Assembly (NCBI GenBank): GCA_965197825.1
Contig: CBDANW010000002.1
Coordinates: 1,146,551 to 1,210,550, forward strand
From: Candidatus Marinacidobacterales bacterium
GTDB lineage: Bacteria > Acidobacteriota > Vicinamibacteria > Marinacidobacterales > DATDRI01
Reading direction: 5' to 3'
Length of the DNA stretch: 64,000 nucleotides
How positions within the stretch are numbered: position 1 is the first letter of the stretch; each line of letters starts with the position of its first letter. The notes under the pieces were generated by a model. That model did no database searches. It worked only from the letters and a program-made list of their open reading frames with translations, and had not been told where the DNA came from. The position numbers were made by a program, and so were the translations under genes. Shown here piece by piece: positions 1-64,000 of the stretch.

Positions 1-290
1 ACTTTCTCCCTCACCGCGTTCCTCCCTCTTTCGTCGTTGACATCTCCGATCACTACGAGAAGAAGCTGAGTGCCATCCAGTCCTACCGTTCTCAGCTCCA
101 CGACCCGAAGTCGAAAGAGCCCCAGACCTCGATCAGCCATCCCGACTTCCTCGCGCGGATAGAAGGCATCCATCGCTACTTCGGAACTCTTATCGATGTG
201 AAGTTTGGGGAAGCTTTCTTCGTGCGGGAAGCGTTGAAGGTGGACGACCCGATCGCGTTTTTTGACAAACCCTACACGCGGTTCGCCTGA
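1..290 (+). CDS. PIG-L/LmbE-family deacetylase (bacillithiol BshB-like), C-terminal part; 5' end lies outside window
   Basis: Frame ending in TGA at 288-290 translates ...ISDHYEKKLSAIQSYRSQLHDPKSKEPQTSISHPDFLARIEGIHRYFGTLIDVKFGEAFFVREALKV..., resembling the C-terminus of LmbE-like deacetylases. It is absent from the ORF track because no start codon is in the window. Confidence 0.5.
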   Translation, partial: FLPHRVPPSFVVDISDHYEKKLSAIQSYRSQLHDPKSKEPQTSISHPDFLARIEGIHRYFGTLIDVKFGEAFFVREALKVDDPIAFFDKPYTRFA

Positions 291-292
291 GA

Positions 293-1069
293 CTAATGGA
301 TGGTAGGGCCGGAACCACCGCCGCTACGCTTCTGGTAGTAGTCCTCGAATTTCTTGCGTAGGCGCTTCATCCGCCAACGGCGGTAGCCGTCCTTGACGAA
401 GCCGCCGGGACTTCCTCGACCGACGCCCCCGCTACGCGCCGCGCTGCGCACACCACCCCAACGCAGGTAGAGGTAGCCTACGACCAAGCCTCCCAGATGC
501 GCGAGGTGGGAAACCCCGGACGCCCCTCCCAAAGAAGAGAGGAAACTGATGAGCCCCATGATGATCACGAAGTATTTGGCCTGGATGGGGAAAAAGAAGA
601 TGAAGAAGACGTTCATGTAGACGACACGCGTAGGGAAGTACATCGCGAACGCCACCAAGAGACCGTAGATGGCGCCTGAAGCGCCCACCACCGGGTAGGG
701 CGTCAGCAACGCGAAGAGTCCGGCGCCTATGCCGCAGATGAAATAGTAGCGAAGAAAAAACGGCGTCCCCCAGAGTCTCTCCATCTCGCAGCCGAACATG
801 AAGAGGATGAGCATGTTGATGAGGACGTGGAAGAGACCCCCATGAAGGAACAGATAACTGACGAGCTGCCAGACATAGAAGCTTCCAAGTACCGTCTCAC
901 GATCCAGGCGAAACCACGTTGTGATGGGAGGATAAAGTTGCTGCAGAACGAAGACACCGATCGTGGAGAGCAAGAGGTACTTCACCCCGGGGGTGAGTGG
1001 TCCTCCGAAAGACCAGGTTTGTGTTCCGCGAGGAGATGCCATACGTCGTCCTGAACCGGATTGTCTCAA
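293..1069 (-). CDS. Rhomboid-family intramembrane serine protease
   Basis: Multi-TM protein with the rhomboid GASGAIYGLL (GxSG) motif and a downstream AHLGG His motif. The true start may be the internal Met (MASPRG). Confidence 0.8.
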   Translation of the reverse strand: MRQSGSGRRMASPRGTQTWSFGGPLTPGVKYLLLSTIGVFVLQQLYPPITTWFRLDRETVLGSFYVWQLVSYLFLHGGLFHVLINMLILFMFGCEMERLWGTPFFLRYYFICGIGAGLFALLTPYPVVGASGAIYGLLVAFAMYFPTRVVYMNVFFIFFFPIQAKYFVIIMGLISFLSSLGGASGVSHLAHLGGLVVGYLYLRWGGVRSAARSGGVGRGSPGGFVKDGYRRWRMKRLRKKFEDYYQKRSGGGSGPTIH

Positions 1070-1120
1070 CTTGGAGCGAGTGGGTCAAGGCGAGGCGAAA
1101 ACAGCCGCGTTCAAGCACGT

Positions 1121-3991
<2,871 letters not shown>

Positions 3992-4005
3992 AGGCTCTTT
4001 ACGGC

Positions 4006-5463
4006 TTACTCCCAGTCCGGCTTGACGGCAAAGAAGAAGCTTTCTCTTCCGCGTTCGACAAAGAGCACCACTTCCCCCGGTTTTTCTTCGCGGAGGGCTT
4101 CCACCGCCTCGCGAAACGAAGCGAGACCGGCAATCGTCTGATCGCCCAGCTTTACCAAGAGATCTCCTCGCCGCACGCGATTCGGATTCGTGCGCACCGC
4201 AACCGGGGGTTGTCTGACCACCACGCCCTGCGTTTCGAGGTCGAGGTTGCGCGTGGCCAGGTAGTCGAACGTCACCTCTCGCACCGTTAGATCCAGCTCC
4301 TCGGCTTCGACGGTGTCGGCTTCCCTCGACGTTTTGGGCGCCGGCGCCAACGTAGCCACGGTAGTCCGCTGCTCGCCGTCCCGCAAGTAGCCGAACTCGA
4401 CGGGGGTTCCGGCTCCTGCCCGAAGCAATTTCTCCGAAAAGGCACCGAGATCTTCCTCGCGGTTCACGTCGATGGGCTCCCTTTGGAACTTGGTCAGCAC
4501 GTCCCCTGTCTCGAACCCCGCCCCTTCCGCGGGGGACTCTTGATACACGTAGCCGAGAACGACTCCGGCTCGTACCGAGAGTCCCAGATGCTCGGCGAGC
4601 TCCTCTGTGAGCGCCTGCATCTCGACGCCCAACCAAGCGCGCCGCACCGGCTCGCTATGGGGAGGCCGGGTCGCGGCATCGGCAAACTGCTTGGCCGGCC
4701 GGGCGAACCCTCGCCCCACGCCCTTCGGCAGATCGCGGATCACGGCGAGAAAGGTAAGCGGGTTTCTCATGCTGCCACGCGGCATGGGCACGGTGAGGGC
4801 GTCGAGCATGCCCAGCGGCGTTCCTTCCAGATCGGAGACCAGGGATCCAACCGGATCGGCGGCACCGGTAGCAACGATGAATCCTTCAGAAGGTTCGGAG
4901 ACCACCGCTTGCACACGCGTGAGCTCGACGGCCAAAACAGGTCCCAAAGGCTCAGGCAGAAGACTCAGCACGACGACTTCCTGCCCTACCTCCGCGGGCG
5001 GAGGTGAGCCGAAGACAGCCGGGTGGAACTTTCGGTCCTCGGCATCGATCTGAAAAAAGGCCACGTCGGCTTCTACATCGCGGCCGAGCAACGTCGCCGA
5101 ATACTCACTGCCGTCTACAAGGTGAACGCGGGCCTCACTGATCGTGGCATCGGTCCGGCTCACGGTAGACGGGAATCGAACCCCGACTCCGTGGGGAACC
5201 TCGTTGAACGGCTCGTAGATCATACCGCTGACCATGACCGTGCCGTCTCCCGAGACGACGATGCCGGTCGTGGTGAGCTCGGCTTCCTGCGGCGGCTCGC
5301 CGGTCGAGACCAGGACCTGTTGGCTATAGGTCACCTGGACCAAGCTCTCTCGGTATCGGTCCTCGAGGTTCGAGAGCTTTTCGGAAACGAGATCCGCCGA
5401 GTCAGACTGTAGCGTGACGAGCGGCGAAAGTAGCCCTAGGGTAAGGACCGCACTAATAAACAT
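4006..5463 (-). CDS. HtrA/DegP-like protein with two PDZ domains but degenerate catalytic triad (likely inactive paralogue)
   Basis: Signal peptide, trypsin-fold segment and two PDZ-like domains. The position of the HtrA GNSGGPL motif reads DPVGSL (Ser replaced) and the His-containing TNxHV segment is absent. Confidence 0.7.
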
Positions 5464-6868
5464 AGGACGCCTCGATGAGAATCAGCTGGCGTGAATGCTG
5501 GCGCATGACGGTCAAAAGCACTTCTTCGACCTCTTCACTATCGAGGCGGCGGTAAATCTCCCCCAGATCGTCCAGGCCGCCAACGTCCTCATCTTCGATA
5601 CGAACGATGCGATCGCCGGGATGGAGCCGGGCCCGGAAAGCCGCCCCATTGGTCTTGACCCCCACGACGACGACTCCGTTCGCGTCCGGCAAGCTGTACT
5701 CCATGGCAAATTCTCGCGTGATCCCGCGGGCGGTGAACCCCCAGCTCTCGCACTCCATCTCGTCCGAGACGCTCTGACTCCGTTCCTCGGTGACGATCTC
5801 GAATCGCAGCTCTTCTCCGTCGCGCTCGATCAGTTGCTCGACCGACTCGCCTACCGGCGTATCGGCGATCAGTTTGTAGATGGCAGGCAGCTCTTCCTGG
5901 AACTGTGCGGTTAACTCTTGACCCCGGTAGGCGACGAGCACGTCGCCCGCCCGAATCCCGGCGCGCGCGGCGGGCGAGTCAGGCTCCACGCTGCGAATCA
6001 CGACGCCCGGCGACGGAGCGGCTGCAAAATACTGAGCCAGCTCTTCACGGGGTTGGAAGTCCAGACCCAACCAGCTTCGGCGAACCCGCCCATGCTCGAT
6101 GAGCTCGGCCGCCACTTCCTTGACGATGTTGACGGGGATGGCGAAGCCGATGCTCGATGCTCCAAAGGCACCGCGCGAGTTCACACCGACGACGAGACCG
6201 GCAAGATCGACCAACGGACCTCCGCTGTTGCCCGGATTGATGGCGGCATCGGTCTGGATCCAGGTATTGAAGGAGCCCGTTCGTTCCCCGGTAGGCAGCT
6301 TGAAATTATCGGAAAGATAGCGGTCCTTGCTGCTCACCACACCGAACGACAACGATCGCTGCAGCGCAAGAGGACTGCCGAGCGCCATGACGTATTGACC
6401 GACTTGGAGCTCGCCGGAATCCCCCAACTCGACCGGATCGGGAAGCTCGAAATCCGGCCCGACGTCCACCCTCAGCACCGCGATGTCGGTCAAGGGATCG
6501 CCACCGACCAACACACCGGGGACCCGCTGGCGATCGCTGAGAGTAATAATGAGCCGCTTGGCCTTTCCCGCCACGTGGTAGTTCGTGACGACGTGCCCCT
6601 GGTCATCGAAGATGAAACCGCTGCCGATCGCCGTGGAGCTCCGTCGCTCCCCGGAGGAGTAGACGTCGGTGATCGGCTGGACGTTGACCAGAGCCGGCGC
6701 CACCTCGTCCCGGGCGGCGAAAATACGCCGCTGGAGCTCGTCGACACCCACCGTCTGCGCGCCAGCCTTGGTTGGCCCGGTTGGCCCGGTCAGGACGAGA
6801 CTGGAGAAAACGAGCCCCAGGATGGGGCTTTGAACCAACGAGGTACCCCTCGCCATGCGTCGTGTCAT
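5453..6868 (-). CDS. HtrA/DegP/DegQ family periplasmic serine endoprotease with PDZ domains
   Basis: Signal peptide; catalytic motifs VVTNYHV (His), DIAVLRV (Asp), NPGNSGGPLVD (Ser); two C-terminal PDZ domains. Confidence 0.9.
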   Translation of the reverse strand: MTRRMARGTSLVQSPILGLVFSSLVLTGPTGPTKAGAQTVGVDELQRRIFAARDEVAPALVNVQPITDVYSSGERRSSTAIGSGFIFDDQGHVVTNYHVAGKAKRLIITLSDRQRVPGVLVGGDPLTDIAVLRVDVGPDFELPDPVELGDSGELQVGQYVMALGSPLALQRSLSFGVVSSKDRYLSDNFKLPTGERTGSFNTWIQTDAAINPGNSGGPLVDLAGLVVGVNSRGAFGASSIGFAIPVNIVKEVAAELIEHGRVRRSWLGLDFQPREELAQYFAAAPSPGVVIRSVEPDSPAARAGIRAGDVLVAYRGQELTAQFQEELPAIYKLIADTPVGESVEQLIERDGEELRFEIVTEERSQSVSDEMECESWGFTARGITREFAMEYSLPDANGVVVVGVKTNGAAFRARLHPGDRIVRIEDEDVGGLDDLGEIYRRLDSEEVEEVLLTVMRQHSRQLILIEASYVY

Positions 6869-7045
6869 CGATACGAATCCCTTCGTGACGTCTTGCTAGG
6901 TTGCTAAGGTTTTCGCGAGGGAGGTTTCTCGAACCCCCAAATAGCATCGTAGCAAAAAGATAGCGCGCTTCAAAGAGGCTGGCCAGACCGTCTTGGTGAC
7001 AGTCTCTTTCAGCGGTTACTATAAGGTAGCGAGAATGGGGCGTCC

Positions 7046-8080
7046 TTGACTTTGGAAATCGCACTGCTGGCCGCGGTGAGTCGTGGCGGCGGCTCTCGTC
7101 GCCTGACCGTCGCGTTCCTTCTGATTCGCCGACCGGGCGGGGACTCCGTGGAAGGGATGGCGCTCCTGCAACAGCAGTTGAACGCCTTGCGGTCCGAGCT
7201 CTCCGGCTACATGCAACATCAATCCGCGCAGCTCGAGCAGGCGCATGGAACCATGGGCGTTCGGCTGGATCGGGCGTCCAGCAGTGTCAACGAAGTCCGC
7301 CAGCAGCTGGGCGTCTTGGAGCAGGCGACCGAACGCGTGCTCGAGGTCGGAAAGACGGTCGCCGGGATCGAGAACCTCCTCCGTGCGCCCAAGCCGCGAG
7401 GCGTCCTGGGAGAAGTGCTTCTCGGCGAGCTCTTACGCCAGGTGCTCCCGCCCGCACTCTTCGAGCTGCAGTACACGTTCAAGAGCGGCGAGCGAGTCGA
7501 CGCGGTGGTACGAGTCGGCGAGAACCTGCTCCCGGTGGACGCCAAGTTTCCGCTCGATAACCTGAGGCGCGCCGACGAGGCCCAGGGAGCCGAACGGGAT
7601 TCCCTGCTGCGTGCCTTCGCGCGAGACTTCAAAAAGCACGTCGACGCCGTCGCCAACAAGTACATCGTGCCGGGCGAGGGCACCCTACCCTTGGCCTTTC
7701 TTTATGTACCCGCGGAGAACGTCTACCAGCAGGCGGTCTTGGGTGAGTGGGATCTGGCAGAATACGCGGTCTCCCAGCATGTCGTCCCGATGGGTCCGCT
7801 GGGTCTCTACGCCTTTCTACAAAGCGCTCTTCTCGGCGCGCGGGCCGTCGCCGTCCCCGCCCAGTCCCGGGAGATCCTCTCGGGGCTCGAGCAGCTCACC
7901 GTCGAGCTCAAGCAGTTGAAGGAGGAGATGTCCAAGCTGGGACGCCACCTCGGACTCGCCCGCAACAACCTCGAGCAGATGGAACGGCGCACCGGGCATC
8001 TGACCGAAACGGTGGATCGCGCGCGATCCTCTCTGGATGCGACGACTCCCGTCCCGCGGGGTGCGGGACGGGATGACTAG
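7046..8080 (+). CDS. rmuC: DNA recombination protein RmuC
   Basis: N-terminal TM segment, long coiled-coil region, and the conserved RmuC core (KPRGVLGEVLLGELL, LPVDAKFPLDNL, NKYIVPGEGTLPLAFLYVPAENVY). Confidence 0.85.
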   Translation: MTLEIALLAAVSRGGGSRRLTVAFLLIRRPGGDSVEGMALLQQQLNALRSELSGYMQHQSAQLEQAHGTMGVRLDRASSSVNEVRQQLGVLEQATERVLEVGKTVAGIENLLRAPKPRGVLGEVLLGELLRQVLPPALFELQYTFKSGERVDAVVRVGENLLPVDAKFPLDNLRRADEAQGAERDSLLRAFARDFKKHVDAVANKYIVPGEGTLPLAFLYVPAENVYQQAVLGEWDLAEYAVSQHVVPMGPLGLYAFLQSALLGARAVAVPAQSREILSGLEQLTVELKQLKEEMSKLGRHLGLARNNLEQMERRTGHLTETVDRARSSLDATTPVPRGAGRDD

Positions 8081-8195
8081 ACCGTTCCAACTTGTTGAGC
8101 GTAGCATGACCGCGGGGCTCCTTTCTTCATTGCCCTTTGACCAGTTCGGTTGTTCTGCTACCATTCATCTGTAGGCAGGGCGACCAGGAAGTCAC

Positions 8196-8447
8196 ATGAA
8201 GGACATCTCTTCCACTGTCCACCTCTTCAAAGAGGGAGAAGTTTATGTTGCCTACGTGCCCGAACTGGACGTCTCAAGCTGTGGTGATACCCCAGAAGAA
8301 GCCCGTAAGAATATCCAAGAAGCGGCACAGGCGTTCCTGGAGACAAGCCAAGAGATGGGCAACCTCACCAGATCCCTGAAGAGGCTGGTTACGAGTTGGA
8401 AGGAGAGACCTGGCGCGCGCCTGAATTCGTATCCCTTGACCACCTGA
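8196..8447 (+). CDS. HicB-family (UPF0150) antitoxin
   Basis: EGEVYVAYVPELDVSSCGDTPEEARKNIQEAAQAFLE matches the HicB RNase-H-like fold consensus. It sits directly upstream of a HicA-like reading frame. Confidence 0.6.
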   Translation: MKDISSTVHLFKEGEVYVAYVPELDVSSCGDTPEEARKNIQEAAQAFLETSQEMGNLTRSLKRLVTSWKERPGARLNSYPLTT

Positions 8448-8464
8448 GCTTGAGCCTCAAATAG

Positions 8465-8675
8465 GTGCCTCGGCTCACCCCCGTCTCCTACCAAAAACTC
8501 GTCAAGGTTGTTCGAGAACGACGGGTTCACCCATCGTGTCTACACCAAGCCGGCCATCAAACGGCCACTGGTGATCCCCGAGTACAGAGCCGTTCCGGTC
8601 TTCATCATCAAGAACCTTCTCCGCACCGCTGGTATGAGCCGGGAACGCTACTTCGAGCTTCTTGAACGGGCGTAA
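8465..8675 (+). pseudogene. HicA-family (YcfA-like) mRNA-interferase toxin with a 1-nt frameshift
   Basis: Frame 1 gives MPRLTPVSYQKLVKVVRE. The remaining HicA consensus (NDGFTHRVYTKPAIKRPLVIPEYRAVPVFIIKNLLRTAGMSRERYFELLERA*) continues in the +1 frame from about 8508. This is consistent with a single-base deletion in an Arg codon. Confidence 0.55.
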
Positions 8676-8947
8676 GAAATTTGCGGGCTGTTCGGTTTGT
8701 ACCGATCTAGGCGCGTAGGCTTGGGACTGGCTGAGAGAAATCCCTAGGGTACACTAACCCTTTACTTCCCTCCTCCTTGCGAGAATCCGTGCCCACGGCA
8801 TAAACTAGGCCCTCTCTCGGGGTGCCGACCGGCCCATTTTTCTTGGGAGGGACTACCCTCTCTGCTTCTGAGGCCCACACGAGACCGCACCCAGGAGCCG
8901 ATCGTCGATGCGGAACGAGCCAGCAATTCTTTGGAGGGAATGACCGA

Positions 8948-9871
8948 ATGAAACAAATAGGATACGACCACCACCTCTTCGTGCAGCCTTTCGACCATCG
9001 CGGAAGCTTCACCAAATCCTATTTCGGATTCAAGGGCGCCCCCACTATCGATCCCGGTACCGAGCAGTACGTGAAGGTGGCCCAGAGCAAGACCCTGATT
9101 TACCGCGGGCTCCTCAAAGCCATCGAGATGGGCGTTCCAGCCGAGACCGTGGGCATTCTGGTCGACGCTCAGTTCGGAAGCCACATCCTCGCCGACGCCA
9201 AAGCCAAGGGGATCCCGGCCGCGGTTTGCGTCGAAAAGAGCGGCCAGCCCGTCTTCGACTTCGAGTACGGTGCCCGATGGCAAGACCACATCCGTTTCGT
9301 GGCCCCCGATATCGTCAAGGTTCTCGTTCGCTTCCACGCACAAGACGACCCCGCCCTCAACCGAGAACAGATGGCCCGGCTCAAGCTCCTTTCCGACTAC
9401 CTCCATGCCACCGACGATCATTACTTAATGTTCGAGCTTCTCGTTCCGGCCACCAGCGACGACGACAAGAAGGCGGGAGACCAATACGACGCGGAGATCC
9501 GCCCGCGCCACATGGTGGAGTCGATCAAGATGTTGCAGGATTATGGGATCGAGCCCGACATCTGGAAGATCGAGGGGCTGGACAAACGCGAGCAAGCCGA
9601 GGCGGTTGCCGAACAGGCGCGCGCCGGTCAGGCGCGAAAGAAAGTCGGCTGCATCATTCTCGGGCGCGGCTCGGACAAGGCCCAGGTGCACAAGTGGCTT
9701 CAGGTTGCTTCCCCGGTTAGGGGTTTCATCGGTTTCGCCGTGGGCCGCACGAACTTCAGCGAGCCCCTGAAGCGATACTTGGAAGATCCGAAACAAGAGG
9801 CGACGGCGATCAAAGAAATCGCGGAAAACTACAAAGGATGTGTCGACACGTGGCGCGCGGCCGCATCCTGA
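8948..9871 (+). CDS. DUF2090-type TIM-barrel protein (IolC C-terminal-domain / aldolase-like)
   Basis: MKQIGYDHHLFVQPFDHRGSF N-terminus and overall length fit stand-alone DUF2090 proteins. A GGAGGG RBS lies 8 nt upstream of the ATG at 8948. The ORF-track entry starting at 8822 is an upstream extension. Confidence 0.5.
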   Translation: MKQIGYDHHLFVQPFDHRGSFTKSYFGFKGAPTIDPGTEQYVKVAQSKTLIYRGLLKAIEMGVPAETVGILVDAQFGSHILADAKAKGIPAAVCVEKSGQPVFDFEYGARWQDHIRFVAPDIVKVLVRFHAQDDPALNREQMARLKLLSDYLHATDDHYLMFELLVPATSDDDKKAGDQYDAEIRPRHMVESIKMLQDYGIEPDIWKIEGLDKREQAEAVAEQARAGQARKKVGCIILGRGSDKAQVHKWLQVASPVRGFIGFAVGRTNFSEPLKRYLEDPKQEATAIKEIAENYKGCVDTWRAAAS

Positions 9872-9988
9872 TGGATTAGGAAAAAGGGGGGCGGGCAGGG
9901 TCAGGGCCCCAACCTGGATGCGAATTACCGAAGCCCGGAACCGTTACCGGAATCGACCTCACACCCACCCCGACCCCGCCACGCGGGG

Positions 9989-10510
9989 TTGCCGCTCTTT
10001 GCGGTACCGGTCCCGGCTTCGCAAACGCCCGGCTACGTAGACGAGCTCGTGAGGGCATGGAACCGCTGTCTCGATGAGCGCTGGGTCCATCCGTTGATTG
10101 CACTCGGAGCATTTAGCCTGGACTTCCTCTGTATTCACCCGTTTCGGGACGGGAATGGTCGGGTATCGCGACTGCTCCTCCTGCTTCAAAGTTATCACCT
10201 CGGTTTCGAAGTCGGTCGTTACATCAGTCTTAAGCGAGTTATCGAGCAAAACAAAGACCGGTACGATGAGACGCTGGAGACTAGCTCAAGAGGCTGGCAC
10301 GAGGGACGACACGATCCTTGGCCCCACGTCGGCTATGTCCTTTTCGTCCTTAAAGAGGCCTATCGAGAGTTCGAGGAACGCGTGGGGCAGATGAAGAGCC
10401 CGCGAGGAGCGAAGACCGAGTTGATCACGTTCTCCTCGCCTCCGCGATGGGTCAGCGCGCCCTATTCCATCGTTTCCGTCTACAGAACGAGGAGTATCAA
10501 GATGCATTGA
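9989..10510 (+). pseudogene. Fic/Doc-family (AMPylation) domain fragment lacking the N-terminal half
   Basis: Canonical Fic motif HPFRDGNGRVSRLL lies about 50 aa from a non-ATG start. Full Fic proteins carry about 120-150 further N-terminal residues. It sits between a complete upstream gene and an IS end. Confidence 0.7.
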
Positions 10511-10520
10511 ACGCATGCCG

Positions 10521-11934
10521 TGTGAATACTCTTAGGCAGCAAACTCATCGCTGTCAAGAGATTTCTGTTTGCTTCTAAGCGCGTGAACGAGAGCGCCCAT
10601 ATGGCGATAGCCTTTGATACGCCGGAACTTTTTCTGCGCGGTGATGACGCCAAGAGCGGTCCATCGGCGAACCATGGAAGGACTCTACCAACGCTTGACG
10701 TTTCTCGATACTCTGCGAATGGTTCCGTTGAGATTCTCAATGGCGTTCGTCGTGGCAAGAGACTAGCGAAGTAAGGCGGGCAGCGCGAGCTTCACGACCG
10801 TGAGTGTCTCTTCCATCCCTTCACGAAGGCTTCCGGCAGCTTCGTCGTAGCCGTTTCGCTCGAGCCACGACACCAATGCCTGAAGTCGCTTGCGCGCCTT
10901 GTCGGCACTCTTGCACTTGTAGGCTTCCTTCATCGTCTGGAGCACGTAGGCGTGACGAGACTTGGGAAGGTACGAGCGAAGATTCCGGAGTTTATGGATC
11001 TGGCACCTTTGGATGACCGCGAGGTCCCCCAAAACGTCGACGAGTGCCTTGCGGATGCCTTTGCCTCCGTCCACTACGCAGAGAATCGACTCATCGACGC
11101 GCAAGCCTCGCTCGAGAAGGTCCTGCAACATCGCGGTGCACACCCGAGAGTTCTCCGTCGAGCCCAGCCATATACCCAGGGGCACCTTCGTTCCATCTAT
11201 TGTGATACCGAGAGTTACGACGACGGTCTGTCCGGCCACCTCAAGGCCATCCAGCATCAGTGCCGCAAGCTCGAACTCCTCTAGCCGCCGAGACAGGTAT
11301 TCCTCGAGCTTCTTAGTCGTCTGGCTCACGAGGTGACGGCTGGCGGCACTCTTACTCGTGCCACGAGACTTCAACTTGGCCGCGGGTTTGTCCAGACTCG
11401 ATTCGTAATTTCGGGTCGATACCCCCACCAAGATCTGATTCAACACTCGCTCTGGAAGCGGGTCTTCTTCGCGGAAGGCTTCGAAGTGTGGAAGCGACGC
11501 CTCCTCGCCCGACTTCGAGCGAACTCGAGGTCGCGACACTTGGATGCGACGACCACCGAAGCTCAGCTCTCCGTTCGTGCTCCCACAGTGGTTATGAGTT
11601 CGCTCCTTCTCGTGCTTGCCCTTGAGCCCCGCGATCTCCTCGGCGTCCTCTCTGAGCAGTAGGTGCAGAGCTGTCAGTCCTTGCTCGTACACCCATTCCG
11701 TCAGATCCGCCTTCGTGGCCGCGATCCCAGCTATCATCGGTAGCAGTATCTGACCGACTTGGCCAACTACCTTGCCCGTAGGCGAGTGCGTTTGCTTTCT
11801 TACTGGCTTCTTCGATTTCCTAGGCATTGGTGGCTCCTTGTCCCCCTCTGGAGACGGTTTATTGGCAGACCTATTCTTAGGCCGGCCAAGGAGCCGCCGC
11901 TACCCCAAATTCAACATCCGGCGGGACATCCCCC
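10521..11934 (-). mobile_element. IS256-family insertion sequence, copy A (about 1.41 kb)
   Basis: Nearly identical to 60782-62072 over its whole length, with different flanks at both ends in the two copies. Encodes a Mutator/IS256-type transposase. No clear terminal inverted repeat or target-site duplication could be identified by eye. Confidence 0.75.
10763..11827 (-). pseudogene. IS256-family transposase (copy A) interrupted by stop codons
   Basis: Core shows IS256/Mutator architecture (LDGLEV...LGITIDGTKVPLGIWLG...VVDGGKGIRKAL...CQIHKLRNL...TTNAIENLNGTIRR). The ORF ends at ALPALLR* because of CAG to TAG relative to copy B. A further in-frame TAG after NVKRW, shared with copy B, precedes the conserved C-terminus (SPSMVRRWTALGVITAQKKFRRIKGY). 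Confidence 0.7.
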
Positions 11935-12442
11935 GGACTCCTCCTGAAGGATTCTTAGAGCAACCCTCGTGCCAGCCCAGATCCGGGGCATTCCATAGCT
12001 AAGCCATTGTATCAAAACAACATAGACCAGGATGTCCCACGGCGGTCTGTGGTGGTTTGGGTACTCCTGTGAGGGGGAATCCCAACGCTCCGTCCCTTCC
12101 GGCCCGTCCGCCCCCGGCAAGGAAGCCAACGAAGTCGAATGCTGCTAGGACTTTAGGTGGGGGACCCCCGTGAAGCCGGTGATGGCAAAGGAATTGCTTC
12201 TTTGTCCTACTGAACGGCCTACCATCGCCCTTCAGAAGGAAAAGCTAACGTGTGTGAAGAAGGAGAGTTACGAGGAAAGAAAATCGCGCTTACCGATATG
12301 AGGAGCAAGCAGAGTATTGACGCTGTGGCGACAGGACGCTACGCCTGCCGAGAATTTAGCAGATACCCGGATCTTCAATTGAACTCTAACGATGCAGGCA
12401 AGCTATTTTAGTACATCTCGCAGGTGCTGCGGCATCTGTCAG

Positions 12443-12545
12443 GGCAACATCAGCCAGGCCGCCCGGCTGGCCAAGAAGGACCGGAAGGACTTCTACGATG
12501 TCATGAAGAAGTACGGCATCCAGCCGGAAGCCTTCCGGAAGCCTT
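12443..12545 (+). pseudogene. Remnant of the C-terminal Fis-type HTH (HTH_8) of a sigma-54-dependent activator
   Basis: GNISQAARLAKKDRKDFYDVMKKYGI matches the NtrC-family C-terminal HTH. It is preceded in frame by a stop and has no AAA+ domain upstream. The listed ORF 12392-13096 is otherwise read-through overlapping the next gene. An 11-bp tandem duplication (gaagccttccg x2) follows. Confidence 0.45.
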
Positions 12546-12803
12546 CCGGAAGCAGCAGCACGCAAGCTGAGCCCGGCGTCTGGCTAGCTTCAACTGGGCA
12601 CCCACGCCCAATGACGGCGAGAATACTCCGGCTCATCCCCGCCGAACTATTCCCCTTGGCCTCTCTGGACGAGAATGGTATGATCCCGGGTTCGGGCTCG
12701 GCGTGGCGGCATGCCTTTTCTGGGTCGAGCCAACAGACTTTACACTGCGCTTCCGCGCTCTCACGAGGCCGGAGCTTACATCAGCTGACTTTCGGGAGTC
12801 TTC

Positions 12804-14585
12804 ATGAGCGCCAAGAAATTCGACCTTGCCCTGGCCATCGGAGGAGCGGCCGGACAGGGAATCGCCACCCCTGGCAATATTCTCGCGCGCACCTTCGTGC
12901 GTCGCGGGCTGCACTTGAACGCCTACAACGCCTACCAGTCCATCATCCGCGGCGGGCACATCTTTCTCACCGTGCGGGTCAGCAACCAAGAGATTCACTC
13001 ACATGGGGACAAGCTCGACCTGCTGCTGGCTTTGAACCAGGACACGATGGATCGGCATCTGGGATTGATGGGAGCAGGGTCTCGGGTCATCTTTAATAGC
13101 GACACCATCAAGCCGGGAAAGGTGACGGAAGGGGCCGAGCTTTGCCCGATGCCCATCAAGGAGCTTAGCAACGAAAGCCGCAACAAACTCGTTCAGAACA
13201 CGGTGGCCCTCGGAATCTCCATGTTCTTGTTCGGCTTGGATTTCGAAGTCTTGGAAGAGGCCCTTACCCTTCAGTTCCAGAGAAAAGGCCAGGACATGGT
13301 CGACGAGAACGTCAGCGTGGCCCGGGCTGGTTTCGAACATGCGAAGGCGAACTTCAAACCCTTCTCTCAACTTCTTCCGGAGGGCAAGAAACCGCTGGCC
13401 GTATGGACGGGCAACGAGGCTCTTGCCATGGGAGGCGCCGCGGCGGGGGTCAAGTTCTACTGCGCCTATCCGATGAGCCCCTCGACCGGTGTTCTCCACT
13501 GGATGGCCGCCAACGCTCGCGACCTCGGTATCATGGTGCGCCAGGTGGAAGACGAGATCGGCGTCGCCAATATGGCCATCGGCGCCGCTCATACCGGGGC
13601 CCGCGCCATGTGCGCGACTTCCGGTGGCGGCTTTGCTCTCATGACCGAGGCGATTGGCATGGCCGGGATGATGGAAGTGCCCGTCGTCTTCATCAACGTA
13701 CAGCGCGCCGGACCGTCCACTGGCGTCCCCACCAAGACCGAGCAAGGGGACCTGTGGCAGGTGCTGGGCGCCAGTCAAGGCGATTTCGAACGCTTCATCG
13801 TCGCTCCGAAGAACGCCCTGGATGCGTTCAATACCATCCCAGAAATCTTCAATCTCGCCGACAAGGCTCAGTGCCCGGGCATCGTTATCTCCGATCTGTT
13901 GATTTCTGAAGGTACATTCAGCGCCGATCCCGACACAATCAACATGCATCCCAAGATCGATCGCGGAGAGTTGATCACCAAGCCTACCAACGAGGACCAC
14001 TACAAACGATACGAGTACACCGAAAGCGGCGTGTCCCCGAGGGCTGTTCCTGGGCTCAAAGGCTACGTCCACGTCGTTGCCTCGGACGAGCACGATGCAG
14101 ATGGGGTCTTGATCAGCGACGAGTTCACCAACCCCCACAAGCGGCGAAAGATGGTCGAGAAGCGTGCGCGCAAACTCGCGAAGGCCCTGAACGACATCGC
14201 CGCTCCCGAGATCGAGGGCCCCAAAGATGCGGACGTAACGCTCATCGGTTGGGGCTCCACGCATGGAGTCATCAAGGAGGCGGTGGCGCAGCTCGAGGAA
14301 AAGGGCGTCACCGCAAATCAGCTATCCATCAAATGGCTCGTTCCTTTCCATACGGATGCGGTCAACAAGATCCTTTCCGGTGCGAAGAAGACGATCATTG
14401 TCGAGAACAATCACTCTGGACAGTTTGCCCGCTACCTGCGAAGCGAGACAGGTTTCAGCGCCGATGGGCATATTCGTAAGTACGACGGAGAACCGTTCAT
14501 GCCGCACCACATCGTCGAGGGCGTCCAGGAGCAACTAGATGGAAAGACAGACCACTACGTTCCTTTTCAAGAGGTCATGGTCTAA
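12804..14585 (+). CDS. 2-oxoacid:ferredoxin (acceptor) oxidoreductase alpha subunit (fused gamma+alpha, KorA-type)
   Basis: N-terminal PorC/gamma-like domain (GAAGQGI) followed by the pyrimidine-binding alpha domain; 593 aa. Immediately followed by a TPP-binding beta subunit. Confidence 0.9.
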   Translation: MSAKKFDLALAIGGAAGQGIATPGNILARTFVRRGLHLNAYNAYQSIIRGGHIFLTVRVSNQEIHSHGDKLDLLLALNQDTMDRHLGLMGAGSRVIFNSDTIKPGKVTEGAELCPMPIKELSNESRNKLVQNTVALGISMFLFGLDFEVLEEALTLQFQRKGQDMVDENVSVARAGFEHAKANFKPFSQLLPEGKKPLAVWTGNEALAMGGAAAGVKFYCAYPMSPSTGVLHWMAANARDLGIMVRQVEDEIGVANMAIGAAHTGARAMCATSGGGFALMTEAIGMAGMMEVPVVFINVQRAGPSTGVPTKTEQGDLWQVLGASQGDFERFIVAPKNALDAFNTIPEIFNLADKAQCPGIVISDLLISEGTFSADPDTINMHPKIDRGELITKPTNEDHYKRYEYTESGVSPRAVPGLKGYVHVVASDEHDADGVLISDEFTNPHKRRKMVEKRARKLAKALNDIAAPEIEGPKDADVTLIGWGSTHGVIKEAVAQLEEKGVTANQLSIKWLVPFHTDAVNKILSGAKKTIIVENNHSGQFARYLRSETGFSADGHIRKYDGEPFMPHHIVEGVQEQLDGKTDHYVPFQEVMV

Positions 14586-14600
14586 GGGAGGAGAAAAAGC

Positions 14601-15491
14601 ATGTCTACCGCAACCACCATCGTTGAGCTGAAACCGAAAGACTTCAAGGGGAAAGTCGATCCGGACTGGTGTCCGGGGTGCGGTGACTTCAGTGTTCTCA
14701 GCGGCCTTCAGAAGGTCTGCGCCGAGCTCGGCCTGCAGCCGCACGAAATCGTGACCGTCAGCGGCATCGGCTGCTCGTCCAACTTCCCGGGATACTTCAA
14801 CGCCTACGGAATGCATACCCTCCATGGGCGGGCGCTCGCCGTGAGCACCGGCGTCAAGATGGCCAATCACGAGCTGACCGTGATCGCCACCGGCGGTGAC
14901 GGTGACGGTTACGGGATCGGCGGCAACCACTTCGTGCACACCGCGCGCCGCAACGTGGACATCACCTACTTGGTGATGAACAACCAGATTTATGGACTGA
15001 CCACCGGGCAGGTCTCTCCGAGCAGCAGCATCGGCATGAAGACCAAGAGCACGCCCTACGGTAACGTGGAGATGCCGGTGAACCCGATCACCTCGGCCAT
15101 CATGAACGGTGCGAGTTTCGTAGCTCGCGGATACAGCGGCGATGCGAAGCACTTGCAGGAGCTCATGAAGAAGGCCATCCAGCACAAGGGTTTTTCGCTC
15201 ATCGACATCTTCAGCCCGTGCGTTACGTTCAACCACGACAACACTTACGCCTTCTTCCGGCCACGGGTGAAGAAACTCGAGGACGAAGGGCACGATCCCA
15301 GCGATTGGAAAGCCGCCTGCGAAAAGGGCCTCATTTGGGGCGATGAGATTTACATCGGGCTTTTCCTCGAAGTGGACCGGCCGTCTCTCGATCAGCTCGA
15401 GCCGGTGCTGGACACAGGGGAACCGATTGCCCATCGCGCCCCCGCTCTGAAAAAGGAACAGTCTCAGAAGATCCTGAAGAAAATGATGTAG
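14601..15491 (+). CDS. 2-oxoacid:ferredoxin oxidoreductase beta subunit (TPP-binding, KorB-type)
   Basis: GCGDFSVL...GIGCSS and GGDGDGYGIGGNHFVHTARRNVDITYLVMNNQIYGLTTGQ thiamine-diphosphate motifs. RBS GGGAGGAG lies upstream. Confidence 0.9.
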   Translation: MSTATTIVELKPKDFKGKVDPDWCPGCGDFSVLSGLQKVCAELGLQPHEIVTVSGIGCSSNFPGYFNAYGMHTLHGRALAVSTGVKMANHELTVIATGGDGDGYGIGGNHFVHTARRNVDITYLVMNNQIYGLTTGQVSPSSSIGMKTKSTPYGNVEMPVNPITSAIMNGASFVARGYSGDAKHLQELMKKAIQHKGFSLIDIFSPCVTFNHDNTYAFFRPRVKKLEDEGHDPSDWKAACEKGLIWGDEIYIGLFLEVDRPSLDQLEPVLDTGEPIAHRAPALKKEQSQKILKKMM

Positions 15492-15781
15492 GCCGATAGC
15501 CTTCTCTCGTTGTCCGAAGCTCCGTCGTGCCGGCGAGCCATTCGATTGGCATCGCTCGCGACTCCAGCCTGAGCCCAGCCACGAATCGGGCACCCGATGG
15601 GACCGTATCTGCCGACGCGGCGGTCCTCGCGGAGGTTTGACCGGTCCCGGACAAACCGGTAGCATGGCGTCACCCCGCCGACCGAAAAGGACAGGCATAC
15701 ACCATCTTCTGGTGTGGACGAAACGGAAGGGCTGGCTTTCCCAGGACAAGTACCCGGAGATCCATCGCCACTTCGAGGTCG

Positions 15782-16357
15782 GTGACTTCTCTCCGACGAG
15801 CCCGCTTCCCGATGCCGGGGCTCTATTGGTCGTCGACGAGGACTTGCTTCGCGAGCACCCCGAAGAACTCCAGCAGGCTGGAGGCCGAGCTTCGACGAAA
15901 GATGGCCGAGGTCGACGAGGCACTGGAGGAAATTCTCGCTCGAAACCAGCCGACGGTGACTCACGTCGAGGGCTTCGAGAAGATCGGAGGTCTTCAGTTT
16001 CCGGACCTGCAAGGAGAGCCGCGTCCCTATCTCGAGCCCCGCGAGCTCGAGGCGCTCATCATTCCTCGCGGCACCCTGACTCGCGAAGAGCGCGAAGCCA
16101 TACAACGGCACGTACAGCACACGTTCAATTTCCTCTACGAGATCGAGTGGACACGCGACTTACAAAAAATCCCCAAGATCGCCCGGAGCCACCACGAAAA
16201 GCTCGACGGAAGTGGCTACCGTTACGGGCTCTCTGGCGATGAGATCCCTCCTCAGACTCGGATGATGACCATTGCCGATATCTTCGACGCGCTCGCTGCC
16301 CGGGACCGCCCGTACAAGAAGGCGGTGCCGCCGGAAAAGGCCCTCGATATCCTGTGA
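15782..16357 (+). pseudogene. C-terminal fragment of an HD-GYP phosphodiesterase domain
   Basis: HHEKLDGSGYRYGLSGDEIPPQTRMMTIADIFDALAARDRPYKKAVPPEKALDIL is the C-terminal half of HD-GYP (GYR variant of GYP). The N-terminal HD motif and any receiver domain are missing. The upstream region is in another frame (15637-16242). The fragment ends about 25 bp before the IS30 boundary. Confidence 0.6.
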
Positions 16358-17400
16358 CTTCAAGTTTGAAGCGCACCATTCGTTAGAGCCCATGGAAACG
16401 TTCCTCCGGTGTGCGGTAGCCGAGTCTCTTGCGGGGCCGTGAGTTGAGCTTGTTTGCGATACGATCGCAGTCGCGTTGCGTGAGCGCTGCTTGGCTGGTG
16501 CGCTTCGGCAGGTATTGTCGTAGCAGGCCATTGAAGTTCTCGTTGCTGCCTCTCTCCCATGAGTGATAGGGAGTTGCGAAGTAGAACTTGACGCCGGTCG
16601 CTTCCTCGACGGATTCGTAGTCGTGGAACTCCGTACCATTGTCCGCGGTGATCGTCTTGACCTGCTCCGGCACCCGCCGGAGCAACATCTTCGTTCGCTG
16701 ACTAGTGCTGAACATGGTGCGGTCGGACAGCTTGCCGATCAGCGCATAGCCCGTCTTTCGTTCCACGAGCGTGGTTACGCAGTCCGGCGCGCCTTTTCCT
16801 ACCACGGTGTCGATCTCCCAGTGGCCAACGGCACTGCGCTTGTCGACACAAGGCGGCCGCTCGGAGATATGACGCTTCCCGGCCAGGTGGCCTCGGCTGT
16901 CATAGCTGTTGTGGCGCTTGCGTCTAAGTTTGGGTGAGCATCGAAGGTGGCGGTATAGATGTCCTCCGGCCTCCTTGTCCCGCCAGACGTGGGTGTAGAT
17001 CGTCTCGTGGCTGATCGAGAGCTCGCCGTGAAGGCGCAGGTGGCCGGAGATCTGCTCTGGGCTCCAGTCAGCCTTAAGCTTCTTCTCCACTAGGGCAAAG
17101 TCGGCCTTTGTGAAGTACTGGTTCCGGCGAGACCGCGATCGTCGTCCGTTCGTTTTCTCGATGGCCTTGCTCGGCCGGTAGCATCCATCACTACGTGAGC
17201 TGTTCCTCCTGACCTCTCTCGAGATTGTGCTCCGGTGGCGCCCCAGGCGCCGCGCAATCTCGGCCGAGCAAAATCCCTCCCGTCGCAGCGCCGCGATGGT
17301 GTATCGTTCTTCCAAGGTGATCTGGTAATAAGTCATTAGCGAGTCCCCATTCTTGGTTGTTTGAGGAATCGTGGCACATTCCAGGTCACCTCATCCGGGA
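16358..17400 (-). mobile_element. IS30-family insertion sequence (boundaries approximate)
   Basis: Contains an intact IS30-type transposase gene. The stop lies about 25 bp from the left boundary as usual for IS30. Terminal IRs were not resolved by eye. Confidence 0.7.
16383..17336 (-). CDS. IS30-family transposase
   Basis: N-terminal HTH (ITLEERYTIAALRREGFCSAEIARRLGRHRSTISREVRRN), DDE core with GHWEIDTV, TADNGTEF and PYHSWERGSNENFNGLLRQYLPKRT. Confidence 0.9.
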   Translation of the reverse strand: MTYYQITLEERYTIAALRREGFCSAEIARRLGRHRSTISREVRRNSSRSDGCYRPSKAIEKTNGRRSRSRRNQYFTKADFALVEKKLKADWSPEQISGHLRLHGELSISHETIYTHVWRDKEAGGHLYRHLRCSPKLRRKRHNSYDSRGHLAGKRHISERPPCVDKRSAVGHWEIDTVVGKGAPDCVTTLVERKTGYALIGKLSDRTMFSTSQRTKMLLRRVPEQVKTITADNGTEFHDYESVEEATGVKFYFATPYHSWERGSNENFNGLLRQYLPKRTSQAALTQRDCDRIANKLNSRPRKRLGYRTPEERFHGL

Positions 17401-17766
17401 GCTGTGTTGCACTTACTTTATGAATTCGGGATGACAAACAGGACGCGAACGCCGGACTGGTCGACACCGATCTGCTGGATCTGTTCATCGAGGCCAAGGT
17501 TTTCGAGCTGTCCCTGAAGTGACGTCTGGCTCGTTCGATAGCAGCAACCACGCCGAATGACGTCAGACATGGTGCACGGACACGTCTGGCTCGGTGGATA
17601 GCGGCAACCGGCGTCTGACGCGGCCCAATGGCAGCAACCGAGTCCATTGACGCCCCACATGACACGCAACATGCCGATTGGCCCCCTATTCAACCGATCC
17701 AATTCGACATTGGATGGGCCTTGACAGGCTTGACAGGCCAAATCTAAGTGGATATAACTTATTGGC

Positions 17767-19271
17767 ATGGGCCAATCGGGCAATCTCCACCTTGCCCTGG
17801 ATCGCGGCTCGGACGTGCCGCTCTACGAACAGGTCCGTTCGCATATCGCCAGCCTCGTTACGAGCGGTGAGCTCGCCTCCGGGACCCGCCTGCCAGCGAC
17901 ACGCGACTTGGCCCGTGATCTGAGCGTAAACCGAGCCACCATCGCGAGCGCCTATGAAAGCTTGGCGACTGATGGTCTGGTTCGCTCTCATGTGGGCCAA
18001 GGAACGTTCGTCCTGGAAGCAGAGCCGCATCGCGCGTCGACGCCGTTGTGGCCGCTTTCTCGAGCGATGGAGGCGGCGAGCCGACAGCTTCTTCCTACGA
18101 CGCCACCGACCGAACACCCGGACCCGATCGACTTCGCCTCGCTCATCCCTGACGAAGAGCTCTTCCCGGTCGAACCCTTCCGAAAGACCATCGACACCGT
18201 CCTGCGGCAGCGAGGCAAGGAGCTGCTCCAATACGGGACGGTCGCCGGCTACCCGCCTCTCCGCCAGTACATCGCCGAGTGGCTTGGCGAGCGAAACGTG
18301 GAAGCCACCGCCGAGCACGTCCTCATCGTCAACGGCTCGCAGCAGGGGTTGGATCTGGTGTTCCGCACTCTAGTGAATTCGGGAGACAGCGTGGCGGTGG
18401 AGAGTCCGACGTATACTGTCGTTCTACCGGTCCTCGCCTATTACCAGGCCCGCGCGATCGGCATCCCCATGACCGACCGCGGCATGGATCTCGAGGCCCT
18501 CGAATCGGCCCTGGCCCGCGGCTCGGTGCGACTCATCTACACGATGCCCACGTTTCACAACCCCACGGCTTGACGATGGATCTCGAAACGAGACAGTCGC
18601 TTCTTCGGTTGGCGGGTCGTCACGAAGTGCCCATCATCGAGGACGACTTCGACTCCGAGCTTCGTTTCCACGGACAGGCCCTGCCTCCCATCAAAGCACT
18701 CGACATCGAGGGCATCGTGCTCTACCTGGGAACCTTCTCCAAAGGACTCTTCCCCGGCCTGCGCTTGGGATGGATCGTGGCACCGCCCGAGCTGATTCGG
18801 ACACTGAGTCGAGCAAAAATGTTTACCGATTACCACACGAGCCCGCTTCTTCAAGCAGCCGTCTTGGAGTTTTGTGAGCACGGACACTACCAGGAACACC
18901 TGAAGCACCTGGCGCGCGTGAACCGAGAGAAGAGCCGGATCTTGGTGCGAGCCTTGACTCGCCATTTCCAGAGCGAAGTTTCCTGGACCGAGCCGGAAGG
19001 AGGCTACGCTTTCTGGATCGCTCTTCCGGAACGCCTTTCCAGCGAGCACCTACTCTCGCAGGGAGCACGAGAAGGCGTTCTGTTCACGCCCGGCAGTCAG
19101 TTCTTCACTGGCGACGAGGGGGATCGCTTCTTACGACTGTCCATCTCGCGCGTGCCCACGGACAAGATCGAAGAGGGCGTTCGGCGACTGGCGAGACTCA
19201 TCGAGCGGCAGATGGCCCAGGAGCCCGGACACCCTTTGCAGACGCCGGGTGAGCTGATGTTTCATATCTAA
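17767..19271 (+). pseudogene. MocR/GabR/PdxR-family regulator (GntR HTH + class-I aminotransferase-like domain), frameshifted
   Basis: GntR-type wHTH (LYEQVRSHIASLVTSGELASGTRLPATRDLARDLSVNRATIASAY) then a PLP fold. Frame 1 stops at TFHNPTA* (18573). The continuation GLTMDLETRQSLL...GTFSKGL (Lys of PLP site) runs in the next frame (18279-19271 ORF). One missing G in acgg(g)cttgacg explains the shift. It lies directly upstream of pdxS-pdxT, so it is likely a PdxR-like regulator. Confidence 0.7.
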
Positions 19272-20165
19272 ATGGAGGAAAAGACGATGCCCAGTGAACT
19301 CAGACTGAAAACCGGTCTCGCCGACATGCTCAAGGGCGGCGCAATCATGGACGTCACTAACGCAGAACAAGCCAAGATTGCTGAGGAGGCCGGCGCCGTT
19401 TCGGTAATGGCCTTGGAGCGGGTTCCCTCGGACATCCGCAAAGAAGGGGGCATCGCGCGCATGGCGTCGCCGGCCAAGATTCGCGAGATCATGGAGACCG
19501 TGAGCATCCCAGTTATGGCCAAGGTACGCATCGGCCATTTCGTGGAGGCTCAGATTCTCGAGACGCTGGGCGTCGACTTCATCGACGAGAGCGAAGTGCT
19601 GACGCCGGCCGACGAGGAAAACCACATCGACAAGCAGGCGTTCCAGGTCCCCTTCGTCTGCGGTTGCCGCGACCTGGGCGAGGCCCTGCGTCGCATTGGC
19701 GAGGGGGCGGCACTCATTCGCACCAAGGGCGAAGCGGGTTCCGGCAACATCGTCGAAGCCGTGCGTCACCTCCGCCAAGTAAACCGTAAGATCCGGCGCC
19801 TCACCGTCATGGATGCAGAAGAGCACATGGCGGAAGCCAAGCGACTCGGTGCACCCTACGAGCTCGTCCGGTGGGTTGCGAAGAACGGGAAGCTACCGGT
19901 CCCCAATTTCGCGGCGGGAGGCGTTGCGACTCCGGCCGATGCGGCGCTTTGCATGCAGTTGGGGGCGGAGACCGTCTTCGTCGGCTCGGGAGTTTTCAAG
20001 TCCGAAGACCCGGCGAAGCGGGCCGTGGCCATCGTCAAGGCCGTGACTCACTACAACGAGCCAAAGATTCTAGCCGAGATCTCGCAAGAGCTTGGCGAGC
20101 CGATGAAGGGTCTGGACGTGGCCCGCATGGATCCCAAGGATCTCTTGCAGACGCGCGGCTGGTAA
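19272..20165 (+). CDS. pdxS: Pyridoxal 5'-phosphate synthase lyase subunit PdxS
   Basis: [41 protein letters not shown]... is canonical PdxS/Pdx1, 297 aa. Confidence 0.95.
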
Positions 20166-20195
20166 CCCGCCTTCGCTAGTGAAATCCACTGTAGC

Positions 20196-20260
20196 TACGG
20201 CGGGCAGGCCCGTTGTCGCCAATGAGATCTACTATAGCTACGGCGGGCAGGCCCAGCGCA
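20196..20260. repeat. Two direct copies of a 20-bp motif (tagctacggcgggcaggccc) in the pdxS-pdxT intergenic spacer; a related copy is at about 36207
   Basis: ctgtagctacggcgggcaggccc at about 20196 and ctatagctacggcgggcaggccc at about 20235. ggctacggcgggcaacctgcc occurs upstream of the TLC-HEAT gene. Confidence 0.5.
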
Positions 20261-20266
20261 TAGATT

Positions 20267-20872
20267 ATGAGACCTGAACCTAAAGTCGGGATCCTTGCCG
20301 TCCAAGGAGACTACGCGGAGCATCGGCACGTCCTGGACGAACTCGAAATCGAGACGCGTCTGGTGAAGCACGCCGGCGAGCTCGAGGGTCTGGCGGGCCT
20401 CATCCTTCCCGGTGGCGAAAGCACGACCATGCTCAAGTTCGTGGTCGGCGAGTCCTTGATGGAGCCGATCCGGCAATTCCACGAAAAAGGGGGCGCACTC
20501 TTCGGGACCTGCGCCGGGGCGATCTTGCTCGCAAGGGAGACCAGTTCGCCGAAACAGGAGTCGCTCGGCCTCATGGACATCTCGATCGAAAGAAACGGCT
20601 ACGGACGACAGCTCGAAAGCCACATTGCTCGCGAGGCCTGCCCCGCTCTCGGAGAGCCCCCCGTCGAGATGGTGTTCATTCGCGCACCGGTGGTCCATCG
20701 GGTTGGCCCGGGCGTCGAAGTCCTGGCCTATCACCGCCAAGATCCCGTCTTAGTAAGACAAGGACGGATCATGGCTACCACGTTTCATCCAGAATTGTCT
20801 ACTGACCCTCGCGTGCACTCATTTTTTGTGCATCAGGTCATGCGATCCGAATCCGCCTTCAGTCGTTTGTAA
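20267..20872 (+). CDS. pdxT: Pyridoxal 5'-phosphate synthase glutaminase subunit PdxT
   Basis: Class-I glutamine amidotransferase with LILPGGESTTM and GTCAGAILLA (catalytic Cys); 201 aa. Confidence 0.95.
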   Translation: MRPEPKVGILAVQGDYAEHRHVLDELEIETRLVKHAGELEGLAGLILPGGESTTMLKFVVGESLMEPIRQFHEKGGALFGTCAGAILLARETSSPKQESLGLMDISIERNGYGRQLESHIAREACPALGEPPVEMVFIRAPVVHRVGPGVEVLAYHRQDPVLVRQGRIMATTFHPELSTDPRVHSFFVHQVMRSESAFSRL

Positions 20873-21155
20873 AGAATCACCGGGTTGTCCCCGCTCGTTC
20901 AGGAAACCCTATCGCATTTCCTCGAGAACCCGGTTCCGTTTCGAGTGATGGGCTCCGCGGATCCTTCGATCCACGAGGCGGTTCGTCAGGGGGATTTCGA
21001 CCGGCGACTCTTCCACCAGCTGTCGGCGGTGCGCACCCCCATACCACCTTTGCGAGCGAGGCGGGGGGACATCCCGGCGCTGGCGGGGCACTTCTTGAAG
21101 CGTTGCTACGATCGGTTCCACCTCAAACCGCTAGGGGTCCCTTCGCACACCATCG
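20873..21155 (+). pseudogene. Sigma-54-dependent activator remnant, part 1 (end of the AAA+ sigma54-interaction domain), 5'-truncated and interrupted by IS256
   Basis: In-frame, immediately after the pdxT TAA: LSPLVQETLSHFLENPVPFRVMGSADPSIHEAVRQGDFDRRLFHQLSAVRTPIPPLRARRGDIPALAGHFLKRCYDRFHLKPLGVPS. This matches NtrC-family motifs (GxFRxDLxYRLnv..IxLPPLReRxeDIplLaxHFL). Receiver and Walker-A parts are absent. Confidence 0.65.
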
Positions 21156-21186
21156 GGTGATGTCTTAAGATCCCTGTCAAAGAATA

Positions 21187-22662
21187 ATGATGTATGGTTC
21201 CCCGAACTCAAAACCGTCTCCGTCATTTGGGACAGAAAAGGAGAACCATACATCATGGGGAAGGTACTACCGAGTCAACGATTACTCAAGCAGTTCAAGG
21301 AACGACTGGTATTCGGGGAAGATGAATCTCTCGGAGATCGTCCGTTCGGGAGCGCAGATGATGCTTCAGTACGCGCTGGAGCGAGAGGTGACGGAGGCGT
21401 TGGGTCGAAGCTACTACGAGAACGCGCCGGAGATGACGAAGGAGAAGGAGAAGGAGAAGGAGAAGGAGAAGGAGAAGGAGAAGGAGAAGGAGAAGGAGAA
21501 GGAGAAGGAGAAGGAGAAGGAGAAGGAGAAGGAGAAGGAGAAGGAGAAGGAGAAGGAGAAGGAGAAGGAGAAGGAGAAGGAGAAGGAGAAGGAGAAGGAG
21601 AAGGGACGTCGCAACGGGTACGAGTCGCATCGGGTTCTCACCGGCGAGGGTCCGGTGACGGTACAAGTACCGCAGGTTCGAGAGACAGAGACGGGGTTTC
21701 AGTCGAAGATACTGGATGCGTACGTGAGCCGGACGGAGAAACTCGACGAGTTGATCGCGCGAATGTACGTGCACGGGATGTCGACGCGAGACATCGAGGC
21801 GACGTTCGCGGACGTGTTGAGCGGGACGGGGGTGTCGAAGTCAGTGGTGAGCCGCGTGACGCAGTGCTTGTCGGAGGATTTCGAGACCTTTCGTCAGCGG
21901 GAGCTCTCGAAGGAGGAGCTGGTGTATCTGGAGCTCGACGGGATCTACCTACGCTACCACCAGGGAGCGGATAAGAAAGAACCGATTCTGGTCGCCACGG
22001 GCTATCGTGTTGATGGGACGCGGATTCTGCTTCACATCGGTGTCGGTAATCGAGAATCCTACGAGAACTGGAAAGGATTCTTGCAAGAGATGGTGGCCCG
22101 GGGACTGAGAGAACCGTTGCTCATCGTGACCGACGGGAATCCGGGAGTGCTGAAGGCGATGGAGGAAGTCTTCCCTCGAAGCATGAAGCAACGCTGCCAG
22201 AAACATCGGCTGGAGAACATCCTGGGCAAGGCCCCGAAGGAAGTCCGCGCCGAGCTCAAGGCAGCCATCCTCGAGTCGTTCCATGCGCCGAGCTACGAGC
22301 AAGGGCTGAACAAGGGCCGGGAGGTGATTGCTCGGTACCGCCAACGATTTCCGAGCGCGATGAAGTGCATGGAGGAGACCCTCGAAGCCTGTCTTCAGGC
22401 ACTACGACTTCCTCCGTCGCATCACAAGCGGCTTCGAACCGCGAACCTGCTCGAGCGCACCTTCGGAGAGCACAGACGTCGGACGAAAGTGATTCCTCAC
22501 TTCTTCACCGAGGAGGCCGCCATGAAGCTCAGCTACGCCGTCCTCCTGGCCGTCGCGAATAAATGGCGCAGAGTAAGGATGGATGTCTTCACGGCCAGGA
22601 AAGTCGAGGAGCTTCGGAACAAGCTCCTCCCACAACTCACGTCCAAGGAGTCAGCAGCCTAA
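21187..22662 (+). CDS. IS256-family transposase (copy C1) carrying an in-frame (KE)n expansion and an N-terminal +1 frameshift relative to copy C2
   Basis: Conserved IS256 core (MYVHGMSTRDIEATFADVL...YLELDGIYLRYHQ...LHIGVGNRESYENWKGFLQEMVARGL...IVTDGNPGVLKAM...CQKHRLENIL...RTANLLERTFGEHRRRTKV). It has an extra A in ggggaagatg (about 21316) versus copy C2. The likely functional start is MNLSEIV at 21322. Confidence 0.85.
   Translation: MMYGSPNSKPSPSFGTEKENHTSWGRYYRVNDYSSSSRNDWYSGKMNLSEIVRSGAQMMLQYALEREVTEALGRSYYENAPEMTKEKEKEKEKEKEKEKEKEKEKEKEKEKEKEKEKEKEKEKEKEKEKEKEKEKEKEKGRRNGYESHRVLTGEGPVTVQVPQVRETETGFQSKILDAYVSRTEKLDELIARMYVHGMSTRDIEATFADVLSGTGVSKSVVSRVTQCLSEDFETFRQRELSKEELVYLELDGIYLRYHQGADKKEPILVATGYRVDGTRILLHIGVGNRESYENWKGFLQEMVARGLREPLLIVTDGNPGVLKAMEEVFPRSMKQRCQKHRLENILGKAPKEVRAELKAAILESFHAPSYEQGLNKGREVIARYRQRFPSAMKCMEETLEACLQALRLPPSHHKRLRTANLLERTFGEHRRRTKVIPHFFTEEAAMKLSYAVLLAVANKWRRVRMDVFTARKVEELRNKLLPQLTSKESAA
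21438..21603 (+). repeat. (GAGAAG)n hexanucleotide microsatellite, about 27 units, encoding (EK)n inside the transposase
   Basis: Perfect ggagaa/gagaag tandem run. The homologous site in copy C2 (about 58330) carries one to two units (TTKEKGRR). Confidence 0.95.
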
Positions 22663-22713
22663 CCGAACTCGGGGAACCATGCGGAGATTTGACAGGAAAA
22701 TTAAGACTTGACC

Positions 22714-22839
22714 CACCATCGAAAGCTACATGGCTTACGATCGGCCGGGTAACGTCGCAGAACTCTCGATGGTGATCGAAGGCGCGGGGAGGGCGAAATA
22801 CCGAGCGTATTCAACCGAGGCGCAACGCGCGCTCGAATG
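22714..22839 (+). pseudogene. Sigma-54-dependent activator remnant, part 2 (continues after the IS256 insertion)
   Basis: Same frame after the TSD: HTIESYMAYDRPGNVAELSMVIEGAGRAKYRAYSTEAQRALECNMTSGTGH*. It contains the conserved WPGNVRELEN-like motif (DRPGNVAELSM) that follows the HFL segment in NtrC-type proteins. No HTH follows. Confidence 0.6.
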
Positions 22840-22863
22840 CAACATGACTTCCGGGACGGGACA

Positions 22864-23445
22864 CTAGCCCACAGCGTCTATCTCGAGCGCTCCAAGGATC
22901 TCCGCCTGCTGCTCCGGGTTCAACTGCCCGCTCATCGCAAGCGAGATCGTGCCCGTTCCGTCGAGGACCAGAGTGGTGGGCACGCGCTCTACACCAAGGG
23001 TCACGATGGCGTCACGGCCGGCGAGAGAATAGACGTTCCAGGGCACTTGGTTGGTGTTTACGTACTGCGCCGTGCGGGAGGGCTCCAACACGGAAAGCGA
23101 GAGCACTTCGATCCCCGCCGCCTGGGCGGCTTGGTAGAGCTCCTTCCAAGCCGGCAGGGTTGCGTGGCAGATCGAACAGGTCGGAGAAAAGATAAAGAGA
23201 AGGATTGACCGGTCGGCAGTCGGCGGCCTGAGCTCCAGACGATCCCCTGTGAGCGAGATCAGAGGTACGACGGGAAGCGTATTCCCGGCGGCCAGCAGCG
23301 GACCAGCTGGCGGCGCTTGATCGACCGGCGACGCCCCCGGCTGGGCGGTAGTCGGCGCGGAAGGCTCGTTCCCCGCCTGAAGAAAGATGTATCCAGTAAC
23401 AGCAACCACGACGACCACGAAGATCAAGACCTGTTTGGTTAGCAC
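22864..23445 (-). CDS. Membrane-anchored thioredoxin-like thiol:disulfide oxidoreductase (TlpA/ResA-like)
   Basis: N-terminal TM helix, Pro/Ala-rich linker, thioredoxin fold with CxxC (SPTCSICHATLPAWKEL). Confidence 0.7.
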   Translation of the reverse strand: MLTKQVLIFVVVVVAVTGYIFLQAGNEPSAPTTAQPGASPVDQAPPAGPLLAAGNTLPVVPLISLTGDRLELRPPTADRSILLFIFSPTCSICHATLPAWKELYQAAQAAGIEVLSLSVLEPSRTAQYVNTNQVPWNVYSLAGRDAIVTLGVERVPTTLVLDGTGTISLAMSGQLNPEQQAEILGALEIDAVG

Positions 23446-23504
23446 TGTTTGGTTAGCACCGTTCGCTTCGGCTCCTGAGATTGGTTTTTCGCCATTATCT
23501 TGAC

Positions 23505-23540
23505 AAATCTGCGTTTTGGCGTTTAGACTAACGCGCCCTG
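23505..23540 (+). promoter_or_regulatory. Putative sigma-70-type promoter upstream of the pal-like gene
   Basis: cTTGACAaatctgcgttttggcgttTAGACTaacg: a -35 TTGACA and a -10-like TAGACT with a 17-18 bp spacer, about 140 bp upstream of the GTG start at 23677. An AGGAGG RBS precedes the start. Confidence 0.3.
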
Positions 23541-23676
23541 AAGGATTCGCCGGTCCCGTGCCTCCAGAGTGACACGCACATTGTTTGGGCCTTCCCCCCC
23601 GGGGGAACGATCTGTGACCGGTGTCACGATGAATGCATTCAACACTTACATATCATAACGCGCAGGAGGTGAGTTC

Positions 23677-24228
23677 GTGAAGAAACGATGGATAACCTCG
23701 CTAGGGCTGGTTGTCCTTATGGCGGTTCTGGCAACGGGGCTGGTTGGCTGCAGTAAGGAAGTACCTCCACCCCCACCTCCTCCGGCCGAGGAGCCACCAC
23801 CGCCACCACCGCCCCCACCACCCCCACCGCCACCCCCAGAGCCCACAGACGCGGACCGCTTTTCTGCCGCTTCGATCGCCCAGCTCGAGGGGAACTTGAC
23901 GGACGCCCATTTCGACTACGACCGGTCCGATCTACGGCAGGATGCCAGAGATGCGTTGGCCAGTAGCTCGGAGTGGCTAAAGCTCAGCTACAACACGGCG
24001 GTGATCGAGATCGAGGGGCACTGCGACGAGCGAGGGACCGTGGAGTACAACCTGGCACTCGGCGAGCGCCGAGCCCAGTCGGCCATGGACTATCTTGTCT
24101 CTCTTGGCGTCCCTGCCAACCGGCTCCGTACCATCAGTTATGGTAAGGACCGACCGGTTTGCACCGACTCGAACGAGAGCTGCTGGCAGCAGAATCGCAG
24201 GGCCCACCTGCGGATCGCTTCCAAGTAA
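23677..24228 (+). CDS. OmpA-family peptidoglycan-associated lipoprotein (Pal-like)
   Basis: Lipobox LVGCS, Pro-rich linker (PPPPPPPAEEPPPPPPPPPPPPPPPEP), C-terminal OmpA domain (HCDERGTVEYNLALGERRAQSAMDYLVSLGV...RLRTISYGKDRP). Confidence 0.85.
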   Translation: MKKRWITSLGLVVLMAVLATGLVGCSKEVPPPPPPPAEEPPPPPPPPPPPPPPPEPTDADRFSAASIAQLEGNLTDAHFDYDRSDLRQDARDALASSSEWLKLSYNTAVIEIEGHCDERGTVEYNLALGERRAQSAMDYLVSLGVPANRLRTISYGKDRPVCTDSNESCWQQNRRAHLRIASK

Positions 24229-24282
24229 TCAGTCCCGAGGGAAGACCCCGGCCGCACCAAAGCCGGGGTCTTCTCTAGGGCA

Positions 24283-24582
24283 CTAGGCCGGATCCAGCAC
24301 CTCCTCTTTTTTCAGACGGTCTCGAAGAGCCTGTTCGGTGAGTCGGAACTTGAAGGCTTTGCGCCCGTTCACGAAGAGAACCGGGATCTGTTCCGCATAG
24401 ACGGCTGAGAGCTCAGAGTCCTGGGAGATATCCACTTCCCGAACCGTCGCCGGGACGCCGCCTGCCTTCCCGATGACGCGGTCCACCACCACCATCATCT
24501 CCTCACAAAGATGGCAACCCGGTTTGCTGTAGAGGACCAGCTCGACGGATCGAGACCGCGAGCCGCGCGATCGAAACCACAT
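24283..24582 (-). CDS. Small glutaredoxin-like protein (Grx2/DUF836-like, CxxC)
   Basis: VELVLYSKPGCHLCEEMMVVVDRV...IPVLFVNGRKAFKFRL. The ORF-track entry to 24744 is a 5' extension overlapping pyrF. The Met at 24582 sits a few nt after the pyrF stop, suggesting translational coupling. Confidence 0.65.
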   Translation of the reverse strand: MWFRSRGSRSRSVELVLYSKPGCHLCEEMMVVVDRVIGKAGGVPATVREVDISQDSELSAVYAEQIPVLFVNGRKAFKFRLTEQALRDRLKKEEVLDPA

Positions 24583-24587
24583 GGGAT

Positions 24588-25307
24588 TCAGGCTGATTCG
24601 AGCTCGTCCAGGACGCGTAAGGCCGCCGCGCGCGGGTCTGCCTGAGTCGTGATGGCGCGACCCACCACGATGTAACGAGCCCCGGAACGAGCCACTTCGG
24701 CGGGAGTCGCGATCCTCGTTTGGTCGTGAGCCTGACTGGCCCACTCCGGCCGTACGCCTGGCACCAGCACGGCCAGCTCGTCCTCGGTGGCTTCCCTGAC
24801 CGCGGCCACCTCATGGGCCGAGGCAACGACGCCATCCAAACCGCTACGGTGAGCCAAACGCGCCAGGCGCACCACTTGTTCTCGGCTGCCCCCCGCAACG
24901 CCCACCGAACGTAGATCCTCATCCGCGAGATGGGTCAGAACCGTCACGCCGAAGACCAAGGTCCGATGTCCCTCCTGGCGTTCCTCAAGGGCGGACTCGG
25001 CGGCGGCGGTCATCATCGCCGTGCCCCCGGAAGCGTGGACGTCCACGAGGTTCACCCCGAGCTGGGAGGCTGCGGCCACCGCACGTCCAACAGTGTTCGG
25101 GATGTCGTGAAATTTCAGATCCAGGAAGACCCGCACGCCCGAACGGCACAGCGCCTCGACGACTTGCGGTCCCGCGACGGTGAAGAGCTCCTTGCCGACC
25201 TTGAAGTACTCCACCAGTCCGTCCAAGCGATCCCTGAGCTCCAGAGCGGGCCGGGGATCGGGAAAATCGAGGGCGACAATAAGTGTGGGCGGAGTCGGCG
25301 AAGTCAT
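24588..25307 (-). CDS. pyrF: Orotidine 5'-phosphate decarboxylase
   Basis: LIVALDFPD, KVGKELF, DLKFHDIPNTV motifs; 239 aa. Confidence 0.9.
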   Translation of the reverse strand: MTSPTPPTLIVALDFPDPRPALELRDRLDGLVEYFKVGKELFTVAGPQVVEALCRSGVRVFLDLKFHDIPNTVGRAVAAASQLGVNLVDVHASGGTAMMTAAAESALEERQEGHRTLVFGVTVLTHLADEDLRSVGVAGGSREQVVRLARLAHRSGLDGVVASAHEVAAVREATEDELAVLVPGVRPEWASQAHDQTRIATPAEVARSGARYIVVGRAITTQADPRAAALRVLDELESA

Positions 25308-25320
25308 TACCAGTCATTAC
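25301..25320. repeat. 10-bp tandem duplication (gtcattacca x2) at the pyrD stop / pyrF start junction
   Basis: agtcattaccagtcattaccagc. On the coding strand it reads TGGTAATGAC TGGTAATGAC. The first unit supplies the pyrD W-stop and the second supplies the pyrF ATG. A single unit would give a TAATG stop/start overlap. Confidence 0.8.
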
Positions 25321-26255
25321 CAGCTGGGGGGCAATTCACCCTCGACCCGAAGCGTTCCGGAAACCTCGGCGATCGACAACACCCCATGGCGACGACAGTA
25401 GTCCTCGAGACCGCCGAGCGTCCTCGACCAAACGGACGGATCGACGAAGTTCATCGTGCCGATCTGGACCGCGCGGGCACCGGCAATCAAGAACTCCAAC
25501 GCGTCCTCTGCGGAACCGATACCTCCTATGCCAATCACGGGTATCCCGACCGCCTGGGCGGTCTGATAGACGAGTCGAACCGCAATGGGGCGTATCGCCG
25601 GACCGGACAGTCCTCCCACCACGTTCGCCAGCCTGGGTCGACGCGTCTCGACGTCGATGGCCATCGCGGGGATGGTGTTGATCAACGAAAGCGCGTCGGC
25701 CCCCGCGGACTCGACGCGTCGTGCGACGACCGCGATGTCCGTCACGTTGGGGCTCAGCTTGGGAATCACCGGGAGCGTCGTCGCGGCGCGAACCAACTCC
25801 GTCACTCGAGCCGCCAGGTCGGGGTCGCAACCGAAAAGAATCCCGCCCTCTTTCACATTTGGGCAGGAGATGTTGATCTCGATGCCCGACACGCCTTCCA
25901 CGTCATTCAGAATGCGCGCCAGCTCGCCGTATTCCTCGAGCGTACTCCCGCAGATATTCACCACGACAGCCGGGCCCAGCTTACGGAGCTCGGGTAGCTT
26001 CTCCTCGATGAAGCGGGTAACGCCTATTTCCTGTAGCCCGATGGCGTTCAACATCCCAGACGGCGTTTCCCAGATGCGCGGTGGTGGGGAGCCCGGCCGT
26101 GGGTTGAGGTACAGCCCCTTCACCGCGATCGCACCGATGGCGGAGTAGTTGACGACGTCACTATACTCCGTGCCGTACCCGAAGGTGCCGCTCGCGGCAA
26201 TCAGAGGCGTGGCCAGCTTTAAATCGGAAATCTCGACGGACAGATCAGGACGCAT
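25317..26255 (-). CDS. pyrD: Dihydroorotate dehydrogenase catalytic subunit, class 1B
   Basis: LIAASGTFGYG, IAVKG, NISCPN, GGIGSAEDALEF motifs; 312 aa. Sits downstream of the PyrK electron-transfer subunit. Confidence 0.9.
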   Translation of the reverse strand: MRPDLSVEISDLKLATPLIAASGTFGYGTEYSDVVNYSAIGAIAVKGLYLNPRPGSPPPRIWETPSGMLNAIGLQEIGVTRFIEEKLPELRKLGPAVVVNICGSTLEEYGELARILNDVEGVSGIEINISCPNVKEGGILFGCDPDLAARVTELVRAATTLPVIPKLSPNVTDIAVVARRVESAGADALSLINTIPAMAIDVETRRPRLANVVGGLSGPAIRPIAVRLVYQTAQAVGIPVIGIGGIGSAEDALEFLIAGARAVQIGTMNFVDPSVWSRTLGGLEDYCRRHGVLSIAEVSGTLRVEGELPPSW

Positions 26256-26312
26256 CAGCCTCAGCCAGGCTCAATCCGGCTCAATCGGGTGGCATCACGT
26301 GCGGCATCGTTG

Positions 26313-27128
26313 TTAAAGGGGATGCGGGTCTCGGTCCCATAGGATATGGTCGGCTTCGAAAACGGGGCCTTCGGTGCAAGCGCGCCGGTACTCTCCCTCT
26401 GCTTCCGTTTGCCCGGGCAGATGGGTGAAAACGACGCAACCCAAACAGCAGCCCATGCCGCAACCCATGCGCCGCTCGATGGAGACCTGGTGAGGCACCT
26501 TCCGCTCGGCCGCTATTTCCGCAACGCGTCTCAACATGCCGGACGGACCACAGGAATAGAGCCGAACCAGTTGGGACTCGTCCAAGACTTCCGTCAAGAG
26601 ATCCGTGACGACTCCCCGCCGACCTTGGCTGCCGTCTTCCGTGGTACAGGCAACGTCCATTCCCAACTCGGCGAACTCGTCCTTCAAATAGAGGTCGTGT
26701 GACTGGCGCCCTCCCAGAAGGACCTTGGCCACCACTCCTGCTCGCGCCAACGACTCGCAAAAGCAGAGGAACGGCGCAATGCCCACGCCGCCCGCCACGA
26801 TGACCGGTCGCATTCCCTCGGACGGTGGATCGAACGACGTTCCCAATGGTCCAAGACAATGGACTTGCCCACCTATCGGTAGCTCAGCCAAGGCTCGCGT
26901 CCCTTGCCCCACCACTTTCACGAGAAGACTAAAACGACTCTTCTCCGGTTGAGCCGAGCAGATGGAATAGGGGCGCCGCAGCAAAAGACCCTCGCCGGGA
27001 GTTCGCAGCATCGTGAACTGACCGGGTAAGAACGTCGTCGAGAGGTTCGGTGCTTCGAAGAAAAGGAGCTGGGCATCCGGTGAGAGGACGCGCCGGTCGA
27101 CTAAAACCGCCCTCTCGTCTTCCTTCAT
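26313..27128 (-). CDS. pyrK: Dihydroorotate dehydrogenase electron-transfer subunit
   Basis: FAD/NAD-binding ferredoxin-reductase fold (RPYSI) and C-terminal 2Fe-2S motif CGMGCCLGC; 271 aa. Confidence 0.9.
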   Translation of the reverse strand: MKEDERAVLVDRRVLSPDAQLLFFEAPNLSTTFLPGQFTMLRTPGEGLLLRRPYSICSAQPEKSRFSLLVKVVGQGTRALAELPIGGQVHCLGPLGTSFDPPSEGMRPVIVAGGVGIAPFLCFCESLARAGVVAKVLLGGRQSHDLYLKDEFAELGMDVACTTEDGSQGRRGVVTDLLTEVLDESQLVRLYSCGPSGMLRRVAEIAAERKVPHQVSIERRMGCGMGCCLGCVVFTHLPGQTEAEGEYRRACTEGPVFEADHILWDRDPHPL

Positions 27129-27213
27129 TTCGCAACGAGTATAACACGAAGGCTTCGATGGTCATTGTGGGGCCAGCCCAGTCTTTGACACCGACTTACG
27201 AATGTGATAATCA

Positions 27214-28461
27214 ATGAGGACACAAAACAGTCAAAAGTACCCAAAAAAAAAACAACCGAAGAAAACCGTGTTCAGCTACCAAGACATAGGTCTAGCACTC
27301 GACTCTCGTGAGTGCGTCGTCCTCCACTCCCGGCGGGGGGAGGTCGAAGAACAGCGGACGCCTGCCCTCGCACAAGTCAACGGAAGAGAGATTCGCGCGG
27401 TTGGCCAGATAGCCTTTCGCCTGGTCGGTAAATCGAACGACATCGTTTACGTCTTTCCCGGGCGGGTCGAAGACCCGCTCGTGCTCAGCGGCTATCTGGA
27501 AATTATCGTTCCACCGTCCTCGAGCTGGTCCCGGCGACGCCTGTGGGCCACCGTTCCCACCGCCTCCAGCCTTCAAATGCAGCTGAATCTGAGAAGCTGT
27601 CTCGACCACAGCATTCGCTCCAAAGACATCATCCTGGTTCCGGAGATCCTCGCCGCCGCTTTGGGTGCCGGGCTGCCGGTCCTGAGACACGATGAAGACT
27701 CTCACCGGGCGCGCATGGTGGTGCACGTCGGCAGCACACGGATCGCTGCCGGCGTCTTCGTGGACGGAAATCTAGCGAGCCTGGTGGTGCGGGATGGCAG
27801 CTGGGATCGCCTCGTTCGCGACGTGCAGGAAAACCTTCAGTTCCGACTCGGCACGACCTTCGGTTTCAATACATTTCACAAAGTGGTTCGCACACTGTCC
27901 AAGAGCTTCTTCGATCGGCAGGTGAACGACGCGACCCGAGTCAGGACACCTCCCAATCAGGATATCCCGACCTCCCCACCGACGAGTGTGCCGCCGGTTG
28001 AAGCGGTGCCGGCCGAGCTCGAGCCCGCGGGCGAGGTGCTTCCCGAGGTGTCTCCTCCGTCCAATCTACGAAGCTTCAGTGAGCGAGGGCTCATCGAATA
28101 CGTCATCGAGGACGAGACCATCAGCCGGGCGATCGATCTTCAGCTGAAGAATCTCATGTTCGCCATCGAGAAGGTCATCTTCGGCTGCTTCGCCGAATTG
28201 AAGGGCGCCGGGCGAGGGGAGATCGCGAGCGATCTCTTTTCTGACCGAATCCTACTCTGCGGGGACGTCTACTTCGAGCCGGCCGCTTTGACGCGGTATT
28301 TCTCTCGCCTGACTCGATTTCGCTTCGAAAGCGTGAACGGGCATTCCGTTTCCAAGGGACTTCGCCGCATCTTGACCTCGGATCCGATTCACAAGAAGAA
28401 CTATCGAGAGCTCGCCGGAACCATCAACGAGATGGAGCGCCTCCACCAGAGCCGCATCTAG
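27214..28461 (+). CDS. Divergent MreB-like actin-fold (ASKHA) protein with degenerate nucleotide-binding motifs and a Pro-rich insertion
   Basis: Aligns by eye to MreB along its length. ILVPEILAAALGAGLPV matches LIEEPMAAAIGAGLPV, MVVHVGSTRIAAGVFVDG matches MVVDIGGGTTEVAVISLNG, and RILLCGDVYFE matches IVLTGGGALL. Phosphate-1 reads QDIGLALDSRE instead of DLGTANT. It also has a Lys-rich N-terminus and a PTSPPTSVPPVEAVPAELEPAGEVLPEVSPP insert. Confidence 0.6.
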   Translation: MRTQNSQKYPKKKQPKKTVFSYQDIGLALDSRECVVLHSRRGEVEEQRTPALAQVNGREIRAVGQIAFRLVGKSNDIVYVFPGRVEDPLVLSGYLEIIVPPSSSWSRRRLWATVPTASSLQMQLNLRSCLDHSIRSKDIILVPEILAAALGAGLPVLRHDEDSHRARMVVHVGSTRIAAGVFVDGNLASLVVRDGSWDRLVRDVQENLQFRLGTTFGFNTFHKVVRTLSKSFFDRQVNDATRVRTPPNQDIPTSPPTSVPPVEAVPAELEPAGEVLPEVSPPSNLRSFSERGLIEYVIEDETISRAIDLQLKNLMFAIEKVIFGCFAELKGAGRGEIASDLFSDRILLCGDVYFEPAALTRYFSRLTRFRFESVNGHSVSKGLRRILTSDPIHKKNYRELAGTINEMERLHQSRI

Positions 28462-28556
28462 CGACTTCGCTTCGCCAAAACCGCACCGCAAGGCGCTGAC
28501 TCCCCAGGGAGCCGTCAACACCCCAGACGGTGGATGTCGGCGTGGGTCGGCTAGAG

Positions 28557-29291
28557 TCAGGCGGCGTAGACGGTTTGATAGATGCGACCGATCTTCCCTC
28601 GCTGCGTGAGCCTATAGAAGTGGCGCAGCTCGGTGAGTAGATCGGCGACCCGAGACCGACTGAGGAAACGCCGCATCAAGAAGGAGCAGTAGCTCCGCGC
28701 AAAGGAGCTTGCGGTTAGGTAGCGCTCGCGACGGGTGTGATCCAACCCGTCGCGCAAGTCGAAATCGTCGAACAGGCGGTCCAGGAGTTTGGTCGGGATC
28801 CGGCCGCCGTTCTCGCGAGCCATCAACAGCGCCGACGTGACGAATTTGTCGACTTCCGCCTGAAGCTCCAGCTCCAGTTGAGTGACCGACTTGTCGCGGT
28901 TGGCGTTCCACATCAGATACGCAAAATGGCTGACTTCCTCGATCGCGGTGCAGAGCGCGGCGAAGTGATCCGAAGCAAGTCCGTTGGAGAGATCGAGCAC
29001 GTCCAAACGAGCGAGCGTTTCCTCGCCAATGTAGACGCCCAGCTCGATCTCTTCGTCTTCCTCGCCCTGGTGGACGATCACCGCTCCCCCCACGGTGCGC
29101 TCGCCTGACAGGATCTGGCAGGTCTCCCGGCTTATCAGGAACTGCTCGATCTCGACCTGGAGCTCCAGGTCGTAGATACGATCGAGCTGGGATAGGAGGT
29201 TCGCGAGCATCGAACGACGCCTACTGGAGGATCTTCGGGCCCGGAGCGGGAAGAACGCCGTGCTCACGCAACATCGCGCCAGCGCGCTCAC
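28557..29291 (-). CDS. Hypothetical protein (no recognisable family)
   Basis: 244-aa ORF with uniform coding potential, downstream of and nearly abutting the 29221-29835 gene. The likely start is the internal Met (MLANLLSQLDRIYD) at about 29210. No motif recognised. Confidence 0.4.
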   Translation of the reverse strand: MSALARCCVSTAFFPLRARRSSSRRRSMLANLLSQLDRIYDLELQVEIEQFLISRETCQILSGERTVGGAVIVHQGEEDEEIELGVYIGEETLARLDVLDLSNGLASDHFAALCTAIEEVSHFAYLMWNANRDKSVTQLELELQAEVDKFVTSALLMARENGGRIPTKLLDRLFDDFDLRDGLDHTRRERYLTASSFARSYCSFLMRRFLSRSRVADLLTELRHFYRLTQRGKIGRIYQTVYAA

Positions 29292-29835
29292 TCCCCGTCC
29301 GCAGCCACTTCTCGTAAAGCCGGAGCAGGCTCGTGTGATCGGTGAGCGCGCTGGCCTCGCTCACTTCGGTCAACACGTCCACGAAACAAGGGAACTTCTC
29401 GGAAAGCTCTTCGAACACTGCCGCCGCGGTTTGATAGGCACTCAAGCGCGCGGCCCTCCCGTAAGCGTAGCATCCCATGCTCACGTAGTAGTCGAAATCG
29501 ACGGGCTTGCGCGCGACGCTGTCCGAGAAGAATCCGGAGATGAACAACGACAGGTCACCGGTCGCCTTGAACAGGGTGAATCGACGCGCGTCTCCGCCGG
29601 CGATCGCTTCGCAGAGCAGGTGAGCGAGAGGCTGGTCGTAGTCGACCCCCGCATCTCGATACGCGCGGTCGGGGCGGACGAAAGAATCGAGGAGCTGTAC
29701 CAAGTAGAACGCCGACACTTCGCTCGACGCCACTTTCTGTTTCGCCATCGCTTTTTCGACTAGTTCCCGAAAATACTCAGTAGGCGTTTGGGCATTCACG
29801 GAACTCTCCTTCGCTTGCAACCGGTTGTGATACAT
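29221..29835 (-). CDS. Hypothetical protein (no recognisable family)
   Basis: 204-aa ORF. Its stop overlaps or is within 10 nt of the next gene start, suggesting an operon with 28557-29291. No motif recognised. Confidence 0.4.
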   Translation of the reverse strand: MYHNRLQAKESSVNAQTPTEYFRELVEKAMAKQKVASSEVSAFYLVQLLDSFVRPDRAYRDAGVDYDQPLAHLLCEAIAGGDARRFTLFKATGDLSLFISGFFSDSVARKPVDFDYYVSMGCYAYGRAARLSAYQTAAAVFEELSEKFPCFVDVLTEVSEASALTDHTSLLRLYEKWLRTGSERAGAMLREHGVLPAPGPKILQ

Positions 29836-30014
29836 ATGGAGATTCTAAGCAAGATTCGTGCACAAGAGTACCCAGGCCGGCTGTATTTCAACCAACCCCA
29901 TGAAAACAAAAGGATTAGATTCCGACCGCGAGAAGAGGCCGACGGGCCTTGTGGGGTTCCGGCCCCGCGTCTTATGTACACTCTTCCGTACATTCCGTCG
30001 AAGCCGCGATCGAC

Positions 30015-30491
30015 TCAAATATCGAGCAACCTTCCGTGCTCGACCATGATGCAACGATTCATCACCACCGCGATCCCCGCGTCTTGGGCTCTAAGCGCCG
30101 ACTCGTCGTCGATGACACCAAGTTGAAACCACAAAGCCGGGACACCCGCCGCGATCGCCTCGTCGGTGTGCCGGGGTAGGTGTCGCGGGCGCCGGAACAC
30201 GTTCACCAGATCGATCGTCTCCGGAACATCAGCCAAGCGCGCATAACACGGCCGGCCGAGTATCTCTTCGCTGTCTGGACGCACGCCGAAGACGAGGTAG
30301 CCGCGATCGATCAAGTAGGTGGCGATCCGGTGGCTCGGCCGGTGAGGCTGGGGCGACAAGCCCACCACCGCGATGGTACGGACTCGCTTCAGGAGGTCCC
30401 GGATCTCGGCGTCGGTTGGGTTCTTGAAGCCGCGGCCAGACGTGCCCAATGGACTCCTTTCATCCCACGAACGACGCTCTTCGTAACCCAC
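30015..30491 (-). CDS. CoA-binding domain protein (YccU-like)
   Basis: IAVVGLSPQPHRPSHRIATYLIDRGYLVFGVRP...ETIDLVNVFRRP...AIAAGVPALWFQLGV fits the small CoA-binding family. Confidence 0.75.
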   Translation of the reverse strand: MGYEERRSWDERSPLGTSGRGFKNPTDAEIRDLLKRVRTIAVVGLSPQPHRPSHRIATYLIDRGYLVFGVRPDSEEILGRPCYARLADVPETIDLVNVFRRPRHLPRHTDEAIAAGVPALWFQLGVIDDESALRAQDAGIAVVMNRCIMVEHGRLLDI

Positions 30492-30610
30492 TGAGGCCGT
30501 GCAGTTTTGACATATTATCCCCGAACGTGCAAAAATAGGAGACTTTTCTCTTCCCGTGCGGGTGTTTTCTTCAAGTATCCGGTAGCAAACGGTTCTCCGA
30601 ATCGGAAAGC

Positions 30611-31411
30611 ATGGACTTTCTCAAGAACGTCTTGCCGGCCCCGGTGGTCGACATCTTTGTCCCCATCTTCCTGGTTCTGCTGGCAGTCTACTTCCTGCAC
30701 AGTTATCTGATTCCGCCTTTGAAGCGTAAGCTCCAGGAGTCGGGAGCCTGGCGCCAGATCGTTGATCGTTTCGGGGGCGAGAGGCTACGCCAGCTCCAGT
30801 TCAACCGTGAAATCGCGAGCCTGAAGAAAAGTGGCGATCTCATGGGGGCCGCACAACTCTACGAAGACGCGGAGTGGTACGAGCAAGCTATCGAGACCTA
30901 CATCGGGGCCGGTGAATTCATCGCCGCCGGGACGCTCTACGAGAAGTTGGAGTACTGGGAGCACGCCGCCGACATGTACCGGCAGGCCGACGACTGAAAA
31001 CGAGCCGCCAACACCTTAGCCTCCGCCGGGCAAGGCGTAAAGGCCGCCGAGGTCTACGAAGAACACGGACAGAAGATCGACGCGGCGAAGCTTTACTTCG
31101 ATGCGGGGCGATTCGACCGCGCGGCCGAGTTGTACGAAGCCGTCTCCTACTATCCCCAGGCAGCGCAAGCCTACGGGAAGCTGGGAAATTCCATGAAGGC
31201 CGCGGAAAGCTACGAGAACCAACAGAGCGAGTCCCTCCTGCAAGCGGCCAACGTGTATCTCCGCGCCGAAAAGAAAGAAGAAGCGGCCACGATGTTTGCG
31301 AAAGGCGGAGACGCTTTGATGGCCGCCAAGCTCTACGCAGACATCGGCAAAGACGCCGAGGCCTCGGAGCTATTCGAGAAGGCAGAACATTACTTCGAAG
31401 CGGGCCGACTA
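30611..31411 (+). pseudogene. 5' part of a repeat-protein/kinase-like gene: tandem 13-residue AAxxYxxxGxxxx repeats, in-frame TGA, then IS630 insertion
   Basis: ORFs 30611-30997 and 31130-31429 are in the same frame, separated by a single TGA (30995-30997). At least 10 consecutive 13-aa units are present (AAEVYEEHGQKID, AAKLYFDAGRFDR, AAELYEAVSYYPQ, AAQAYGKLGNSMK, ...). Confidence 0.6.
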
Positions 31412-32500
31412 GTGGACTGTAACAACTGAACGTTTAGTGGTTTTAATGCGTCGTGACGGATCGTTGTAGGTCCACTTCACGGGCTTGGGGTCTTCGTTGT
31501 ACTTGCGAATGTAGCGCATGATCTTGCGGGTCAGGTCGTGGGTTGACGTGAACACGCCTCGATGGATCAGGGCACGCTCGATCTTGGAGAACCAGAGTTC
31601 GATTTTGTTCAGCCAGGAGGAATATGTGGGTGTGAAGTGGAGTCGGACTTTTGGGTTGGCCTCGAGGAACTGTGCGACCTTGGCGGTCTTGTGAGCCGAC
31701 AGATTGTCGAGGATGACATGTATTTCGCGCTTTCGCTTGTGGCTCGCAACCAGCTGCTCCAAGAAGGCGACGAACTCCTGGCTGGTATGGCGGCGGACAG
31801 TCTTGCCCAAAACCACCCCCGTCTTCGTGTCGAAGGCGGCGTAGAGAGAAAGCGTTCCATGCCGGACGTACTCGAAACCGTGTCGCTCGGCCCGCCCGGG
31901 AGACAACGGCAAAATCGGGTCCCGTCGATCCAGGGCTTGGATCGCCGTTTTCTCATCAATACAAAACACCGCAGCGTGCTGAGGTGGATTCATATATAGA
32001 CCGATGATATCCGCTGCCTTCGTCTCGAAATCCGGATCGTTGGAGGCCTTGTAATGCTCAATTCGGTGTGGCTGGAGACCATGCTTTTTCCAAGTGCGAG
32101 CCACCATCATGTGATGGATTCCCAGCTTCTTCGCAAGTCGACGCGTGCTCCAGTGAGTCGAGCCGTCGGTCGGTTTTTTCTGCGTCCACGAAAGAATCCG
32201 TGCTTCCATCCGAGGCGTGAGCACTTGAATCGGACGCCCCTCGTGACGCGCGTACAGACCTGCCAGACGCTCCTCCAAGAATCGGCGTTTCCACTTGCTG
32301 ATAAAAGGCGCCGTGCAGCCCACCGTCTGCTGCACCTGCGTATAGCTTGCACCGTCTGCCAGCAAGAGCAACATCCGAGCGATCCGCGCGTCATCCGCTC
32401 GACCGCTACAGCTCGAAACTCGTTTGCCAAGCTCCCTATGTTCCGCTTGAGTCAACACAACGGCTCTCCCTCGCATGAAAGAGATATTACAACTAAACAC
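31409..32500 (-). CDS. IS630-family (Tc1/mariner-like DDE) transposase
   Basis: HTH N-terminus, FCIDEKTAIQAL, HGFEYVRHGT, ILDNLSAHKT and FTPTYSSWLNKIELWFS motifs. The probable start is MRGRAV (32476). The stop codon is formed at the IS/target junction. Confidence 0.9.
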   Translation of the reverse strand: MFSCNISFMRGRAVVLTQAEHRELGKRVSSCSGRADDARIARMLLLLADGASYTQVQQTVGCTAPFISKWKRRFLEERLAGLYARHEGRPIQVLTPRMEARILSWTQKKPTDGSTHWSTRRLAKKLGIHHMMVARTWKKHGLQPHRIEHYKASNDPDFETKAADIIGLYMNPPQHAAVFCIDEKTAIQALDRRDPILPLSPGRAERHGFEYVRHGTLSLYAAFDTKTGVVLGKTVRRHTSQEFVAFLEQLVASHKRKREIHVILDNLSAHKTAKVAQFLEANPKVRLHFTPTYSSWLNKIELWFSKIERALIHRGVFTSTHDLTRKIMRYIRKYNEDPKPVKWTYNDPSRRIKTTKRSVVTVH

Positions 32501-32506
32501 TTAAAT
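31412..32506 (-). mobile_element. IS630-family insertion sequence (1095 bp) flanked by TA duplication
   Basis: Terminal IRs gtggactgtaacaactgaacgtttagtg / cactaaacacttaaatgttacagtccac. TA at 31410-31411 and 32507-32508. Removing the element restores an open frame ...EKAEHYFEAGRLANQLGDEEQAIRLF.... Confidence 0.9.
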
Positions 32507-32508
32507 GT

Positions 32509-33476
32509 TACAGTCCACTAGCCAACCAGTTGGGCGACGAGGAGCAGGCGATTCGACTGTTTCAACGAATCGACTCGTCGGATCAGAACTACGAAAACGC
32601 CACGCTGCTTCTCTCGCGGCTTTTCCTCAACAAGGGCATGGTTTCCCTGGCCCAGGAAAAGCTCCAGCGGGTCCTGCGGGATCGACCCATCGGCAACCAG
32701 ACGCTGGAACACTATTATTGTCTTGGTCTGGTCTACGAAAAGCTGGGCAAGCGTGACGAAGCGCTCGAAACCTTCCGCAAGGTCATGTCCGAGCGCTACG
32801 GTTACGAAGACGTCGAAGAACGGATCGCTCAAGCTTCTGTAGGATCGCGCGGTGGTCGAGCTCTTCCTGGCGGAGGCCAAGATCGCAAAGACCTTCGACC
32901 ATCCCAATCTGGTCCGGTTGCTCGGTTTGACGGAAATGCGAGGGCACAAAGTTGTGGTCACCGAGTACGTGGAGGGAAAGAGCCTCGACGCGCTCCTATC
33001 CGGAAACAAGCGGTTGGGCGTCAAACAAGCGCTCGATGTGCTGTCGACGCTTTGCATCGCGCTCGGCTACGCCCATCAGAGAAAGCTGCTCCACAAGGAT
33101 CTGAAGATGACCGATGTCTTGGTCGCTCGCGGGGGGCAAGCTCCGGCTCGCGGGGCTCGGACTGGGGGCGCTGCGGACACCCACGTCGGGAGAGGGCTAC
33201 CGGTACCCTCCTCCGGAGTTCCTTGCCGGAAGCCCAACCGATGCGCGAACGGACATCTACTCGCTCGAGGGAATGCTGTTTCATGCGATCAGCGGACTCC
33301 ACCCGGGAAGCCCCGAAGCGGCAGCCAACGGAGCCCCCCCGGCCCTGCGGAAACTGGTACCCGAAGTCCCCGACTCGTTGGACGAAATCGTCACTCGTTG
33401 CCTAGCCGAGAAGCCCGAGGAACGCTTCGCCAACGTCGCCGATCTGTACGCGGCGGCCAGCGAGCTGCGCAACTAA
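32509..33476 (+). pseudogene. 3' part of the same gene: TPR-like segment followed by a degenerate Hanks-type Ser/Thr kinase domain, with at least 2 frameshifts
   Basis: TPR-like LGLVYEKLGKRDEALETFRKVM (32530 frame). Kinase subdomains FDHPNLVRLLG, VVTEYVEGKSL, HKDLKMTDVLV (HRD/KPxN degenerate), LAGLGLG (DFG replaced), PPEF, DIYSLEGMLF and C-lobe VTRCLAEKPEERF are spread over three frames (32530, 32852, 33114). Confidence 0.6.
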
Positions 33477-33521
33477 CTCAACTCGCTTTGTGACTCCCGC
33501 CCCGACTAGAATGGCCCCACC

Positions 33522-34184
33522 GTGCAGTGTTGGTCTTGCGAAAAAGTAAAAGGCAAGCGATCTTGCCCCGCGCATGCCGGGGACAGCATTTGCTCGCGCT
33601 GCTGCGGCACGAAGCGTCGCGTGGAGATCCGATGCCCGGAAGATTGTCCGTACTTACACGGCGAGCACGATCCCCGTTGGGAGTCTCCCGGCCAAAAGAT
33701 GGAAGGCATGGACTTCCTTTCTCGATTCGGCCAGCTCTCCCGTGAACAAGTCCCCTTTCTGATCTTTTTCCACTCCCTGCTGTTCCGAGCCTCTCGGGAG
33801 CTCTCCGAAGCGCTGAGCGACGAAGAGCTCGTGGCCGTGGTCTCTACCCTGGGGCGCACCTACGAGACCTTGTCCAAGGGTGTCGTTTACGAGCACAAGA
33901 GCGAAAACATCCGACTGCAGAGCATCATCACACGATTAGGAGAGATCTTGGCCCAGCGCAAGGAGATTTCCGGCGTGCCTCCCGCCTCGGACGCTCACGT
34001 GCTTGCCGTGCTGGCGAGCACGCAATCCGCGATCGAAGCACAGAAATCGGCGGCCGATGGCCAAGAAAGCAAGAAGAGCTACTTGGATGTAGCGGAGCGC
34101 GTGTTCCACGCCGCGATCGCCGAGTTTCCGGAGCCAGAGATTCCCGGAGAGTCTCGAGCCGGAGGACTCATCGTCGAGCCCTGA
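33522..34184 (+). CDS. Hypothetical protein with N-terminal Cys-rich zinc-ribbon-like segment
   Basis: MQCWSCEKVKGKRSCPAHAGDSICSRCCGTKRRVEIRCPEDCPYLHGEH followed by about 160 aa with no recognisable motif. Confidence 0.4.
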   Translation: MQCWSCEKVKGKRSCPAHAGDSICSRCCGTKRRVEIRCPEDCPYLHGEHDPRWESPGQKMEGMDFLSRFGQLSREQVPFLIFFHSLLFRASRELSEALSDEELVAVVSTLGRTYETLSKGVVYEHKSENIRLQSIITRLGEILAQRKEISGVPPASDAHVLAVLASTQSAIEAQKSAADGQESKKSYLDVAERVFHAAIAEFPEPEIPGESRAGGLIVEP

Positions 34185-34271
34185 AAACCCTGGAAACAAC
34201 CACGACGACGGCGGGGGGCCCCACGCTCAAGTGCTATGCTATGCTGCTCTCTTTGAAAAAGAGCGATCCCC

Positions 34272-35298
34272 TTGGCGAAACGCCCCGTGGCAGCCGTTCT
34301 CGGCGATATCAACCGCGACCTCTTCGTGCGCGTTCGCCATTTTCCGAGACCCAGCTGGGATAACCCGACCGATGGGAGCACCTGGGCTCTAGGGGGTTCC
34401 GCCGCGAATACCGCGGTCGTGCTCGCTCGCCTCGACGTGCCGGCAAGCGTGATCGGAAGGATCGGCAGCGATCCCGAGGGGGCGCGCGCTTCTCAAGGAG
34501 CTCACCCGCTCCGGCGTCCATACCGGTGCCGTCCAAAAGGATCCTTCGCGGGCGACCGGGATTTGTATCGTCCCGGTGACCGCCGACGGAGAGCGCACGC
34601 TCATAGGGATCCGCGGAGCCAATTGCGCTTTGCAGCGAGACGGCATCGCGGAGGCGGTCGAGGGCATCCGACACTTGCACGTTTCGGGCTACGCATTGAT
34701 GCAGCCCGAATCACGCCGCGCCGCGGTGCTCGCCCTTGAGACAGCCAGGAAGCAGGGCGCCGTGACCTCGCTGGACTTCGGTTGGCAACCGGCCACCTCC
34801 GCCCCGGAGTTCGTTCGTCGCGCCCTCGGTCACGTCAGCCTCGCATTGCCCAGCGCGCAAGAGCTGAGAATGGCTTTGGGAGAAAGGCGCCTGAGCCGAG
34901 CAGCCAGCAAGGCACGGGCCATGGGAGTGGAGCATGTCGCGGTGACCCTGGGTGCGGGAGGTTGCAGGATCTTTTCGGGAGATGGGACGTTTCGAGTTCC
35001 TCATTTCGAGTCTCGAGCCATCAACACCTGCGGCGCCGGCGACGCATTCAACGCCGGTTACATACTCGGAATGCTGGAGGGAGCGAGTGCAGAGACCTGT
35101 GCCATCCTCGGAAACGCAGCCGGCGCCGCTGTCGTGGAGTCGGACTCGTCGCACGAGGCGGTGACCAGAGACAAGCTCTCGAAGATTATTCTTCGCGCAA
35201 AGGATGCCCCGAAACTCAAGCAGTTCGCTACCGCGGTTGATGACGCCATCGGACTGCTGTCGGCCAAATCGAAAAGAAGAAGGAGGAAAACGCGATGA
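34272..35298 (+). pseudogene. PfkB-family carbohydrate kinase (ribokinase-like) with a frameshift at a G5 homopolymer
   Basis: N-terminal frame (VAAVLGDINRDLF...ALGGSAANTAVVLARL) switches at about 34485 (gagggggcgcgc) to the frame of ORF 34576-35298. That frame carries the anion hole and ATP motif (TCGAGDAFNAGYILG). It has a Lys/Arg-rich C-terminal tail. Confidence 0.75.
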
Positions 35299-36146
35299 CT
35301 CCGGAATGGAAGAAGAAGCAAGAGGAGCTTCGCCTGCCAGGTCTACCGGACATGTTTGGTGTGGACAAGCCGATTATCGGCATGGTGCATCTCCCCCCGC
35401 TGCCTGGCTCTCCGAACTACGATGGGCGTGGACTCGATCCGGTGATCGAATGGGCCCTCAGGGACGTCGATACGTACCAGCGGGCCGGCGTCGACGGCCT
35501 CATCGTGGAGAACATGTGGGATCACCCGTACTTCGTGGGGGAAGATGTGCCGCCCGAGGCGATGACCGCGCAGGCGGTGGCGGCTCGCGAAGTCGTCAAG
35601 GCCGCGAACGTGCCGACCGGCATCAACGTGATCCATAACGGAGGACGGGTGACGCTCTCCATTGCGTTGGCCGCCGGCGCGACTTTCGTGAGGATCTGCA
35701 TCTTGACCGGAGCTCGCCTCTGGGACACCGGCGAGCTGGATCACGGCTGCGCGTCGCGATTGCTCCGTCATCGGAAGAACCTACGGGCCGAGCACATCAA
35801 GATCTTCGCGGACGTTGACAAGAAACACTCCCTGCCGTTTCCCGGCTTGGATTTGGAGACGCACATCGAGTGGACAGATTACTATTTAGCCGACGCGCTC
35901 ATCGTCTCCGGGCGAATGACCGGCGACGCCCCTTCGCTCGAGAAGGTTCGAAAGGCCAAAGAGCTCTCCCGAGGCCGCCCCCTTCTCATGGGATCCGGGA
36001 CGTCGGCCGAGAACATCGCCGACTTCCTGCGCTACGCCGACGGTGCCATCGTCGGGACTAGCGTGAAGGTCGACGGTCAGGGCGAAAACCCCGTTGATGC
36101 CCAGAGGATGGCCGCCTACATGAGAGCTGTGGAGCGTGGCGCGTAA
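35295..36146 (+). CDS. BtpA/SgcQ-family TIM-barrel protein
   Basis: IIGMVHLPPLPGSPNYDG and overall 283-aa length match the BtpA family. The start overlaps the pfkB stop (ATGA). Confidence 0.8.
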   Translation: MTPEWKKKQEELRLPGLPDMFGVDKPIIGMVHLPPLPGSPNYDGRGLDPVIEWALRDVDTYQRAGVDGLIVENMWDHPYFVGEDVPPEAMTAQAVAAREVVKAANVPTGINVIHNGGRVTLSIALAAGATFVRICILTGARLWDTGELDHGCASRLLRHRKNLRAEHIKIFADVDKKHSLPFPGLDLETHIEWTDYYLADALIVSGRMTGDAPSLEKVRKAKELSRGRPLLMGSGTSAENIADFLRYADGAIVGTSVKVDGQGENPVDAQRMAAYMRAVERGA

Positions 36147-36198
36147 GCCTCGCCGAAGCTCGGTAGGGGTCGCGAACGAACGAAAGCCCGCCTTCGCC

Positions 36199-36290
36199 CT
36201 ACGTCGCTCCAGTGAGGCTACGGCGGGCAACCTGCCGAACGTCGCCGGGGACATTCGCTTGCGACAGAGGGCAGGTTGCTGCGCCGGCGG
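36199..36290 (+). promoter_or_regulatory. Leader-region stem-loop (10-bp inverted repeat gcaacctgcc ... ggcaggttgc) upstream of the TLC-HEAT gene
   Basis: ggctacggcgggcaacctgccgaacgtcgccggggacattcgcttgcgacagagggcaggttgctgcgccggcggg. The stem arms are about 40 nt apart. It also contains the dispersed gctacggcgggca motif. Confidence 0.35.
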
Positions 36291-36356
36291 GACTGGCATA
36301 ACATATTGCCCCTTCATTGGGGACGTCAGGACTCTTGAATTGAGAGAGCTGCTTTT

Positions 36357-39158
36357 ATGAGCGATTCGTTCCTTCGTCGTCTTCTTTCGCCCATCCTCAC
36401 CCTACGGGAAGGCGAAGCCGCGACCGCGGTGAAGATGTTCATCTACTCCTTCCTGGTGATGACCGCCTACAACAACATCAAGCCCTCGGCGACCGCGAAA
36501 TTCATTGACGACGTCGGCGCGGACAACCTCCCCTGGGTCATGCTGGTGGCCGGTGTCGGCATGGGCTTCATCATGCAGTACTACAGCCGGCTGGTGGGCA
36601 AGCTTCCCCGCCTGTGGGTCTTGCCGGGAACACTGGTTGCAGTAGTCGGTACCTTGGTAGGCTTCTGGTTCCTCTTCCAGATCGGCCAAACCTGGGTCTC
36701 GGTCGCGTTCTATTTCTGGGGTCGGTTGCTCCTGGGTATTTTTCTCATCAGCCAGTTCTGGACCTTGGCCAACGATATCTACGATCCCCGGCAGGCCAAG
36801 CGCATCTTCGGCTTCATCGGTGGCGGGGCGAGCCTCGGCGGTATGACCGGGGCCGGGCTGACTTCGCTGCTAGCGAGGCGAGTGGGCGCGGACACCCTGA
36901 TTTTGTTCAGCGCCGGTATCTTGGCCATCTGCTTCGTTCTGGTGATTCGAATCCAACGAAAAGAACAACCCGCCGAGCGCGGCAGCATCGCCCGGAAGGA
37001 AACCCTCGGAGGCGGCGAGGCTTGGGCGATGGTCCGTCAATCGAAGCATCTAGGGCTCATCTCCTTGGTGATCGGCTTCGCCGCGCTGGGCGCGGTGACG
37101 GTCGAGCAGCAGCTCAACATGGCGGCCGAACAGTTCGTCCAGGGGGAAGACGGTATCGTTAGCTTTCTGGCGCAAATCACCTTCTACCTTTCCGCCATCA
37201 GCTTCGTCATCCAAATCTATTTTACGAGCCGCATCCACCGGTTTCTCGGCATTGGGTTCGCCTTGATGGTGCTGCCAATGAGCTTGGGGGCTTCGGCGTT
37301 TCTCATTCTGTTCCATCCGGTTCTCTTGTCGACGATGGTGGCCCGCATTACCGACACGTCGTTGCGCTACAGCCTCGACAAGACCACCCGCGAAGTTCTA
37401 TTCCAACCCCTTCCCAAAGAGACCAAGCTCAAAGCCAAGGCCTTCGTCGACGTTACGGCCGATCGGTTCATCGGAAAGGGACTCGGTTCAGTCGTTCTGC
37501 TGGTCATGCTGAAAGTCTTTGGTGTTACTTGGATGCAACTCAGTTTTCTCAGCCTCACCTATTGCGTCCTTTGGCTATTCCTGGCGAGGAAAGCAAAGAA
37601 GGAGTACACCGCCAGCTTCCGACGGAGCATCGAGCACTTGGATCTCGAACCTGTGGCGATGAGACCGCAAACGGCGGACGCGGCCACCGTGGAGACCCTC
37701 GTCGAAGAGCTGGGGAGCGCCGAAGAGCATCGTGTGCTCTACGCCATCGATCTCCTCGACTCCCTCGACAAGGCCAACCTGATTACGCCACTTCTCCTGC
37801 ACCATGAAGCCCCCGGAGTGCGTGCGCGAGCCCTGGCTAGCATCGCGGCGGCACGCCCCGAGCTCGTACACCGGTGGGCACCGGCCGTCGAGCGGGCCCT
37901 CAAGGATGAGAGCGCGGACGTGCGCGCCGCGGCGGTCACTGCCTTGGCGGCCATCCGCGGAGAGAAGAGTACGGAGTTGATGCGGCCCTATCTGAACGAT
38001 CACGATCCTCGCATCGTGGCCGCCGCCGCCGTGGTCATGGCCAGTAGCGATAGTGACGAGGACGTCGACGCGGCCGAGTCGGCGCTCCGACGAATCTCCT
38101 CAGACACCCGCGAGGGAGCGGCGGGGGCGCGGCGCCAAGCCGCGCGCGCCATCGCCCAGATCCAGAGTCCGCGATTCCGGAGCCTGCTCATCCCCCTCAT
38201 GTACGACGCCAACCTGGAAGTCGCCAAGGAGTCGATCGCAAGCGTGAGCCGCTTCGGTACGTCGGACTACATGTTCGTGCCGTCCCTCGTCTCACTCTTA
38301 CGACACCGCCGTCTCAAGAACATCGCGCGGCAGGTGCTGGTCAGTTACGGCGAGGGAGTCCTCGACGCGCTAGCGTACTTCCTGAAAGACCCCGACGAGA
38401 ACCCGTGGGTGAAACGGCACATTCCGGGCACGCTCGCCCGCATCCCGTGCGAGAGAACGGTGGGGATTCTCCTCGAAACACTCGATGACGATGACGGCTT
38501 CATCCGTTACAAAACGGTGACCGCTCTCGGGCAGATTCGTCGAGAGCATCCAGAGCTCACGATCGATCCGAAGCCCGTCGAGAAGCTCGCCCTCCGAGAC
38601 GCGTTGCGCTACTACCATTATCTCGGCGTTCACTACGGTCTATTCCAGAAAGAAGGTCTCGGGTCGGGCTCCCTCGTCGATCGAGCACTCGTGGAAAAGA
38701 TGCAGCGAGCACTCGACCGGGTCTACGAGCTGCTCGGGCTCATCTATCCTTGGAAGGACATCGCCGCGGCACGGTGGACGCTCGAACATGGCGTGGCTCG
38801 CTCCAAAGCCAGTGCCGCAGAGTACCTCGACAACATGCTCGGCGGAGACCTCCGCAAGCGTCTGATGCCAATCATGGAGGACATCCCCATCGAAGAAAAA
38901 GTGCACAGGGGCAACGTCTTCTTGAAGACACGCGTGCGGAGCACCGAAGAAACGCTGGCCCGACTCATCTATGACGACGATCCGGTCGTAGCTGCCACCG
39001 CGATCGATCTCGTTCGTGAGCAAAAGATGTGGTCTCTAGCAGACGATATCGAAGAAGTGCTTGCCTTCCGAGATGCAAAGGATTTCTTCGTCTTCGAGGC
39101 GGCGTCCTTCGCGCTGGCCGCACACCGACTTGGAGAGGAGAAGCCCCGTGCGTTTTGA
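36357..39158 (+). CDS. Fusion protein: TLC-family ATP/ADP-translocase-like membrane domain + C-terminal HEAT-repeat domain
   Basis: About 430-aa N-terminal region with about 12 TM helices and a TLC-like start (LSPILTLREGEAATAVKMFIYSFLVMTAYNNIKPSATAKF). It is followed by about 500 aa of PBS-lyase/HEAT-like repeats (HEAPGVRARALASIAA, ESADVRAAAVTALAAI, DHDPRIVAAAAVVMA ...). Confidence 0.75.
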   Translation: MSDSFLRRLLSPILTLREGEAATAVKMFIYSFLVMTAYNNIKPSATAKFIDDVGADNLPWVMLVAGVGMGFIMQYYSRLVGKLPRLWVLPGTLVAVVGTLVGFWFLFQIGQTWVSVAFYFWGRLLLGIFLISQFWTLANDIYDPRQAKRIFGFIGGGASLGGMTGAGLTSLLARRVGADTLILFSAGILAICFVLVIRIQRKEQPAERGSIARKETLGGGEAWAMVRQSKHLGLISLVIGFAALGAVTVEQQLNMAAEQFVQGEDGIVSFLAQITFYLSAISFVIQIYFTSRIHRFLGIGFALMVLPMSLGASAFLILFHPVLLSTMVARITDTSLRYSLDKTTREVLFQPLPKETKLKAKAFVDVTADRFIGKGLGSVVLLVMLKVFGVTWMQLSFLSLTYCVLWLFLARKAKKEYTASFRRSIEHLDLEPVAMRPQTADAATVETLVEELGSAEEHRVLYAIDLLDSLDKANLITPLLLHHEAPGVRARALASIAAARPELVHRWAPAVERALKDESADVRAAAVTALAAIRGEKSTELMRPYLNDHDPRIVAAAAVVMASSDSDEDVDAAESALRRISSDTREGAAGARRQAARAIAQIQSPRFRSLLIPLMYDANLEVAKESIASVSRFGTSDYMFVPSLVSLLRHRRLKNIARQVLVSYGEGVLDALAYFLKDPDENPWVKRHIPGTLARIPCERTVGILLETLDDDDGFIRYKTVTALGQIRREHPELTIDPKPVEKLALRDALRYYHYLGVHYGLFQKEGLGSGSLVDRALVEKMQRALDRVYELLGLIYPWKDIAAARWTLEHGVARSKASAAEYLDNMLGGDLRKRLMPIMEDIPIEEKVHRGNVFLKTRVRSTEETLARLIYDDDPVVAATAIDLVREQKMWSLADDIEEVLAFRDAKDFFVFEAASFALAAHRLGEEKPRAF

Positions 39159-40071
39159 GCTGCTCCCTCCCGTTCCCGCGGTTGCGCTGGCAGACCAGCT
39201 TCGTCGCATTCCCCTCTTCAGCTTCGTCAACGTCGATGAGCTGTTCCGGATCTCGTCGATCGCTCGTCAGGTGCGGTACGAAGTGGGTGCCACGATGCAA
39301 GAAGAAGGGACGCCGGTCGAGTACATCCAGGTCTTAGTGGAAGGCAGGATCCGGATCACCGGAAAGGCGCGCCAGGAGGAAGAGATGTCGCCTCCCGCGC
39401 TTCTGGGCTTCCGGGAGGTCTTGGAAGGTGCTCCGCTGCGGGAAACGGCGCAGGCGGTCGAAGGCTCCGTCTGCCTGGCGATCGCGGCCGAGGAGTTCCG
39501 GGCTCTTTTGTCGGACAACATCGAGCTAGCGCAGGGCCTGTTCCAGCAGCTCTTGAGCGCGCCCTCGAAGAACGAACGCCCCAGCTTGATGAGGCGTGGC
39601 GTCCATTTGGAAGAAAGACCACGGGCCTTGGAAGCGGGCCAGGAATTGAAACCCATCGAGAAAGTCCTGCTTCTCCAAGAGCTACCCGTTTTTTCCAGGA
39701 CCACCGCCGACGAGCTCTTTGCCCTAGCGGCGATCGCCCGGGAGTTCCCTCTCGTCGACAACGAAGGCGTCTTCAACGAGGGGGATGCGCCCGCGCTTCA
39801 CATCGTCTTGTCCGGCGAGTTTTCCGTCCAGTCACCCGACGACGATGGGCAAGCGGAAGTCGTCAGGGCCGGCGACGTTTTGGGGCTCCACGAGACACTG
39901 GCAGGGACGCCATTAGATTGGCGCGCCAAGGTGACAAAAGGGGGGATGGCACTACGGATCGAAAGGGACAAGTTGTTCGAGGTGTTAGCGGATCAGGAAG
40001 ACCTGCTCCAGGCCCTGTTCAGCGCACTCTTCCACTCTTCCGCTTCACCCGGCAATCTCGATTCGGCCTAG
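39147..40071 (+). CDS. Protein with two cyclic-nucleotide-binding (cNMP/CAP effector) domains
   Basis: The GTG start overlaps the upstream stop (ccc GTG cgt ttt ga). Two repeats each show the LRRIPLF...VDELF... pattern and GD.LG...L beta-roll elements (LLGFREVLEG; GDVLGLHETLAG). Confidence 0.8.
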
Positions 40072-40130
40072 TGCCCTGTACGGGTGTTGTTCGGAGCGTG
40101 TCTGCCGCCGGCCCAGTAGGAGCCGCAGAG

Positions 40131-41684
40131 TCAAACTTTTTCGGAGATAGACTTCGCCTGCGTAAACAGCAAGAGATAGTCTCTGCCGCCAGCCTTCGAG
40201 TCCGTCCCGGACATATTGAACCCGCCGAAGGGGTGGGCGCCCACCAGCGCGCCGGTGCATTTCCGGTTGAAGTACAGATTGCCCACGTGGAATCGCTTGG
40301 TTGCGGTCTCCATCTTCTCGCGGCTGCTGGTGTAGAGGGAGCCGGTGAGCCCATACTCCGTGTCGTTCACTAGCTTCAACGCCTCGTCGAAGTCCTTCGC
40401 TCGGTGAGCCGCCAGCACCGGCCCGAAGATCTCTTCCTGTGCGATGGTCGCCTTAGGATCCACATCGGCAATGATGGTGGGACGGATGAAATAGCCTTCC
40501 GCATCAGGTATCGCACCGCCGCCGGTCAATAAACGCCCCCCCTCCGAGATTCCTTTTTTGATGTAGCCAAGGATGGACTCCATGGCCGACTTGTTGATGA
40601 CGGGACCGATCGTGTAGCGGGGATCGTCAGTCGGCCCTGCCTGCAGCTTCTCGGCGTGGTCCTTCAGCTTCCCGAGGAAGCTGTCGTATATCTTTTCATC
40701 GATGATGACGCGGGAGCAGGCCGAGCACTTCTGTCCGGTATAGCTGAAGGCCGAAGCTGCGACGCCCGCAACGGCTGCATCGATATCTGCATCACCATCC
40801 ACGATGATCCCGTCCTTGCCGCCCATCTCGACAATGACCCGTCGGATCCAGATCTGTCCCGGTACGGTGCGAGCGGCCTTCTCGTTGATTCCGAGACCAA
40901 CCTCCTTGGAACCGGTGAAAGCGATCATGCGGGTTTTGGGATGCGTGACCAGGGTGTCGCCCACGGTTCCGCCAGAGCCGCTGACGAAGTTCAAGACGCC
41001 CTTCGGCAGACCCACCTCGTCCATAATCTCGAAAAACTTGAAGCCGATGGCCGGGGAGTCGGACGACGGTTTCAAAACGACGGTGTTGCCCGTGACGATC
41101 GCTGCGCTGGCCATTCCGACCAAGATGGCGAACGGGAAGTTCCAGGGCGGGATCACGACGGTTGCGCCGAGAGGAATGTAACGCAATTCGCTCTTTTCCG
41201 TCGGGATCTGAACCAGTGGTTGGGGCCCGTCGAGACGAAGATTCTCGCGGGCGTAGAGCTCGACGAAATCGATGGCCTCGGCCACGTCCGCATCGGCCTC
41301 GACCCAGCTCTTGCCCACCTCATAGACCATCCAAGCCGCGAGCTCGTACTTCCGCTTCCGCATGACCTGGGCGGCATCCATGAGGTAGCGCGAGCGCTCC
41401 GTCGCCGGTGTGAACTGCCAACTCTGGAACGTCTCGTGGGCTACCTCGACCGCCTTCCCAGCCATCCCCAGAGTGGCTCGTTGGAAGACACCAACGACTT
41501 CGTTGGGTCGGGCGGGGTTGATCGACCGCAGCTTCTCATCGGCCTTCAGGCGTTCGCCCCCGATCACGAGCTCGTGCTCGGCCCCCATGCGCTGCTTTAC
41601 GTAGGCCAACGCCTCGAGCATGGCTTTCTTGTTTTCCTCCCGGCCGAAGTCGGTAAGAGGCTCGTTAACGAAAGGCTGAATCAT
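40131..41684 (-). CDS. rocA: L-glutamate gamma-semialdehyde (1-pyrroline-5-carboxylate) dehydrogenase, RocA type
   Basis: 515-aa aldehyde dehydrogenase with ELGGKDGIIVD, catalytic Cys in GQKCSACSRVII, and EEIFGPVL. The N-terminus MIQPFVNEP is typical of Bacillus-type P5CDH. Confidence 0.85.
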   Translation of the reverse strand: MIQPFVNEPLTDFGREENKKAMLEALAYVKQRMGAEHELVIGGERLKADEKLRSINPARPNEVVGVFQRATLGMAGKAVEVAHETFQSWQFTPATERSRYLMDAAQVMRKRKYELAAWMVYEVGKSWVEADADVAEAIDFVELYARENLRLDGPQPLVQIPTEKSELRYIPLGATVVIPPWNFPFAILVGMASAAIVTGNTVVLKPSSDSPAIGFKFFEIMDEVGLPKGVLNFVSGSGGTVGDTLVTHPKTRMIAFTGSKEVGLGINEKAARTVPGQIWIRRVIVEMGGKDGIIVDGDADIDAAVAGVAASAFSYTGQKCSACSRVIIDEKIYDSFLGKLKDHAEKLQAGPTDDPRYTIGPVINKSAMESILGYIKKGISEGGRLLTGGGAIPDAEGYFIRPTIIADVDPKATIAQEEIFGPVLAAHRAKDFDEALKLVNDTEYGLTGSLYTSSREKMETATKRFHVGNLYFNRKCTGALVGAHPFGGFNMSGTDSKAGGRDYLLLFTQAKSISEKV

Positions 41685-41967
41685 GACAACTCCCCCCATC
41701 CTTGGTGGAGATTCTTCGTGCAGAAACTACCACAACTTCTCAAAAGGAGCGACGCGGTCACTCACCTTCGGCCGGGGCGTCGGCTCAGAGGAGTGATCGA
41801 GGAGCCCCCCCACGCACAAACCCTCCGCTCGACCTCTGCTTGCGCGGCCGACCGGAGGGTTAGTGTCCTGTATCAAGGAGACCCCGGCGACAGAACGGCT
41901 ACCGGAGGACCCACTCTTGGCGGAGAGCCCTCCCGCGAGCTAGTGCTCGATAACGAAAAGACTCGGG

Positions 41968-42267
41968 TTACTTCTTAGGCGGAAAAATAGCGTCCTTGCA
42001 AACCTTGGAAACGCGAAACTTCACCACCGTCTTTGCCGGGATCTGAATCTCTTCGCCCGTCTGTGGATTCCGCCCCTTCCGGGCCTTCCGGTGAGATTTC
42101 ACGAGCTTGCCGATTCCGGGTATGACGAACTGCCCCGCCCGCTTGGTCTCCTTGACCGCCAGATCCGCTAGCTCCTCTAGAATGTTGGCCGACTCCTTCT
42201 TGCTGAGGTTGATCTTTTCCGCCATGTAGCTGACGACCTGAGTCTTGGTCATTGCCTTGTTCGCCAT
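41968..42267 (-). CDS. HU/IHF-family nucleoid-associated DNA-binding protein
   Basis: MTKTQVVSYMAEKINLSKKESANILEELADLAVKETKRAGQFVIPGIGKLVKSHRKARKGRNPQTGEEIQIPAKTVVKFRVSKVCKDA has the beta-arm RNPQTGE signature. The upstream extension to 42309 is probably not translated. Confidence 0.85.
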   Translation of the reverse strand: MANKAMTKTQVVSYMAEKINLSKKESANILEELADLAVKETKRAGQFVIPGIGKLVKSHRKARKGRNPQTGEEIQIPAKTVVKFRVSKVCKDAIFPPKK

Positions 42268-42783
42268 TCGCTGTTCTCCTTTCGAAGAAACGTACAGCAT
42301 AGCCTCCAACTAGCAGGGTTCACTGCAGCCGCCGCCTAGGAGGCACGACCGCCAAGTCACCCTACTCGCCCTCTGACACCCGATTGTAATCAGTTGGACG
42401 GGAGCTAAACTGCGATATTTTAAACGCGCGCGGGCTTTCCTGCAAGGGAAGAAACGAAAAAAACCCGCTCCAGATGCCCTCTCCGCCCCACCCGGGCAGC
42501 CGGGCGGCCCGGCTCGACGGTCCCCCTCCGCGAACTGCCCAGCCTCCGTCCGACACCGAGAACCGGTAAACTCCCCGCTTGCGGGAAGATGGGGCTCGTA
42601 GCAGTAACCAGAGATCTATTCAAATCTGTTCAAAAAGGCGACTTAGCAGGTTCACTGGGGGGGTAGGTGAAAAGAAAATATCTCAAATCGAGGGTGGACG
42701 GATTGTAACTCCTCGCCGTGGCCCGTCGTGACAAGCGTGTCGGAATGTTCCATCGTGAGCAGTCTTGAAAGGAGTGCGAAGCG

Positions 42784-43128
42784 ATGGAAGCGAGGACAGC
42801 ATTTCGTAGGCGAGCACGTGAAGAAAATCGTGGCCGCACAGGTCGAGGGCGGCGTTACTCGCGGGAACAACGTCGCGAAGCGGTGCTGTATCTGAATCAG
42901 ATGAAGGATCAGGGCGCGAGCCTTGAGGGTGTCGCGAGGGGGCTCGGGGTGAGTGGCTGGAGTCTATCTCGATGGAATCGAGAGGAGGCTATGAGGGGTA
43001 TCGTTCGGCGTGTCGAAGTCGTGGAATCGGAAAAACGCACGGAGATTACGCTGGTAACCCCGCGAGGGTATCGAATCGAGGGTCTGTCGGAACAGCGGCT
43101 GCTGCGGCTTGTTGAGCAGCTGGGATGA
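42784..43128 (+). CDS. IS66 accessory protein TnpA (ORF1, HTH)
   Basis: Small basic protein; overlapping stop/start (ATGA) with ORF2, as in IS66. Confidence 0.75.
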   Translation: MEARTAFRRRAREENRGRTGRGRRYSREQRREAVLYLNQMKDQGASLEGVARGLGVSGWSLSRWNREEAMRGIVRRVEVVESEKRTEITLVTPRGYRIEGLSEQRLLRLVEQLG

Positions 43129-43505
43129 AGTGGAATAGCCGTCGGGTGTCGGCATGGGCGTACGCGGCGCCGGCGGATCTCCGCAAGGGCTTTGACGGTC
43201 TGTCGGCGCTGGTGATGAACGAGCTTGGTCGTGACCCGCTGAGCGGTGAGCTGTACTTGTTCGTCAGCCGCAACCGAATCCGCGCGAAAGTTCTGCACTG
43301 GGACGGGACCGGACTGTGCGTCTACGCGAAACGTCTCGAAGAGGGAAAGTTCGCATGCCTGTGGTCCAGCGGTGACGGCGAGCCAGTGCGACTGACGACG
43401 ACAGAGTTGTCGTTGTTTCTGGAGGTGAGCCGGTTGGTCGGAAAAATATCTTTGTCACCTCCTGAAATGAAGCATTTTTCACTTGCCGTGAGATCGTCTC
43501 TATGA
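43125..43505 (+). CDS. IS66 Orf2 (TnpB-like)
   Basis: LRKGFDGLSALVMNELGRDPLSGELYLFVSRNRIRAKVLHWDGTGLCVYAKRLEEGKF matches the IS66 Orf2 family. Confidence 0.85.
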   Translation: MKWNSRRVSAWAYAAPADLRKGFDGLSALVMNELGRDPLSGELYLFVSRNRIRAKVLHWDGTGLCVYAKRLEEGKFACLWSSGDGEPVRLTTTELSLFLEVSRLVGKISLSPPEMKHFSLAVRSSL

Positions 43506-43519
43506 TCTAATCGTATTCC

Positions 43520-45028
43520 GTGGTTCGCATAAAAAACGAACACGACCTCGAAACACTCCGCCAGATAGCTCTCCTCGTTGATAACGAGAACCAGCGCCTC
43601 GTCAATGAAAACGTTCGTCTGCGAGTGGAACTGGCGAGACTCCATGGTGTGCCGGAAACGGAGCAACTTGAACTGTCGGTTCTCAAGCAACTACAGGAAA
43701 AGCGAGAGAGCATTTTCCGCATCGACGAAAAGCGGACCCGGAAGAAAACGAAGGCTAAAAAGAACAAGAAGAAAGGGCACGGCCCGCGCGAACAGCCTCA
43801 TCTTCCCGTGGTCGACAAAGTAATCGAACTCGCCGAGACAGAGAAAAAGTGCTCGGTGTGCGACGGCGAGCTGGCGGGTCAATACGAGGAATCGGAAGTG
43901 GTGACGGTGGTGAAGCGGAGCTTCGTCATCGAACGGCATTTGCGGAAAAAGTACCGCTGCCGATGTAACGCGAACGTCGTCACCGCACCGGCGGCGACGA
44001 AGCTTCAGCCCGGAGGCCGCTACTCGGTGGAGTTCGCGACCGAAGTGGCCATCAGCAAGTACCTGGACCATATGCCTCTCGAGCGCCAGGTTCGAATGAT
44101 GCGCCGCGAAGGGCTAGATATCGACAGCCAGACGCTGTGGGACCAGCTGAACGTACTGGCACGTCATCTGAATCCGGTGTACGACGCTCTGGGAGAGAAG
44201 GTTTTGGAGTCACCCGTCATCCACGCCGACGAAACGCGGTGGCCTCTGATGGGCTCGATGAAGAAGTCGGCGGGCACGGTGTGGGGCGTTTCGAGTCCGG
44301 ACATCGCGTACTACCGAATGCTGCCGACGAAATCGACGGAAGATGGCCAAAAGGTGCTGGGGACCTACTCCGGCATCGCGATTGTGGACGGCTACGCGGT
44401 GTACGAGGTGCTAGCTCGTGCCGGTCCAGACGGCTACGCGGCTCGTGCCGGTCCACAGTTTCGTCTCGCCCACTGCTGGGCGCACGTGAAAAGAAAGTTC
44501 GACGAAGCCAGCGAGCACTACCCGCAAGCTTGCTCCGAAGTGCTTCGTTTGATCGGAGAGCTGTACGAAGTCGAACGCGAGGTCCCGGGTCCGTTTCCCG
44601 GCGATGAAAAAGCTCAGAAACTGAGACTTCGTTTACGCAAGCAACGTTCGCAGCGGATCTTGAAAGCGATTCGGCAATGGGGCGAGAGCCAAAGAGGATT
44701 GCCGCGAAGCGACTTCGGCAAGGCGGTCCGCTACATGCTGGAGAGATGGGAGACACTCACGCTGTTCGCCGAAAACCCTCTCGTCTGGCTTGACAACAAT
44801 CACGCCGAGCGCGCCCTGAGGGAACCTGTCGTCGGTCGCAAAAATCACTACGGCAGTCGAACGAAACGCGGAACCGACGTCGCAGCGCTGTTCTACACCC
44901 TGTGCGAGACCGCGAAGCTTCAGAACGTCGACCCCAGGGCCTACATGCTCGAAGCGGCCTACGCCGCCATCAACCAGCCAGGAACCGTGTTACTCCCCGA
45001 CGCCCTACGCGACAACTCCGCTGCGTAG
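43520..45028 (+). CDS. IS66-family transposase TnpC
   Basis: Leucine-zipper N-terminus, Zn-ribbon (CSVCDGEL...CRCN), DDE core ([10 protein letters not shown]..., [25 protein letters not shown]); 502 aa. Confidence 0.95.
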   Translation: MVRIKNEHDLETLRQIALLVDNENQRLVNENVRLRVELARLHGVPETEQLELSVLKQLQEKRESIFRIDEKRTRKKTKAKKNKKKGHGPREQPHLPVVDKVIELAETEKKCSVCDGELAGQYEESEVVTVVKRSFVIERHLRKKYRCRCNANVVTAPAATKLQPGGRYSVEFATEVAISKYLDHMPLERQVRMMRREGLDIDSQTLWDQLNVLARHLNPVYDALGEKVLESPVIHADETRWPLMGSMKKSAGTVWGVSSPDIAYYRMLPTKSTEDGQKVLGTYSGIAIVDGYAVYEVLARAGPDGYAARAGPQFRLAHCWAHVKRKFDEASEHYPQACSEVLRLIGELYEVEREVPGPFPGDEKAQKLRLRLRKQRSQRILKAIRQWGESQRGLPRSDFGKAVRYMLERWETLTLFAENPLVWLDNNHAERALREPVVGRKNHYGSRTKRGTDVAALFYTLCETAKLQNVDPRAYMLEAAYAAINQPGTVLLPDALRDNSAA

Positions 45029-45771
45029 CTTCTCCTCCGAATCGCGACGTTCCAACCCGCTCCAGTGGGGCACGGCGAGGAGTTAGGACGGATGAGGTGC
45101 TATTCTGGCGTCAATTAGCTTGGTTGCTGCTGTCAAGCCGTGTCAGACGCCGGCCGGAAAACTCGTCTTATACGAGCAGGAACTTCAGAGCCAATCCCGT
45201 TCGCATGAGCGGCTGGCAGGTGGTCTTCGCGGCTCGGGCAACCAAGCCTTGCGAGAGCCAAGCAAGCTAGACGGTTTCGCGGCTGCGGAGAGTCGTCGAG
45301 TTGGAGAAGGAGGTGATGCCGTAAGTTGAGTTTTTAGAAAGGAGTACACGCTCAAGACCAAAGGGCAGGGATGGTGTCGTGGGTGTTCGTCATCGAGGAC
45401 CAAACTGGAACCTAGTTGAAGGTACGTTTTTTGTACGGTGAGCTCCACCGGAACTGACGCCTGCGGAGAGGAAGGCTCTGGCTCCAGCACACGCTGGAGT
45501 GAAACCGGCCTTTGTGAAGCAGGAACTGGGCATGATCAGATTGGATCACGTTCTGGAGAGCGGCGCCCTGGCCCCGACCTCGCTATAATGCAGCACTGTG
45601 CTTTCTCGCCCTACCCGTGCCCTGGAGCGCTTGCCCAGTCTTTGTGGCGCGGCGTGCTCGTGGAGGCGTATCCTGCGGCGGACTTGCAGTGTGCCTGTCC
45701 GTGGGGGGGGGTGGCGGTTCGAGCGGGAGCCGACTCTGGACGTCTTGGTACCTGGGAACGGAGCTAGCCCC

Positions 45772-46164
45772 ATGAAGAAGAACCCCCGGCCCGGTCTCGA
45801 GCACGATCTCGAGCGCGTCGTGACGCGCGAGCTCAGCGTGCGAGGCCTGCGGGACGTCCCGCCGGTTCTCGCCACCGCGGAGATGATCCGGCTGATGGAG
45901 ATAGCCGCGCATCTTCTCCTCGAACCCTTCTACGGCGAGGGAGAATCTTCGGTGGGCACGAAGGTCGACGTCCGTCACACCGCAGCTACTCCTCTCGGTA
46001 TGCGAGTCCGGACGCACGCGAAGCTCGTCGCGGTCGACGGGAATCGGTACTACTTCGAGGTCGCCTCCTACGACGAGAAAGGCGAGATCGGACGAGGCAC
46101 GCACGAGCGCACGGTGATCGACATCGCACGCTTTCGCGCCAGCATGGAGAAGAAGCTGCAGTAG
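45772..46164 (+). CDS. Hotdog-fold thioesterase-superfamily protein
   Basis: VLATAEMIRLMEIAAHLLLEPF...VGTKVDVRHTAATPLGMRV...AVDGNRYYFEVASYDEKGEIGRGTHERTVID. RBS GGAACGGAG lies upstream of the ATG at 45772. The track ORF from 45598 is an extension. Confidence 0.7.
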   Translation: MKKNPRPGLEHDLERVVTRELSVRGLRDVPPVLATAEMIRLMEIAAHLLLEPFYGEGESSVGTKVDVRHTAATPLGMRVRTHAKLVAVDGNRYYFEVASYDEKGEIGRGTHERTVIDIARFRASMEKKLQ

Positions 46165-46169
46165 GTTGT

Positions 46170-49100
46170 TTAGGGTCGTCCTTGCTCCAAAAGACGATCG
46201 ACCTGGAGAAACCTCCCTTTCGATACGACCCCGTCGACCCTCCGGAGGTTGCGAATGTCCGCCACCGGGTCCCCATCCAAGATGACCAGGTCGGCGAACC
46301 GTCCGGGAAGGATGCTTCCTAGATCGTCCGAGGCGCCCAGGGCCTCAGCGGCTACCTGAGTCGCCGAATGAATTGCCTGAAGCGGCCCTAGGCCCGCCTC
46401 CGACATCTGCTCGATTTCGAGGATCAAACCATACCCGTAGGGAACGATCGGCGCGTCGGTACCCGCCACGATGCGCCCGCCAGCAGCGGAGATAGCACGC
46501 AGCGTCTGGAAGATCGGCAACATGATCTCTTCGCGCTCGGCCACTTCCCCGACTGGCGCGCGGCGCGCGGCACCGAGCGCCCAGGGTGGAAGAAGCGCGG
46601 CCAGGCGGGCATCATCGAGGAGCTCCGGTTCGCGAGCGAGCGCGAGTTGGAACCCTCCCGTGATCAGGATCGTCGGGGTGACATACACCCCGGAGCGCGA
46701 CACAAGGTCGACAACGTCACGGTAGCTCCTCCGTAGAGCGGAGATCTTGGGAGAGAAGCCCCGCCGGCTCGTTCCCCTGAGATGCTCGATGCCATCCACA
46801 CCAAACGCGACCGCGGGGTAAATCTCATGGGAGGTGACAAAGATGCCGCGGCGGTGAGCTTCCTCGACGGTTCTCCGTTGTAGCTCATCGGAAAGCCGTA
46901 CGTACGTCTTGACCAGGTCGTAGTCGAGTGTGAACGCCCGACGGAGCTCTCGCAGAAGCTCTTCTTCAGTCTCGATCGCCAGATAGTCCGGATAGTAAAT
47001 TCGTCCGCCATCGAGAGCGAAACCGCTCGCGAAGATTCGCGGCCCGACGCGTCGTCCGGAATCGATACTTTCCTGCTCTTCCAACGTCCGGTAGATGGAC
47101 CCGCTGGTGCTGCGAATCGAGGTGACACCGAAGGCCAACCACAGACGGCCTTGACGACTCCCGAAGTCGGGAAGAGTGAGGTGGGCGTGCATGTCGATGA
47201 GACCCGGGATCACGGACTTGCCCGTTGCGTCGATGGTTGGGACGTCATCGGCAGGCTCGCTTCCCGTAGGCCCGATGCTCTGAATTCGGCCCGCCTCGAT
47301 AAGGATGTCCATGTTGTCGCGAGGAGGCACCCCGGTTCCGTCGATGACGCGAGCGTTTCGGATCACCATCCTTCCCACCGGCGCTTGCACTCGGTAGCTA
47401 AGATCCAAAGCGATCTCGCTCGTGCGTCCCCCGTCGATGTCGGCACGAGTCAGCTTGTCCCCGGCGAGAAAGAGGACGCTCCGTGAGTCCGGAGACCACT
47501 GTGGAAAGTGGATCGGCGAATCGAAGACTCGCCGCGGTGCGTCCGTCGGCTCTCCGTCCGGAGTTACCGGGAGGATGTAGAGCGCTCCATCCATGGCGAA
47601 GGCGAGCTTTCGGCCATCCGGACTCCAAGTCGGTCCGTCCCCAGTGCGGGAGCCGACGCTCTTGCCTGACAAGTCTCCCTGGAGCTCGATCGTTCGCTCC
47701 TCCCCAGAATCCTTGGAGACCACGACGAGACGGTTGCCCCCCTCCCGAAAGCGTTTCGAGTAGGTCTCCATCACCACCACCACCAAGTGTTGACTGTCAC
47801 TCGACCAGCTCGGCGAGCCTGCCCAGCGTCGACTCGTCCGAACCAGTCTGGGGCGGCCTCCTTCGGCAGGAATCACATAGAGGTGATCCTCCTCATCGGT
47901 GAACGCGATCCATTGGCCGTCGGGAGACCAGACCGGCGTCACTTCTGCTCCCGGGAGATCGGTCAGCCTCGTCGCCTCGCCGCCGGGAGCCGCGTCCGCC
48001 TTCTTCCTCCACAGATCCATGCTGCCGGCGCGATCGGAAGAGAAGACGATGTCCCGACCGTCCGGCGACCAGCTGGGATCGGAGTCCAGGTACTCGTCGC
48101 GGGTCAACAGGATGGGATTGAGCCCATCGGCGCGGGCGACCCAGATATCCCCGAGCGCGGTAAGCGCGAGCTGATTGCCGTCGGGGGAGAGCACTGGTCC
48201 GACGATACCGCGTACTGGCCGCCGCTCCTCGGGGGACAGTCTTGCCGCACGCCTCGAGTATGCGGGCCGGTTCAGAGCGACCGTGACCGAGAAAGAGATG
48301 GTTTGCGGCGAAGTCTCTCCAGCGCGCAGCCGGCGGATGCGGCCATCCGAGGTGTACAGGAGGCCGCCTTCGGGCATCCACTGAGCGCGAAACGGAAAGA
48401 CATCCTCGCCAGATGTCCTCTTGACCGATTCGCCGCCGCGCGCCGGGACGACTACGAGATCGCTCGCGATGCCTTCCGAAAAACGCCGGTTGGAAACCTC
48501 GTAGGCACGTTCCTCAAGAAGTTGCATGGCGATTTGCCGTCCATCCCGACTCCAGGATGGGCTCGCCGCTTTGCCCTCGAAAAAGGCGATCCTCGACTCT
48601 TGACCGCCTCGCGCCCCGATTCTCCAAAGCTCGGTGGTCCCGACCTCGCCTCGGCCGGATAGGAACGCGATTTCGCTTCCATCCGGCGACCAGGCGGGCA
48701 TGTAGTCGTCCGCTTGGTTGGTGGTAACTTGGGAGACCTCGCTATCGGCGACATCCAGAATCCACACGTCATAGTTGCCGGAGCGGTCCGAGGAGAATGC
48801 GACGCGTGTCCCGTCTTGCGACCAAACGGGCTCACGATCGTCGAACGGACCTTCGGTCAGAGGCTCGAGCCCATTCCCATTGGCATCGATCGCCCAGATG
48901 TCCCAGCTCCCTCTCCGATAGGACTGAAACACGATGCGGCTACCGTCGGGTGAGTAGTCGGGCCGTCGGTCATCACCCAGACCGTCGGTGAGAGCCCAGC
49001 CCTCTCCTCCTTCAACAGGGAGAGACCAGAGCGTCCCTTGTAGATCCAGTGCCAGGCTCGAGCCATCCGGAGACAGGGCGACGGCGAAGTTGGTGCCTTC

Positions 49101-49289
49101 CTCGAGGTTTACCTCGATAGAAGGTGAACCCTCCTGCATTCCGAGCGCCAGGCAAAGTACTCCGCCCAAGCTCACTCCAAGCGCGGTCCCAAACCGCCGG
49201 CCATGAAAAGAAACCCGACCGGATAGGAAGGGTATCCTTTGAAGTAGGCTCATGCCGATCACGTCTCCTGTTCTCGGGGTAGTTTTCAA
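46170..49289 (-). CDS. Secreted TolB-like beta-propeller (PD40 repeats) fused to a C-terminal metal-dependent amidohydrolase domain
   Basis: Signal peptide. Many PD40-type repeats (SPDGSRIVFQS, SQDGTRVAFSSDRSG, SPDGSEIAFLS, SPDGRDIVFSSDR, SPDGQWIAF ...). The C-terminal domain starts at the GLIDMHAHL metal-binding motif. 1039 aa. Confidence 0.8.
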   Translation of the reverse strand: MKTTPRTGDVIGMSLLQRIPFLSGRVSFHGRRFGTALGVSLGGVLCLALGMQEGSPSIEVNLEEGTNFAVALSPDGSSLALDLQGTLWSLPVEGGEGWALTDGLGDDRRPDYSPDGSRIVFQSYRRGSWDIWAIDANGNGLEPLTEGPFDDREPVWSQDGTRVAFSSDRSGNYDVWILDVADSEVSQVTTNQADDYMPAWSPDGSEIAFLSGRGEVGTTELWRIGARGGQESRIAFFEGKAASPSWSRDGRQIAMQLLEERAYEVSNRRFSEGIASDLVVVPARGGESVKRTSGEDVFPFRAQWMPEGGLLYTSDGRIRRLRAGETSPQTISFSVTVALNRPAYSRRAARLSPEERRPVRGIVGPVLSPDGNQLALTALGDIWVARADGLNPILLTRDEYLDSDPSWSPDGRDIVFSSDRAGSMDLWRKKADAAPGGEATRLTDLPGAEVTPVWSPDGQWIAFTDEEDHLYVIPAEGGRPRLVRTSRRWAGSPSWSSDSQHLVVVVMETYSKRFREGGNRLVVVSKDSGEERTIELQGDLSGKSVGSRTGDGPTWSPDGRKLAFAMDGALYILPVTPDGEPTDAPRRVFDSPIHFPQWSPDSRSVLFLAGDKLTRADIDGGRTSEIALDLSYRVQAPVGRMVIRNARVIDGTGVPPRDNMDILIEAGRIQSIGPTGSEPADDVPTIDATGKSVIPGLIDMHAHLTLPDFGSRQGRLWLAFGVTSIRSTSGSIYRTLEEQESIDSGRRVGPRIFASGFALDGGRIYYPDYLAIETEEELLRELRRAFTLDYDLVKTYVRLSDELQRRTVEEAHRRGIFVTSHEIYPAVAFGVDGIEHLRGTSRRGFSPKISALRRSYRDVVDLVSRSGVYVTPTILITGGFQLALAREPELLDDARLAALLPPWALGAARRAPVGEVAEREEIMLPIFQTLRAISAAGGRIVAGTDAPIVPYGYGLILEIEQMSEAGLGPLQAIHSATQVAAEALGASDDLGSILPGRFADLVILDGDPVADIRNLRRVDGVVSKGRFLQVDRLLEQGRP

Positions 49290-49588
49290 GGTCGTTCTCA
49301 GGGCTAGGGAAGGCTCAAGCTACACCAGTCGGCCATCCACCTCAACTCGGCCCATCTCCACCACCCCACGCATTTGACCCCGGAGCCTAAAAAGGGCATC
49401 CTAGATGTCCCCAGCCGGCGTCTGACTGGCGTCTGACCACGTCAATTAGGAGATCCCGTTTGATGACGCCTGAATGCTTGGCCGGATCACTCATTGACGC
49501 CAAACTGGCCAAGTCGCATTAAATAACTCCCCCAGCCGCACCGCCGCCGGTGGAACGGATCGTTCCCCAGCGAGCAAGGATTCCTTTC

Positions 49589-50608
49589 TCATGATCGATA
49601 CCGGCTTCGAGAGCTATACCGGGCTAGGCAGTAGTCTCGCTCAAGGACTCGTTCAGGAACCCTGCGGCCACCGTCACGCGCGAGGCGGTTCGAGAGTAGC
49701 GAGAGGTTACGTTGGGAGATCATTCGTAACTCCTCGCCGTGCCCCACTGGAGCGGGTTGGAACGTCGCGATTCGGAGGAGAAGCCACGCAGCGGAGTTGT
49801 CGCGTAGGGCGTCGGGGAGTAACACGGTTCCTGGCTGGTTGATGGCGGCGTAGGCCGCTTCGAGCATGTAGGCCCTGGGGTCGACGTTCTGAAGCTTCGC
49901 GGTCTCGCACAGGGTGTAGAACAGCGCTGCGACGTCGGTTCCGCGTTTCGATCGACTGCCGTAGTGATTTTTGCGACCGACGACAGGTCCCCTCAGGGCG
50001 CGCTCGGCGTGATTGTTGTCAAGCCAGACGAGAGGGTTTTCGGCGAACAGCGTGAGTGTCTCCCATCTCTCCAGCATGTAGCGGACCGCCTTGCCGAAGT
50101 CGCTTCGCGGCAATCCTCTTTGGCTCTCGCCCCATTGCCGAATCGCTTTCAAGATCCGCTGCGAACGTTGCTTGCGTAAACGAAGTCTCAGTTTCTGAGC
50201 TTTTTCATCGCCGGGAAACGGACCCGGGACCTCGCGTTCGACTTCGTACAGCTCTCCGATCAAACGAAGCACTTCGGAGCAAGCTTGCGGGTAGTGCTCG
50301 CTGGCTTCGTCGAACTTTCTTTTCACGTGCGCCCAGCAGTGGGCGAGACGAAACTGTGGACCGGCACGAGCCGCGTAGCCGTCTGGACCGGCACGAGCTA
50401 GCACCTCGTACACCGCGTAGCCGTCCACAACCGCGATGCCGGAGTAGGTCCCCAGCACCTTTTGGCCATCTTCCGTCGATTTCGTCGGCAGCATTCGGTA
50501 GTACGCGATGTCCGGACTCGAAACGCCCCACACCGTGCCCGCCGACTTCTTCATCGAGCCCATCAGAGGCCACCGCGTTTCGTCGGCGTGGATGACGGGT
50601 GACTCCAA
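49589..50608 (-). pseudogene. IS66 transposase TnpC C-terminal fragment with stop-codon loss (read-through past the IS end)
   Basis: Identical to the C-terminal 290 aa of 43520-45028, except that TAG becomes TGG at the stop, so the frame runs a further 50 codons into flanking DNA. Confidence 0.85.
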
Positions 50609-50621
50609 AACCTTCTCTACT
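49727..50621 (-). mobile_element. Truncated second IS66 copy (3' 0.9 kb only)
   Basis: About 98% identical to 44194-45085 of the complete copy, in inverse orientation, ending at the same right IR. The upstream two-thirds are absent. The truncation point is joined to a 24-bp piece identical to the interior of the 10521-11934 IS (acttggccaactaccttgcccgta). Confidence 0.85.
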
Positions 50622-50860
50622 TGGCCAACTACCTTGCCCGTAAGTGAAGCCGACGAGACAAATCCGTCCGAGCGGTCGGATCACCGACATGAGCGCCGCC
50701 TCGAAGAGCTCTCCTTGCACCTGTGGTCCGCAAATAATAAGATCCGCCAGAAGCAGCCGACGATAGCAGGTCTAAAACGCTCAATCAACGCGGGATAGGT
50801 TTTTTGCGGAGGACAGCTCGGCCGACGGGAGAAACCCGACACTAACTCATAGGACGCCCA

Positions 50861-52105
50861 CTAACCGACCACGCTGGTGAGGAGGTCGCTGAGTTTGCGG
50901 CCCCGTTCTTCCCAAGAATAGCGTTTGGCGTCCTCGGCGGCTTGTGTGGCTAGCCGTTTCGCCTCTTCCGGATCCCTGGCAAGTCTTTCGAAGGCGGCGG
51001 CGAGCGCTTCTGGTTTACCGGGTGGAACGAGCAGTGCGTTCTCCTCGTGCTTCAGCACTTCGCGTAACGATGGAAGGTCCGATGCCACAATCGCCCGACC
51101 CGACGCCATCGCTTCGAAGAGCTTGAGTGGTAAGGTAAACACGCGAGCGGTCATCGAATCCAGCATCGGGATTACGAACAGATCGGCGTTCAACCTCTCC
51201 TTGGCAACCTTGGGAGGTGAAAGAAAGCCTCTGAAATGGATTCGGTCGGCGAGGCGGAGTCGTTCCGCCAAGCGCCGGACACGATCGATATCCGGCTCCG
51301 GCAAAAGCCCTCCGATCACCACCAGCTCCGCTTCGGCTATATGTTTCATCGATTCTATGAGTACATCTACCCCCTTCCACGGGTAGAGCTGGCCTACGTA
51401 ATACACTTGAAGGGGTTGGTCGGAGGATCGCGCCGGCGGAGGAGGCATTTCGGCTGGAATCTCGGTGGCGTTCGGGATGACTCGCACTGGGGCGAGCGGT
51501 GTATGGAGCTCGGACAGACAGGTCAGAAGGCCATGGGTGAGCGCCACGATCGCCGTCGCTCTCCGGCACACCCTGCGCTCACGTCTGGTTAGTCTTCTTA
51601 GCTTTCCGATGCTCGGCTGCGGTGCGTTCCCATTCTGGTAGAGCCGACTGGTCTCCTCCGAAAATAGGGCGGCCGCAGTATGCGCTTCATAGATCACCGG
51701 ATGCCGGTGATACCACTTGGTGCGCAAGGCGAGGTCGGCCAGCACGAGATCCCGCGTGAAGACGGCGTCGTACCTGCGGCTTGCGAACAGAGGAAGGCAC
51801 TTCGCCGCAAACGCCAATCGTCCCCAAGCCGATCCGGGAACCGGGATGGAAAGTCGCCGCAGGTTTAGATTGGGGTGCGGGGCGAGCCCGAAGAATTCCA
51901 GGCAGGCTTCGTCGGTACGCGAGTCGCTCCGGCGCACAACCAGATCTACGACGACCCCTCGTCGCGCCAAAGCGTGGCACGTCTGGGCGGTTTGGATACC
52001 GTTGGCCCGTTCCATCGGAAAACGGATGTTGGCCGGATATAGCAGTCTCACTGGATGTAGCCCAGCGCCCGCAAAGGTGTCTCGCATCTCTTGATCCAGC
52101 GCCAC
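50861..52105 (-). CDS. Glycosyltransferase family 4 (GT-B, retaining)
   Basis: N-terminal acceptor domain and C-terminal donor domain with GGLLPEP...FVIPMLDSMTARVFTLPLKLFEAMASGRAIVASDLPSLREV (E-x7-E-like motif). Confidence 0.85.
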   Translation of the reverse strand: MALDQEMRDTFAGAGLHPVRLLYPANIRFPMERANGIQTAQTCHALARRGVVVDLVVRRSDSRTDEACLEFFGLAPHPNLNLRRLSIPVPGSAWGRLAFAAKCLPLFASRRYDAVFTRDLVLADLALRTKWYHRHPVIYEAHTAAALFSEETSRLYQNGNAPQPSIGKLRRLTRRERRVCRRATAIVALTHGLLTCLSELHTPLAPVRVIPNATEIPAEMPPPPARSSDQPLQVYYVGQLYPWKGVDVLIESMKHIAEAELVVIGGLLPEPDIDRVRRLAERLRLADRIHFRGFLSPPKVAKERLNADLFVIPMLDSMTARVFTLPLKLFEAMASGRAIVASDLPSLREVLKHEENALLVPPGKPEALAAAFERLARDPEEAKRLATQAAEDAKRYSWEERGRKLSDLLTSVVG

Positions 52106-52175
52106 TCAATTGCGGGCCAACGCCAGCGCAAGATACCAGACCAGACCCGAATGAATTCATCCACCCGGTGTAGTT

Positions 52176-53327
52176 TCATTGGCCACTCTGACCTGGCCCC
52201 ATGCCGGTTGCTCCAGTAAGCTCGACCTTGCAGCATCGCCGACAAACCGGGAAGATACCGTGCTCCAGAAGCTTCTTCCTTAGTCCGACAAACTTCGGAC
52301 CATTCCAAATTTCTTCCAGGGGCTCTTTTCTCACATCACCCATCTCCGTCCGTATGACCGGGCAGAAGTGGACCTTGCCGTCAAAGGTGACGCGTCCTCC
52401 GAAGTATGGATAAAAACACCGGCCTCTTAACGGCTCGTTCGGCGTGTAGTACTTTTCCAAATGCTCGTAGGATTGAGCCGGCCTCCAGTTGATGGTCACA
52501 CCTTTGCTCTCGGCGTACTCCACGGCTTTTTTCAAGACCGGAGCAACTTCTTGCGGATTGATTCCGGGATCGTCGGTCACGTACGTGGTGATGAGCGCAG
52601 GGTTGGTCTCTCCTATGATCTGAAGAGTCTGCTCGACTTCTTGGTGTGTTGCGAACATCAGCTGATTCAGGCCGATGAGCTTGACTTCCAGCTCCGCCGC
52701 GGCGTCCACGATTTCCGATAGTAGATGGAGGTTTCCGGAAGTGAGGGTCGTGTTGATGGACAGTGGCAAGCCGAGCCCGCGTGCGGCGAAGACTTTTCGC
52801 AAGCCCCGAATATTGTTGGCCGTTTTGTCGAACGCCCCCTTCTGGCCACGGATCTCGTCGTGGAAGCTTTGTGGACCATCGATGGATACGCTGATGTGGC
52901 GCAGGAACCCCGACGCGACTAGCTCTGCGAGGGCTTCCGCTTTGTCGTCGCCGATCACTGTCCCGTTGGTAGTGATGTACTTGCTGTGCAATCCCTTTTT
53001 CTGGAGCTGATGGAAGACCTCGATTAGGTTCTTGCGTACGAAAGGTTCTCCGCCTGTGATGTTGACGGATTTGACGCCTCCCTTCACGAAGATACGATCC
53101 AACTCGTCGAGGCTAAGCTCCTTGGAACGCCAATCTTCTGGGTTCAGGATGTCGGCAACGTAGCAGAAGCTGCAGTGGAGATTGCAAAGGAGGGTGGGCT
53201 CGTAGACCACGAAGTGGGGCGTACTGGGGGCGACGCCGTCACCGCGCTTGGTGAACTGTTGAGTGCGGCGGCGGCGGATAGTACTGGCTACGCGGTTTTT
53301 TAGCTTTTTGAGGTTTTGTTTGAGCAA
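52176..53327 (-). CDS. Radical SAM protein with C-terminal SPASM/twitch-type Cys cluster
   Basis: CNLHCSFC (Cx3Cx2C) 4Fe-4S motif, GGEP, and a C-terminal Cys cluster (CFYPYF...CPVIR...CRRCC). Confidence 0.85.
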   Translation of the reverse strand: MLKQNLKKLKNRVASTIRRRRTQQFTKRGDGVAPSTPHFVVYEPTLLCNLHCSFCYVADILNPEDWRSKELSLDELDRIFVKGGVKSVNITGGEPFVRKNLIEVFHQLQKKGLHSKYITTNGTVIGDDKAEALAELVASGFLRHISVSIDGPQSFHDEIRGQKGAFDKTANNIRGLRKVFAARGLGLPLSINTTLTSGNLHLLSEIVDAAAELEVKLIGLNQLMFATHQEVEQTLQIIGETNPALITTYVTDDPGINPQEVAPVLKKAVEYAESKGVTINWRPAQSYEHLEKYYTPNEPLRGRCFYPYFGGRVTFDGKVHFCPVIRTEMGDVRKEPLEEIWNGPKFVGLRKKLLEHGIFPVCRRCCKVELTGATGMGPGQSGQ

Positions 53328-53417
53328 AAAGCGTCCCTTCGAAATGGCTAGCCCATGAGAGATTATAGCCCAATACTGATACTGTCAAATTGAGCCGGCG
53401 CCTGACAGACTGGGCGG

Positions 53418-54460
53418 ATGAAAAGCGAAACGCCGAGCTACCGCGGATATCGATTTCCGCCCGAAATCATCAGCCACGCGGTCTGGCTGTACCACCGATT
53501 TTGCTTGACTCTTGATCGACAAAACAAACCTTTCGACATAAGCGTTCAGATTCGGCGAACGCTACGCCAGCCGAATGACGTCAGTTTCGGCGTGCTCGAG
53601 CAAGTCGCAAAACTCTGTGGTGAACTTCTTGTCGCGGTCTAAGATGAGGAATCGCTTGCCGCGCACAAAGCCGTCCAGCGGGTCGGTGAGATTCCGACCG
53701 ACCTGCATCATGAACCCGCCGTCCGGCCTGGGAGTGATTCCGGCAATGTGCACTTTTCGCGAAGACAGCTCAATGACGACGAGCACATAGTAGGTTACGA
53801 CGTGAGGTCAAAATACTCATGCGGCTTCCCGATGGTAGAAACGTAGCAACCCGCCAAGCCGTTCACGGGAGCGCACCTTGCGCTCGGACTGAGGTAACTG
53901 GTCGCTGGCTGGGAACAGCAGCAGATTCTCCTTGCCTTGATGATTCCTCTCGTGATGATGGTAGACGACGTACTCCCTAAGCGCATGACGGAGCGACTTC
54001 TCGCCGAACAGGATGAGCTTCGAGAGACATTCCTCTTTGACTGACTTCACCCAGCGCTCCGCGAACGAGTTCAAATCCGGGCTCCGTGCGGCCAGCTTGA
54101 CGGGCGCGACGCCAACCGCCTCGATGGTTCGGTGGAACGACTCGAAGAACTTCGAGTCCCGGTCGTGAATGAGGTATCGGCTCGAGGACACAAAGCCGAC
54201 ATCTGCCATGCGTGAGGTCAAAATACTCATGCGGCTTCCTGATGGTAGAAACGTAGCAATCCGCCAAGCCGTTCACAGGAGCGCACCTTGCTCTCGGACT
54301 GACGTAACTGGTCGCTTCAGACGCTTTTCCGAGCTCGGCCAGAGACCGCCGTTCGCCATCGGTCAGGCGCAAACGACCCTGTATCTGATTTCGAAGAACT
54401 CGATTCTCGGCCACAAAATACTCGTTGCCCAGGAGCAACTCCTCATCCGCGGATCTTGAG
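53418..54460. mobile_element. Mosaic of transposase fragments (IS6-like N-terminus; rve integrase-core fragments) containing a 115-bp direct duplication
   Basis: 53418-53520 encodes an IS6-like start (MKSETPSYRGYRFPPEIISHAVWLYHRF). Minus-strand ORFs 53562-53786, 53817-54230 and 53977-54438 encode DDE integrase-core pieces (HDRDSKF..., RSPDLNSFAERWVKSVKEECL..., HHHERNHQG). An N-terminal ENRVLRNQIQGRLRLTDGERRSL motif is present. A 115-bp repeat lies at 53797-53910 and 54208-54320. Confidence 0.6.
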
Positions 54461-54660
54461 ATGTTAGGTCAGCATGGTCTTCCAGTTCATGCGGATTCAA
54501 GCGGCCTTTGGAAAGGTGCAGACTGCTGACCCGCTGGGCGTTAGAGTATTTTTGACCAGACGCGGATGAAATGGCGTCACCAAGTCGTCTCTTGTTGCAT
54601 TTCCAAATGAGTTCAGACTAGTTTTATATCTAGTCATTCTTTTGGCGGAGGTAACGCTGC

Positions 54661-54921
54661 ATGAGCAAGACATGGCAGGTGCAGGATGCCAAGGCGCGTT
54701 TCAGCGAGTTGCTTGAGACGAGTTTGGCGGAAGGCCCCCAGATCGTCACCAAACGGGGTGTGGAGACGGCCGTGCTAGTGCCCATCGACGAGTGGCGACG
54801 ATTGGAGAAGCGGGCCAGGCCGGATCTCAAGCAACTACTGCTCGCTCCGGAAGCGCGCACGGATGCGCTGACGCCGCCACGGTCGCGGCATCGCCACCGC
54901 GTGTCTCCGAGCCTCGAATAA
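54661..54921 (+). CDS. Phd/YefM-family antitoxin (type II TA)
   Basis: MSKTWQVQDAKARFSELLETSLAEGPQIVTKRGVETAVLVPIDEWRRL matches the Phd/YefM consensus. Confidence 0.8.
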   Translation: MSKTWQVQDAKARFSELLETSLAEGPQIVTKRGVETAVLVPIDEWRRLEKRARPDLKQLLLAPEARTDALTPPRSRHRHRVSPSLE

Positions 54922-54925
54922 GTCC

Positions 54926-55093
54926 GTGTATCTGCTCGACACCAATGTCGTATCGGAACTGCGCCGTCCTCATCCGCATCCAACCGTCCTCCGGTGGATT
55001 GAACAGGTGGCCGCCGATGAACTGTTTTTGTCCGCAGTAACGGTTGGGGAGATCTCATTGAAGCCCAGCTTTCGAGCGCAACATGCTCGTTAA
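54926..55093 (+). pseudogene. VapC-type PIN-domain toxin, truncated after about 55 residues
   Basis: GTG start 5 nt after the antitoxin stop. VYLLDTNVVSELRRPHPHPTVLRWIEQVAADELFLSAVTVGEI is a canonical PIN N-terminus (first catalytic Asp). A stop follows at 55091-55093 and the remaining PIN acidic residues are absent. The IS256 copy follows. Confidence 0.65.
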
Positions 55094-55375
55094 CCCATTC
55101 ATGTCAACGCCGGCCGAAAACTGCACATTCATGGCGGGTACCCGCTCCCGCTACCACGTGAAGGCGAAGATTCTGACCGTGTGTCGACCCGGCTCGGGTC
55201 TGCTGAAGTCCGGGGCCTTGTACTGCTCGGGCACGGTGGACCAGCCTTCGTAAATGTTGCCGCCGAAGTAGAAGCGCCGCGTCGTGCCGAGCTCCGTGGT
55301 CGGACTGCCCGGGGATGTGTCCCGAGGTCCGTGGAAAAAGAACGGCACCCTCTACTCCGTCATCAGAGTATCATA

Positions 55376-56584
55376 TCAGGCGGCAACCTTCGCGCGTTCG
55401 AGAACCTCGCTCAGACGTTGGTAGCCGTCGATGCGTCGTAGTTGAATCTGGCCAGAGGCGATAAGCCCAAACAGCAAAGCGACCGCGGACTCCTCGCTGG
55501 AGAACGACGCTTGGGTTTTCGTCCGGCGTCGAAACTCGCGGTTGAGATTCTCCAGAGCATTGGTCGTTCGAATCGATTTCCACATGGCACGATGGAATTC
55601 GTAGAAGGTCAGCAGCTGATTACCGGCCTCCTCTAGGCTTCGGACGACGGCCGGCGCGAGAGGCGTCCACTTGGCGACGAGCTCGTCATAGGCTTTGCGA
55701 GCATCGATCCCGTTCTTGGCGTAGACGATCCGGTTGTAGTCACGCCGGAGCTCACGGCGTGCGTGCGCCGGGCAATGTTCGAGCAAGTCGGCGCGCTTGT
55801 GCTCGGTACATCGCTGCAACCGGCACCCCGGCCACTTCTCCAGCGCTTTCGTCAGCCCCTTGTGGCCGTCGCTGATCACTAGCTTGGGAGCCCGGAGTCC
55901 TCGAGCCTGGAGTCCCTCCAGCACGGAGCCCCAATGCGTCGAGGCTTCGCTCACCGCCAGACGCAATGACAACAGACGTTTGTGCCCGTCTGGCGCGACC
56001 CCGAGCGCGACCAGTACGGGTACGCTGATCACACGTTTCGCCATCCGCACTTTCAGGTGGAAGCCGTCCAGGTAAACGATCGCGTAGACCTCCTCGCTGA
56101 GAGCACGGTTCTGCCATTCCTCGAAGCGCTCCTTCAGCCGGCTAACCACGCGAGACACCGCGCTCTTCGATAGGTGCTCCTCACCGAGCAGTGGTTTCAG
56201 CGCTTTGCGGATCCGGCGGCTATTCGCGCCCGACAAGTACGTCCCCAAGATCGCCTCGTCGACCTCACGAGTCCGGCGCGCGTACCGGGGCAACAGCTCG
56301 CTCCTGAACTCTGTCGTCTCTCCCGTTTCCTCGTCTCGCACGCGGGCTCGTGGCACACGGAGCTCGCGAGTTCCCACCGACGTCGTCACGCGACGGGTTT
56401 CGGCTCCGTTGCGATATCCACGGCGGTCTTCCGCACGCTCGTAGCTACCACACCCCAGCGCTTGGTCGACTTCTTCCTCGAGCACAACCTCGATCGCCTC
56501 CAGTACCCGCTTACGCAGCCGAAGTTGGACGAACTCCCGGTACTCGCTTACAGACTCCTTCGATATGGTGGTAGGCTTCTTCAT
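55376..56584 (-). CDS. IS256-family transposase (third IS256-family element, single copy in window)
   Basis: 402 aa with the full IS256 signature (NGYYERS-like RNGAETRR..., YLDGFHLKV, LVALGVAPDGHKRLL, ISDGHKGL, CTEHKRADLL, IRTTNALENLNREFRRRTKT). The element ends lie roughly at 55345 and 56660 but were not resolved. Confidence 0.9.
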   Translation of the reverse strand: MKKPTTISKESVSEYREFVQLRLRKRVLEAIEVVLEEEVDQALGCGSYERAEDRRGYRNGAETRRVTTSVGTRELRVPRARVRDEETGETTEFRSELLPRYARRTREVDEAILGTYLSGANSRRIRKALKPLLGEEHLSKSAVSRVVSRLKERFEEWQNRALSEEVYAIVYLDGFHLKVRMAKRVISVPVLVALGVAPDGHKRLLSLRLAVSEASTHWGSVLEGLQARGLRAPKLVISDGHKGLTKALEKWPGCRLQRCTEHKRADLLEHCPAHARRELRRDYNRIVYAKNGIDARKAYDELVAKWTPLAPAVVRSLEEAGNQLLTFYEFHRAMWKSIRTTNALENLNREFRRRTKTQASFSSEESAVALLFGLIASGQIQLRRIDGYQRLSEVLERAKVAA

Positions 56585-56741
56585 GGCGTAATCCTCCTCC
56601 TCGCCTTTCCAGGCGCGGTTTCGTTTTGTTTAACCGGAGGTTACGCCATTCTTATTTCCACGGGAAGCGGGACGGATCCAAGTAGACGATAGCGGTCGGT
56701 CGGTCACGCTGGAGCCAACCAGCGATGGCGACGACCAACAG

Positions 56742-56800
56742 TTGTGCTCCGCAAAAAGTCGATCCAGCGGTACGCGATCTTTTTTTTGCGGATCACAGGT
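56742..56800. repeat. Hairpin-forming repeat (gttgtgctccgcaaaaagtcgatcc ... ttttttgcggatcaca); an extended second copy lies at 63539-63640
   Basis: Both copies share the 25-bp left arm and the 16-bp right arm. The arms are inverted repeats (ccgcaaaaa / tttttgcgg) separated by 11 nt here and about 60 nt in the second copy. Confidence 0.6.
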
Positions 56801-56846
56801 TTCATGCACTAACGCCTATCCCCTGTCTCAGTTCTATTGCCGTCCA

Positions 56847-57257
56847 TTACTTTGCGCGGTCTTCCTGGGATTGCGAATCGCCATCGTCTACCTCTGGCTC
56901 AGAAGCCTCCGGCTCAGCAGCCTCCGGTTCGGCAGCCTCTGACTCAGCAGCCTCTGGCTCAGCAGCCTCTGGCTCAGCAACCTCTGGCTCAGCAGCCTCT
57001 GGCTCAGCAGCCTCTGGCTCAGCAGCCTCTGGCTCAGCAACCTCTGGCTCAGCAGCCTCTGGCTCAGCAACCTCTGGTTCAGCAGCCTCTGGCTCAGCAG
57101 CCTCTGGCTCAGCAGCCTCTGGCCCAACAGCCTCCGGTTCAGAAGCCTCCGGCTCAGCAAGAACAGTAGTAATTCGTGAATTTAGCTCATGCAGCTGCTT
57201 CTCCAACTGTGCTACAAACTCCGATATCAACTCGGCAATCATTCTATTGTCTTTCAT
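56847..57257 (-). CDS. Small acidic protein with N-terminal helical segment and (AEPEA)n pentapeptide repeats
   Basis: Strong RBS (GGGAGG-N6-ATG). [31 protein letters not shown] followed by about 17 tandem AEPEA/VEPEA units encoded by a 15-bp minisatellite (ggctcagcagcctct)n at 56880-57160. Confidence 0.5.
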
Positions 57258-57260
57258 TGA

Positions 57261-57614
<354 letters not shown>

Positions 57615-57787
57615 TGCCGTTCCCAACTGGATCCGCCTAGAACGTGATTAGCCGAGGTCAGCGTTGGCGCTGCGAAGTGCCGCCGTCGTACTTGGGGAGA
57701 TTAGTTGGAGCGGCACTAGGAGGCGGGTTTCGTCGCAACTTTGCGGGGCGTGGGCTTGTCCGCTAAGCGGAGCTCGGATTTAGGCTG

Positions 57788-57824
57788 GCTCTTGCCCGTC
57801 CTGTGCCAAAACTCGGCCCTTTTG
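57788..57824. repeat. 37-bp sequence whose reverse complement recurs at 63362-63398 (inverted-repeat pair about 5.5 kb apart)
   Basis: cccgtcctgtgccaaaactcggcccttttgaaatag here versus cccatttcaaaagggccgagttttggcacaggacgggg at 63362. There is one mismatch over about 36 bp. Confidence 0.7.
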
Positions 57825-58058
57825 AAATAGACCGGTCCCCCCCTTGAGACGATACCCTTAATGGCTTCTCTGAAAGTTGTAGTGAGCGGGCTGCTAGCCC
57901 GAGCTCATAGGGTACACGACGGCGTCTTCTCATTAGCTGAGCGATTAGCCTTAATAACGGCTCGATTCAGCTCCGAAATGGCCTCAAATCGCATTTTGAT
58001 GACCTGTTTTGCTCTGTTACTGCTCGTTTGCTGCCAAGACCCGGATAGCTCCACTTGG

Positions 58059-59458
58059 GTGATGTCTTAAGATTCCTGTCAAAGAAAAACGATGTATGGT
58101 TCCCCAAGCTCAAAACCCGTCCCCGTCATGGGGACAGAAAAGGAGAACCATACATCATGGGAAAGGTACTACCGAGTCAGCGATTACTCAAGCAGTTCGA
58201 GGAACAACTGGTATTTGGGGAGATGAATCTCTCGGAGATCGTCCGGTCGGGAGCTCAGATGATGCTTCAATATGCGTTGGAGCGCGAGGTGACGGAGGCG
58301 TTGGGTCGAAACTACTATGAGAACGCTCCGGCAACGACGAAGGAGAAGGGACGACGCAACGGGTATGAGTCGCATCGGGTCCTCACGGGCGAGGGAGCGG
58401 TAACGGTGCAAGTGCCGCGGGTACGAGAAACAGAGAAGGTGTTTCAGTCAAAGATTCTCGACGCCTACGTGAGCCGGACCGAGAAACTCGATGAACTGAT
58501 CGCGCGGATGTACGTCCACGGGATGTCGACGCGTGACATTGAGGCGACGTTCGCGGACGTGCTGAGCGGCACGGGTGTCTCGAAGTCGGTGGTGAGCCGG
58601 GTCACACGGTGTCTGTCGGAGGATTTCGAGGCGTTTCGAAAACGGGATCTCTCGAACGAGAAGCTGTTGTATCTCGAGCTCGACGGCACGTACCTGCGCT
58701 ACCACCAAGGAGCGGAGAGGAAAGAGCCCATCCTCGTTGCGACCGGCTATCGCGCTGATGGGACGCGAGTTCTTCTTCATATCGGTGTCGGCAACCGAGA
58801 ATCCTACGAGAACTGGAAGGGGTTTTTGCAGGAGATGGTGGCCCGAGGAATGAGGGAGCCGTTGCTCATCGTGACGGACGGGAATCCTGGAGTGCTCAAA
58901 GCGATCGCAGAGGTCTTCCCTCGAAGCCTCAAGCAACGTTGCCAGAAGCACCGCCTCGAGAACATCCTGGGCAAGGCTCCGAAGGAAGTGCGCGACGAAC
59001 TCAAGGCGGCCATCCTTGAGTCGTTCCATGCGAACAGCTACGAGCAAGGGCTGAAGAAGGGTCGGGAGGTGATCGCTCGGTACCGTCAACGATTCCCGAG
59101 CGCGATGAAGTGCATGGAAGAGACCCTCGAAGCGTGTCTTCAGGCGCTACTCCTTCCTGCGGCGCATCACAAAAGGCTTCGCACGTCGAATCTACTTGAG
59201 CGCACGTTCGGAGAGCACAAACGTCGCACAAAGGTCATTCCTCACTTCTTCACCGAGGAGGCCGCGATGAAACTCTCGTTCGCTGTGCTCTTGGCCGTCG
59301 CAAACAAATGGCGCGGCGTGAGGATGGATGTCTTCGCCGCTAGGAAAGTCGAGGAGCTTCGCAACGAGCTTCTCCCGCAAGGCACGTCGGAGGAATCAGC
59401 AGCTTAACCGAGCGCGGGGAACCGTACGGAGATTTGACAGGAAAATTAAGACTTGACC
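58059..59458 (+). mobile_element. IS256-family insertion sequence, copy C2 (1400 bp), lacking the microsatellite expansion
   Basis: Same IRs as 21156-22713 (ggtgatgtcttaagattcctgtcaaag ... ttaagacttgacc). No obvious target-site duplication (flanks ccacttgg / accgacct). Confidence 0.85.
58157..59407 (+). CDS. IS256-family transposase (copy C2), apparently intact
   Basis: Continuous frame from MGKVLPSQRLLKQF through the DDE core to the stop. It differs from copy C1 by lacking the (KE)n insertion and the +1 frameshift. The track ORF from 58055 is a 5' extension. Confidence 0.85.
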   Translation: MGKVLPSQRLLKQFEEQLVFGEMNLSEIVRSGAQMMLQYALEREVTEALGRNYYENAPATTKEKGRRNGYESHRVLTGEGAVTVQVPRVRETEKVFQSKILDAYVSRTEKLDELIARMYVHGMSTRDIEATFADVLSGTGVSKSVVSRVTRCLSEDFEAFRKRDLSNEKLLYLELDGTYLRYHQGAERKEPILVATGYRADGTRVLLHIGVGNRESYENWKGFLQEMVARGMREPLLIVTDGNPGVLKAIAEVFPRSLKQRCQKHRLENILGKAPKEVRDELKAAILESFHANSYEQGLKKGREVIARYRQRFPSAMKCMEETLEACLQALLLPAAHHKRLRTSNLLERTFGEHKRRTKVIPHFFTEEAAMKLSFAVLLAVANKWRGVRMDVFAARKVEELRNELLPQGTSEESAA

Positions 59459-59969
59459 ACCGACCTGTGCCAAGGATTTCTTTACAATCGAGGTCTGGTC
59501 TCGGCTCTGGCCATCGACGGTGACGGGAAGGCGAAGCTACCGGAACAACTCACGCTCTGTTTCGCGACCTTTCGAGGCGGATGAATTTCGAGCGTCTTCC
59601 CCTGATCGTCACGGATGGATTCGAATTCTACCAGAAGGTCATCCGTCGCTTCTTCGGGCCAGCGTGTCTCTACGGCCAGGTCCTCAAGACGCGCAGGAAC
59701 AATCGTATCATCAAGGTCGAACGGAGAGCGCTGCACGGAGCTGTGGATTGAGCTCACCCCGCTTCATCATCGTGACGGTCGAGTGAACGTTTCGTATTCG
59801 TCGGCGACGTAACTCTGGGGCAACCCGGAGCTGATTCCCCAAACGCGGAGCCCGAACCCTGCGATCAGGATCACGATCAGCACGACCGGTACCGCAAGCT
59901 GACGGATGCTTAGCGCCGCCACTCGAGTCTGGGGAAGGCCGACGTGCGCTCCTACATTGGAGTCGTTGG

Positions 59970-60392
59970 GTGGAGCGTCCGCTCCCTCTTCCGCTTGAGC
60001 TTCGCTTCTCCGAAGCCATGCCCCGCCCGGTTAGCTTGAGCGGTTTTTCCAGTGCTGAGCCTTGGGGTCGCTGGTCGACGAGCAAAGAGGCCTCGGTCAG
60101 CTTCATGGGGAGGCTTCCAGGCAGCTTTTCGCTGATTCTCACCGCGAAAGCCTTTGGACCCAACACCAGCGAACCGATTGGAGTCACGGTTGGAGACGCG
60201 TACCAGTTGTTACCTCTATCGGCAGAGCTGGAACGGCACGAGATCTTCTTCGAAGAGATCGGCGCCTCTCGAAGTGTTCACTTCACTGTTCCTCACCCGA
60301 TAAGCCCACGAGAGCTCCAGGGAGGCGACGATTCGCGTTTACTAGGCCTGGGCATGGCCTCGATGGAGATCGTCCCGCTCCCCGGCCGATAG
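59970..60392 (+). CDS. Hypothetical protein (conserved-looking domain, unknown function)
   Basis: 140-aa ORF (SAEPWGRWSTSKEASVSF...LPGSFSLILTAKAFGPNTSEPIGVTVGD...). Good coding character but no family recognised. It lies between IS copies. Confidence 0.35.
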   Translation: MERPLPLPLELRFSEAMPRPVSLSGFSSAEPWGRWSTSKEASVSFMGRLPGSFSLILTAKAFGPNTSEPIGVTVGDAYQLLPLSAELERHEIFFEEIGASRSVHFTVPHPISPRELQGGDDSRLLGLGMASMEIVPLPGR

Positions 60393-60408
60393 AGATCATG
60401 GTTGCCGT

Positions 60409-60757
60409 CACGGCGCAGCCTGCCGCTCCTACAGAAAAGGCTTCCGATTACGAGAAAAACCGTACGCTCTTTCTTTCCCTGCTGTTGCTGGCTACCGTGG
60501 CTCCTCTGGTTCTCATGCCGCTCTTGGCAAGGGTCACGCCTGCCTCTACCAGTATCGAGTCGGCCAACCTGTTGATCTTCCTGGGCGCCAACGGTCACGT
60601 CGCGACGACTTTATTCTTCTATACCGACAGACCGCTGAAGAGCCACATGCGTGAACATCGCGGTCGCTATTTGGTGGCGCCTCTGACTCTGGTTCTGGTC
60701 ACCGGTCTCCTCTATCACTTCGCTGGGTGTCGCCGGGGATGTCCCGGCCGCTGTTGA
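60409..60757 (+). pseudogene. N-terminal fragment of a polytopic membrane protein, truncated by the downstream IS
   Basis: MVAVTAQPAAPTEKASDYEKNRTLFLSLLLLATVAPLVLMPLLARV...LLIFLGANGHVATTLFFYTDRPL...LVLVTGLLYHF has at least 3 TM helices. The frame runs to within 25 bp of the IS end at 60782. Confidence 0.35.
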
Positions 60758-60781
60758 ATTTGGTCGGGTAGCGGCGGCACC

Positions 60782-62072
60782 TGTGAATACTCTTAGGCAG
60801 CAAACTCATCGCTGTCAAGAGATTTCTGTTTGCTTCTAAGCGCGTGAACGAGAGCGCCCATATGGCGATAGCCTTTGATACGCCGGAACTTTTTCTGCGC
60901 GGTGACGACGCCAAGAGCGGTCCATCGGCGAACCATGGAAGGACTCTACCAACGCTTGACGTTTCTCGATACTCTGCGAATGGTTCCGTTGAGATTCTCA
61001 ATGGCGTTCGTCGTGGCAAGAGACTGGCGAAGTAAGGCGGGCAGCGCGAGCTTCACGACCGTGAGTGTCTCTTCCATCCCTTCACGAAGGCTTCCGGCAG
61101 CTTCGTCGTAGCCGTTTCGCTCGAGCCACGACACCAATGCCTGAAGTCGCCTTGCGCGCCTTGTCGGCACTCTTGCACTTGTAGGCTTCCTTCATCGTCT
61201 GGAGCACGTAGGCGTGACGAGACTTGGGAAGATACGAGCGAAGATTCCGGAGTTTATGGATCTGGCACCTTTGGATGACCGCGAGGTCCCCCAAAACGTC
61301 GACGAGTGCCTTGCGGATGCCTTTGCCTCCGTCCACTACGCAGAGAATCGACTCATCGACGCGCAAGCCTCGCTCGAGAAGGTCCTGCAACATCGCGGTG
61401 CACACCCGAGAGTTCTCCGTCGAGCCCAGCCATATACCCAGGGGCACCTTCGTTCCATCTATTGTGATACCGAGAGTTACGACGACGGTCTGTCCGGCCA
61501 CCTCAAGGCCATCCAGCATCAGTGCCGCAAGCTCGAACTCCTCTAGCCGCCGAGACAGGTATTCCTCGAGCTTCTTAGTCGTCTGGCTCACGAGGTGACG
61601 GCTGGCGGCACTCTTACTCGTGCCACGAGACTTCAACTTGGCCGCGGGTTTGTCCAGACTCGATTCGTAATTTCGGGTCGATACCCCCACCAAGATCTGA
61701 TTCAACACTCGCTCTGGAAGCGGGTCTTCTTCGCGGAAGGCTTCGAAGTGTGGAAGCGACGCCTCCTCGCCCGACTTCGAGCGAACTCGAGGTCGCGACA
61801 CTTGGATGCGACGACCACCGAAGCTCAGCTCTCCGTCCGTCAGATCCGCCTTCGTGGCCGCGATCCCAGCTATCATCGGTAGCAGTATCTGACCGACTTG
61901 GCCAACTACCTTGCCCGTAGGCGAGTGCGTTTGCTTTCTTACTGGCTTCTTCGATTTCCTAGGCATTGGTGGCTCCTTGTCCCCCTCTGGAGACGGTTTA
62001 TTGGCAGACCTATTCTTAGGCCGGCCAAGGAGCCGCCGCTACCCCAAATTCAACATCCGGCGGGACATCCCC
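60782..62072 (-). mobile_element. IS256-family insertion sequence, copy B (1291 bp; 123-bp internal deletion relative to copy A)
   Basis: Co-linear with 10521-11934. The transposase is split into 61082-61966 and 60946-61170, with a 41-codon in-frame deletion (ADLT/DGELSFGG) and a frameshift near the C-terminus. It shares with copy A the in-frame TAG after NVKRW. Confidence 0.8.
61082..61966 (-). pseudogene. IS256-family transposase (copy B), deleted and frameshifted
   Basis: Identical N-terminus and core to 10763-11827, minus 41 residues. The C-terminal part continues in another frame (60946-61170). Confidence 0.75.
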
Positions 62073-62224
62073 TTTGTTTCGGCCGCGACCGACACGGTGC
62101 GACTGCACTGGCTGGAGAAAGTGATACTGAATCTGGGAGTGATTGCAGGGATTCTGGGGATGGTGCGATTGATGGGGCTTCAGGAAGGAACCGTTCTGGA
62201 AAGGTTCAGAGGTCCTTCTCTACG

Positions 62225-62689
62225 TCATGCCACCTTGGGGTCAGAGTAGTCGGGCGCGTTCGCATCGACGAGCGCCCAGCTGACGCACCGCTCGGCATCA
62301 TCAAGCCAACTTGCCGCGCCTGGATCCTCAAGCAGTGGTACTCCAAGCTTGACCAGACAACAGGGCAAGCCCAACTCCTCCGGTAGCTCCGCCGCCAACC
62401 AGCGCACGCCCTTTGCTGCGCCCCCGACCGTCCACGCCGTCACGCAACGAACCATGACCCGGCGCTCGGCTCCCTCGATGAGCCAGCCCACCGCGCCAAT
62501 CCAGGTGTTCCTGATGCTTAGCAAGTATTCGGCGAATCCGGGCAACGGCACCGCATGGCCGCCAGTGGCGACCACGATGATGGACTGCAACGAAGCCAGC
62601 GTCTCGGGGAGAACATTCGAGCGTGGCGTCCGGGCCACGTGGCGCGTCGATAGGTAGTAGTGGTGCATCATCAACTCGCCGCCGCTCAT
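62225..62689 (-). CDS. Hypothetical protein
   Basis: 154-aa ORF (MSGGELMMHHYYLSTRHV...IVVATGGHAVPLPGFAEYL...) with coding-like composition. No family recognised. Possibly part of the disrupted glycan locus. Confidence 0.3.
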   Translation of the reverse strand: MSGGELMMHHYYLSTRHVARTPRSNVLPETLASLQSIIVVATGGHAVPLPGFAEYLLSIRNTWIGAVGWLIEGAERRVMVRCVTAWTVGGAAKGVRWLAAELPEELGLPCCLVKLGVPLLEDPGAASWLDDAERCVSWALVDANAPDYSDPKVA

Positions 62690-63010
62690 TTTGGGGCATC
62701 CGGTGCTTCTGCCATCAAGTGTTGGTACGCCGCTAGAGGCATTTGAATGCTAGTGTCAGTTGGCCGGCGTGGGCCGGCGAACGCCATCGCGTCTAATGAG
62801 GACATCGGCGTGCACACGAAGATGTCCCTGAACGTCAGGCACCGCGTGGTCAAAGCGATTGCGCTACAAGGACCTCATCGCGTAAGCCCGAAAGCAGGGA
62901 AGTCTTGACTTTTATGGAAACAGTGTGACATAGATTCACGCCTATAGTACGTGCTGGAGTTGAACCCAACTGAGATTTATCTCAGTCCTGGTTTAAGACT
63001 GGGGGCAACG

Positions 63011-63041
63011 GATTGATGGTCCGTTGCCCCCAGTCACGTTA
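63011..63041. other. Stable GC-rich hairpin (12-bp stem gggggcaacgga/tccgttgccccc, 8-nt loop)
   Basis: Perfect stem. No U-tract on either strand, so assignment as an intrinsic terminator is uncertain. Confidence 0.4.
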
Positions 63042-63396
63042 AATCGGGGTTTACTGAACCTAGCAGTCCGGAACCAATTCTCTTCATTGAGGCACCTTCC
63101 TTCCGTCAGGAGCAACCCCAGCGGGACTCATTCTAGCATTTCGGCCTATTCTACGCTAACCAAGTAGCTTTTCGAGGCTCTGCCAATTTCCCGCCTATTT
63201 CCCGTGCGGGTGTTGTATTCAGCGGGAAGGGTTGAACCCCAAGATGTAGTGGTCAGGGTCTAAAAACGCGGAACCACTATATGTAGAGGTGGGATGATTG
63301 GGGTGTCTTTGATAAGCTGCTCAAACGCAAGGGGTTACTAACATTGTCAATCAATCGTTATAAGTCCCATTTCAAAAGGGCCGAGTTTTGGCACAG

Positions 63397-63480
63397 GACG
63401 GGGAATTGGAAATCGGCGAACAGGGAATTGCTCGGGAATAACAGGGAATTGAGATGAACGAATAGGGGAATGTCAGAGCA
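63397..63480 (+). repeat. Three to four direct about 21-bp repeats sharing a gggaattg core (iteron-like)
   Basis: ggggaattggaaatcggcgaaca / gggaattgctcgggaataaca / gggaattgagatgaacgaata / ggggaatgtcagagc. These sit immediately after the 63362-63398 inverted-repeat arm. Confidence 0.5.
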
Positions 63481-64000
63481 GCACGTGAGGAGTTCCATTC
63501 GAGCACACGAATGGTTTTCCGCCTCTCCGTTCAAAAGAGTTGTGCTCCGCAAAAAGTCGATCCGGCGTTGATTGCGCAGGTTAGACCTACCATAGTTGGC
63601 TGCTTCTGGCCGGTTTTCTTTTTTGCGGATCACAAGGGCCATGACGGGACAGCATCGACCCGACTGAGATATCGGCTTGGAACTCGTGGCGGACACCGCC
63701 ACGTCGATGATAGTCTTTCTCTGCGGCGAGCCGAAGGGAAACGATTTGCTTGAAACCGGCTCCACTCCTCCGGCTTCAACCAACCCTTGTCAGCACCGAA
63801 TGACTGAGATACAACGTGGTACTAACCGTGGGGTCAGGTCATTTGTGTGCCATGGCGGCATTCTTGCACACGTGAGCGTGGTTTGCCTATAGTGCTGTCG
63901 CGTGCTCCATACCGCGCTAGGAGGAAAACATCTAAATGAGCAAAGATAACTGGAGTGATCTTGCGTCGGCGCTCAACTCCAAGCTAAAACTGCAAGCCAC

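Follow-up and report, generated by a model that had tools for sequence, protein, structure and literature searches.

A probable MreB-derived pseudo-ATPase from Candidatus Marinacidobacterales

Can an MreB-type actin be maintained by a bacterium after most of the residues with which it binds and splits ATP have been replaced? This question is raised by a gene in the 64,000-nt stretch of Candidatus Marinacidobacterales DNA that was analyzed here (the window). The general view of bacterial actins is that they rely on binding and hydrolyzing ATP, and the cell biology of the Vicinamibacteria, an abundant soil group, is essentially unknown. A study of ScMreB5 (PMC9195046) calls ATP hydrolysis an "inevitable feature" of MreB function.

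The open reading frame (ORF) on which the original prediction was based was present at 27214-28461 on the forward strand, and the residue numbering used below is that of this 415-aa ORF and not of the 397-aa product. Translation almost certainly starts at GTG 27268 and not at ATG 27214, giving a coding sequence at 27268..28461 (+). Most of the homologues among 65 aligned full-length sequences begin M-F-S/G..., which corresponds to GTG 27268, and the first 18 residues of the ORF were a gap in more than 50% of the family and unrelated in sequence in the remainder. The 18 codons concerned (MRTQNSQKYPKKKQPKKT; 27214..27267, +) represent an A-rich 5' leader that is probably untranslated; it includes a 16-nt A-rich insertion relative to the orthologous loci, and the residues it would encode had a pLDDT below 50 in structure prediction. 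The KKKQPKK N-terminus that had been read from these codons is almost certainly not translated, and is an artifact of choosing the longest ORF.

A promoter-like element was identified at 27185..27211 (+), with a -35 box, TTGACA, at 27185-27190 and an extended -10 box, TGTGATAAT, at 27203-27211. Based on the positions of these boxes, ATG 27214 would lie at or before the transcription start. The element had been overlooked by a simple promoter scan because its spacer is 15 nt; the simple promoter/terminator scan also revealed no terminator between the MreB-like gene and the convergent neighboring gene, unkA. Both boxes were kept as DNA in most of nine aligned class-I loci, in which the flanking intergenic sequence had diverged. 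The -35 position reads TTGCTT in locus L017, and the -10 box is not uniform either, being GTGGTATC in L005, for example. In other context classes a TGnTATACT box is located 30-75 nt 5' of the start codon of the MreB-like gene. An extended -10 box thus precedes the gene in four of five context classes, with the full -35/-10 pair in the pyrK context; no promoter-like box was identified upstream of the gene in L012 (class V).

Analyses of the protein by sequence and by predicted structure indicated that it is related to MreB. Pfam MreB_Mbl (PF06723) was the sole family match, at 27.3 bits against a gathering threshold of 27.0 and over the N-terminal half only. PDB sequence and profile searches produced matches to MreB only, and hhalign against MreB gave a probability of 99.5% across residues 19-235. 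The fold was predicted with confidence to be a four-subdomain actin fold, nearest to MreB structures, and the top 25 Foldseek matches of the model were all MreB (E about 1e-14), with an identity of 15% in the structure-based matches. The closest structural relatives of the model were filament formers (MreB, BeeR and actin) and not kinases. An alignment to MreB over all five actin-fold motifs had been proposed; as sequence homology this stood for residues 19-235 only, and the C-terminal half was aligned by predicted structure alone. PADLOC and PHROGs scans of this protein and of the products of the two neighboring genes, unkA and unkB, returned nothing significant. In the literature on MreB in Vicinamibacteria and on degenerate or pseudo-ATPase MreB paralogues we found no description of the family.

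Residue counts for 66 members of the MreB-like family and 32 MreBs showed that four of the five Mg-ATP/catalytic residues have changed (Asp→Ala28, Asn→Glu33, Asp→His171 and Thr→Arg176), and that these changes are nearly invariant across the 66 members. The Gly-rich phosphate and adenosine loops have likewise acquired side chains that are bulky or charged. The degeneration of both phosphate motifs reported from the original sequence was evident. The phosphate-1 loop (residues 26-34; 27289..27315, +) reads GLALDSREC against the canonical GIDLGTANT, with Asp→Ala28 and Gly→Asp30 each in 59/66 members and Asn→Glu/Asp33 and Thr→Cys34 each in 66/66. The phosphate-2 loop (residues 168-178; 27715..27747, +) is directly preceded by a 5-residue insertion (DSHRA) and reads MVVHVGSTRIA against MVVDIGGGTTE; Asp→His171 was found in 65/66 members and Thr→Arg176 in 66/66, and the Gly-Gly pair has become Ser/Ala-Thr/Ser. 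In the adenosine motif (residues 345-354; 28246..28275, +), RILLCGDVYF against GIVLTGGGAL, Gly350 is invariant, Gly→Asp/Glu351 was found in 66/66 members and a third Gly has become Val/Ile352 (GGG→G-D-V); for this motif the alignment was provided by the fold and by global MAFFT rather than by hhalign. Three independent alignments, hhalign and HMMER among the methods, agreed on the motif register.

The segment best conserved in common between the MreB-like family and canonical MreB is the Connect-1 helix, LVPEILAAALGAGLPV (residues 141-156; 27634..27681, +). The catalytic/hub residue Glu144 was retained in 62 of the 66 members and Pro155 in at least 90%. Asp87 is retained also, and all that remains of the Mg-ATP site itself is Glu144 and one Gly per loop. 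The cleft loops, degenerate as they are, are the most conserved segments of the family. Together, the Pfam, PDB, hhalign and residue-count data agree with the proposal of a divergent MreB relative with degenerate nucleotide motifs.

The likely consequence of such changes can be gauged from the ScMreB5 study (PMC9195046), in which Asp12, Asp156 and Glu134 are described as holding the Mg2+ waters, Thr161 and Glu134 as positioning the catalytic water, and Asn17 as conserved, with ATPase activity reduced in each single Ala mutant. According to the same study, the ATPase-deficient ScMreB5 E134A still assembles into filaments, independent of nucleotide state, and based on this nucleotide-free assembly of the MreB fold is plausible. 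Compared to the D12A, D156A, T161A and E134A mutants described there, the MreB-like protein naturally has the D12A equivalent and changes at D156 and T161. It differs from those mutants in that its changes occur together, have been fixed by selection and come with remodeled loops, and in that it retains the Glu corresponding to E134.

The MreB-like gene is under strong purifying selection, its dN/dS being 0.059 compared to 0.072 for pyrD and 0.121 for pyrK. The idea that it belongs to an accessory block was not upheld, as its codon composition is host-like (GC3 0.72) and its constraint equals that of pyrD. A scan of 185,579 species genomes yielded 12 loci, each from Vicinamibacteria, Ca. Marinacidobacterales or uncultured Acidobacteriota. 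Among the carriers are the complete MAG chromosomes OZ245365.1, OZ250169.1 and CBDCNP010000002.1. Among 1.84 billion representatives there were only two full-length 50%-identity clusters, after which matches were absent between E 1e-21 and 2.6e-8, and no intermediates to canonical MreB.

The protein thus has an actin/ASKHA fold, has lost catalytic and metal-binding residues and is subject to purifying selection, a combination expected of an actin-fold pseudo-ATPase, which is a functional class and not a homologous family. We consider, with moderate confidence, that it is a lineage-specific MreB descendant in which the site for Mg-ATP hydrolysis is gone, and with it, probably, the ability to bind nucleotide, and that it serves as a nucleotide-independent structural or regulatory subunit. 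The loss of almost all of the residues that bind and split ATP makes it probable that the protein is an offshoot of the cell-shape cytoskeleton with a structural or regulatory role that needs no nucleotide. The fixation of Ala28, Glu33, His171 and Arg176 under a dN/dS of 0.06 suggests that the original description of a "non-hydrolysing filament or scaffold paralogue" is still the best reading.

The same cleft could be viewed differently. In an alternative that we judge unlikely, the protein is a repurposed ligand-binding ASKHA protein, a sensor or an enzyme and not a scaffold, whose cleft was remodeled for a ligand other than Mg-ATP; a metal-independent nucleotide, a phosphorylated metabolite and a peptide are candidates. 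Non-canonical loops are tolerated by some ATP-binding actin-fold proteins. The high conservation of the cleft loops, with their fixed charged set (Asp30, Arg32, Glu33, Glu144, His171, Arg176 and Asp351), is consistent with this alternative, the retention of the catalytic Glu144 and of Asp87 is just as compatible with a cleft that still binds a ligand, and a dN/dS of 0.06 implies that a precise function is maintained. However, the glycines whose backbone amides bind phosphate have all been replaced except Gly173 and Gly350, and both of the Asp residues that hold the Mg2+ waters are gone. In addition, no metabolic or signaling partner was found in any of five genomic contexts, and the nearest structural relatives are the filament formers and not kinases.

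If the protein is, as we favor, a nucleotide-independent MreB descendant, it could form a static homopolymer or scaffold, or alternatively could dock on, cap or modulate the canonical MreB filaments of the cell. Within the cleft, the acidic Asp30, Glu33 and Asp351 plausibly pair with the basic Arg32, His171 and Arg176, and these paired charges may hold the cleft in one fixed state, replacing Mg-ATP.

Other features of the protein are of interest in this regard. The Pro-rich insert noted in the original prediction was confirmed in subdomain IIB (residues about 242-282; 27937..28059, +). It is rich in Pro, Ala and Glu (17%, 16% and 12%), disordered in the model (pLDDT 34-39) and not conserved in sequence, and its length is 34-51 aa across the family compared to a median of 6 in MreBs. 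We speculate that this disordered loop is a flexible spacer or a partner-binding arm. Past the last MreB-like strand is a conserved C-terminal part (28345..28458, +) with helices at residues 378-387 and 391-407 (pLDDT 83-93), the second of which reaches beyond the end of canonical MreB and has no counterpart in the MreB alignment; its conserved residues include GLRRIL, K394, Y397 and R398. K73 (the Lys of G-K/R-T-P) and P155 (the Pro of GAGLP) are kept and are apparent, putative, equivalents of the MreB longitudinal-interface contact, with ScMreB5 K57 mapped to K73 from numbering offsets and not by alignment to ScMreB5 itself. The MreB-like protein has no N-terminal amphipathic helix, starting only 5-6 residues ahead of strand 1. 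At the position of membrane insertion in the T. maritima and Spiroplasma proteins there is an Arg-rich loop (RRRLW) in which the hydrophobic residue is not conserved and R107-R109 are; this loop may provide an electrostatic membrane contact. A bolder and much more tentative proposal is that this is the first bacterial MreB-derived "pseudo-actin", in which an internal charge network substitutes for Mg-ATP, and which either forms a nucleotide-free polymer or caps, nucleates or tethers the canonical MreB filaments, its disordered arm recruiting a partner. Such a protein would be the bacterial parallel to the Arps of eukaryotes, regulatory subunits that arose from actin.

The MreB-like gene was found in at least five unrelated contexts (adjoining pyrK; following gcvT-H-P, PrpD or a sigma-70 gene; and one further arrangement), and its neighborhood offered no functional clue across the five. 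No MreC, MreD or FtsW/RodA Pfam families were identified within ±8-10 kb in the Pfam-annotated loci (L001, L003, L005, L006 and L011) or among the scanned genes of the window, and a tblastn search with canonical MreB revealed no second mreB in the window. Based on its shifting contexts, its own upstream box in four of five context classes and the lack of mreC, mreD or rodA around it in all five loci annotated with Pfam, the MreB-like gene is a stand-alone unit.

This bears on the association with a two-gene operon that was suggested when the sequence was first examined. A single functional module of three genes, made up of the MreB-like gene, unkA and unkB, might be supposed from their adjacency in the window and from their being 0.1-2.6 kb apart in L005, L006, L011, L013-L016 and L018, but we consider it very improbable, as synteny contradicts it. 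In L007-L010, unkB-unkA are directly 5' of pyrK, in the same orientation, without the MreB-like gene. Conversely, the MreB-like gene occurs in four other contexts without the pair. There is no unkA or unkB within 10 kb of it in L001-L004 and L019-L024, and in L017 it lacks adjacent unkA and unkB. Where all three genes are near each other the cargo between them varies (HDAC, M24 peptidase or an 84-90-aa ORF), the orientation is convergent, and a promoter-like element of its own precedes the MreB-like gene. The family sizes are also far apart, at 86, 797 and 4269 search matches for the MreB-like protein, unkA and unkB, respectively. The unkB-unkA pair is kept in L005-L011, L013-L016 and L018 and ancestrally belongs with pyrK-pyrD-pyrF rather than with the MreB-like gene.

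The two neighbors are not spurious high-GC ORFs, as there are 797 homologues of unkA (dN/dS 0.13) and 4269 of unkB (dN/dS 0.055). Both are convergent with the MreB-like gene, as had been noted; their reported overlap, however, was a longest-ORF artifact. The 244-aa ORF of unkA is too long, its homologues being 216-217 aa, and the gene (28557..29210, -) starts at ATG 29210, 10 nt past the stop of unkB (29221..29835, -; 192-204 aa, unknown family), which is always immediately upstream with this 10-nt spacer. Neither protein had a Pfam or NCBIfam match, consistent with the earlier statement that they have no recognizable family, and PDB profile searches by sequence found nothing for either. For the 217-aa unkA, though, the predicted fold is thermolysin-like (gluzincin-like, thermolysin/M1), and in it a Glu helix comes after the active-site helix. 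Its invariant motif is E91-E92-x-x-H95 ... E113/E115 (here E91-E92-V-S-H95), in which Glu stands at the place of the first zinc-binding His in every one of 117 sequences, and HExxH was not found. It differs from gluzincins (M1 aminopeptidase N, thermolysin M4 and M3 PepF) in having EExxH rather than HExxH, in being only 217 aa without accessory domains or a Pfam/NCBIfam match, and in an identity of 7-13%. A local EVSE / EEVSH resemblance was seen between unkB and unkA. Paralogy of the two is not supported (hhalign probability 0.5%). This conserved pair, a small EExxH gluzincin-like protein and a second protein just 5' of the pyrimidine genes, may be of separate interest.

Less probable still is that the protein is a canonical rod-shape MreB/Mbl orthologue whose odd motifs result from misalignment. 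Some members have been named "rod shape-determining protein" by the NCBI pipeline, and the Pfam MreB_Mbl match does reach its gathering score, if barely. The original prediction had argued that a canonical MreB would not look like this, and indeed there was no confident orthologue match. The NCBIfam scores were 24.2 bits for PRK13927 (cut-off 293), 22.9 for PRK13929 (cut-off 515) and 19.6 for TIGR00904 (cut-off 365.75); with MreB cut-offs spanning 293-515.75, the protein falls short by more than 270 bits. Its 15% identity, the same register in three alignments, the missing amphipathic helix, the absence of mreC, mreD or rodA nearby in five annotated loci, the 40-aa insert and the lack of intermediates all argue against orthology.

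The surroundings of the block are disrupted by insertion sequences, as was first reported: an IS630-type transposase gene (31409-32500) interrupts the next gene. No RNA genes were detected in the whole window (Rfam at gathering thresholds; ARAGORN). Least credible of all is a decaying or spurious gene, a pseudogenized MreB copy in an IS-ridden region, since although the window contains nine or more transposase genes and several host genes that are broken, at least 65 homologues have an unbroken frame, the dN/dS value is 0.059, the substitutions are fixed and not random, the fold prediction is confident and the promoter-like element is conserved.

Non-catalytic actin-fold subunits are known from eukaryotic Arp7/Arp9 and Arp4-type remodeler subunits, the cytoplasmic domain of T2SS GspL/EpsL, and TsaB/YeaZ. 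These are independent lineages that belong to defined complexes with known partners and have no specific relationship to the MreB-like protein; Arps were among the fold matches of the model. BeeR (PDB 8R2N), MamK, ParM, Alp7A, FtsA and PilM, as far as is known, keep canonical nucleotide motifs, and their genes usually lie with those of functional partners; the profiles of the MreB-like family match MreB only and none of these. Relative to MreB itself (C. crescentus, PDB 4CZE/4CZF; PF06723), the protein has lost the Mg2+/catalytic Asp, Asn, Asp and Thr together with the Gly-rich loops, and has a disordered IIB insert and a C-terminal helical extension that MreB lacks. Its gene, unlike that of MreB, is not adjacent to mreC, mreD, pbp2 or rodA in the annotated loci.

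These findings indicate that members of this family, which is restricted to uncultured Vicinamibacteria-type MAGs, should not carry the name "rod shape-determining protein MreB". The protein is a probable MreB-derived pseudo-ATPase and, if this is true, would give structural biologists a naturally "locked-state" MreB to study. It would also mean that an actin can be converted in bacteria, as happened with the Arps of eukaryotes, into a structural or regulatory module that needs no nucleotide.

Sequence analyses of the window confirmed the three ORFs described in the original prediction: the MreB-like ORF (27214-28461, +, 415 aa in its longest form), the downstream ORF unkA (28557-29291, -, 244 aa in its longest form) and a second downstream ORF, unkB (29221-29835, -, 204 aa). 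All three had a codon-position GC profile typical of genuine genes, GC3 being 0.72-0.79 versus GC2 of 0.42-0.43 in a window of ~60 % GC. On the upstream side of the MreB-like gene is pyrK (26313-27128, -), then pyrD and pyrF on the same strand; on the other side, beyond unkA and unkB, are a CoA-binding protein gene (30015-30491) and a TPR-Ser/Thr-kinase gene.

Most aligned homologues of the 415-aa ORF begin M-F-(S/G/R), a start equivalent to GTG 27268 in the window (65 aligned full-length sequences). The 18 codons before this GTG, including the KKKQPKK stretch previously read as the N-terminus, were absent or unrelated in relatives and disordered in the structural model, and the Lys-rich reading is produced by a 16-nt A-rich insertion unique to the window versus the aligned loci. 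When the DNA between pyrK and the MreB-like gene was aligned across nine loci, a TTGACA at 27185-27190 and an extended -10, TGTGATAAT, at 27203-27211 stood out as conserved; both boxes are present in most of the loci, with L017 deviating at the -35 position. ATG 27214 is only 3 nt beyond the -10 box and therefore at or before the transcription start. Based on the homologue starts, the conserved promoter boxes and the window-specific insertion, the MreB-like protein is 397 aa, from GTG 27268. The 244-aa ORF has shorter homologues (216-217 aa), which start at ATG 29210, 10 nt past the TAG of unkB, so that the downstream genes, thought to overlap, in fact abut.

Pfam searches identified MreB_Mbl as the sole match (27.3 bits versus a gathering score of 27, residues 23-178), and the NCBIfam MreB models scored 19.6-24.2 bits, far under their cut-offs of 293-515.75. 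A single-sequence PDB search found C. crescentus MreB (E = 0.005), and the family profile matched MreB chains only (best E = 3.9e-6). Comparison by hhalign of the family alignment with that of 32 MreBs gave a probability of 99.5 % (E = 1.2e-22, residues 19-235). The AlphaFold2 model from 65 family sequences (pLDDT 76, pTM 0.75) had disorder confined to residues 1-21 and 242-282 (numbered on the 415-aa ORF, as throughout). The top 25 Foldseek matches to this model in the PDB were MreB (E ~1e-14, 15 % identity, TM 0.71-0.75 on target), ranked ahead of BeeR, actin, Hsp70 and MamK. Together, these data identified it as a distant homologue of MreB and, as had been proposed, not a canonical MreB.

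The motif register was the same in three independent alignments; residues were counted in 66 family sequences set against 32 MreBs. In phosphate-1, the canonical G-I-D-L-G-T-A-N-T reads G-L-A-L-D-S-R-E-C, with Asp to Ala28 and Gly to Asp30 each in 59/66 sequences, and Asn to Glu/Asp33 and Thr to Cys34 in 66/66. Phosphate-2 reads M-V-V-H-V-G-S-T-R-I for M-V-V-D-I-G-G-G-T-T (Asp to His171 in 65/66, Thr to Arg176 in 66/66), and the adenosine motif reads L-C-G-D-V-Y/F for L-T-G-G-G-A, with an acid at 351 in 66/66 by global alignment. The hub/catalytic Glu144 is kept (62/66) within LVPE-x-LAAA-x-G-x-GLP, as are Asp87, in G-R-V-E-D-P (the counterpart of G-V-I-x-D), and Lys73, in V-G-K-S (the counterpart of G-R/K-T-P). 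Even P0327, which at 42 % identity diverges furthest, retains L-I-L-D-S-R-E-C, Glu144, Arg176 and G-D, but has Val at position 171. The degenerate ATP-binding motifs of the original prediction were thus upheld by three agreeing alignments and near-fixed replacements.

In the Spiroplasma MreB ScMreB5, the Mg2+ water shell is held by Asp12, Asp156 and Glu134; the last of these also faces the catalytic water, together with Thr161. Asn17 is a conserved residue, and each single alanine mutant had lower ATPase activity (Pande et al. 2022, PMC9195046). In the same study, filaments of the ATPase-deficient E134A mutant still assembled whatever the nucleotide state. Compared with these mutants, the MreB-like protein has its replacements at equivalent residues and is therefore a natural counterpart of several ATPase-lowering mutations, fixed by selection. 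It has also lost the glycine loops that, in the actin fold, bind the phosphates through backbone amides. Judged from sequence, the nucleotide site has been taken apart and its replacement residues have become fixed, and we consider it highly probable that the protein derives from MreB and has a non-canonical site, most likely dead as an ATPase.

The dN/dS of the MreB-like gene versus its 87 %-identical orthologue in the related locus L011 was 0.059, compared to 0.072 for pyrD, 0.121 for pyrK, 0.137 for pyrF, 0.055 for unkB and 0.133 for unkA; by this codon-level measure, the gene is functional and under strong constraint. A word-indexed search of 5.8 billion proteins identified 85 relatives at ≥51 % identity, the next match being a canonical MreB (E = 1.8e-5). 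A profile run exhaustively over 1.84 billion representatives clustered at 50 % identity retrieved two full-length clusters (P0028 and P0327) and ten fragments, and nothing between E about 6e-21 and 2.6e-8, where ordinary MreBs start. A pattern-based scan of 185,579 species-representative genomes, which may have missed some loci, found 12 loci with the gene, all in MAGs labelled Vicinamibacteria, Candidatus Marinacidobacterales or uncultured Acidobacteriota. The family is tiny and isolated.

The gene occurred in five contexts: divergent from pyrK (class I: the window, L005, L006, L011, L014-L018), between two small unknown ORFs (class II: L001, L002, L019), directly after gcvT-gcvH-gcvP (class III: L020-L022, L024), after a PrpD-family gene (class IV: L003, L004) and after a sigma-70 gene (class V: L012). 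L013 has the downstream genes of class I, its locus being cut upstream of the gene. No partner gene was common to several of the five classes, and the five Pfam-annotated loci had no mreC, mreD or rodA families; the MreB-like gene is a stand-alone gene. In classes II-IV, an extended -10 box, TGnTATACT, lies 30-75 nt upstream of an ATGTTC start, and such boxes precede the gene in L001, L003 and L019-L024. At this GC content they are very rare: the 64-kb window has just three TATA(A/C)T boxes in such an upstream context (TGnTATACT or TATAAT), at 27138-27146 (-, upstream of pyrK), 45580-45589 (+) and 53371-53362 (-), each immediately upstream of a gene start. A clear -35 beside these boxes was found solely in front of the MreB-like gene. 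Based on its own rare boxes in differing contexts (classes I-IV), the gene is, by promoter prediction, transcribed alone wherever located. The boxes could also be useful for recognising promoters in these uncultured Acidobacteriota.

The class-I genomes have the MreB-like gene on the opposite strand, flanked by unkA and pyrK and often accompanied by additional genes that vary (a histone-deacetylase-family gene, an M24 peptidase, an 84-90-aa ORF). The space that separates the MreB-like gene from unkA differs in content among relatives (L005 11293-13668; L011 11176-12329; L006 11321-11593), which marks the site as a rearrangement hotspot; in the window it is an empty 95 nt. In four related loci, L007-L010, the order is TPR-kinase (-), then T2SSE/MshEN ATPase, unkB, unkA, pyrK, pyrD, pyrF and a glutaredoxin-like gene, all co-directional, with an unkA-pyrK gap of only ~56 nt and no MreB-like gene at this locus. 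The proximity of the MreB-like gene to unkA/unkB in the window is therefore a lineage-specific juxtaposition. The class-II-type protein P0463 and the unkA homologue P0145, both on 2.94-Mb contigs, suggest that genomes with the uninterrupted operon may carry the MreB-like gene elsewhere. The idea of an accessory block was not supported, since unkB-unkA have long adjoined the pyr genes and the codon usage of the MreB-like gene is that of the host.

The unkB-unkA genes are conserved as a pair, 10 nt apart (window 28557-29835, -; L007-L010 7400-11100). At E ≤ 1e-3, unkA had 797 homologues and unkB 4269; neither matched any Pfam, NCBIfam, PADLOC or PHROG family, in keeping with the original prediction. 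The invariant residues of unkA are E91-E92-x-x-H95 on helix 80-104 and E113 and E115 on the next helix, a putative metal site that differs from the gluzincin HExxH ... E arrangement in having Glu for the first His; the H+20 spacing is thermolysin-like. The unkB profile was not significantly similar to unkA by hhalign (probability 0.5 %); a weak, non-significant local resemblance was seen between FVDVLNEVSE (unkB) and TAIEEVSHF (unkA). In relatives, the T2SSE/MshEN ATPase gene lies between the CoA-binding and TPR-kinase genes (L005 15657-17270; L015 14243-15814); it is missing in L011, L013, L014, L016 and the window (30492-30610), where the gap is only 120 nt.

The nearby IS disruption was also confirmed: the TPR-kinase gene (30611-33455), which encodes ~810 aa and is unbroken in L005, L006 and L011, has become a pseudogene in the window, split by an IS630-type transposase (31409-32500, DDE_3) with more frameshifts at ~32840 and ~33135. 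IS elements are very dense in the window, whose 64 kb hold at least nine transposase genes (10763-11827, 16383-17336, 21187-22662, 31409-32500, 43520-45028, 49589-50608, 55376-56584, 58055-59407, 61082-61966), namely five Mutator-family, one IS30-like, one IS630 and two IS66. An HD-GAF protein (15782-16357), a GntR-aminotransferase (17767-18573) and a sigma-54 activator remnant (20885-21160) look truncated versus L011 and L005. A 933-aa protein (36357-39158, +) has an MFS/TLC (ATP/ADP-translocase-like) membrane domain fused to HEAT repeats, a fusion also in L011, and is followed by a cyclic-nucleotide-binding protein gene (39061-40071, +). An OmpA-family lipoprotein-like protein (23677-24228, +) has a long poly-proline linker, PPPPPPPAEEPPPPPPPPPPPPPPPEP, beyond its signal and lipobox region.

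We propose that the MreB-like protein does not need nucleotide turnover for its function: it would be a static polymer or scaffold, or else a subunit docking on, capping or tuning canonical MreB filaments. The main rival is that the cleft, which is highly conserved, now binds another ligand. The scaffold or regulator reading is based on three points that fit. The kept Lys73 and Pro155 appear to match the Lys57-Pro149 longitudinal contact of ScMreB5, a tentative mapping by numbering offsets; the cleft charges are complementary (Asp30, Glu33 and Asp351 versus Arg32, His171 and Arg176) and could lock the two halves together, replacing Mg-ATP; and the variable, disordered Pro/Ala/Glu-rich loop on subdomain IIB is located at the MreB protofilament contact. 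On these sequence features, we put a scaffold or regulator role at somewhat under an even chance.

Our literature searches found no description of this family, whose members are named in databases as “hypothetical protein” or, misleadingly, “rod shape-determining protein”. Divergent bacterial actins are common; what is unusual here is that a gene under strong constraint has lost its nucleotide site.

Follow-up and report, generated by a model that had tools for sequence, protein, structure and literature searches.

In an acidobacterium of the class Vicinamibacteria, two overlapping genes lie within a 64,000-nucleotide stretch of DNA that was analyzed in its entirety (the window), gene 1 encoding an NTT/TLC-like carrier of the MFS fold that continues into a HEAT solenoid, and gene 2 encoding a soluble protein with two tandem CNB folds (Table 1). 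They are preceded by a Shine-Dalgarno-like element, a promoter-like motif and a stem-loop. The neighbors of the locus are btpA, pfkB and an aldehyde dehydrogenase gene, with btpA/pfkB synteny found only in the four closest loci and no cyclase or other informative partner conserved nearby; the pfkB gene in the window carries a homopolymer indel, an extra G in a G-run.

Table 1. Features of the two-gene locus, in window coordinates
Feature	Coordinates	Strand	Description and basis
Stem-loop	36226–36280	+	11-bp outer stem, including a 10-bp perfect inverted repeat, and inner stem; folding
Inverted repeat, 5′ arm GCAACCTGCC	36227–36236		
Inverted repeat, 3′ arm GGCAGGTTGC	36270–36279		
Promoter-like motif	36276–36304	+	TTGCTG (−35), 17-nt spacer, TAACAT (−10); conserved, promoter function putative
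Shine-Dalgarno-like GAGAGAG	36342–36348	+	8 nt before the gene 1 ATG; read from sequence
Gene 1	36357–39158	+	933-aa NTT/TLC-like MFS carrier fused to HEAT solenoid; ORF, domains, model
Gene 1 membrane domain, residues 21–426	36417–37634	+	12 TM helices, MFS fold; model
Gene 1 HEAT/ARM-type α-solenoid, residues 442–925	37680–39131	+	about 29 helices, predicted cytoplasmic; HEAT_2, model
Shine-Dalgarno GGAGAGGAG for gene 2	39132–39140	+	within the 3′ end of gene 1; 7-nt spacing to the GTG
11-nt overlap GTGCGTTTTGA	39148–39158	+	gene 2 start (+1 frame, GTG at 39148) and gene 1 stop (TGA, 39156–39158)
Gene 2	39148–40071	+	GTG start, 307 aa, soluble tandem CNB fold, no output domain
CNB-A phosphate-binding-cassette equivalent, residues 87–100, GFREVLEGAPLRET	39406–39447	+	alignment to MloK1 and CRP-like structures; family columns
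CNB-B phosphate-binding-cassette equivalent, residues 246–260, GLHETLAGTPLDWRA	39883–39927	+	family column counts

A sequence-only reading, made before any database search, had described gene 1 as a 12-TM translocase-like domain joined to about 500 aa of HEAT repeats, and the profile searches and structural model bear this description out. The protein scored above the Pfam cut-offs for TLC (PF03219; two stretches, 51.8 bits, cut-off 21) and HEAT_2 (85.4 bits, four stretches), as gene 2 did for PF00027, and it also matched MFS_1, a family of the same clan as TLC, with 54.9 bits. The AlphaFold model of gene 1 (pLDDT 83) comprises the 12 TM helices followed by an all-α solenoid, the latter modeled mostly with pLDDT above 90, whereas the pTM of 0.53 leaves the geometry between the domains uncertain. 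The solenoid, about 490 aa long and fused C-terminally to the membrane domain, resembles alphaRep, PR65/PP2A-A, CAND1 and adaptins in fold. An NTT domain and a C-terminal HEAT domain are united in one polypeptide, as in the NTT-HEAT proteins. The 12 TM helices, the basic N-terminus, the lack of any hydrophobic segment in gene 1 beyond residue 440 and the lack of a signal peptide on gene 2 together place the HEAT and CNB parts, in the predicted topology, in the cytoplasm.

The membrane domain is closer to the solved NTTs than to other MFS proteins, and the possibility, raised with the sequence-only reading, that it would turn out to be a generic MFS domain did not materialize in sequence, profile or fold searches. 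In a phmmer search of the PDB and a profile search, NTTs were the only transporter matches with significant E values (4e-11 and 1.9e-13), and the top three Foldseek matches were structures of AtNTT1 and Chlamydia NTT1 (9j3l, 9j3n and 9j3m; E values of 2e-9 to 8e-9), with an E value of 2e-9 and a target TM-score of 0.72 for both 9j3l (AtNTT1) and 9j3n (Chlamydia NTT1). The next MFS proteins, VMAT2, SPNS2 and NorA, followed at E values of about 1e-5 (best 1.3e-5). Gene 1 contains the NTT signature motifs FWxxANxI, AKR and PLxxExKxKxKAxxDVxxxRFxxK, which align residue for residue with those of Chlamydia NTT1, and residues K357, K361, D365, R370 and K374 are invariant in the family. The canonical NTT/TLC carriers (Chlamydia Npt1/NTT1, Rickettsia Tlc1 and Arabidopsis AtNTT1; 9j3n, 9j3o, 9j3j, 9j3l and 9j3m), which have the same 12-TM MFS fold and these motifs in common with gene 1, are its best neighbors in both fold and sequence, but they have neither a HEAT solenoid nor a CNB partner, and the host of gene 1, unlike theirs, is free-living and has a genome that is not reduced. 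Identity to the solved NTTs is 17%, and the NCBIfam model for NTP/NDP exchange transporters (TIGR00769) gave 48.3 bits against a curated cut-off of 387.2. Judging by these comparisons, gene 1 belongs to a distant branch of the NTTs and is not a canonical NTT.

In textbooks, NTT carriers stand for energy parasitism. The sequence-only reading had found it surprising that a free-living bacterium should have a TLC protein, a view that has been superseded: Major, Embley and Williams (2017; Genome Biol Evol 9:480; PMC5381601) described NTT-HEAT proteins, operons of NTT-HEAT with a cNBD gene, and the triple fusion, and found these architectures to be widespread, mostly in free-living bacteria including Acidobacteria. 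The locus does not differ in kind from that family, whose members have the identical architecture, an NTT domain (PF03219) and C-terminal HEAT repeats (PF13646/PF02985) followed by a separate or fused cNBD (PF00027). In our searches, the NTT-HEAT(-cNBD) branch comprised 2233 clusters at 50% identity with E values of at most 1e-30, and its motifs were present in at least 544 species-level genomes; a literature search for an assay of any protein of this clade found none.

The product of gene 2, read from the GTG start, is on record as an exact sequence in a public protein collection. Its only domain matches in a Pfam scan were two cNMP_binding stretches (PF00027; 72.7 bits, cut-off 27.5), and the model (pLDDT 87) shows two CNB β-barrels in tandem, with the regulatory tandems of PKG and PKA-R as the top fold matches. 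The earlier claim of two cyclic-nucleotide-binding domains without an output domain thus stands for the fold, whereas the residues that canonically contact a cyclic nucleotide are not conserved. A functional cAMP/cGMP cassette (Gly-Glu ... Arg-(Ser/Thr/Ala), with contacts to the ribose and the cyclic phosphate) was found in neither CNB-A nor CNB-B: relative to GEMALISGEPRSAT of MloK1, CNB-A has Phe in place of the canonical Glu and Leu in place of the canonical Arg, and both canonical residues are absent from CNB-B, the cassette register of which was set by internal similarity to CNB-A. Across 60 family members, the cassette Arg position is occupied by Leu/Ile or Met/Val, and an adjoining Arg is present in under half. 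Because the canonical contacts are missing, the ligand of gene 2 need not be cAMP or cGMP; the term "cyclic-nucleotide-binding" would then apply to the fold only, and "cNMP" may be a misnomer for the family.

Several known systems resemble this arrangement in part. The regulatory subunits of PKA and the PKG tandems likewise contain two CNB domains, have no enzymatic output and act by binding a partner, but gene 2 differs from them in a cassette devoid of the canonical Glu and Arg and in the proposed partner, a HEAT-tailed carrier instead of a kinase. A precedent for an altered ligand is provided by the trypanosome PKA-R, which, according to PDB titles, binds nucleosides instead of cAMP, although its cassette changes are not those of gene 2. 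In MloK1, the CNBD of which was among the sequence matches of gene 2, and in HCN and CNG channels, a cytoplasmic CNB-fold module controls a membrane transport domain, and by analogy the same logic may operate here. The sperm Na+/H+ exchanger SLC9C1 is also a membrane transport protein regulated by a CNBD. Compared with all of these, the present locus is distinguished by an NTT-type MFS carrier, by a long HEAT solenoid between carrier and sensor, and by a sensor that is a separate protein. An anti-phage cNMP effector of the Pycsar/CBASS type was also considered and rejected: gene 2 had no match in PADLOC, the sole match of gene 1 there was weak and of a generic HEAT kind, and there is no cyclase among the neighboring genes named above.

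As proposed from the sequence, gene 2 starts at a GTG that overlaps the gene 1 stop codon. It is preceded by a Shine-Dalgarno sequence, a counterpart of which, GGA(R)AGGAG, is present in five relatives (L001–L005). Among the 80 best genome loci, 16 have split genes with the 11-nt overlap and 58 have one fused gene of about 1235 aa that carries PF00027, so that the cNBD lies directly downstream or is fused in 74 loci and the pair is far from being peculiar to this genome, a possibility that would have undone the sequence-only reading. The −11 offset is identical in all 16 split loci. Given this conservation as a pair or a fusion, the products of genes 1 and 2 almost certainly work together. The first bipartition of the gene 1 proteins separates split from fused forms, a pattern compatible with one fission event.

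On balance, we consider it somewhat probable that the two-gene operon encodes two subunits of one allosterically regulated NTT-type inner-membrane carrier. Gene 1 would provide a 12-helix permease of the NTT/TLC lineage with a cytoplasmic C-terminus running into the HEAT solenoid, and gene 2, translated from the overlapping start, would provide the soluble tandem CNB-fold subunit. Because the counterpart of gene 2 is covalently fused to the HEAT end in most relatives, this subunit may dock non-covalently at the end of the solenoid; a ligand bound to the CNB domains would then alter the solenoid and thereby act on the carrier, so that transport is adjusted to the state of the cell. The substrate may be a nucleotide or another phosphorylated anion, as the basic NTT signature motifs of TM10–11 are kept. 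A functional link between carrier and cNBD was proposed earlier by Major et al. (2017; PMC5381601), to whose account sequence comparisons add that the split form of Vicinamibacteria is one cluster of gene 1 proteins, that the start/stop overlap of 11 nt is conserved in that clade, that the cNBD is a tandem and that the canonical cNMP contacts are not conserved.

Some observations weigh against the carrier complex. TLC has no higher Pfam score than MFS_1, which leaves room for a non-nucleotide substrate; identity to NTTs is 17%, and the TIGR00769 score is 48 bits against 387; the Glu and Arg of the cassette are replaced in both CNB domains, leaving cNMP sensing hypothetical; and the low pTM is joined by the lack of a conserved partner nearby. 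The scores and the identity, together with the generic role of HEAT solenoids as protein-interaction scaffolds (the PR65, CAND1 and adaptin matches), would also suit an alternative that we regard as possible but unlikely, namely that the membrane domain is a non-nucleotide carrier or a non-transporting "transceptor," with the HEAT part a docking platform for other proteins and the NTT kinship a matter of ancestry only. This alternative has to contend with the NTT-specific basic motifs of TM10–11 and FWxxAN, which are kept and family-invariant, and with sequence searches that detect no non-NTT MFS protein. A further reading, which we judge improbable, concerns the ligand: the CNB pockets, with their conserved non-canonical cassette (G-F-x-E-x-L-x-G-x-P..., without a phosphate-clamping Arg), would bind something other than cAMP or cGMP, for instance a substrate-related nucleoside or non-cyclic nucleotide, yielding a feedback-gated NTT-type carrier. 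If true, such a carrier would let an acidobacterium that lives free in soil or sediment trade nucleotides with its environment. In a rarer variant of this altered-ligand reading, the conserved UUU-UGA-G junction may also permit +1 recoding into the ancestral fusion.

Recoding at that junction can also be considered in its own right, as a prfB-type programmed +1 frameshift by which some ribosomes would make a full-length TLC-HEAT-CNB protein besides or instead of separate subunits. Gene 2 is indeed in the +1 frame; tRNA-Phe on UUU (39153–39155) could re-pair on UUU (39154–39156) with UGA in the A site; all 16 split loci keep the nucleotide pattern NTT-TGA; and Phe at the junction is encoded by TTT in 17 of 17 sequences, even though TTT accounts for just 21% of the Phe codons that these genes use. 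We nevertheless regard this as highly improbable, given that every split locus retains an in-frame ATG, GTG or TTG 0–24 nt upstream, with a Shine-Dalgarno at initiation distance in the nearer relatives (7 nt from the GTG here, compared with about 3 nt before the slip codon in prfB), and that the last sense codon in most loci is ATT or GTT, which re-pair poorly in +1. The retention of TTT is already explained by the need for the gene 1 stop, loss of which would add 27 to 870 out-of-frame codons. The chance that the split is instead an assembly indel, or a recent pseudogenizing frameshift in a fused gene, is negligible: the window does contain at least one homopolymer indel (in pfkB) and the junction includes a T4 run, but this reading is refuted by the occurrence of the same split and overlap in 16 independent assemblies with 58–89% protein identity, where the T-run is T3 plus a substitution with no indel, and the closest homologs of gene 1 are all about 933 aa long.

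The region upstream of gene 1 had been read as a structured 5′ leader with a 10-bp inverted repeat; the hairpin is confirmed, and the leader is not supported. The stem-loop, flanked by the btpA stop codon on one side and the promoter-like motif on the other, folds with −33.9 kcal/mol (z = −4.75), and the intergenic region as a whole is somewhat more stable than its shuffled versions (z = −2.3), both of which would suit a riboswitch or attenuator controlling the operon. Such a cis-regulatory role is very unlikely. In three relatives (L001–L003; gene 1 protein 81–89% identical), the 5′ arm is missing and no similar structure is formed (z about +0.3), an Rfam search gave only sub-threshold noise, and similar repeats are common in the window, which has 16 perfect 10-bp inverted repeats against about 4 expected. 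Moreover, the −35 hexamer of the promoter-like motif shares bases with the 3′ arm, so that most of the hairpin would remain untranscribed from that promoter. This motif is unique in the window, and its −10 core, (C)ATAACAT or a sequence one or two bases away from it, is present ahead of gene 1 in 15 of the 17 loci of the split clade, with TTGCC(G) about 17–18 nt further upstream in most of the −10-bearing loci in which the motif is within about 65 nt of the start; transcription would accordingly begin near 36311. In several relatives the −10 box is only 12–20 nt from the ATG, which leaves no space for a leader. The Shine-Dalgarno-like element is conserved in the three relatives (GAGAGAG, GAGGGAG and GAGCGAG). 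The stem-loop is specific to this lineage and probably terminates transcription of the upstream gene or insulates it, or else is without function.

Identification of the substrate and the regulator of NTT-HEAT proteins would tell whether nucleotides are taken up or released by free-living bacteria and would show how a HEAT solenoid couples a sensor to an MFS carrier. In the locus described here, carrier and sensor are by nature separate polypeptides, which makes it handy for reconstitution and interaction work, and it warns that the "cNMP" label may mislead for the whole family.

The coding part of the locus described in the sequence-only reading, an ATP/ADP translocase (TLC)-HEAT fusion followed by a gene for a double cyclic nucleotide-binding protein, is real. 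Pfam alone does not decide between a TLC and a generic MFS membrane domain in the product of the first gene (gene 1), because TLC is itself part of the MFS clan and the two models give similar scores (TLC, 51.8 bits with a cut-off of 21; MFS_1, 54.9 bits), and the score of 48 bits against the curated NCBIfam NTP/NDP exchanger model (cut-off 387) indicates that this protein is not a canonical nucleotide translocator (NTT). The claimed TLC-like character is upheld by phmmer, family-profile and Foldseek searches, which favor NTTs over generic MFS transporters. In particular, a phmmer comparison of the membrane domain with all PDB sequences matched two proteins only, the ATP/ADP translocator of Chlamydia pneumoniae (9j3n; E 4e-11) and Arabidopsis NTT1 (9j3j; E 1.7e-6); the family profile improved these values to 1.9e-13 and 1.3e-10, respectively, with no other MFS transporter in the PDB reaching a significant E-value. 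In the AlphaFold model (57-sequence alignment, mean pLDDT 83), residues 21-426 form 12 transmembrane helices, in agreement with the topology proposed earlier, and the top three Foldseek matches in the PDB were AtNTT1 and CpNTT1 (E 2e-9 to 8e-9; target TM-score 0.70-0.72; 17% identity), followed by VMAT2, SPNS2 and NorA at ~1e-5. Alignment with CpNTT1 showed that the hallmarks FWxxANxI, AKR and PLxxExKxKxKAxxDVxxxRFxxK are retained, and K357, K361, D365, R370 and K374 are invariant across relatives. The structure-based support is new in the present analysis and, through the predicted fold, provides confirmation that the putative carrier is NTT-like.

The fused HEAT repeats were recovered as well, with HEAT_2 matching in four stretches (85.4 bits) and residues 442-925 modeled as an all-helical solenoid (pLDDT mostly >90) that resembles alphaRep, PR65, CAND1 and adaptin. 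No hydrophobic segment was found past residue 440, and the 12 transmembrane helices together with the basic N-terminus place the solenoid in the cytoplasm.

The product of the second gene (gene 2) contains two cNMP_binding stretches (72.7 bits) and no other Pfam domain, and was modeled as a tandem cyclic nucleotide-binding (CNB) fold (pLDDT 87), for which the best matches were the regulatory tandems of PKG and PKA-R, including trypanosome PKA-R, a cAMP-independent nucleoside binder. In the CNB-A cassette, GFREVLEGAPLRET, the ribose-contacting Glu of the MloK1 equivalent, GEMALISGEPRSAT, is replaced by Phe and the phosphate-clamping Arg by Leu; the CNB-B cassette is GLHETLAGTPLDWRA. Across 60 family members, the G-F-x-E-x-L-x-G-x-P pattern is conserved, the cassette Arg position is occupied by Leu/Ile or Met/Val, and a neighboring Arg is present in under half. 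Thus, the two CNB folds and the lack of an output domain stand as originally described, whereas binding of cAMP or cGMP is not confirmed, given the replacement of the canonical Glu and Arg. A cassette that is conserved yet different suggests a working pocket with another specificity.

Features of the locus and its surroundings (window positions)
Feature	Position	Details
IS630-type (DDE_3) transposase	31409-32500 (-)
ORF overlapping the kinase-like ORF	32530-33405	another frame
Kinase-like ORF	32852-33493	213 aa
Cys-rich ORF	33522-34184 (+)	220 aa
pfkB-family kinase gene	34272-35298	ORFs 34272-34739 and 34576-35298
pfkB G-run	about 34478-34482
btpA	35295-36146	PF03437
Inverted repeat, 5' arm	36227-36236	GCAACCTGCC
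Inverted repeat, 3' arm	36270-36279	GGCAGGTTGC
Promoter-like motif, -35	36276-36281	from alignment of relatives
Promoter-like motif, -10	36299-36304	from alignment of relatives
Small hairpin	36309-36322	CCCCTTCATTGGGG
Inferred transcription start	about 36311
Gene 1	36357 (ATG) to 39158 (TGA)	933 aa; co-oriented with gene 2
Shine-Dalgarno of gene 2	39132-39140	GGAGAGGAG
Gene 1/gene 2 overlap	39148-39158	11 nt
Gene 2	39148 (GTG) to 40071	307 aa
IS66-family transposase	43520-45028 (+)
Large ORF	46170-49289	1039 aa
Partial IS66 transposase copy	49589-50608 (-)	inverted

The closest protein homologs of gene 1 (57-93% identity) are ~933 aa long, and those at ~55% identity reach ~1235 aa and contain PF00027 too, some being named 'ATP/ADP translocase/HEAT repeat protein/CRP-like cAMP-binding protein' in the source. 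Scanning one genome per species with family peptide motifs yielded at least 544 loci, the best 80 of which come nearly all from Acidobacteriota or Vicinamibacteria MAGs, a distribution that also indicates the affiliation of the organism behind the window. Among these 80, the split, two-gene arrangement is present in 16 (58-89% identity, start-stop offset always -11) and a single fused TLC-HEAT-CNB ORF in 58; a contig edge falls inside the CNB region in four and before it in one, and the last locus, L013, holds a second paralog with no CNB gene downstream. This second TLC-HEAT copy (L013, 5001-7805; same Vicinamibacteria MAG as L012) groups with the split clade and indicates that some genomes carry two copies, one without an adjacent sensor. 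Thus, in split or fused form, the gene pair is very strongly conserved, and the support for a functional link between its members is close to the most that comparative genomics can give. An exhaustive representative search put the size of the family at 2233 clusters at 50% identity with E <= 1e-30, among them TLC-HEAT proteins of full length with 27-37% identity.

The split itself could in principle be an assembly artifact, but this was ruled out, because 16 independent assemblies share the identical geometry, with T-runs that differ by substitution and not in length. When the gene 1 proteins were clustered by distance, the first bipartition separated all split forms, together with L013, from all fused forms, a pattern consistent with one fission event. 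In the fused proteins, the junction reads '...RRALWMEPLPAV...'; the split ones end in '...PRAF*' and restart with 'VRFELLPPVPAV'. In another related locus, L010 (7798-10470), the CNB ORF continues stop-free into metallophosphatase-like and TPR-like sequence for 890 codons in total, probably an indel-caused read-through in a long-read MAG and not a real fusion.

In the window, the GTG of gene 2 lies in the +1 frame, 8 nt ahead of the gene 1 TGA and 7 nt 3' of its Shine-Dalgarno sequence, bearing out the start-stop overlap claimed before; the ORF listing begins gene 2 at an upstream TTG, but conservation points to the GTG, and the exact product of the latter is on record in a public protein collection. 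Our working reading of this junction is translational coupling of two putative subunits. That ribosomes instead shift by +1 at the junction is highly improbable, even though xTT-TGA-G is similar to the prfB +1 site and 17/17 sequences use TTT for the junction Phe, a codon with a share of only 21% among the Phe codons of these genes. Every split locus retains an in-frame start (ATG, GTG or TTG) 0-24 nt upstream, the Shine-Dalgarno spacing fits initiation and not the prfB distance, and without the TGA, gene 1 would run on out of frame for another 27 to 870 codons, so that the need to keep this stop is explanation enough for the retention of TTT. The operon with the presumed coupling consists of genes 1 and 2 only, since btpA and a pfkB-family kinase gene lie upstream and the downstream neighbor, an aldehyde dehydrogenase gene, is convergent. 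The btpA/pfkB synteny is restricted to the four closest loci, and the analysis of conserved neighbors gave no functional clue and no conserved cyclase nearby. A defense-system reading was dropped, as PADLOC identified no such system at the locus.

Of the structured leader proposed for gene 1, the 10-bp repeat and its stable hairpin (-33.9 kcal/mol, z -4.75) hold, but the leader does not. Alignment of the split-clade upstream regions revealed a conserved promoter-like motif, TTGCYG-N17/18-TAACAT, unique within the window, and its -35 is partly covered by the hairpin's 3' arm, which puts most of the hairpin upstream of the inferred transcription start. Furthermore, the 5' arm is missing in L001-L003, related loci with 81-89% protein identity to gene 1, and folding of the equivalent regions there does not surpass that of shuffled sequence. 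In L004, this position is taken by an unrelated, terminator-like hairpin, and the covariance check by an Rfam scan of the leader returned only noise. Perfect 10-bp inverted repeats number 16 in the window versus ~4 expected, so that such hairpins are ordinary for this genome. The hairpin is not a conserved regulatory leader; its simplest explanation is a terminator or insulator behind btpA that is specific to this lineage, or no function at all.

Of 17 split-clade loci, 15 have the -10 core 5' of gene 1, as (C)ATAACAT or with one or two bases changed. In several, it is only 12-20 nt from the ATG, which implies mRNAs with a very short leader or almost none in this lineage; fused-clade loci have other TAnnnT boxes at comparable positions. 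A generic promoter/terminator scan missed the motif and gave no convincing terminator, and a sigma-54 reading of TGGCA...TTGC elements was rejected because element order and spacing are wrong. L001-L003 retain part of a small hairpin at the inferred start, which on its own does not fold significantly (z -1.4).

Two neighboring genes show signs of disruption. The pfkB-family gene is split over two frames, with one G more in its G-run than in L001-L003, which reflects either a homopolymer error in the assembly or true pseudogenization of this gene. The kinase-like ORF, which spans just positions 45-133 of the protein-kinase profile and adjoins the IS630-type transposase gene, looks like a second disrupted gene. 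Downstream, the IS66 transposase gene and its near-identical partial copy, ~4.5 kb off, flank a large ORF. The Cys-rich ORF (N-terminal CxxC...CPxH...CxxCC...CPxxCP) had no match in Pfam; it lies ~2-4.7 kb upstream of the TLC-HEAT gene in 14/17 split-clade loci and is not found in the fused clade.

The architecture is already published. NTT-HEAT fusions form one clade widely distributed in bacteria, some are followed within a few nucleotides by a cNBD (CNB domain) gene of the same operon, and NTT-HEAT-cNBD triple fusions exist, the HEAT-cNBD boundary having been fused or split repeatedly; the sequence set of that study included three from Acidobacteria, and the cNBD was proposed to possibly tune NTT-mediated ATP uptake (Major, Embley and Williams 2017, PMC5381601). 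The puzzle of a TLC protein in a free-living bacterium is not new, having been raised and left open in 2017, and our literature search for NTT-HEAT function returned only this description and papers citing it, with no later functional study. The most likely mechanism would be a two-subunit NTT-type carrier under cytoplasmic regulation, the HEAT tail of which would dock the CNB-fold sensor; here, we infer complex formation as well as the gating of the carrier, its substrate and the ligand. To the published picture, the present analysis makes a modest addition, which comprises a Vicinamibacteria split clade with a conserved 11-nt overlap, the structural support for an NTT-like carrier, non-canonical cassettes in both CNB domains and a conserved promoter-like motif upstream of gene 1.
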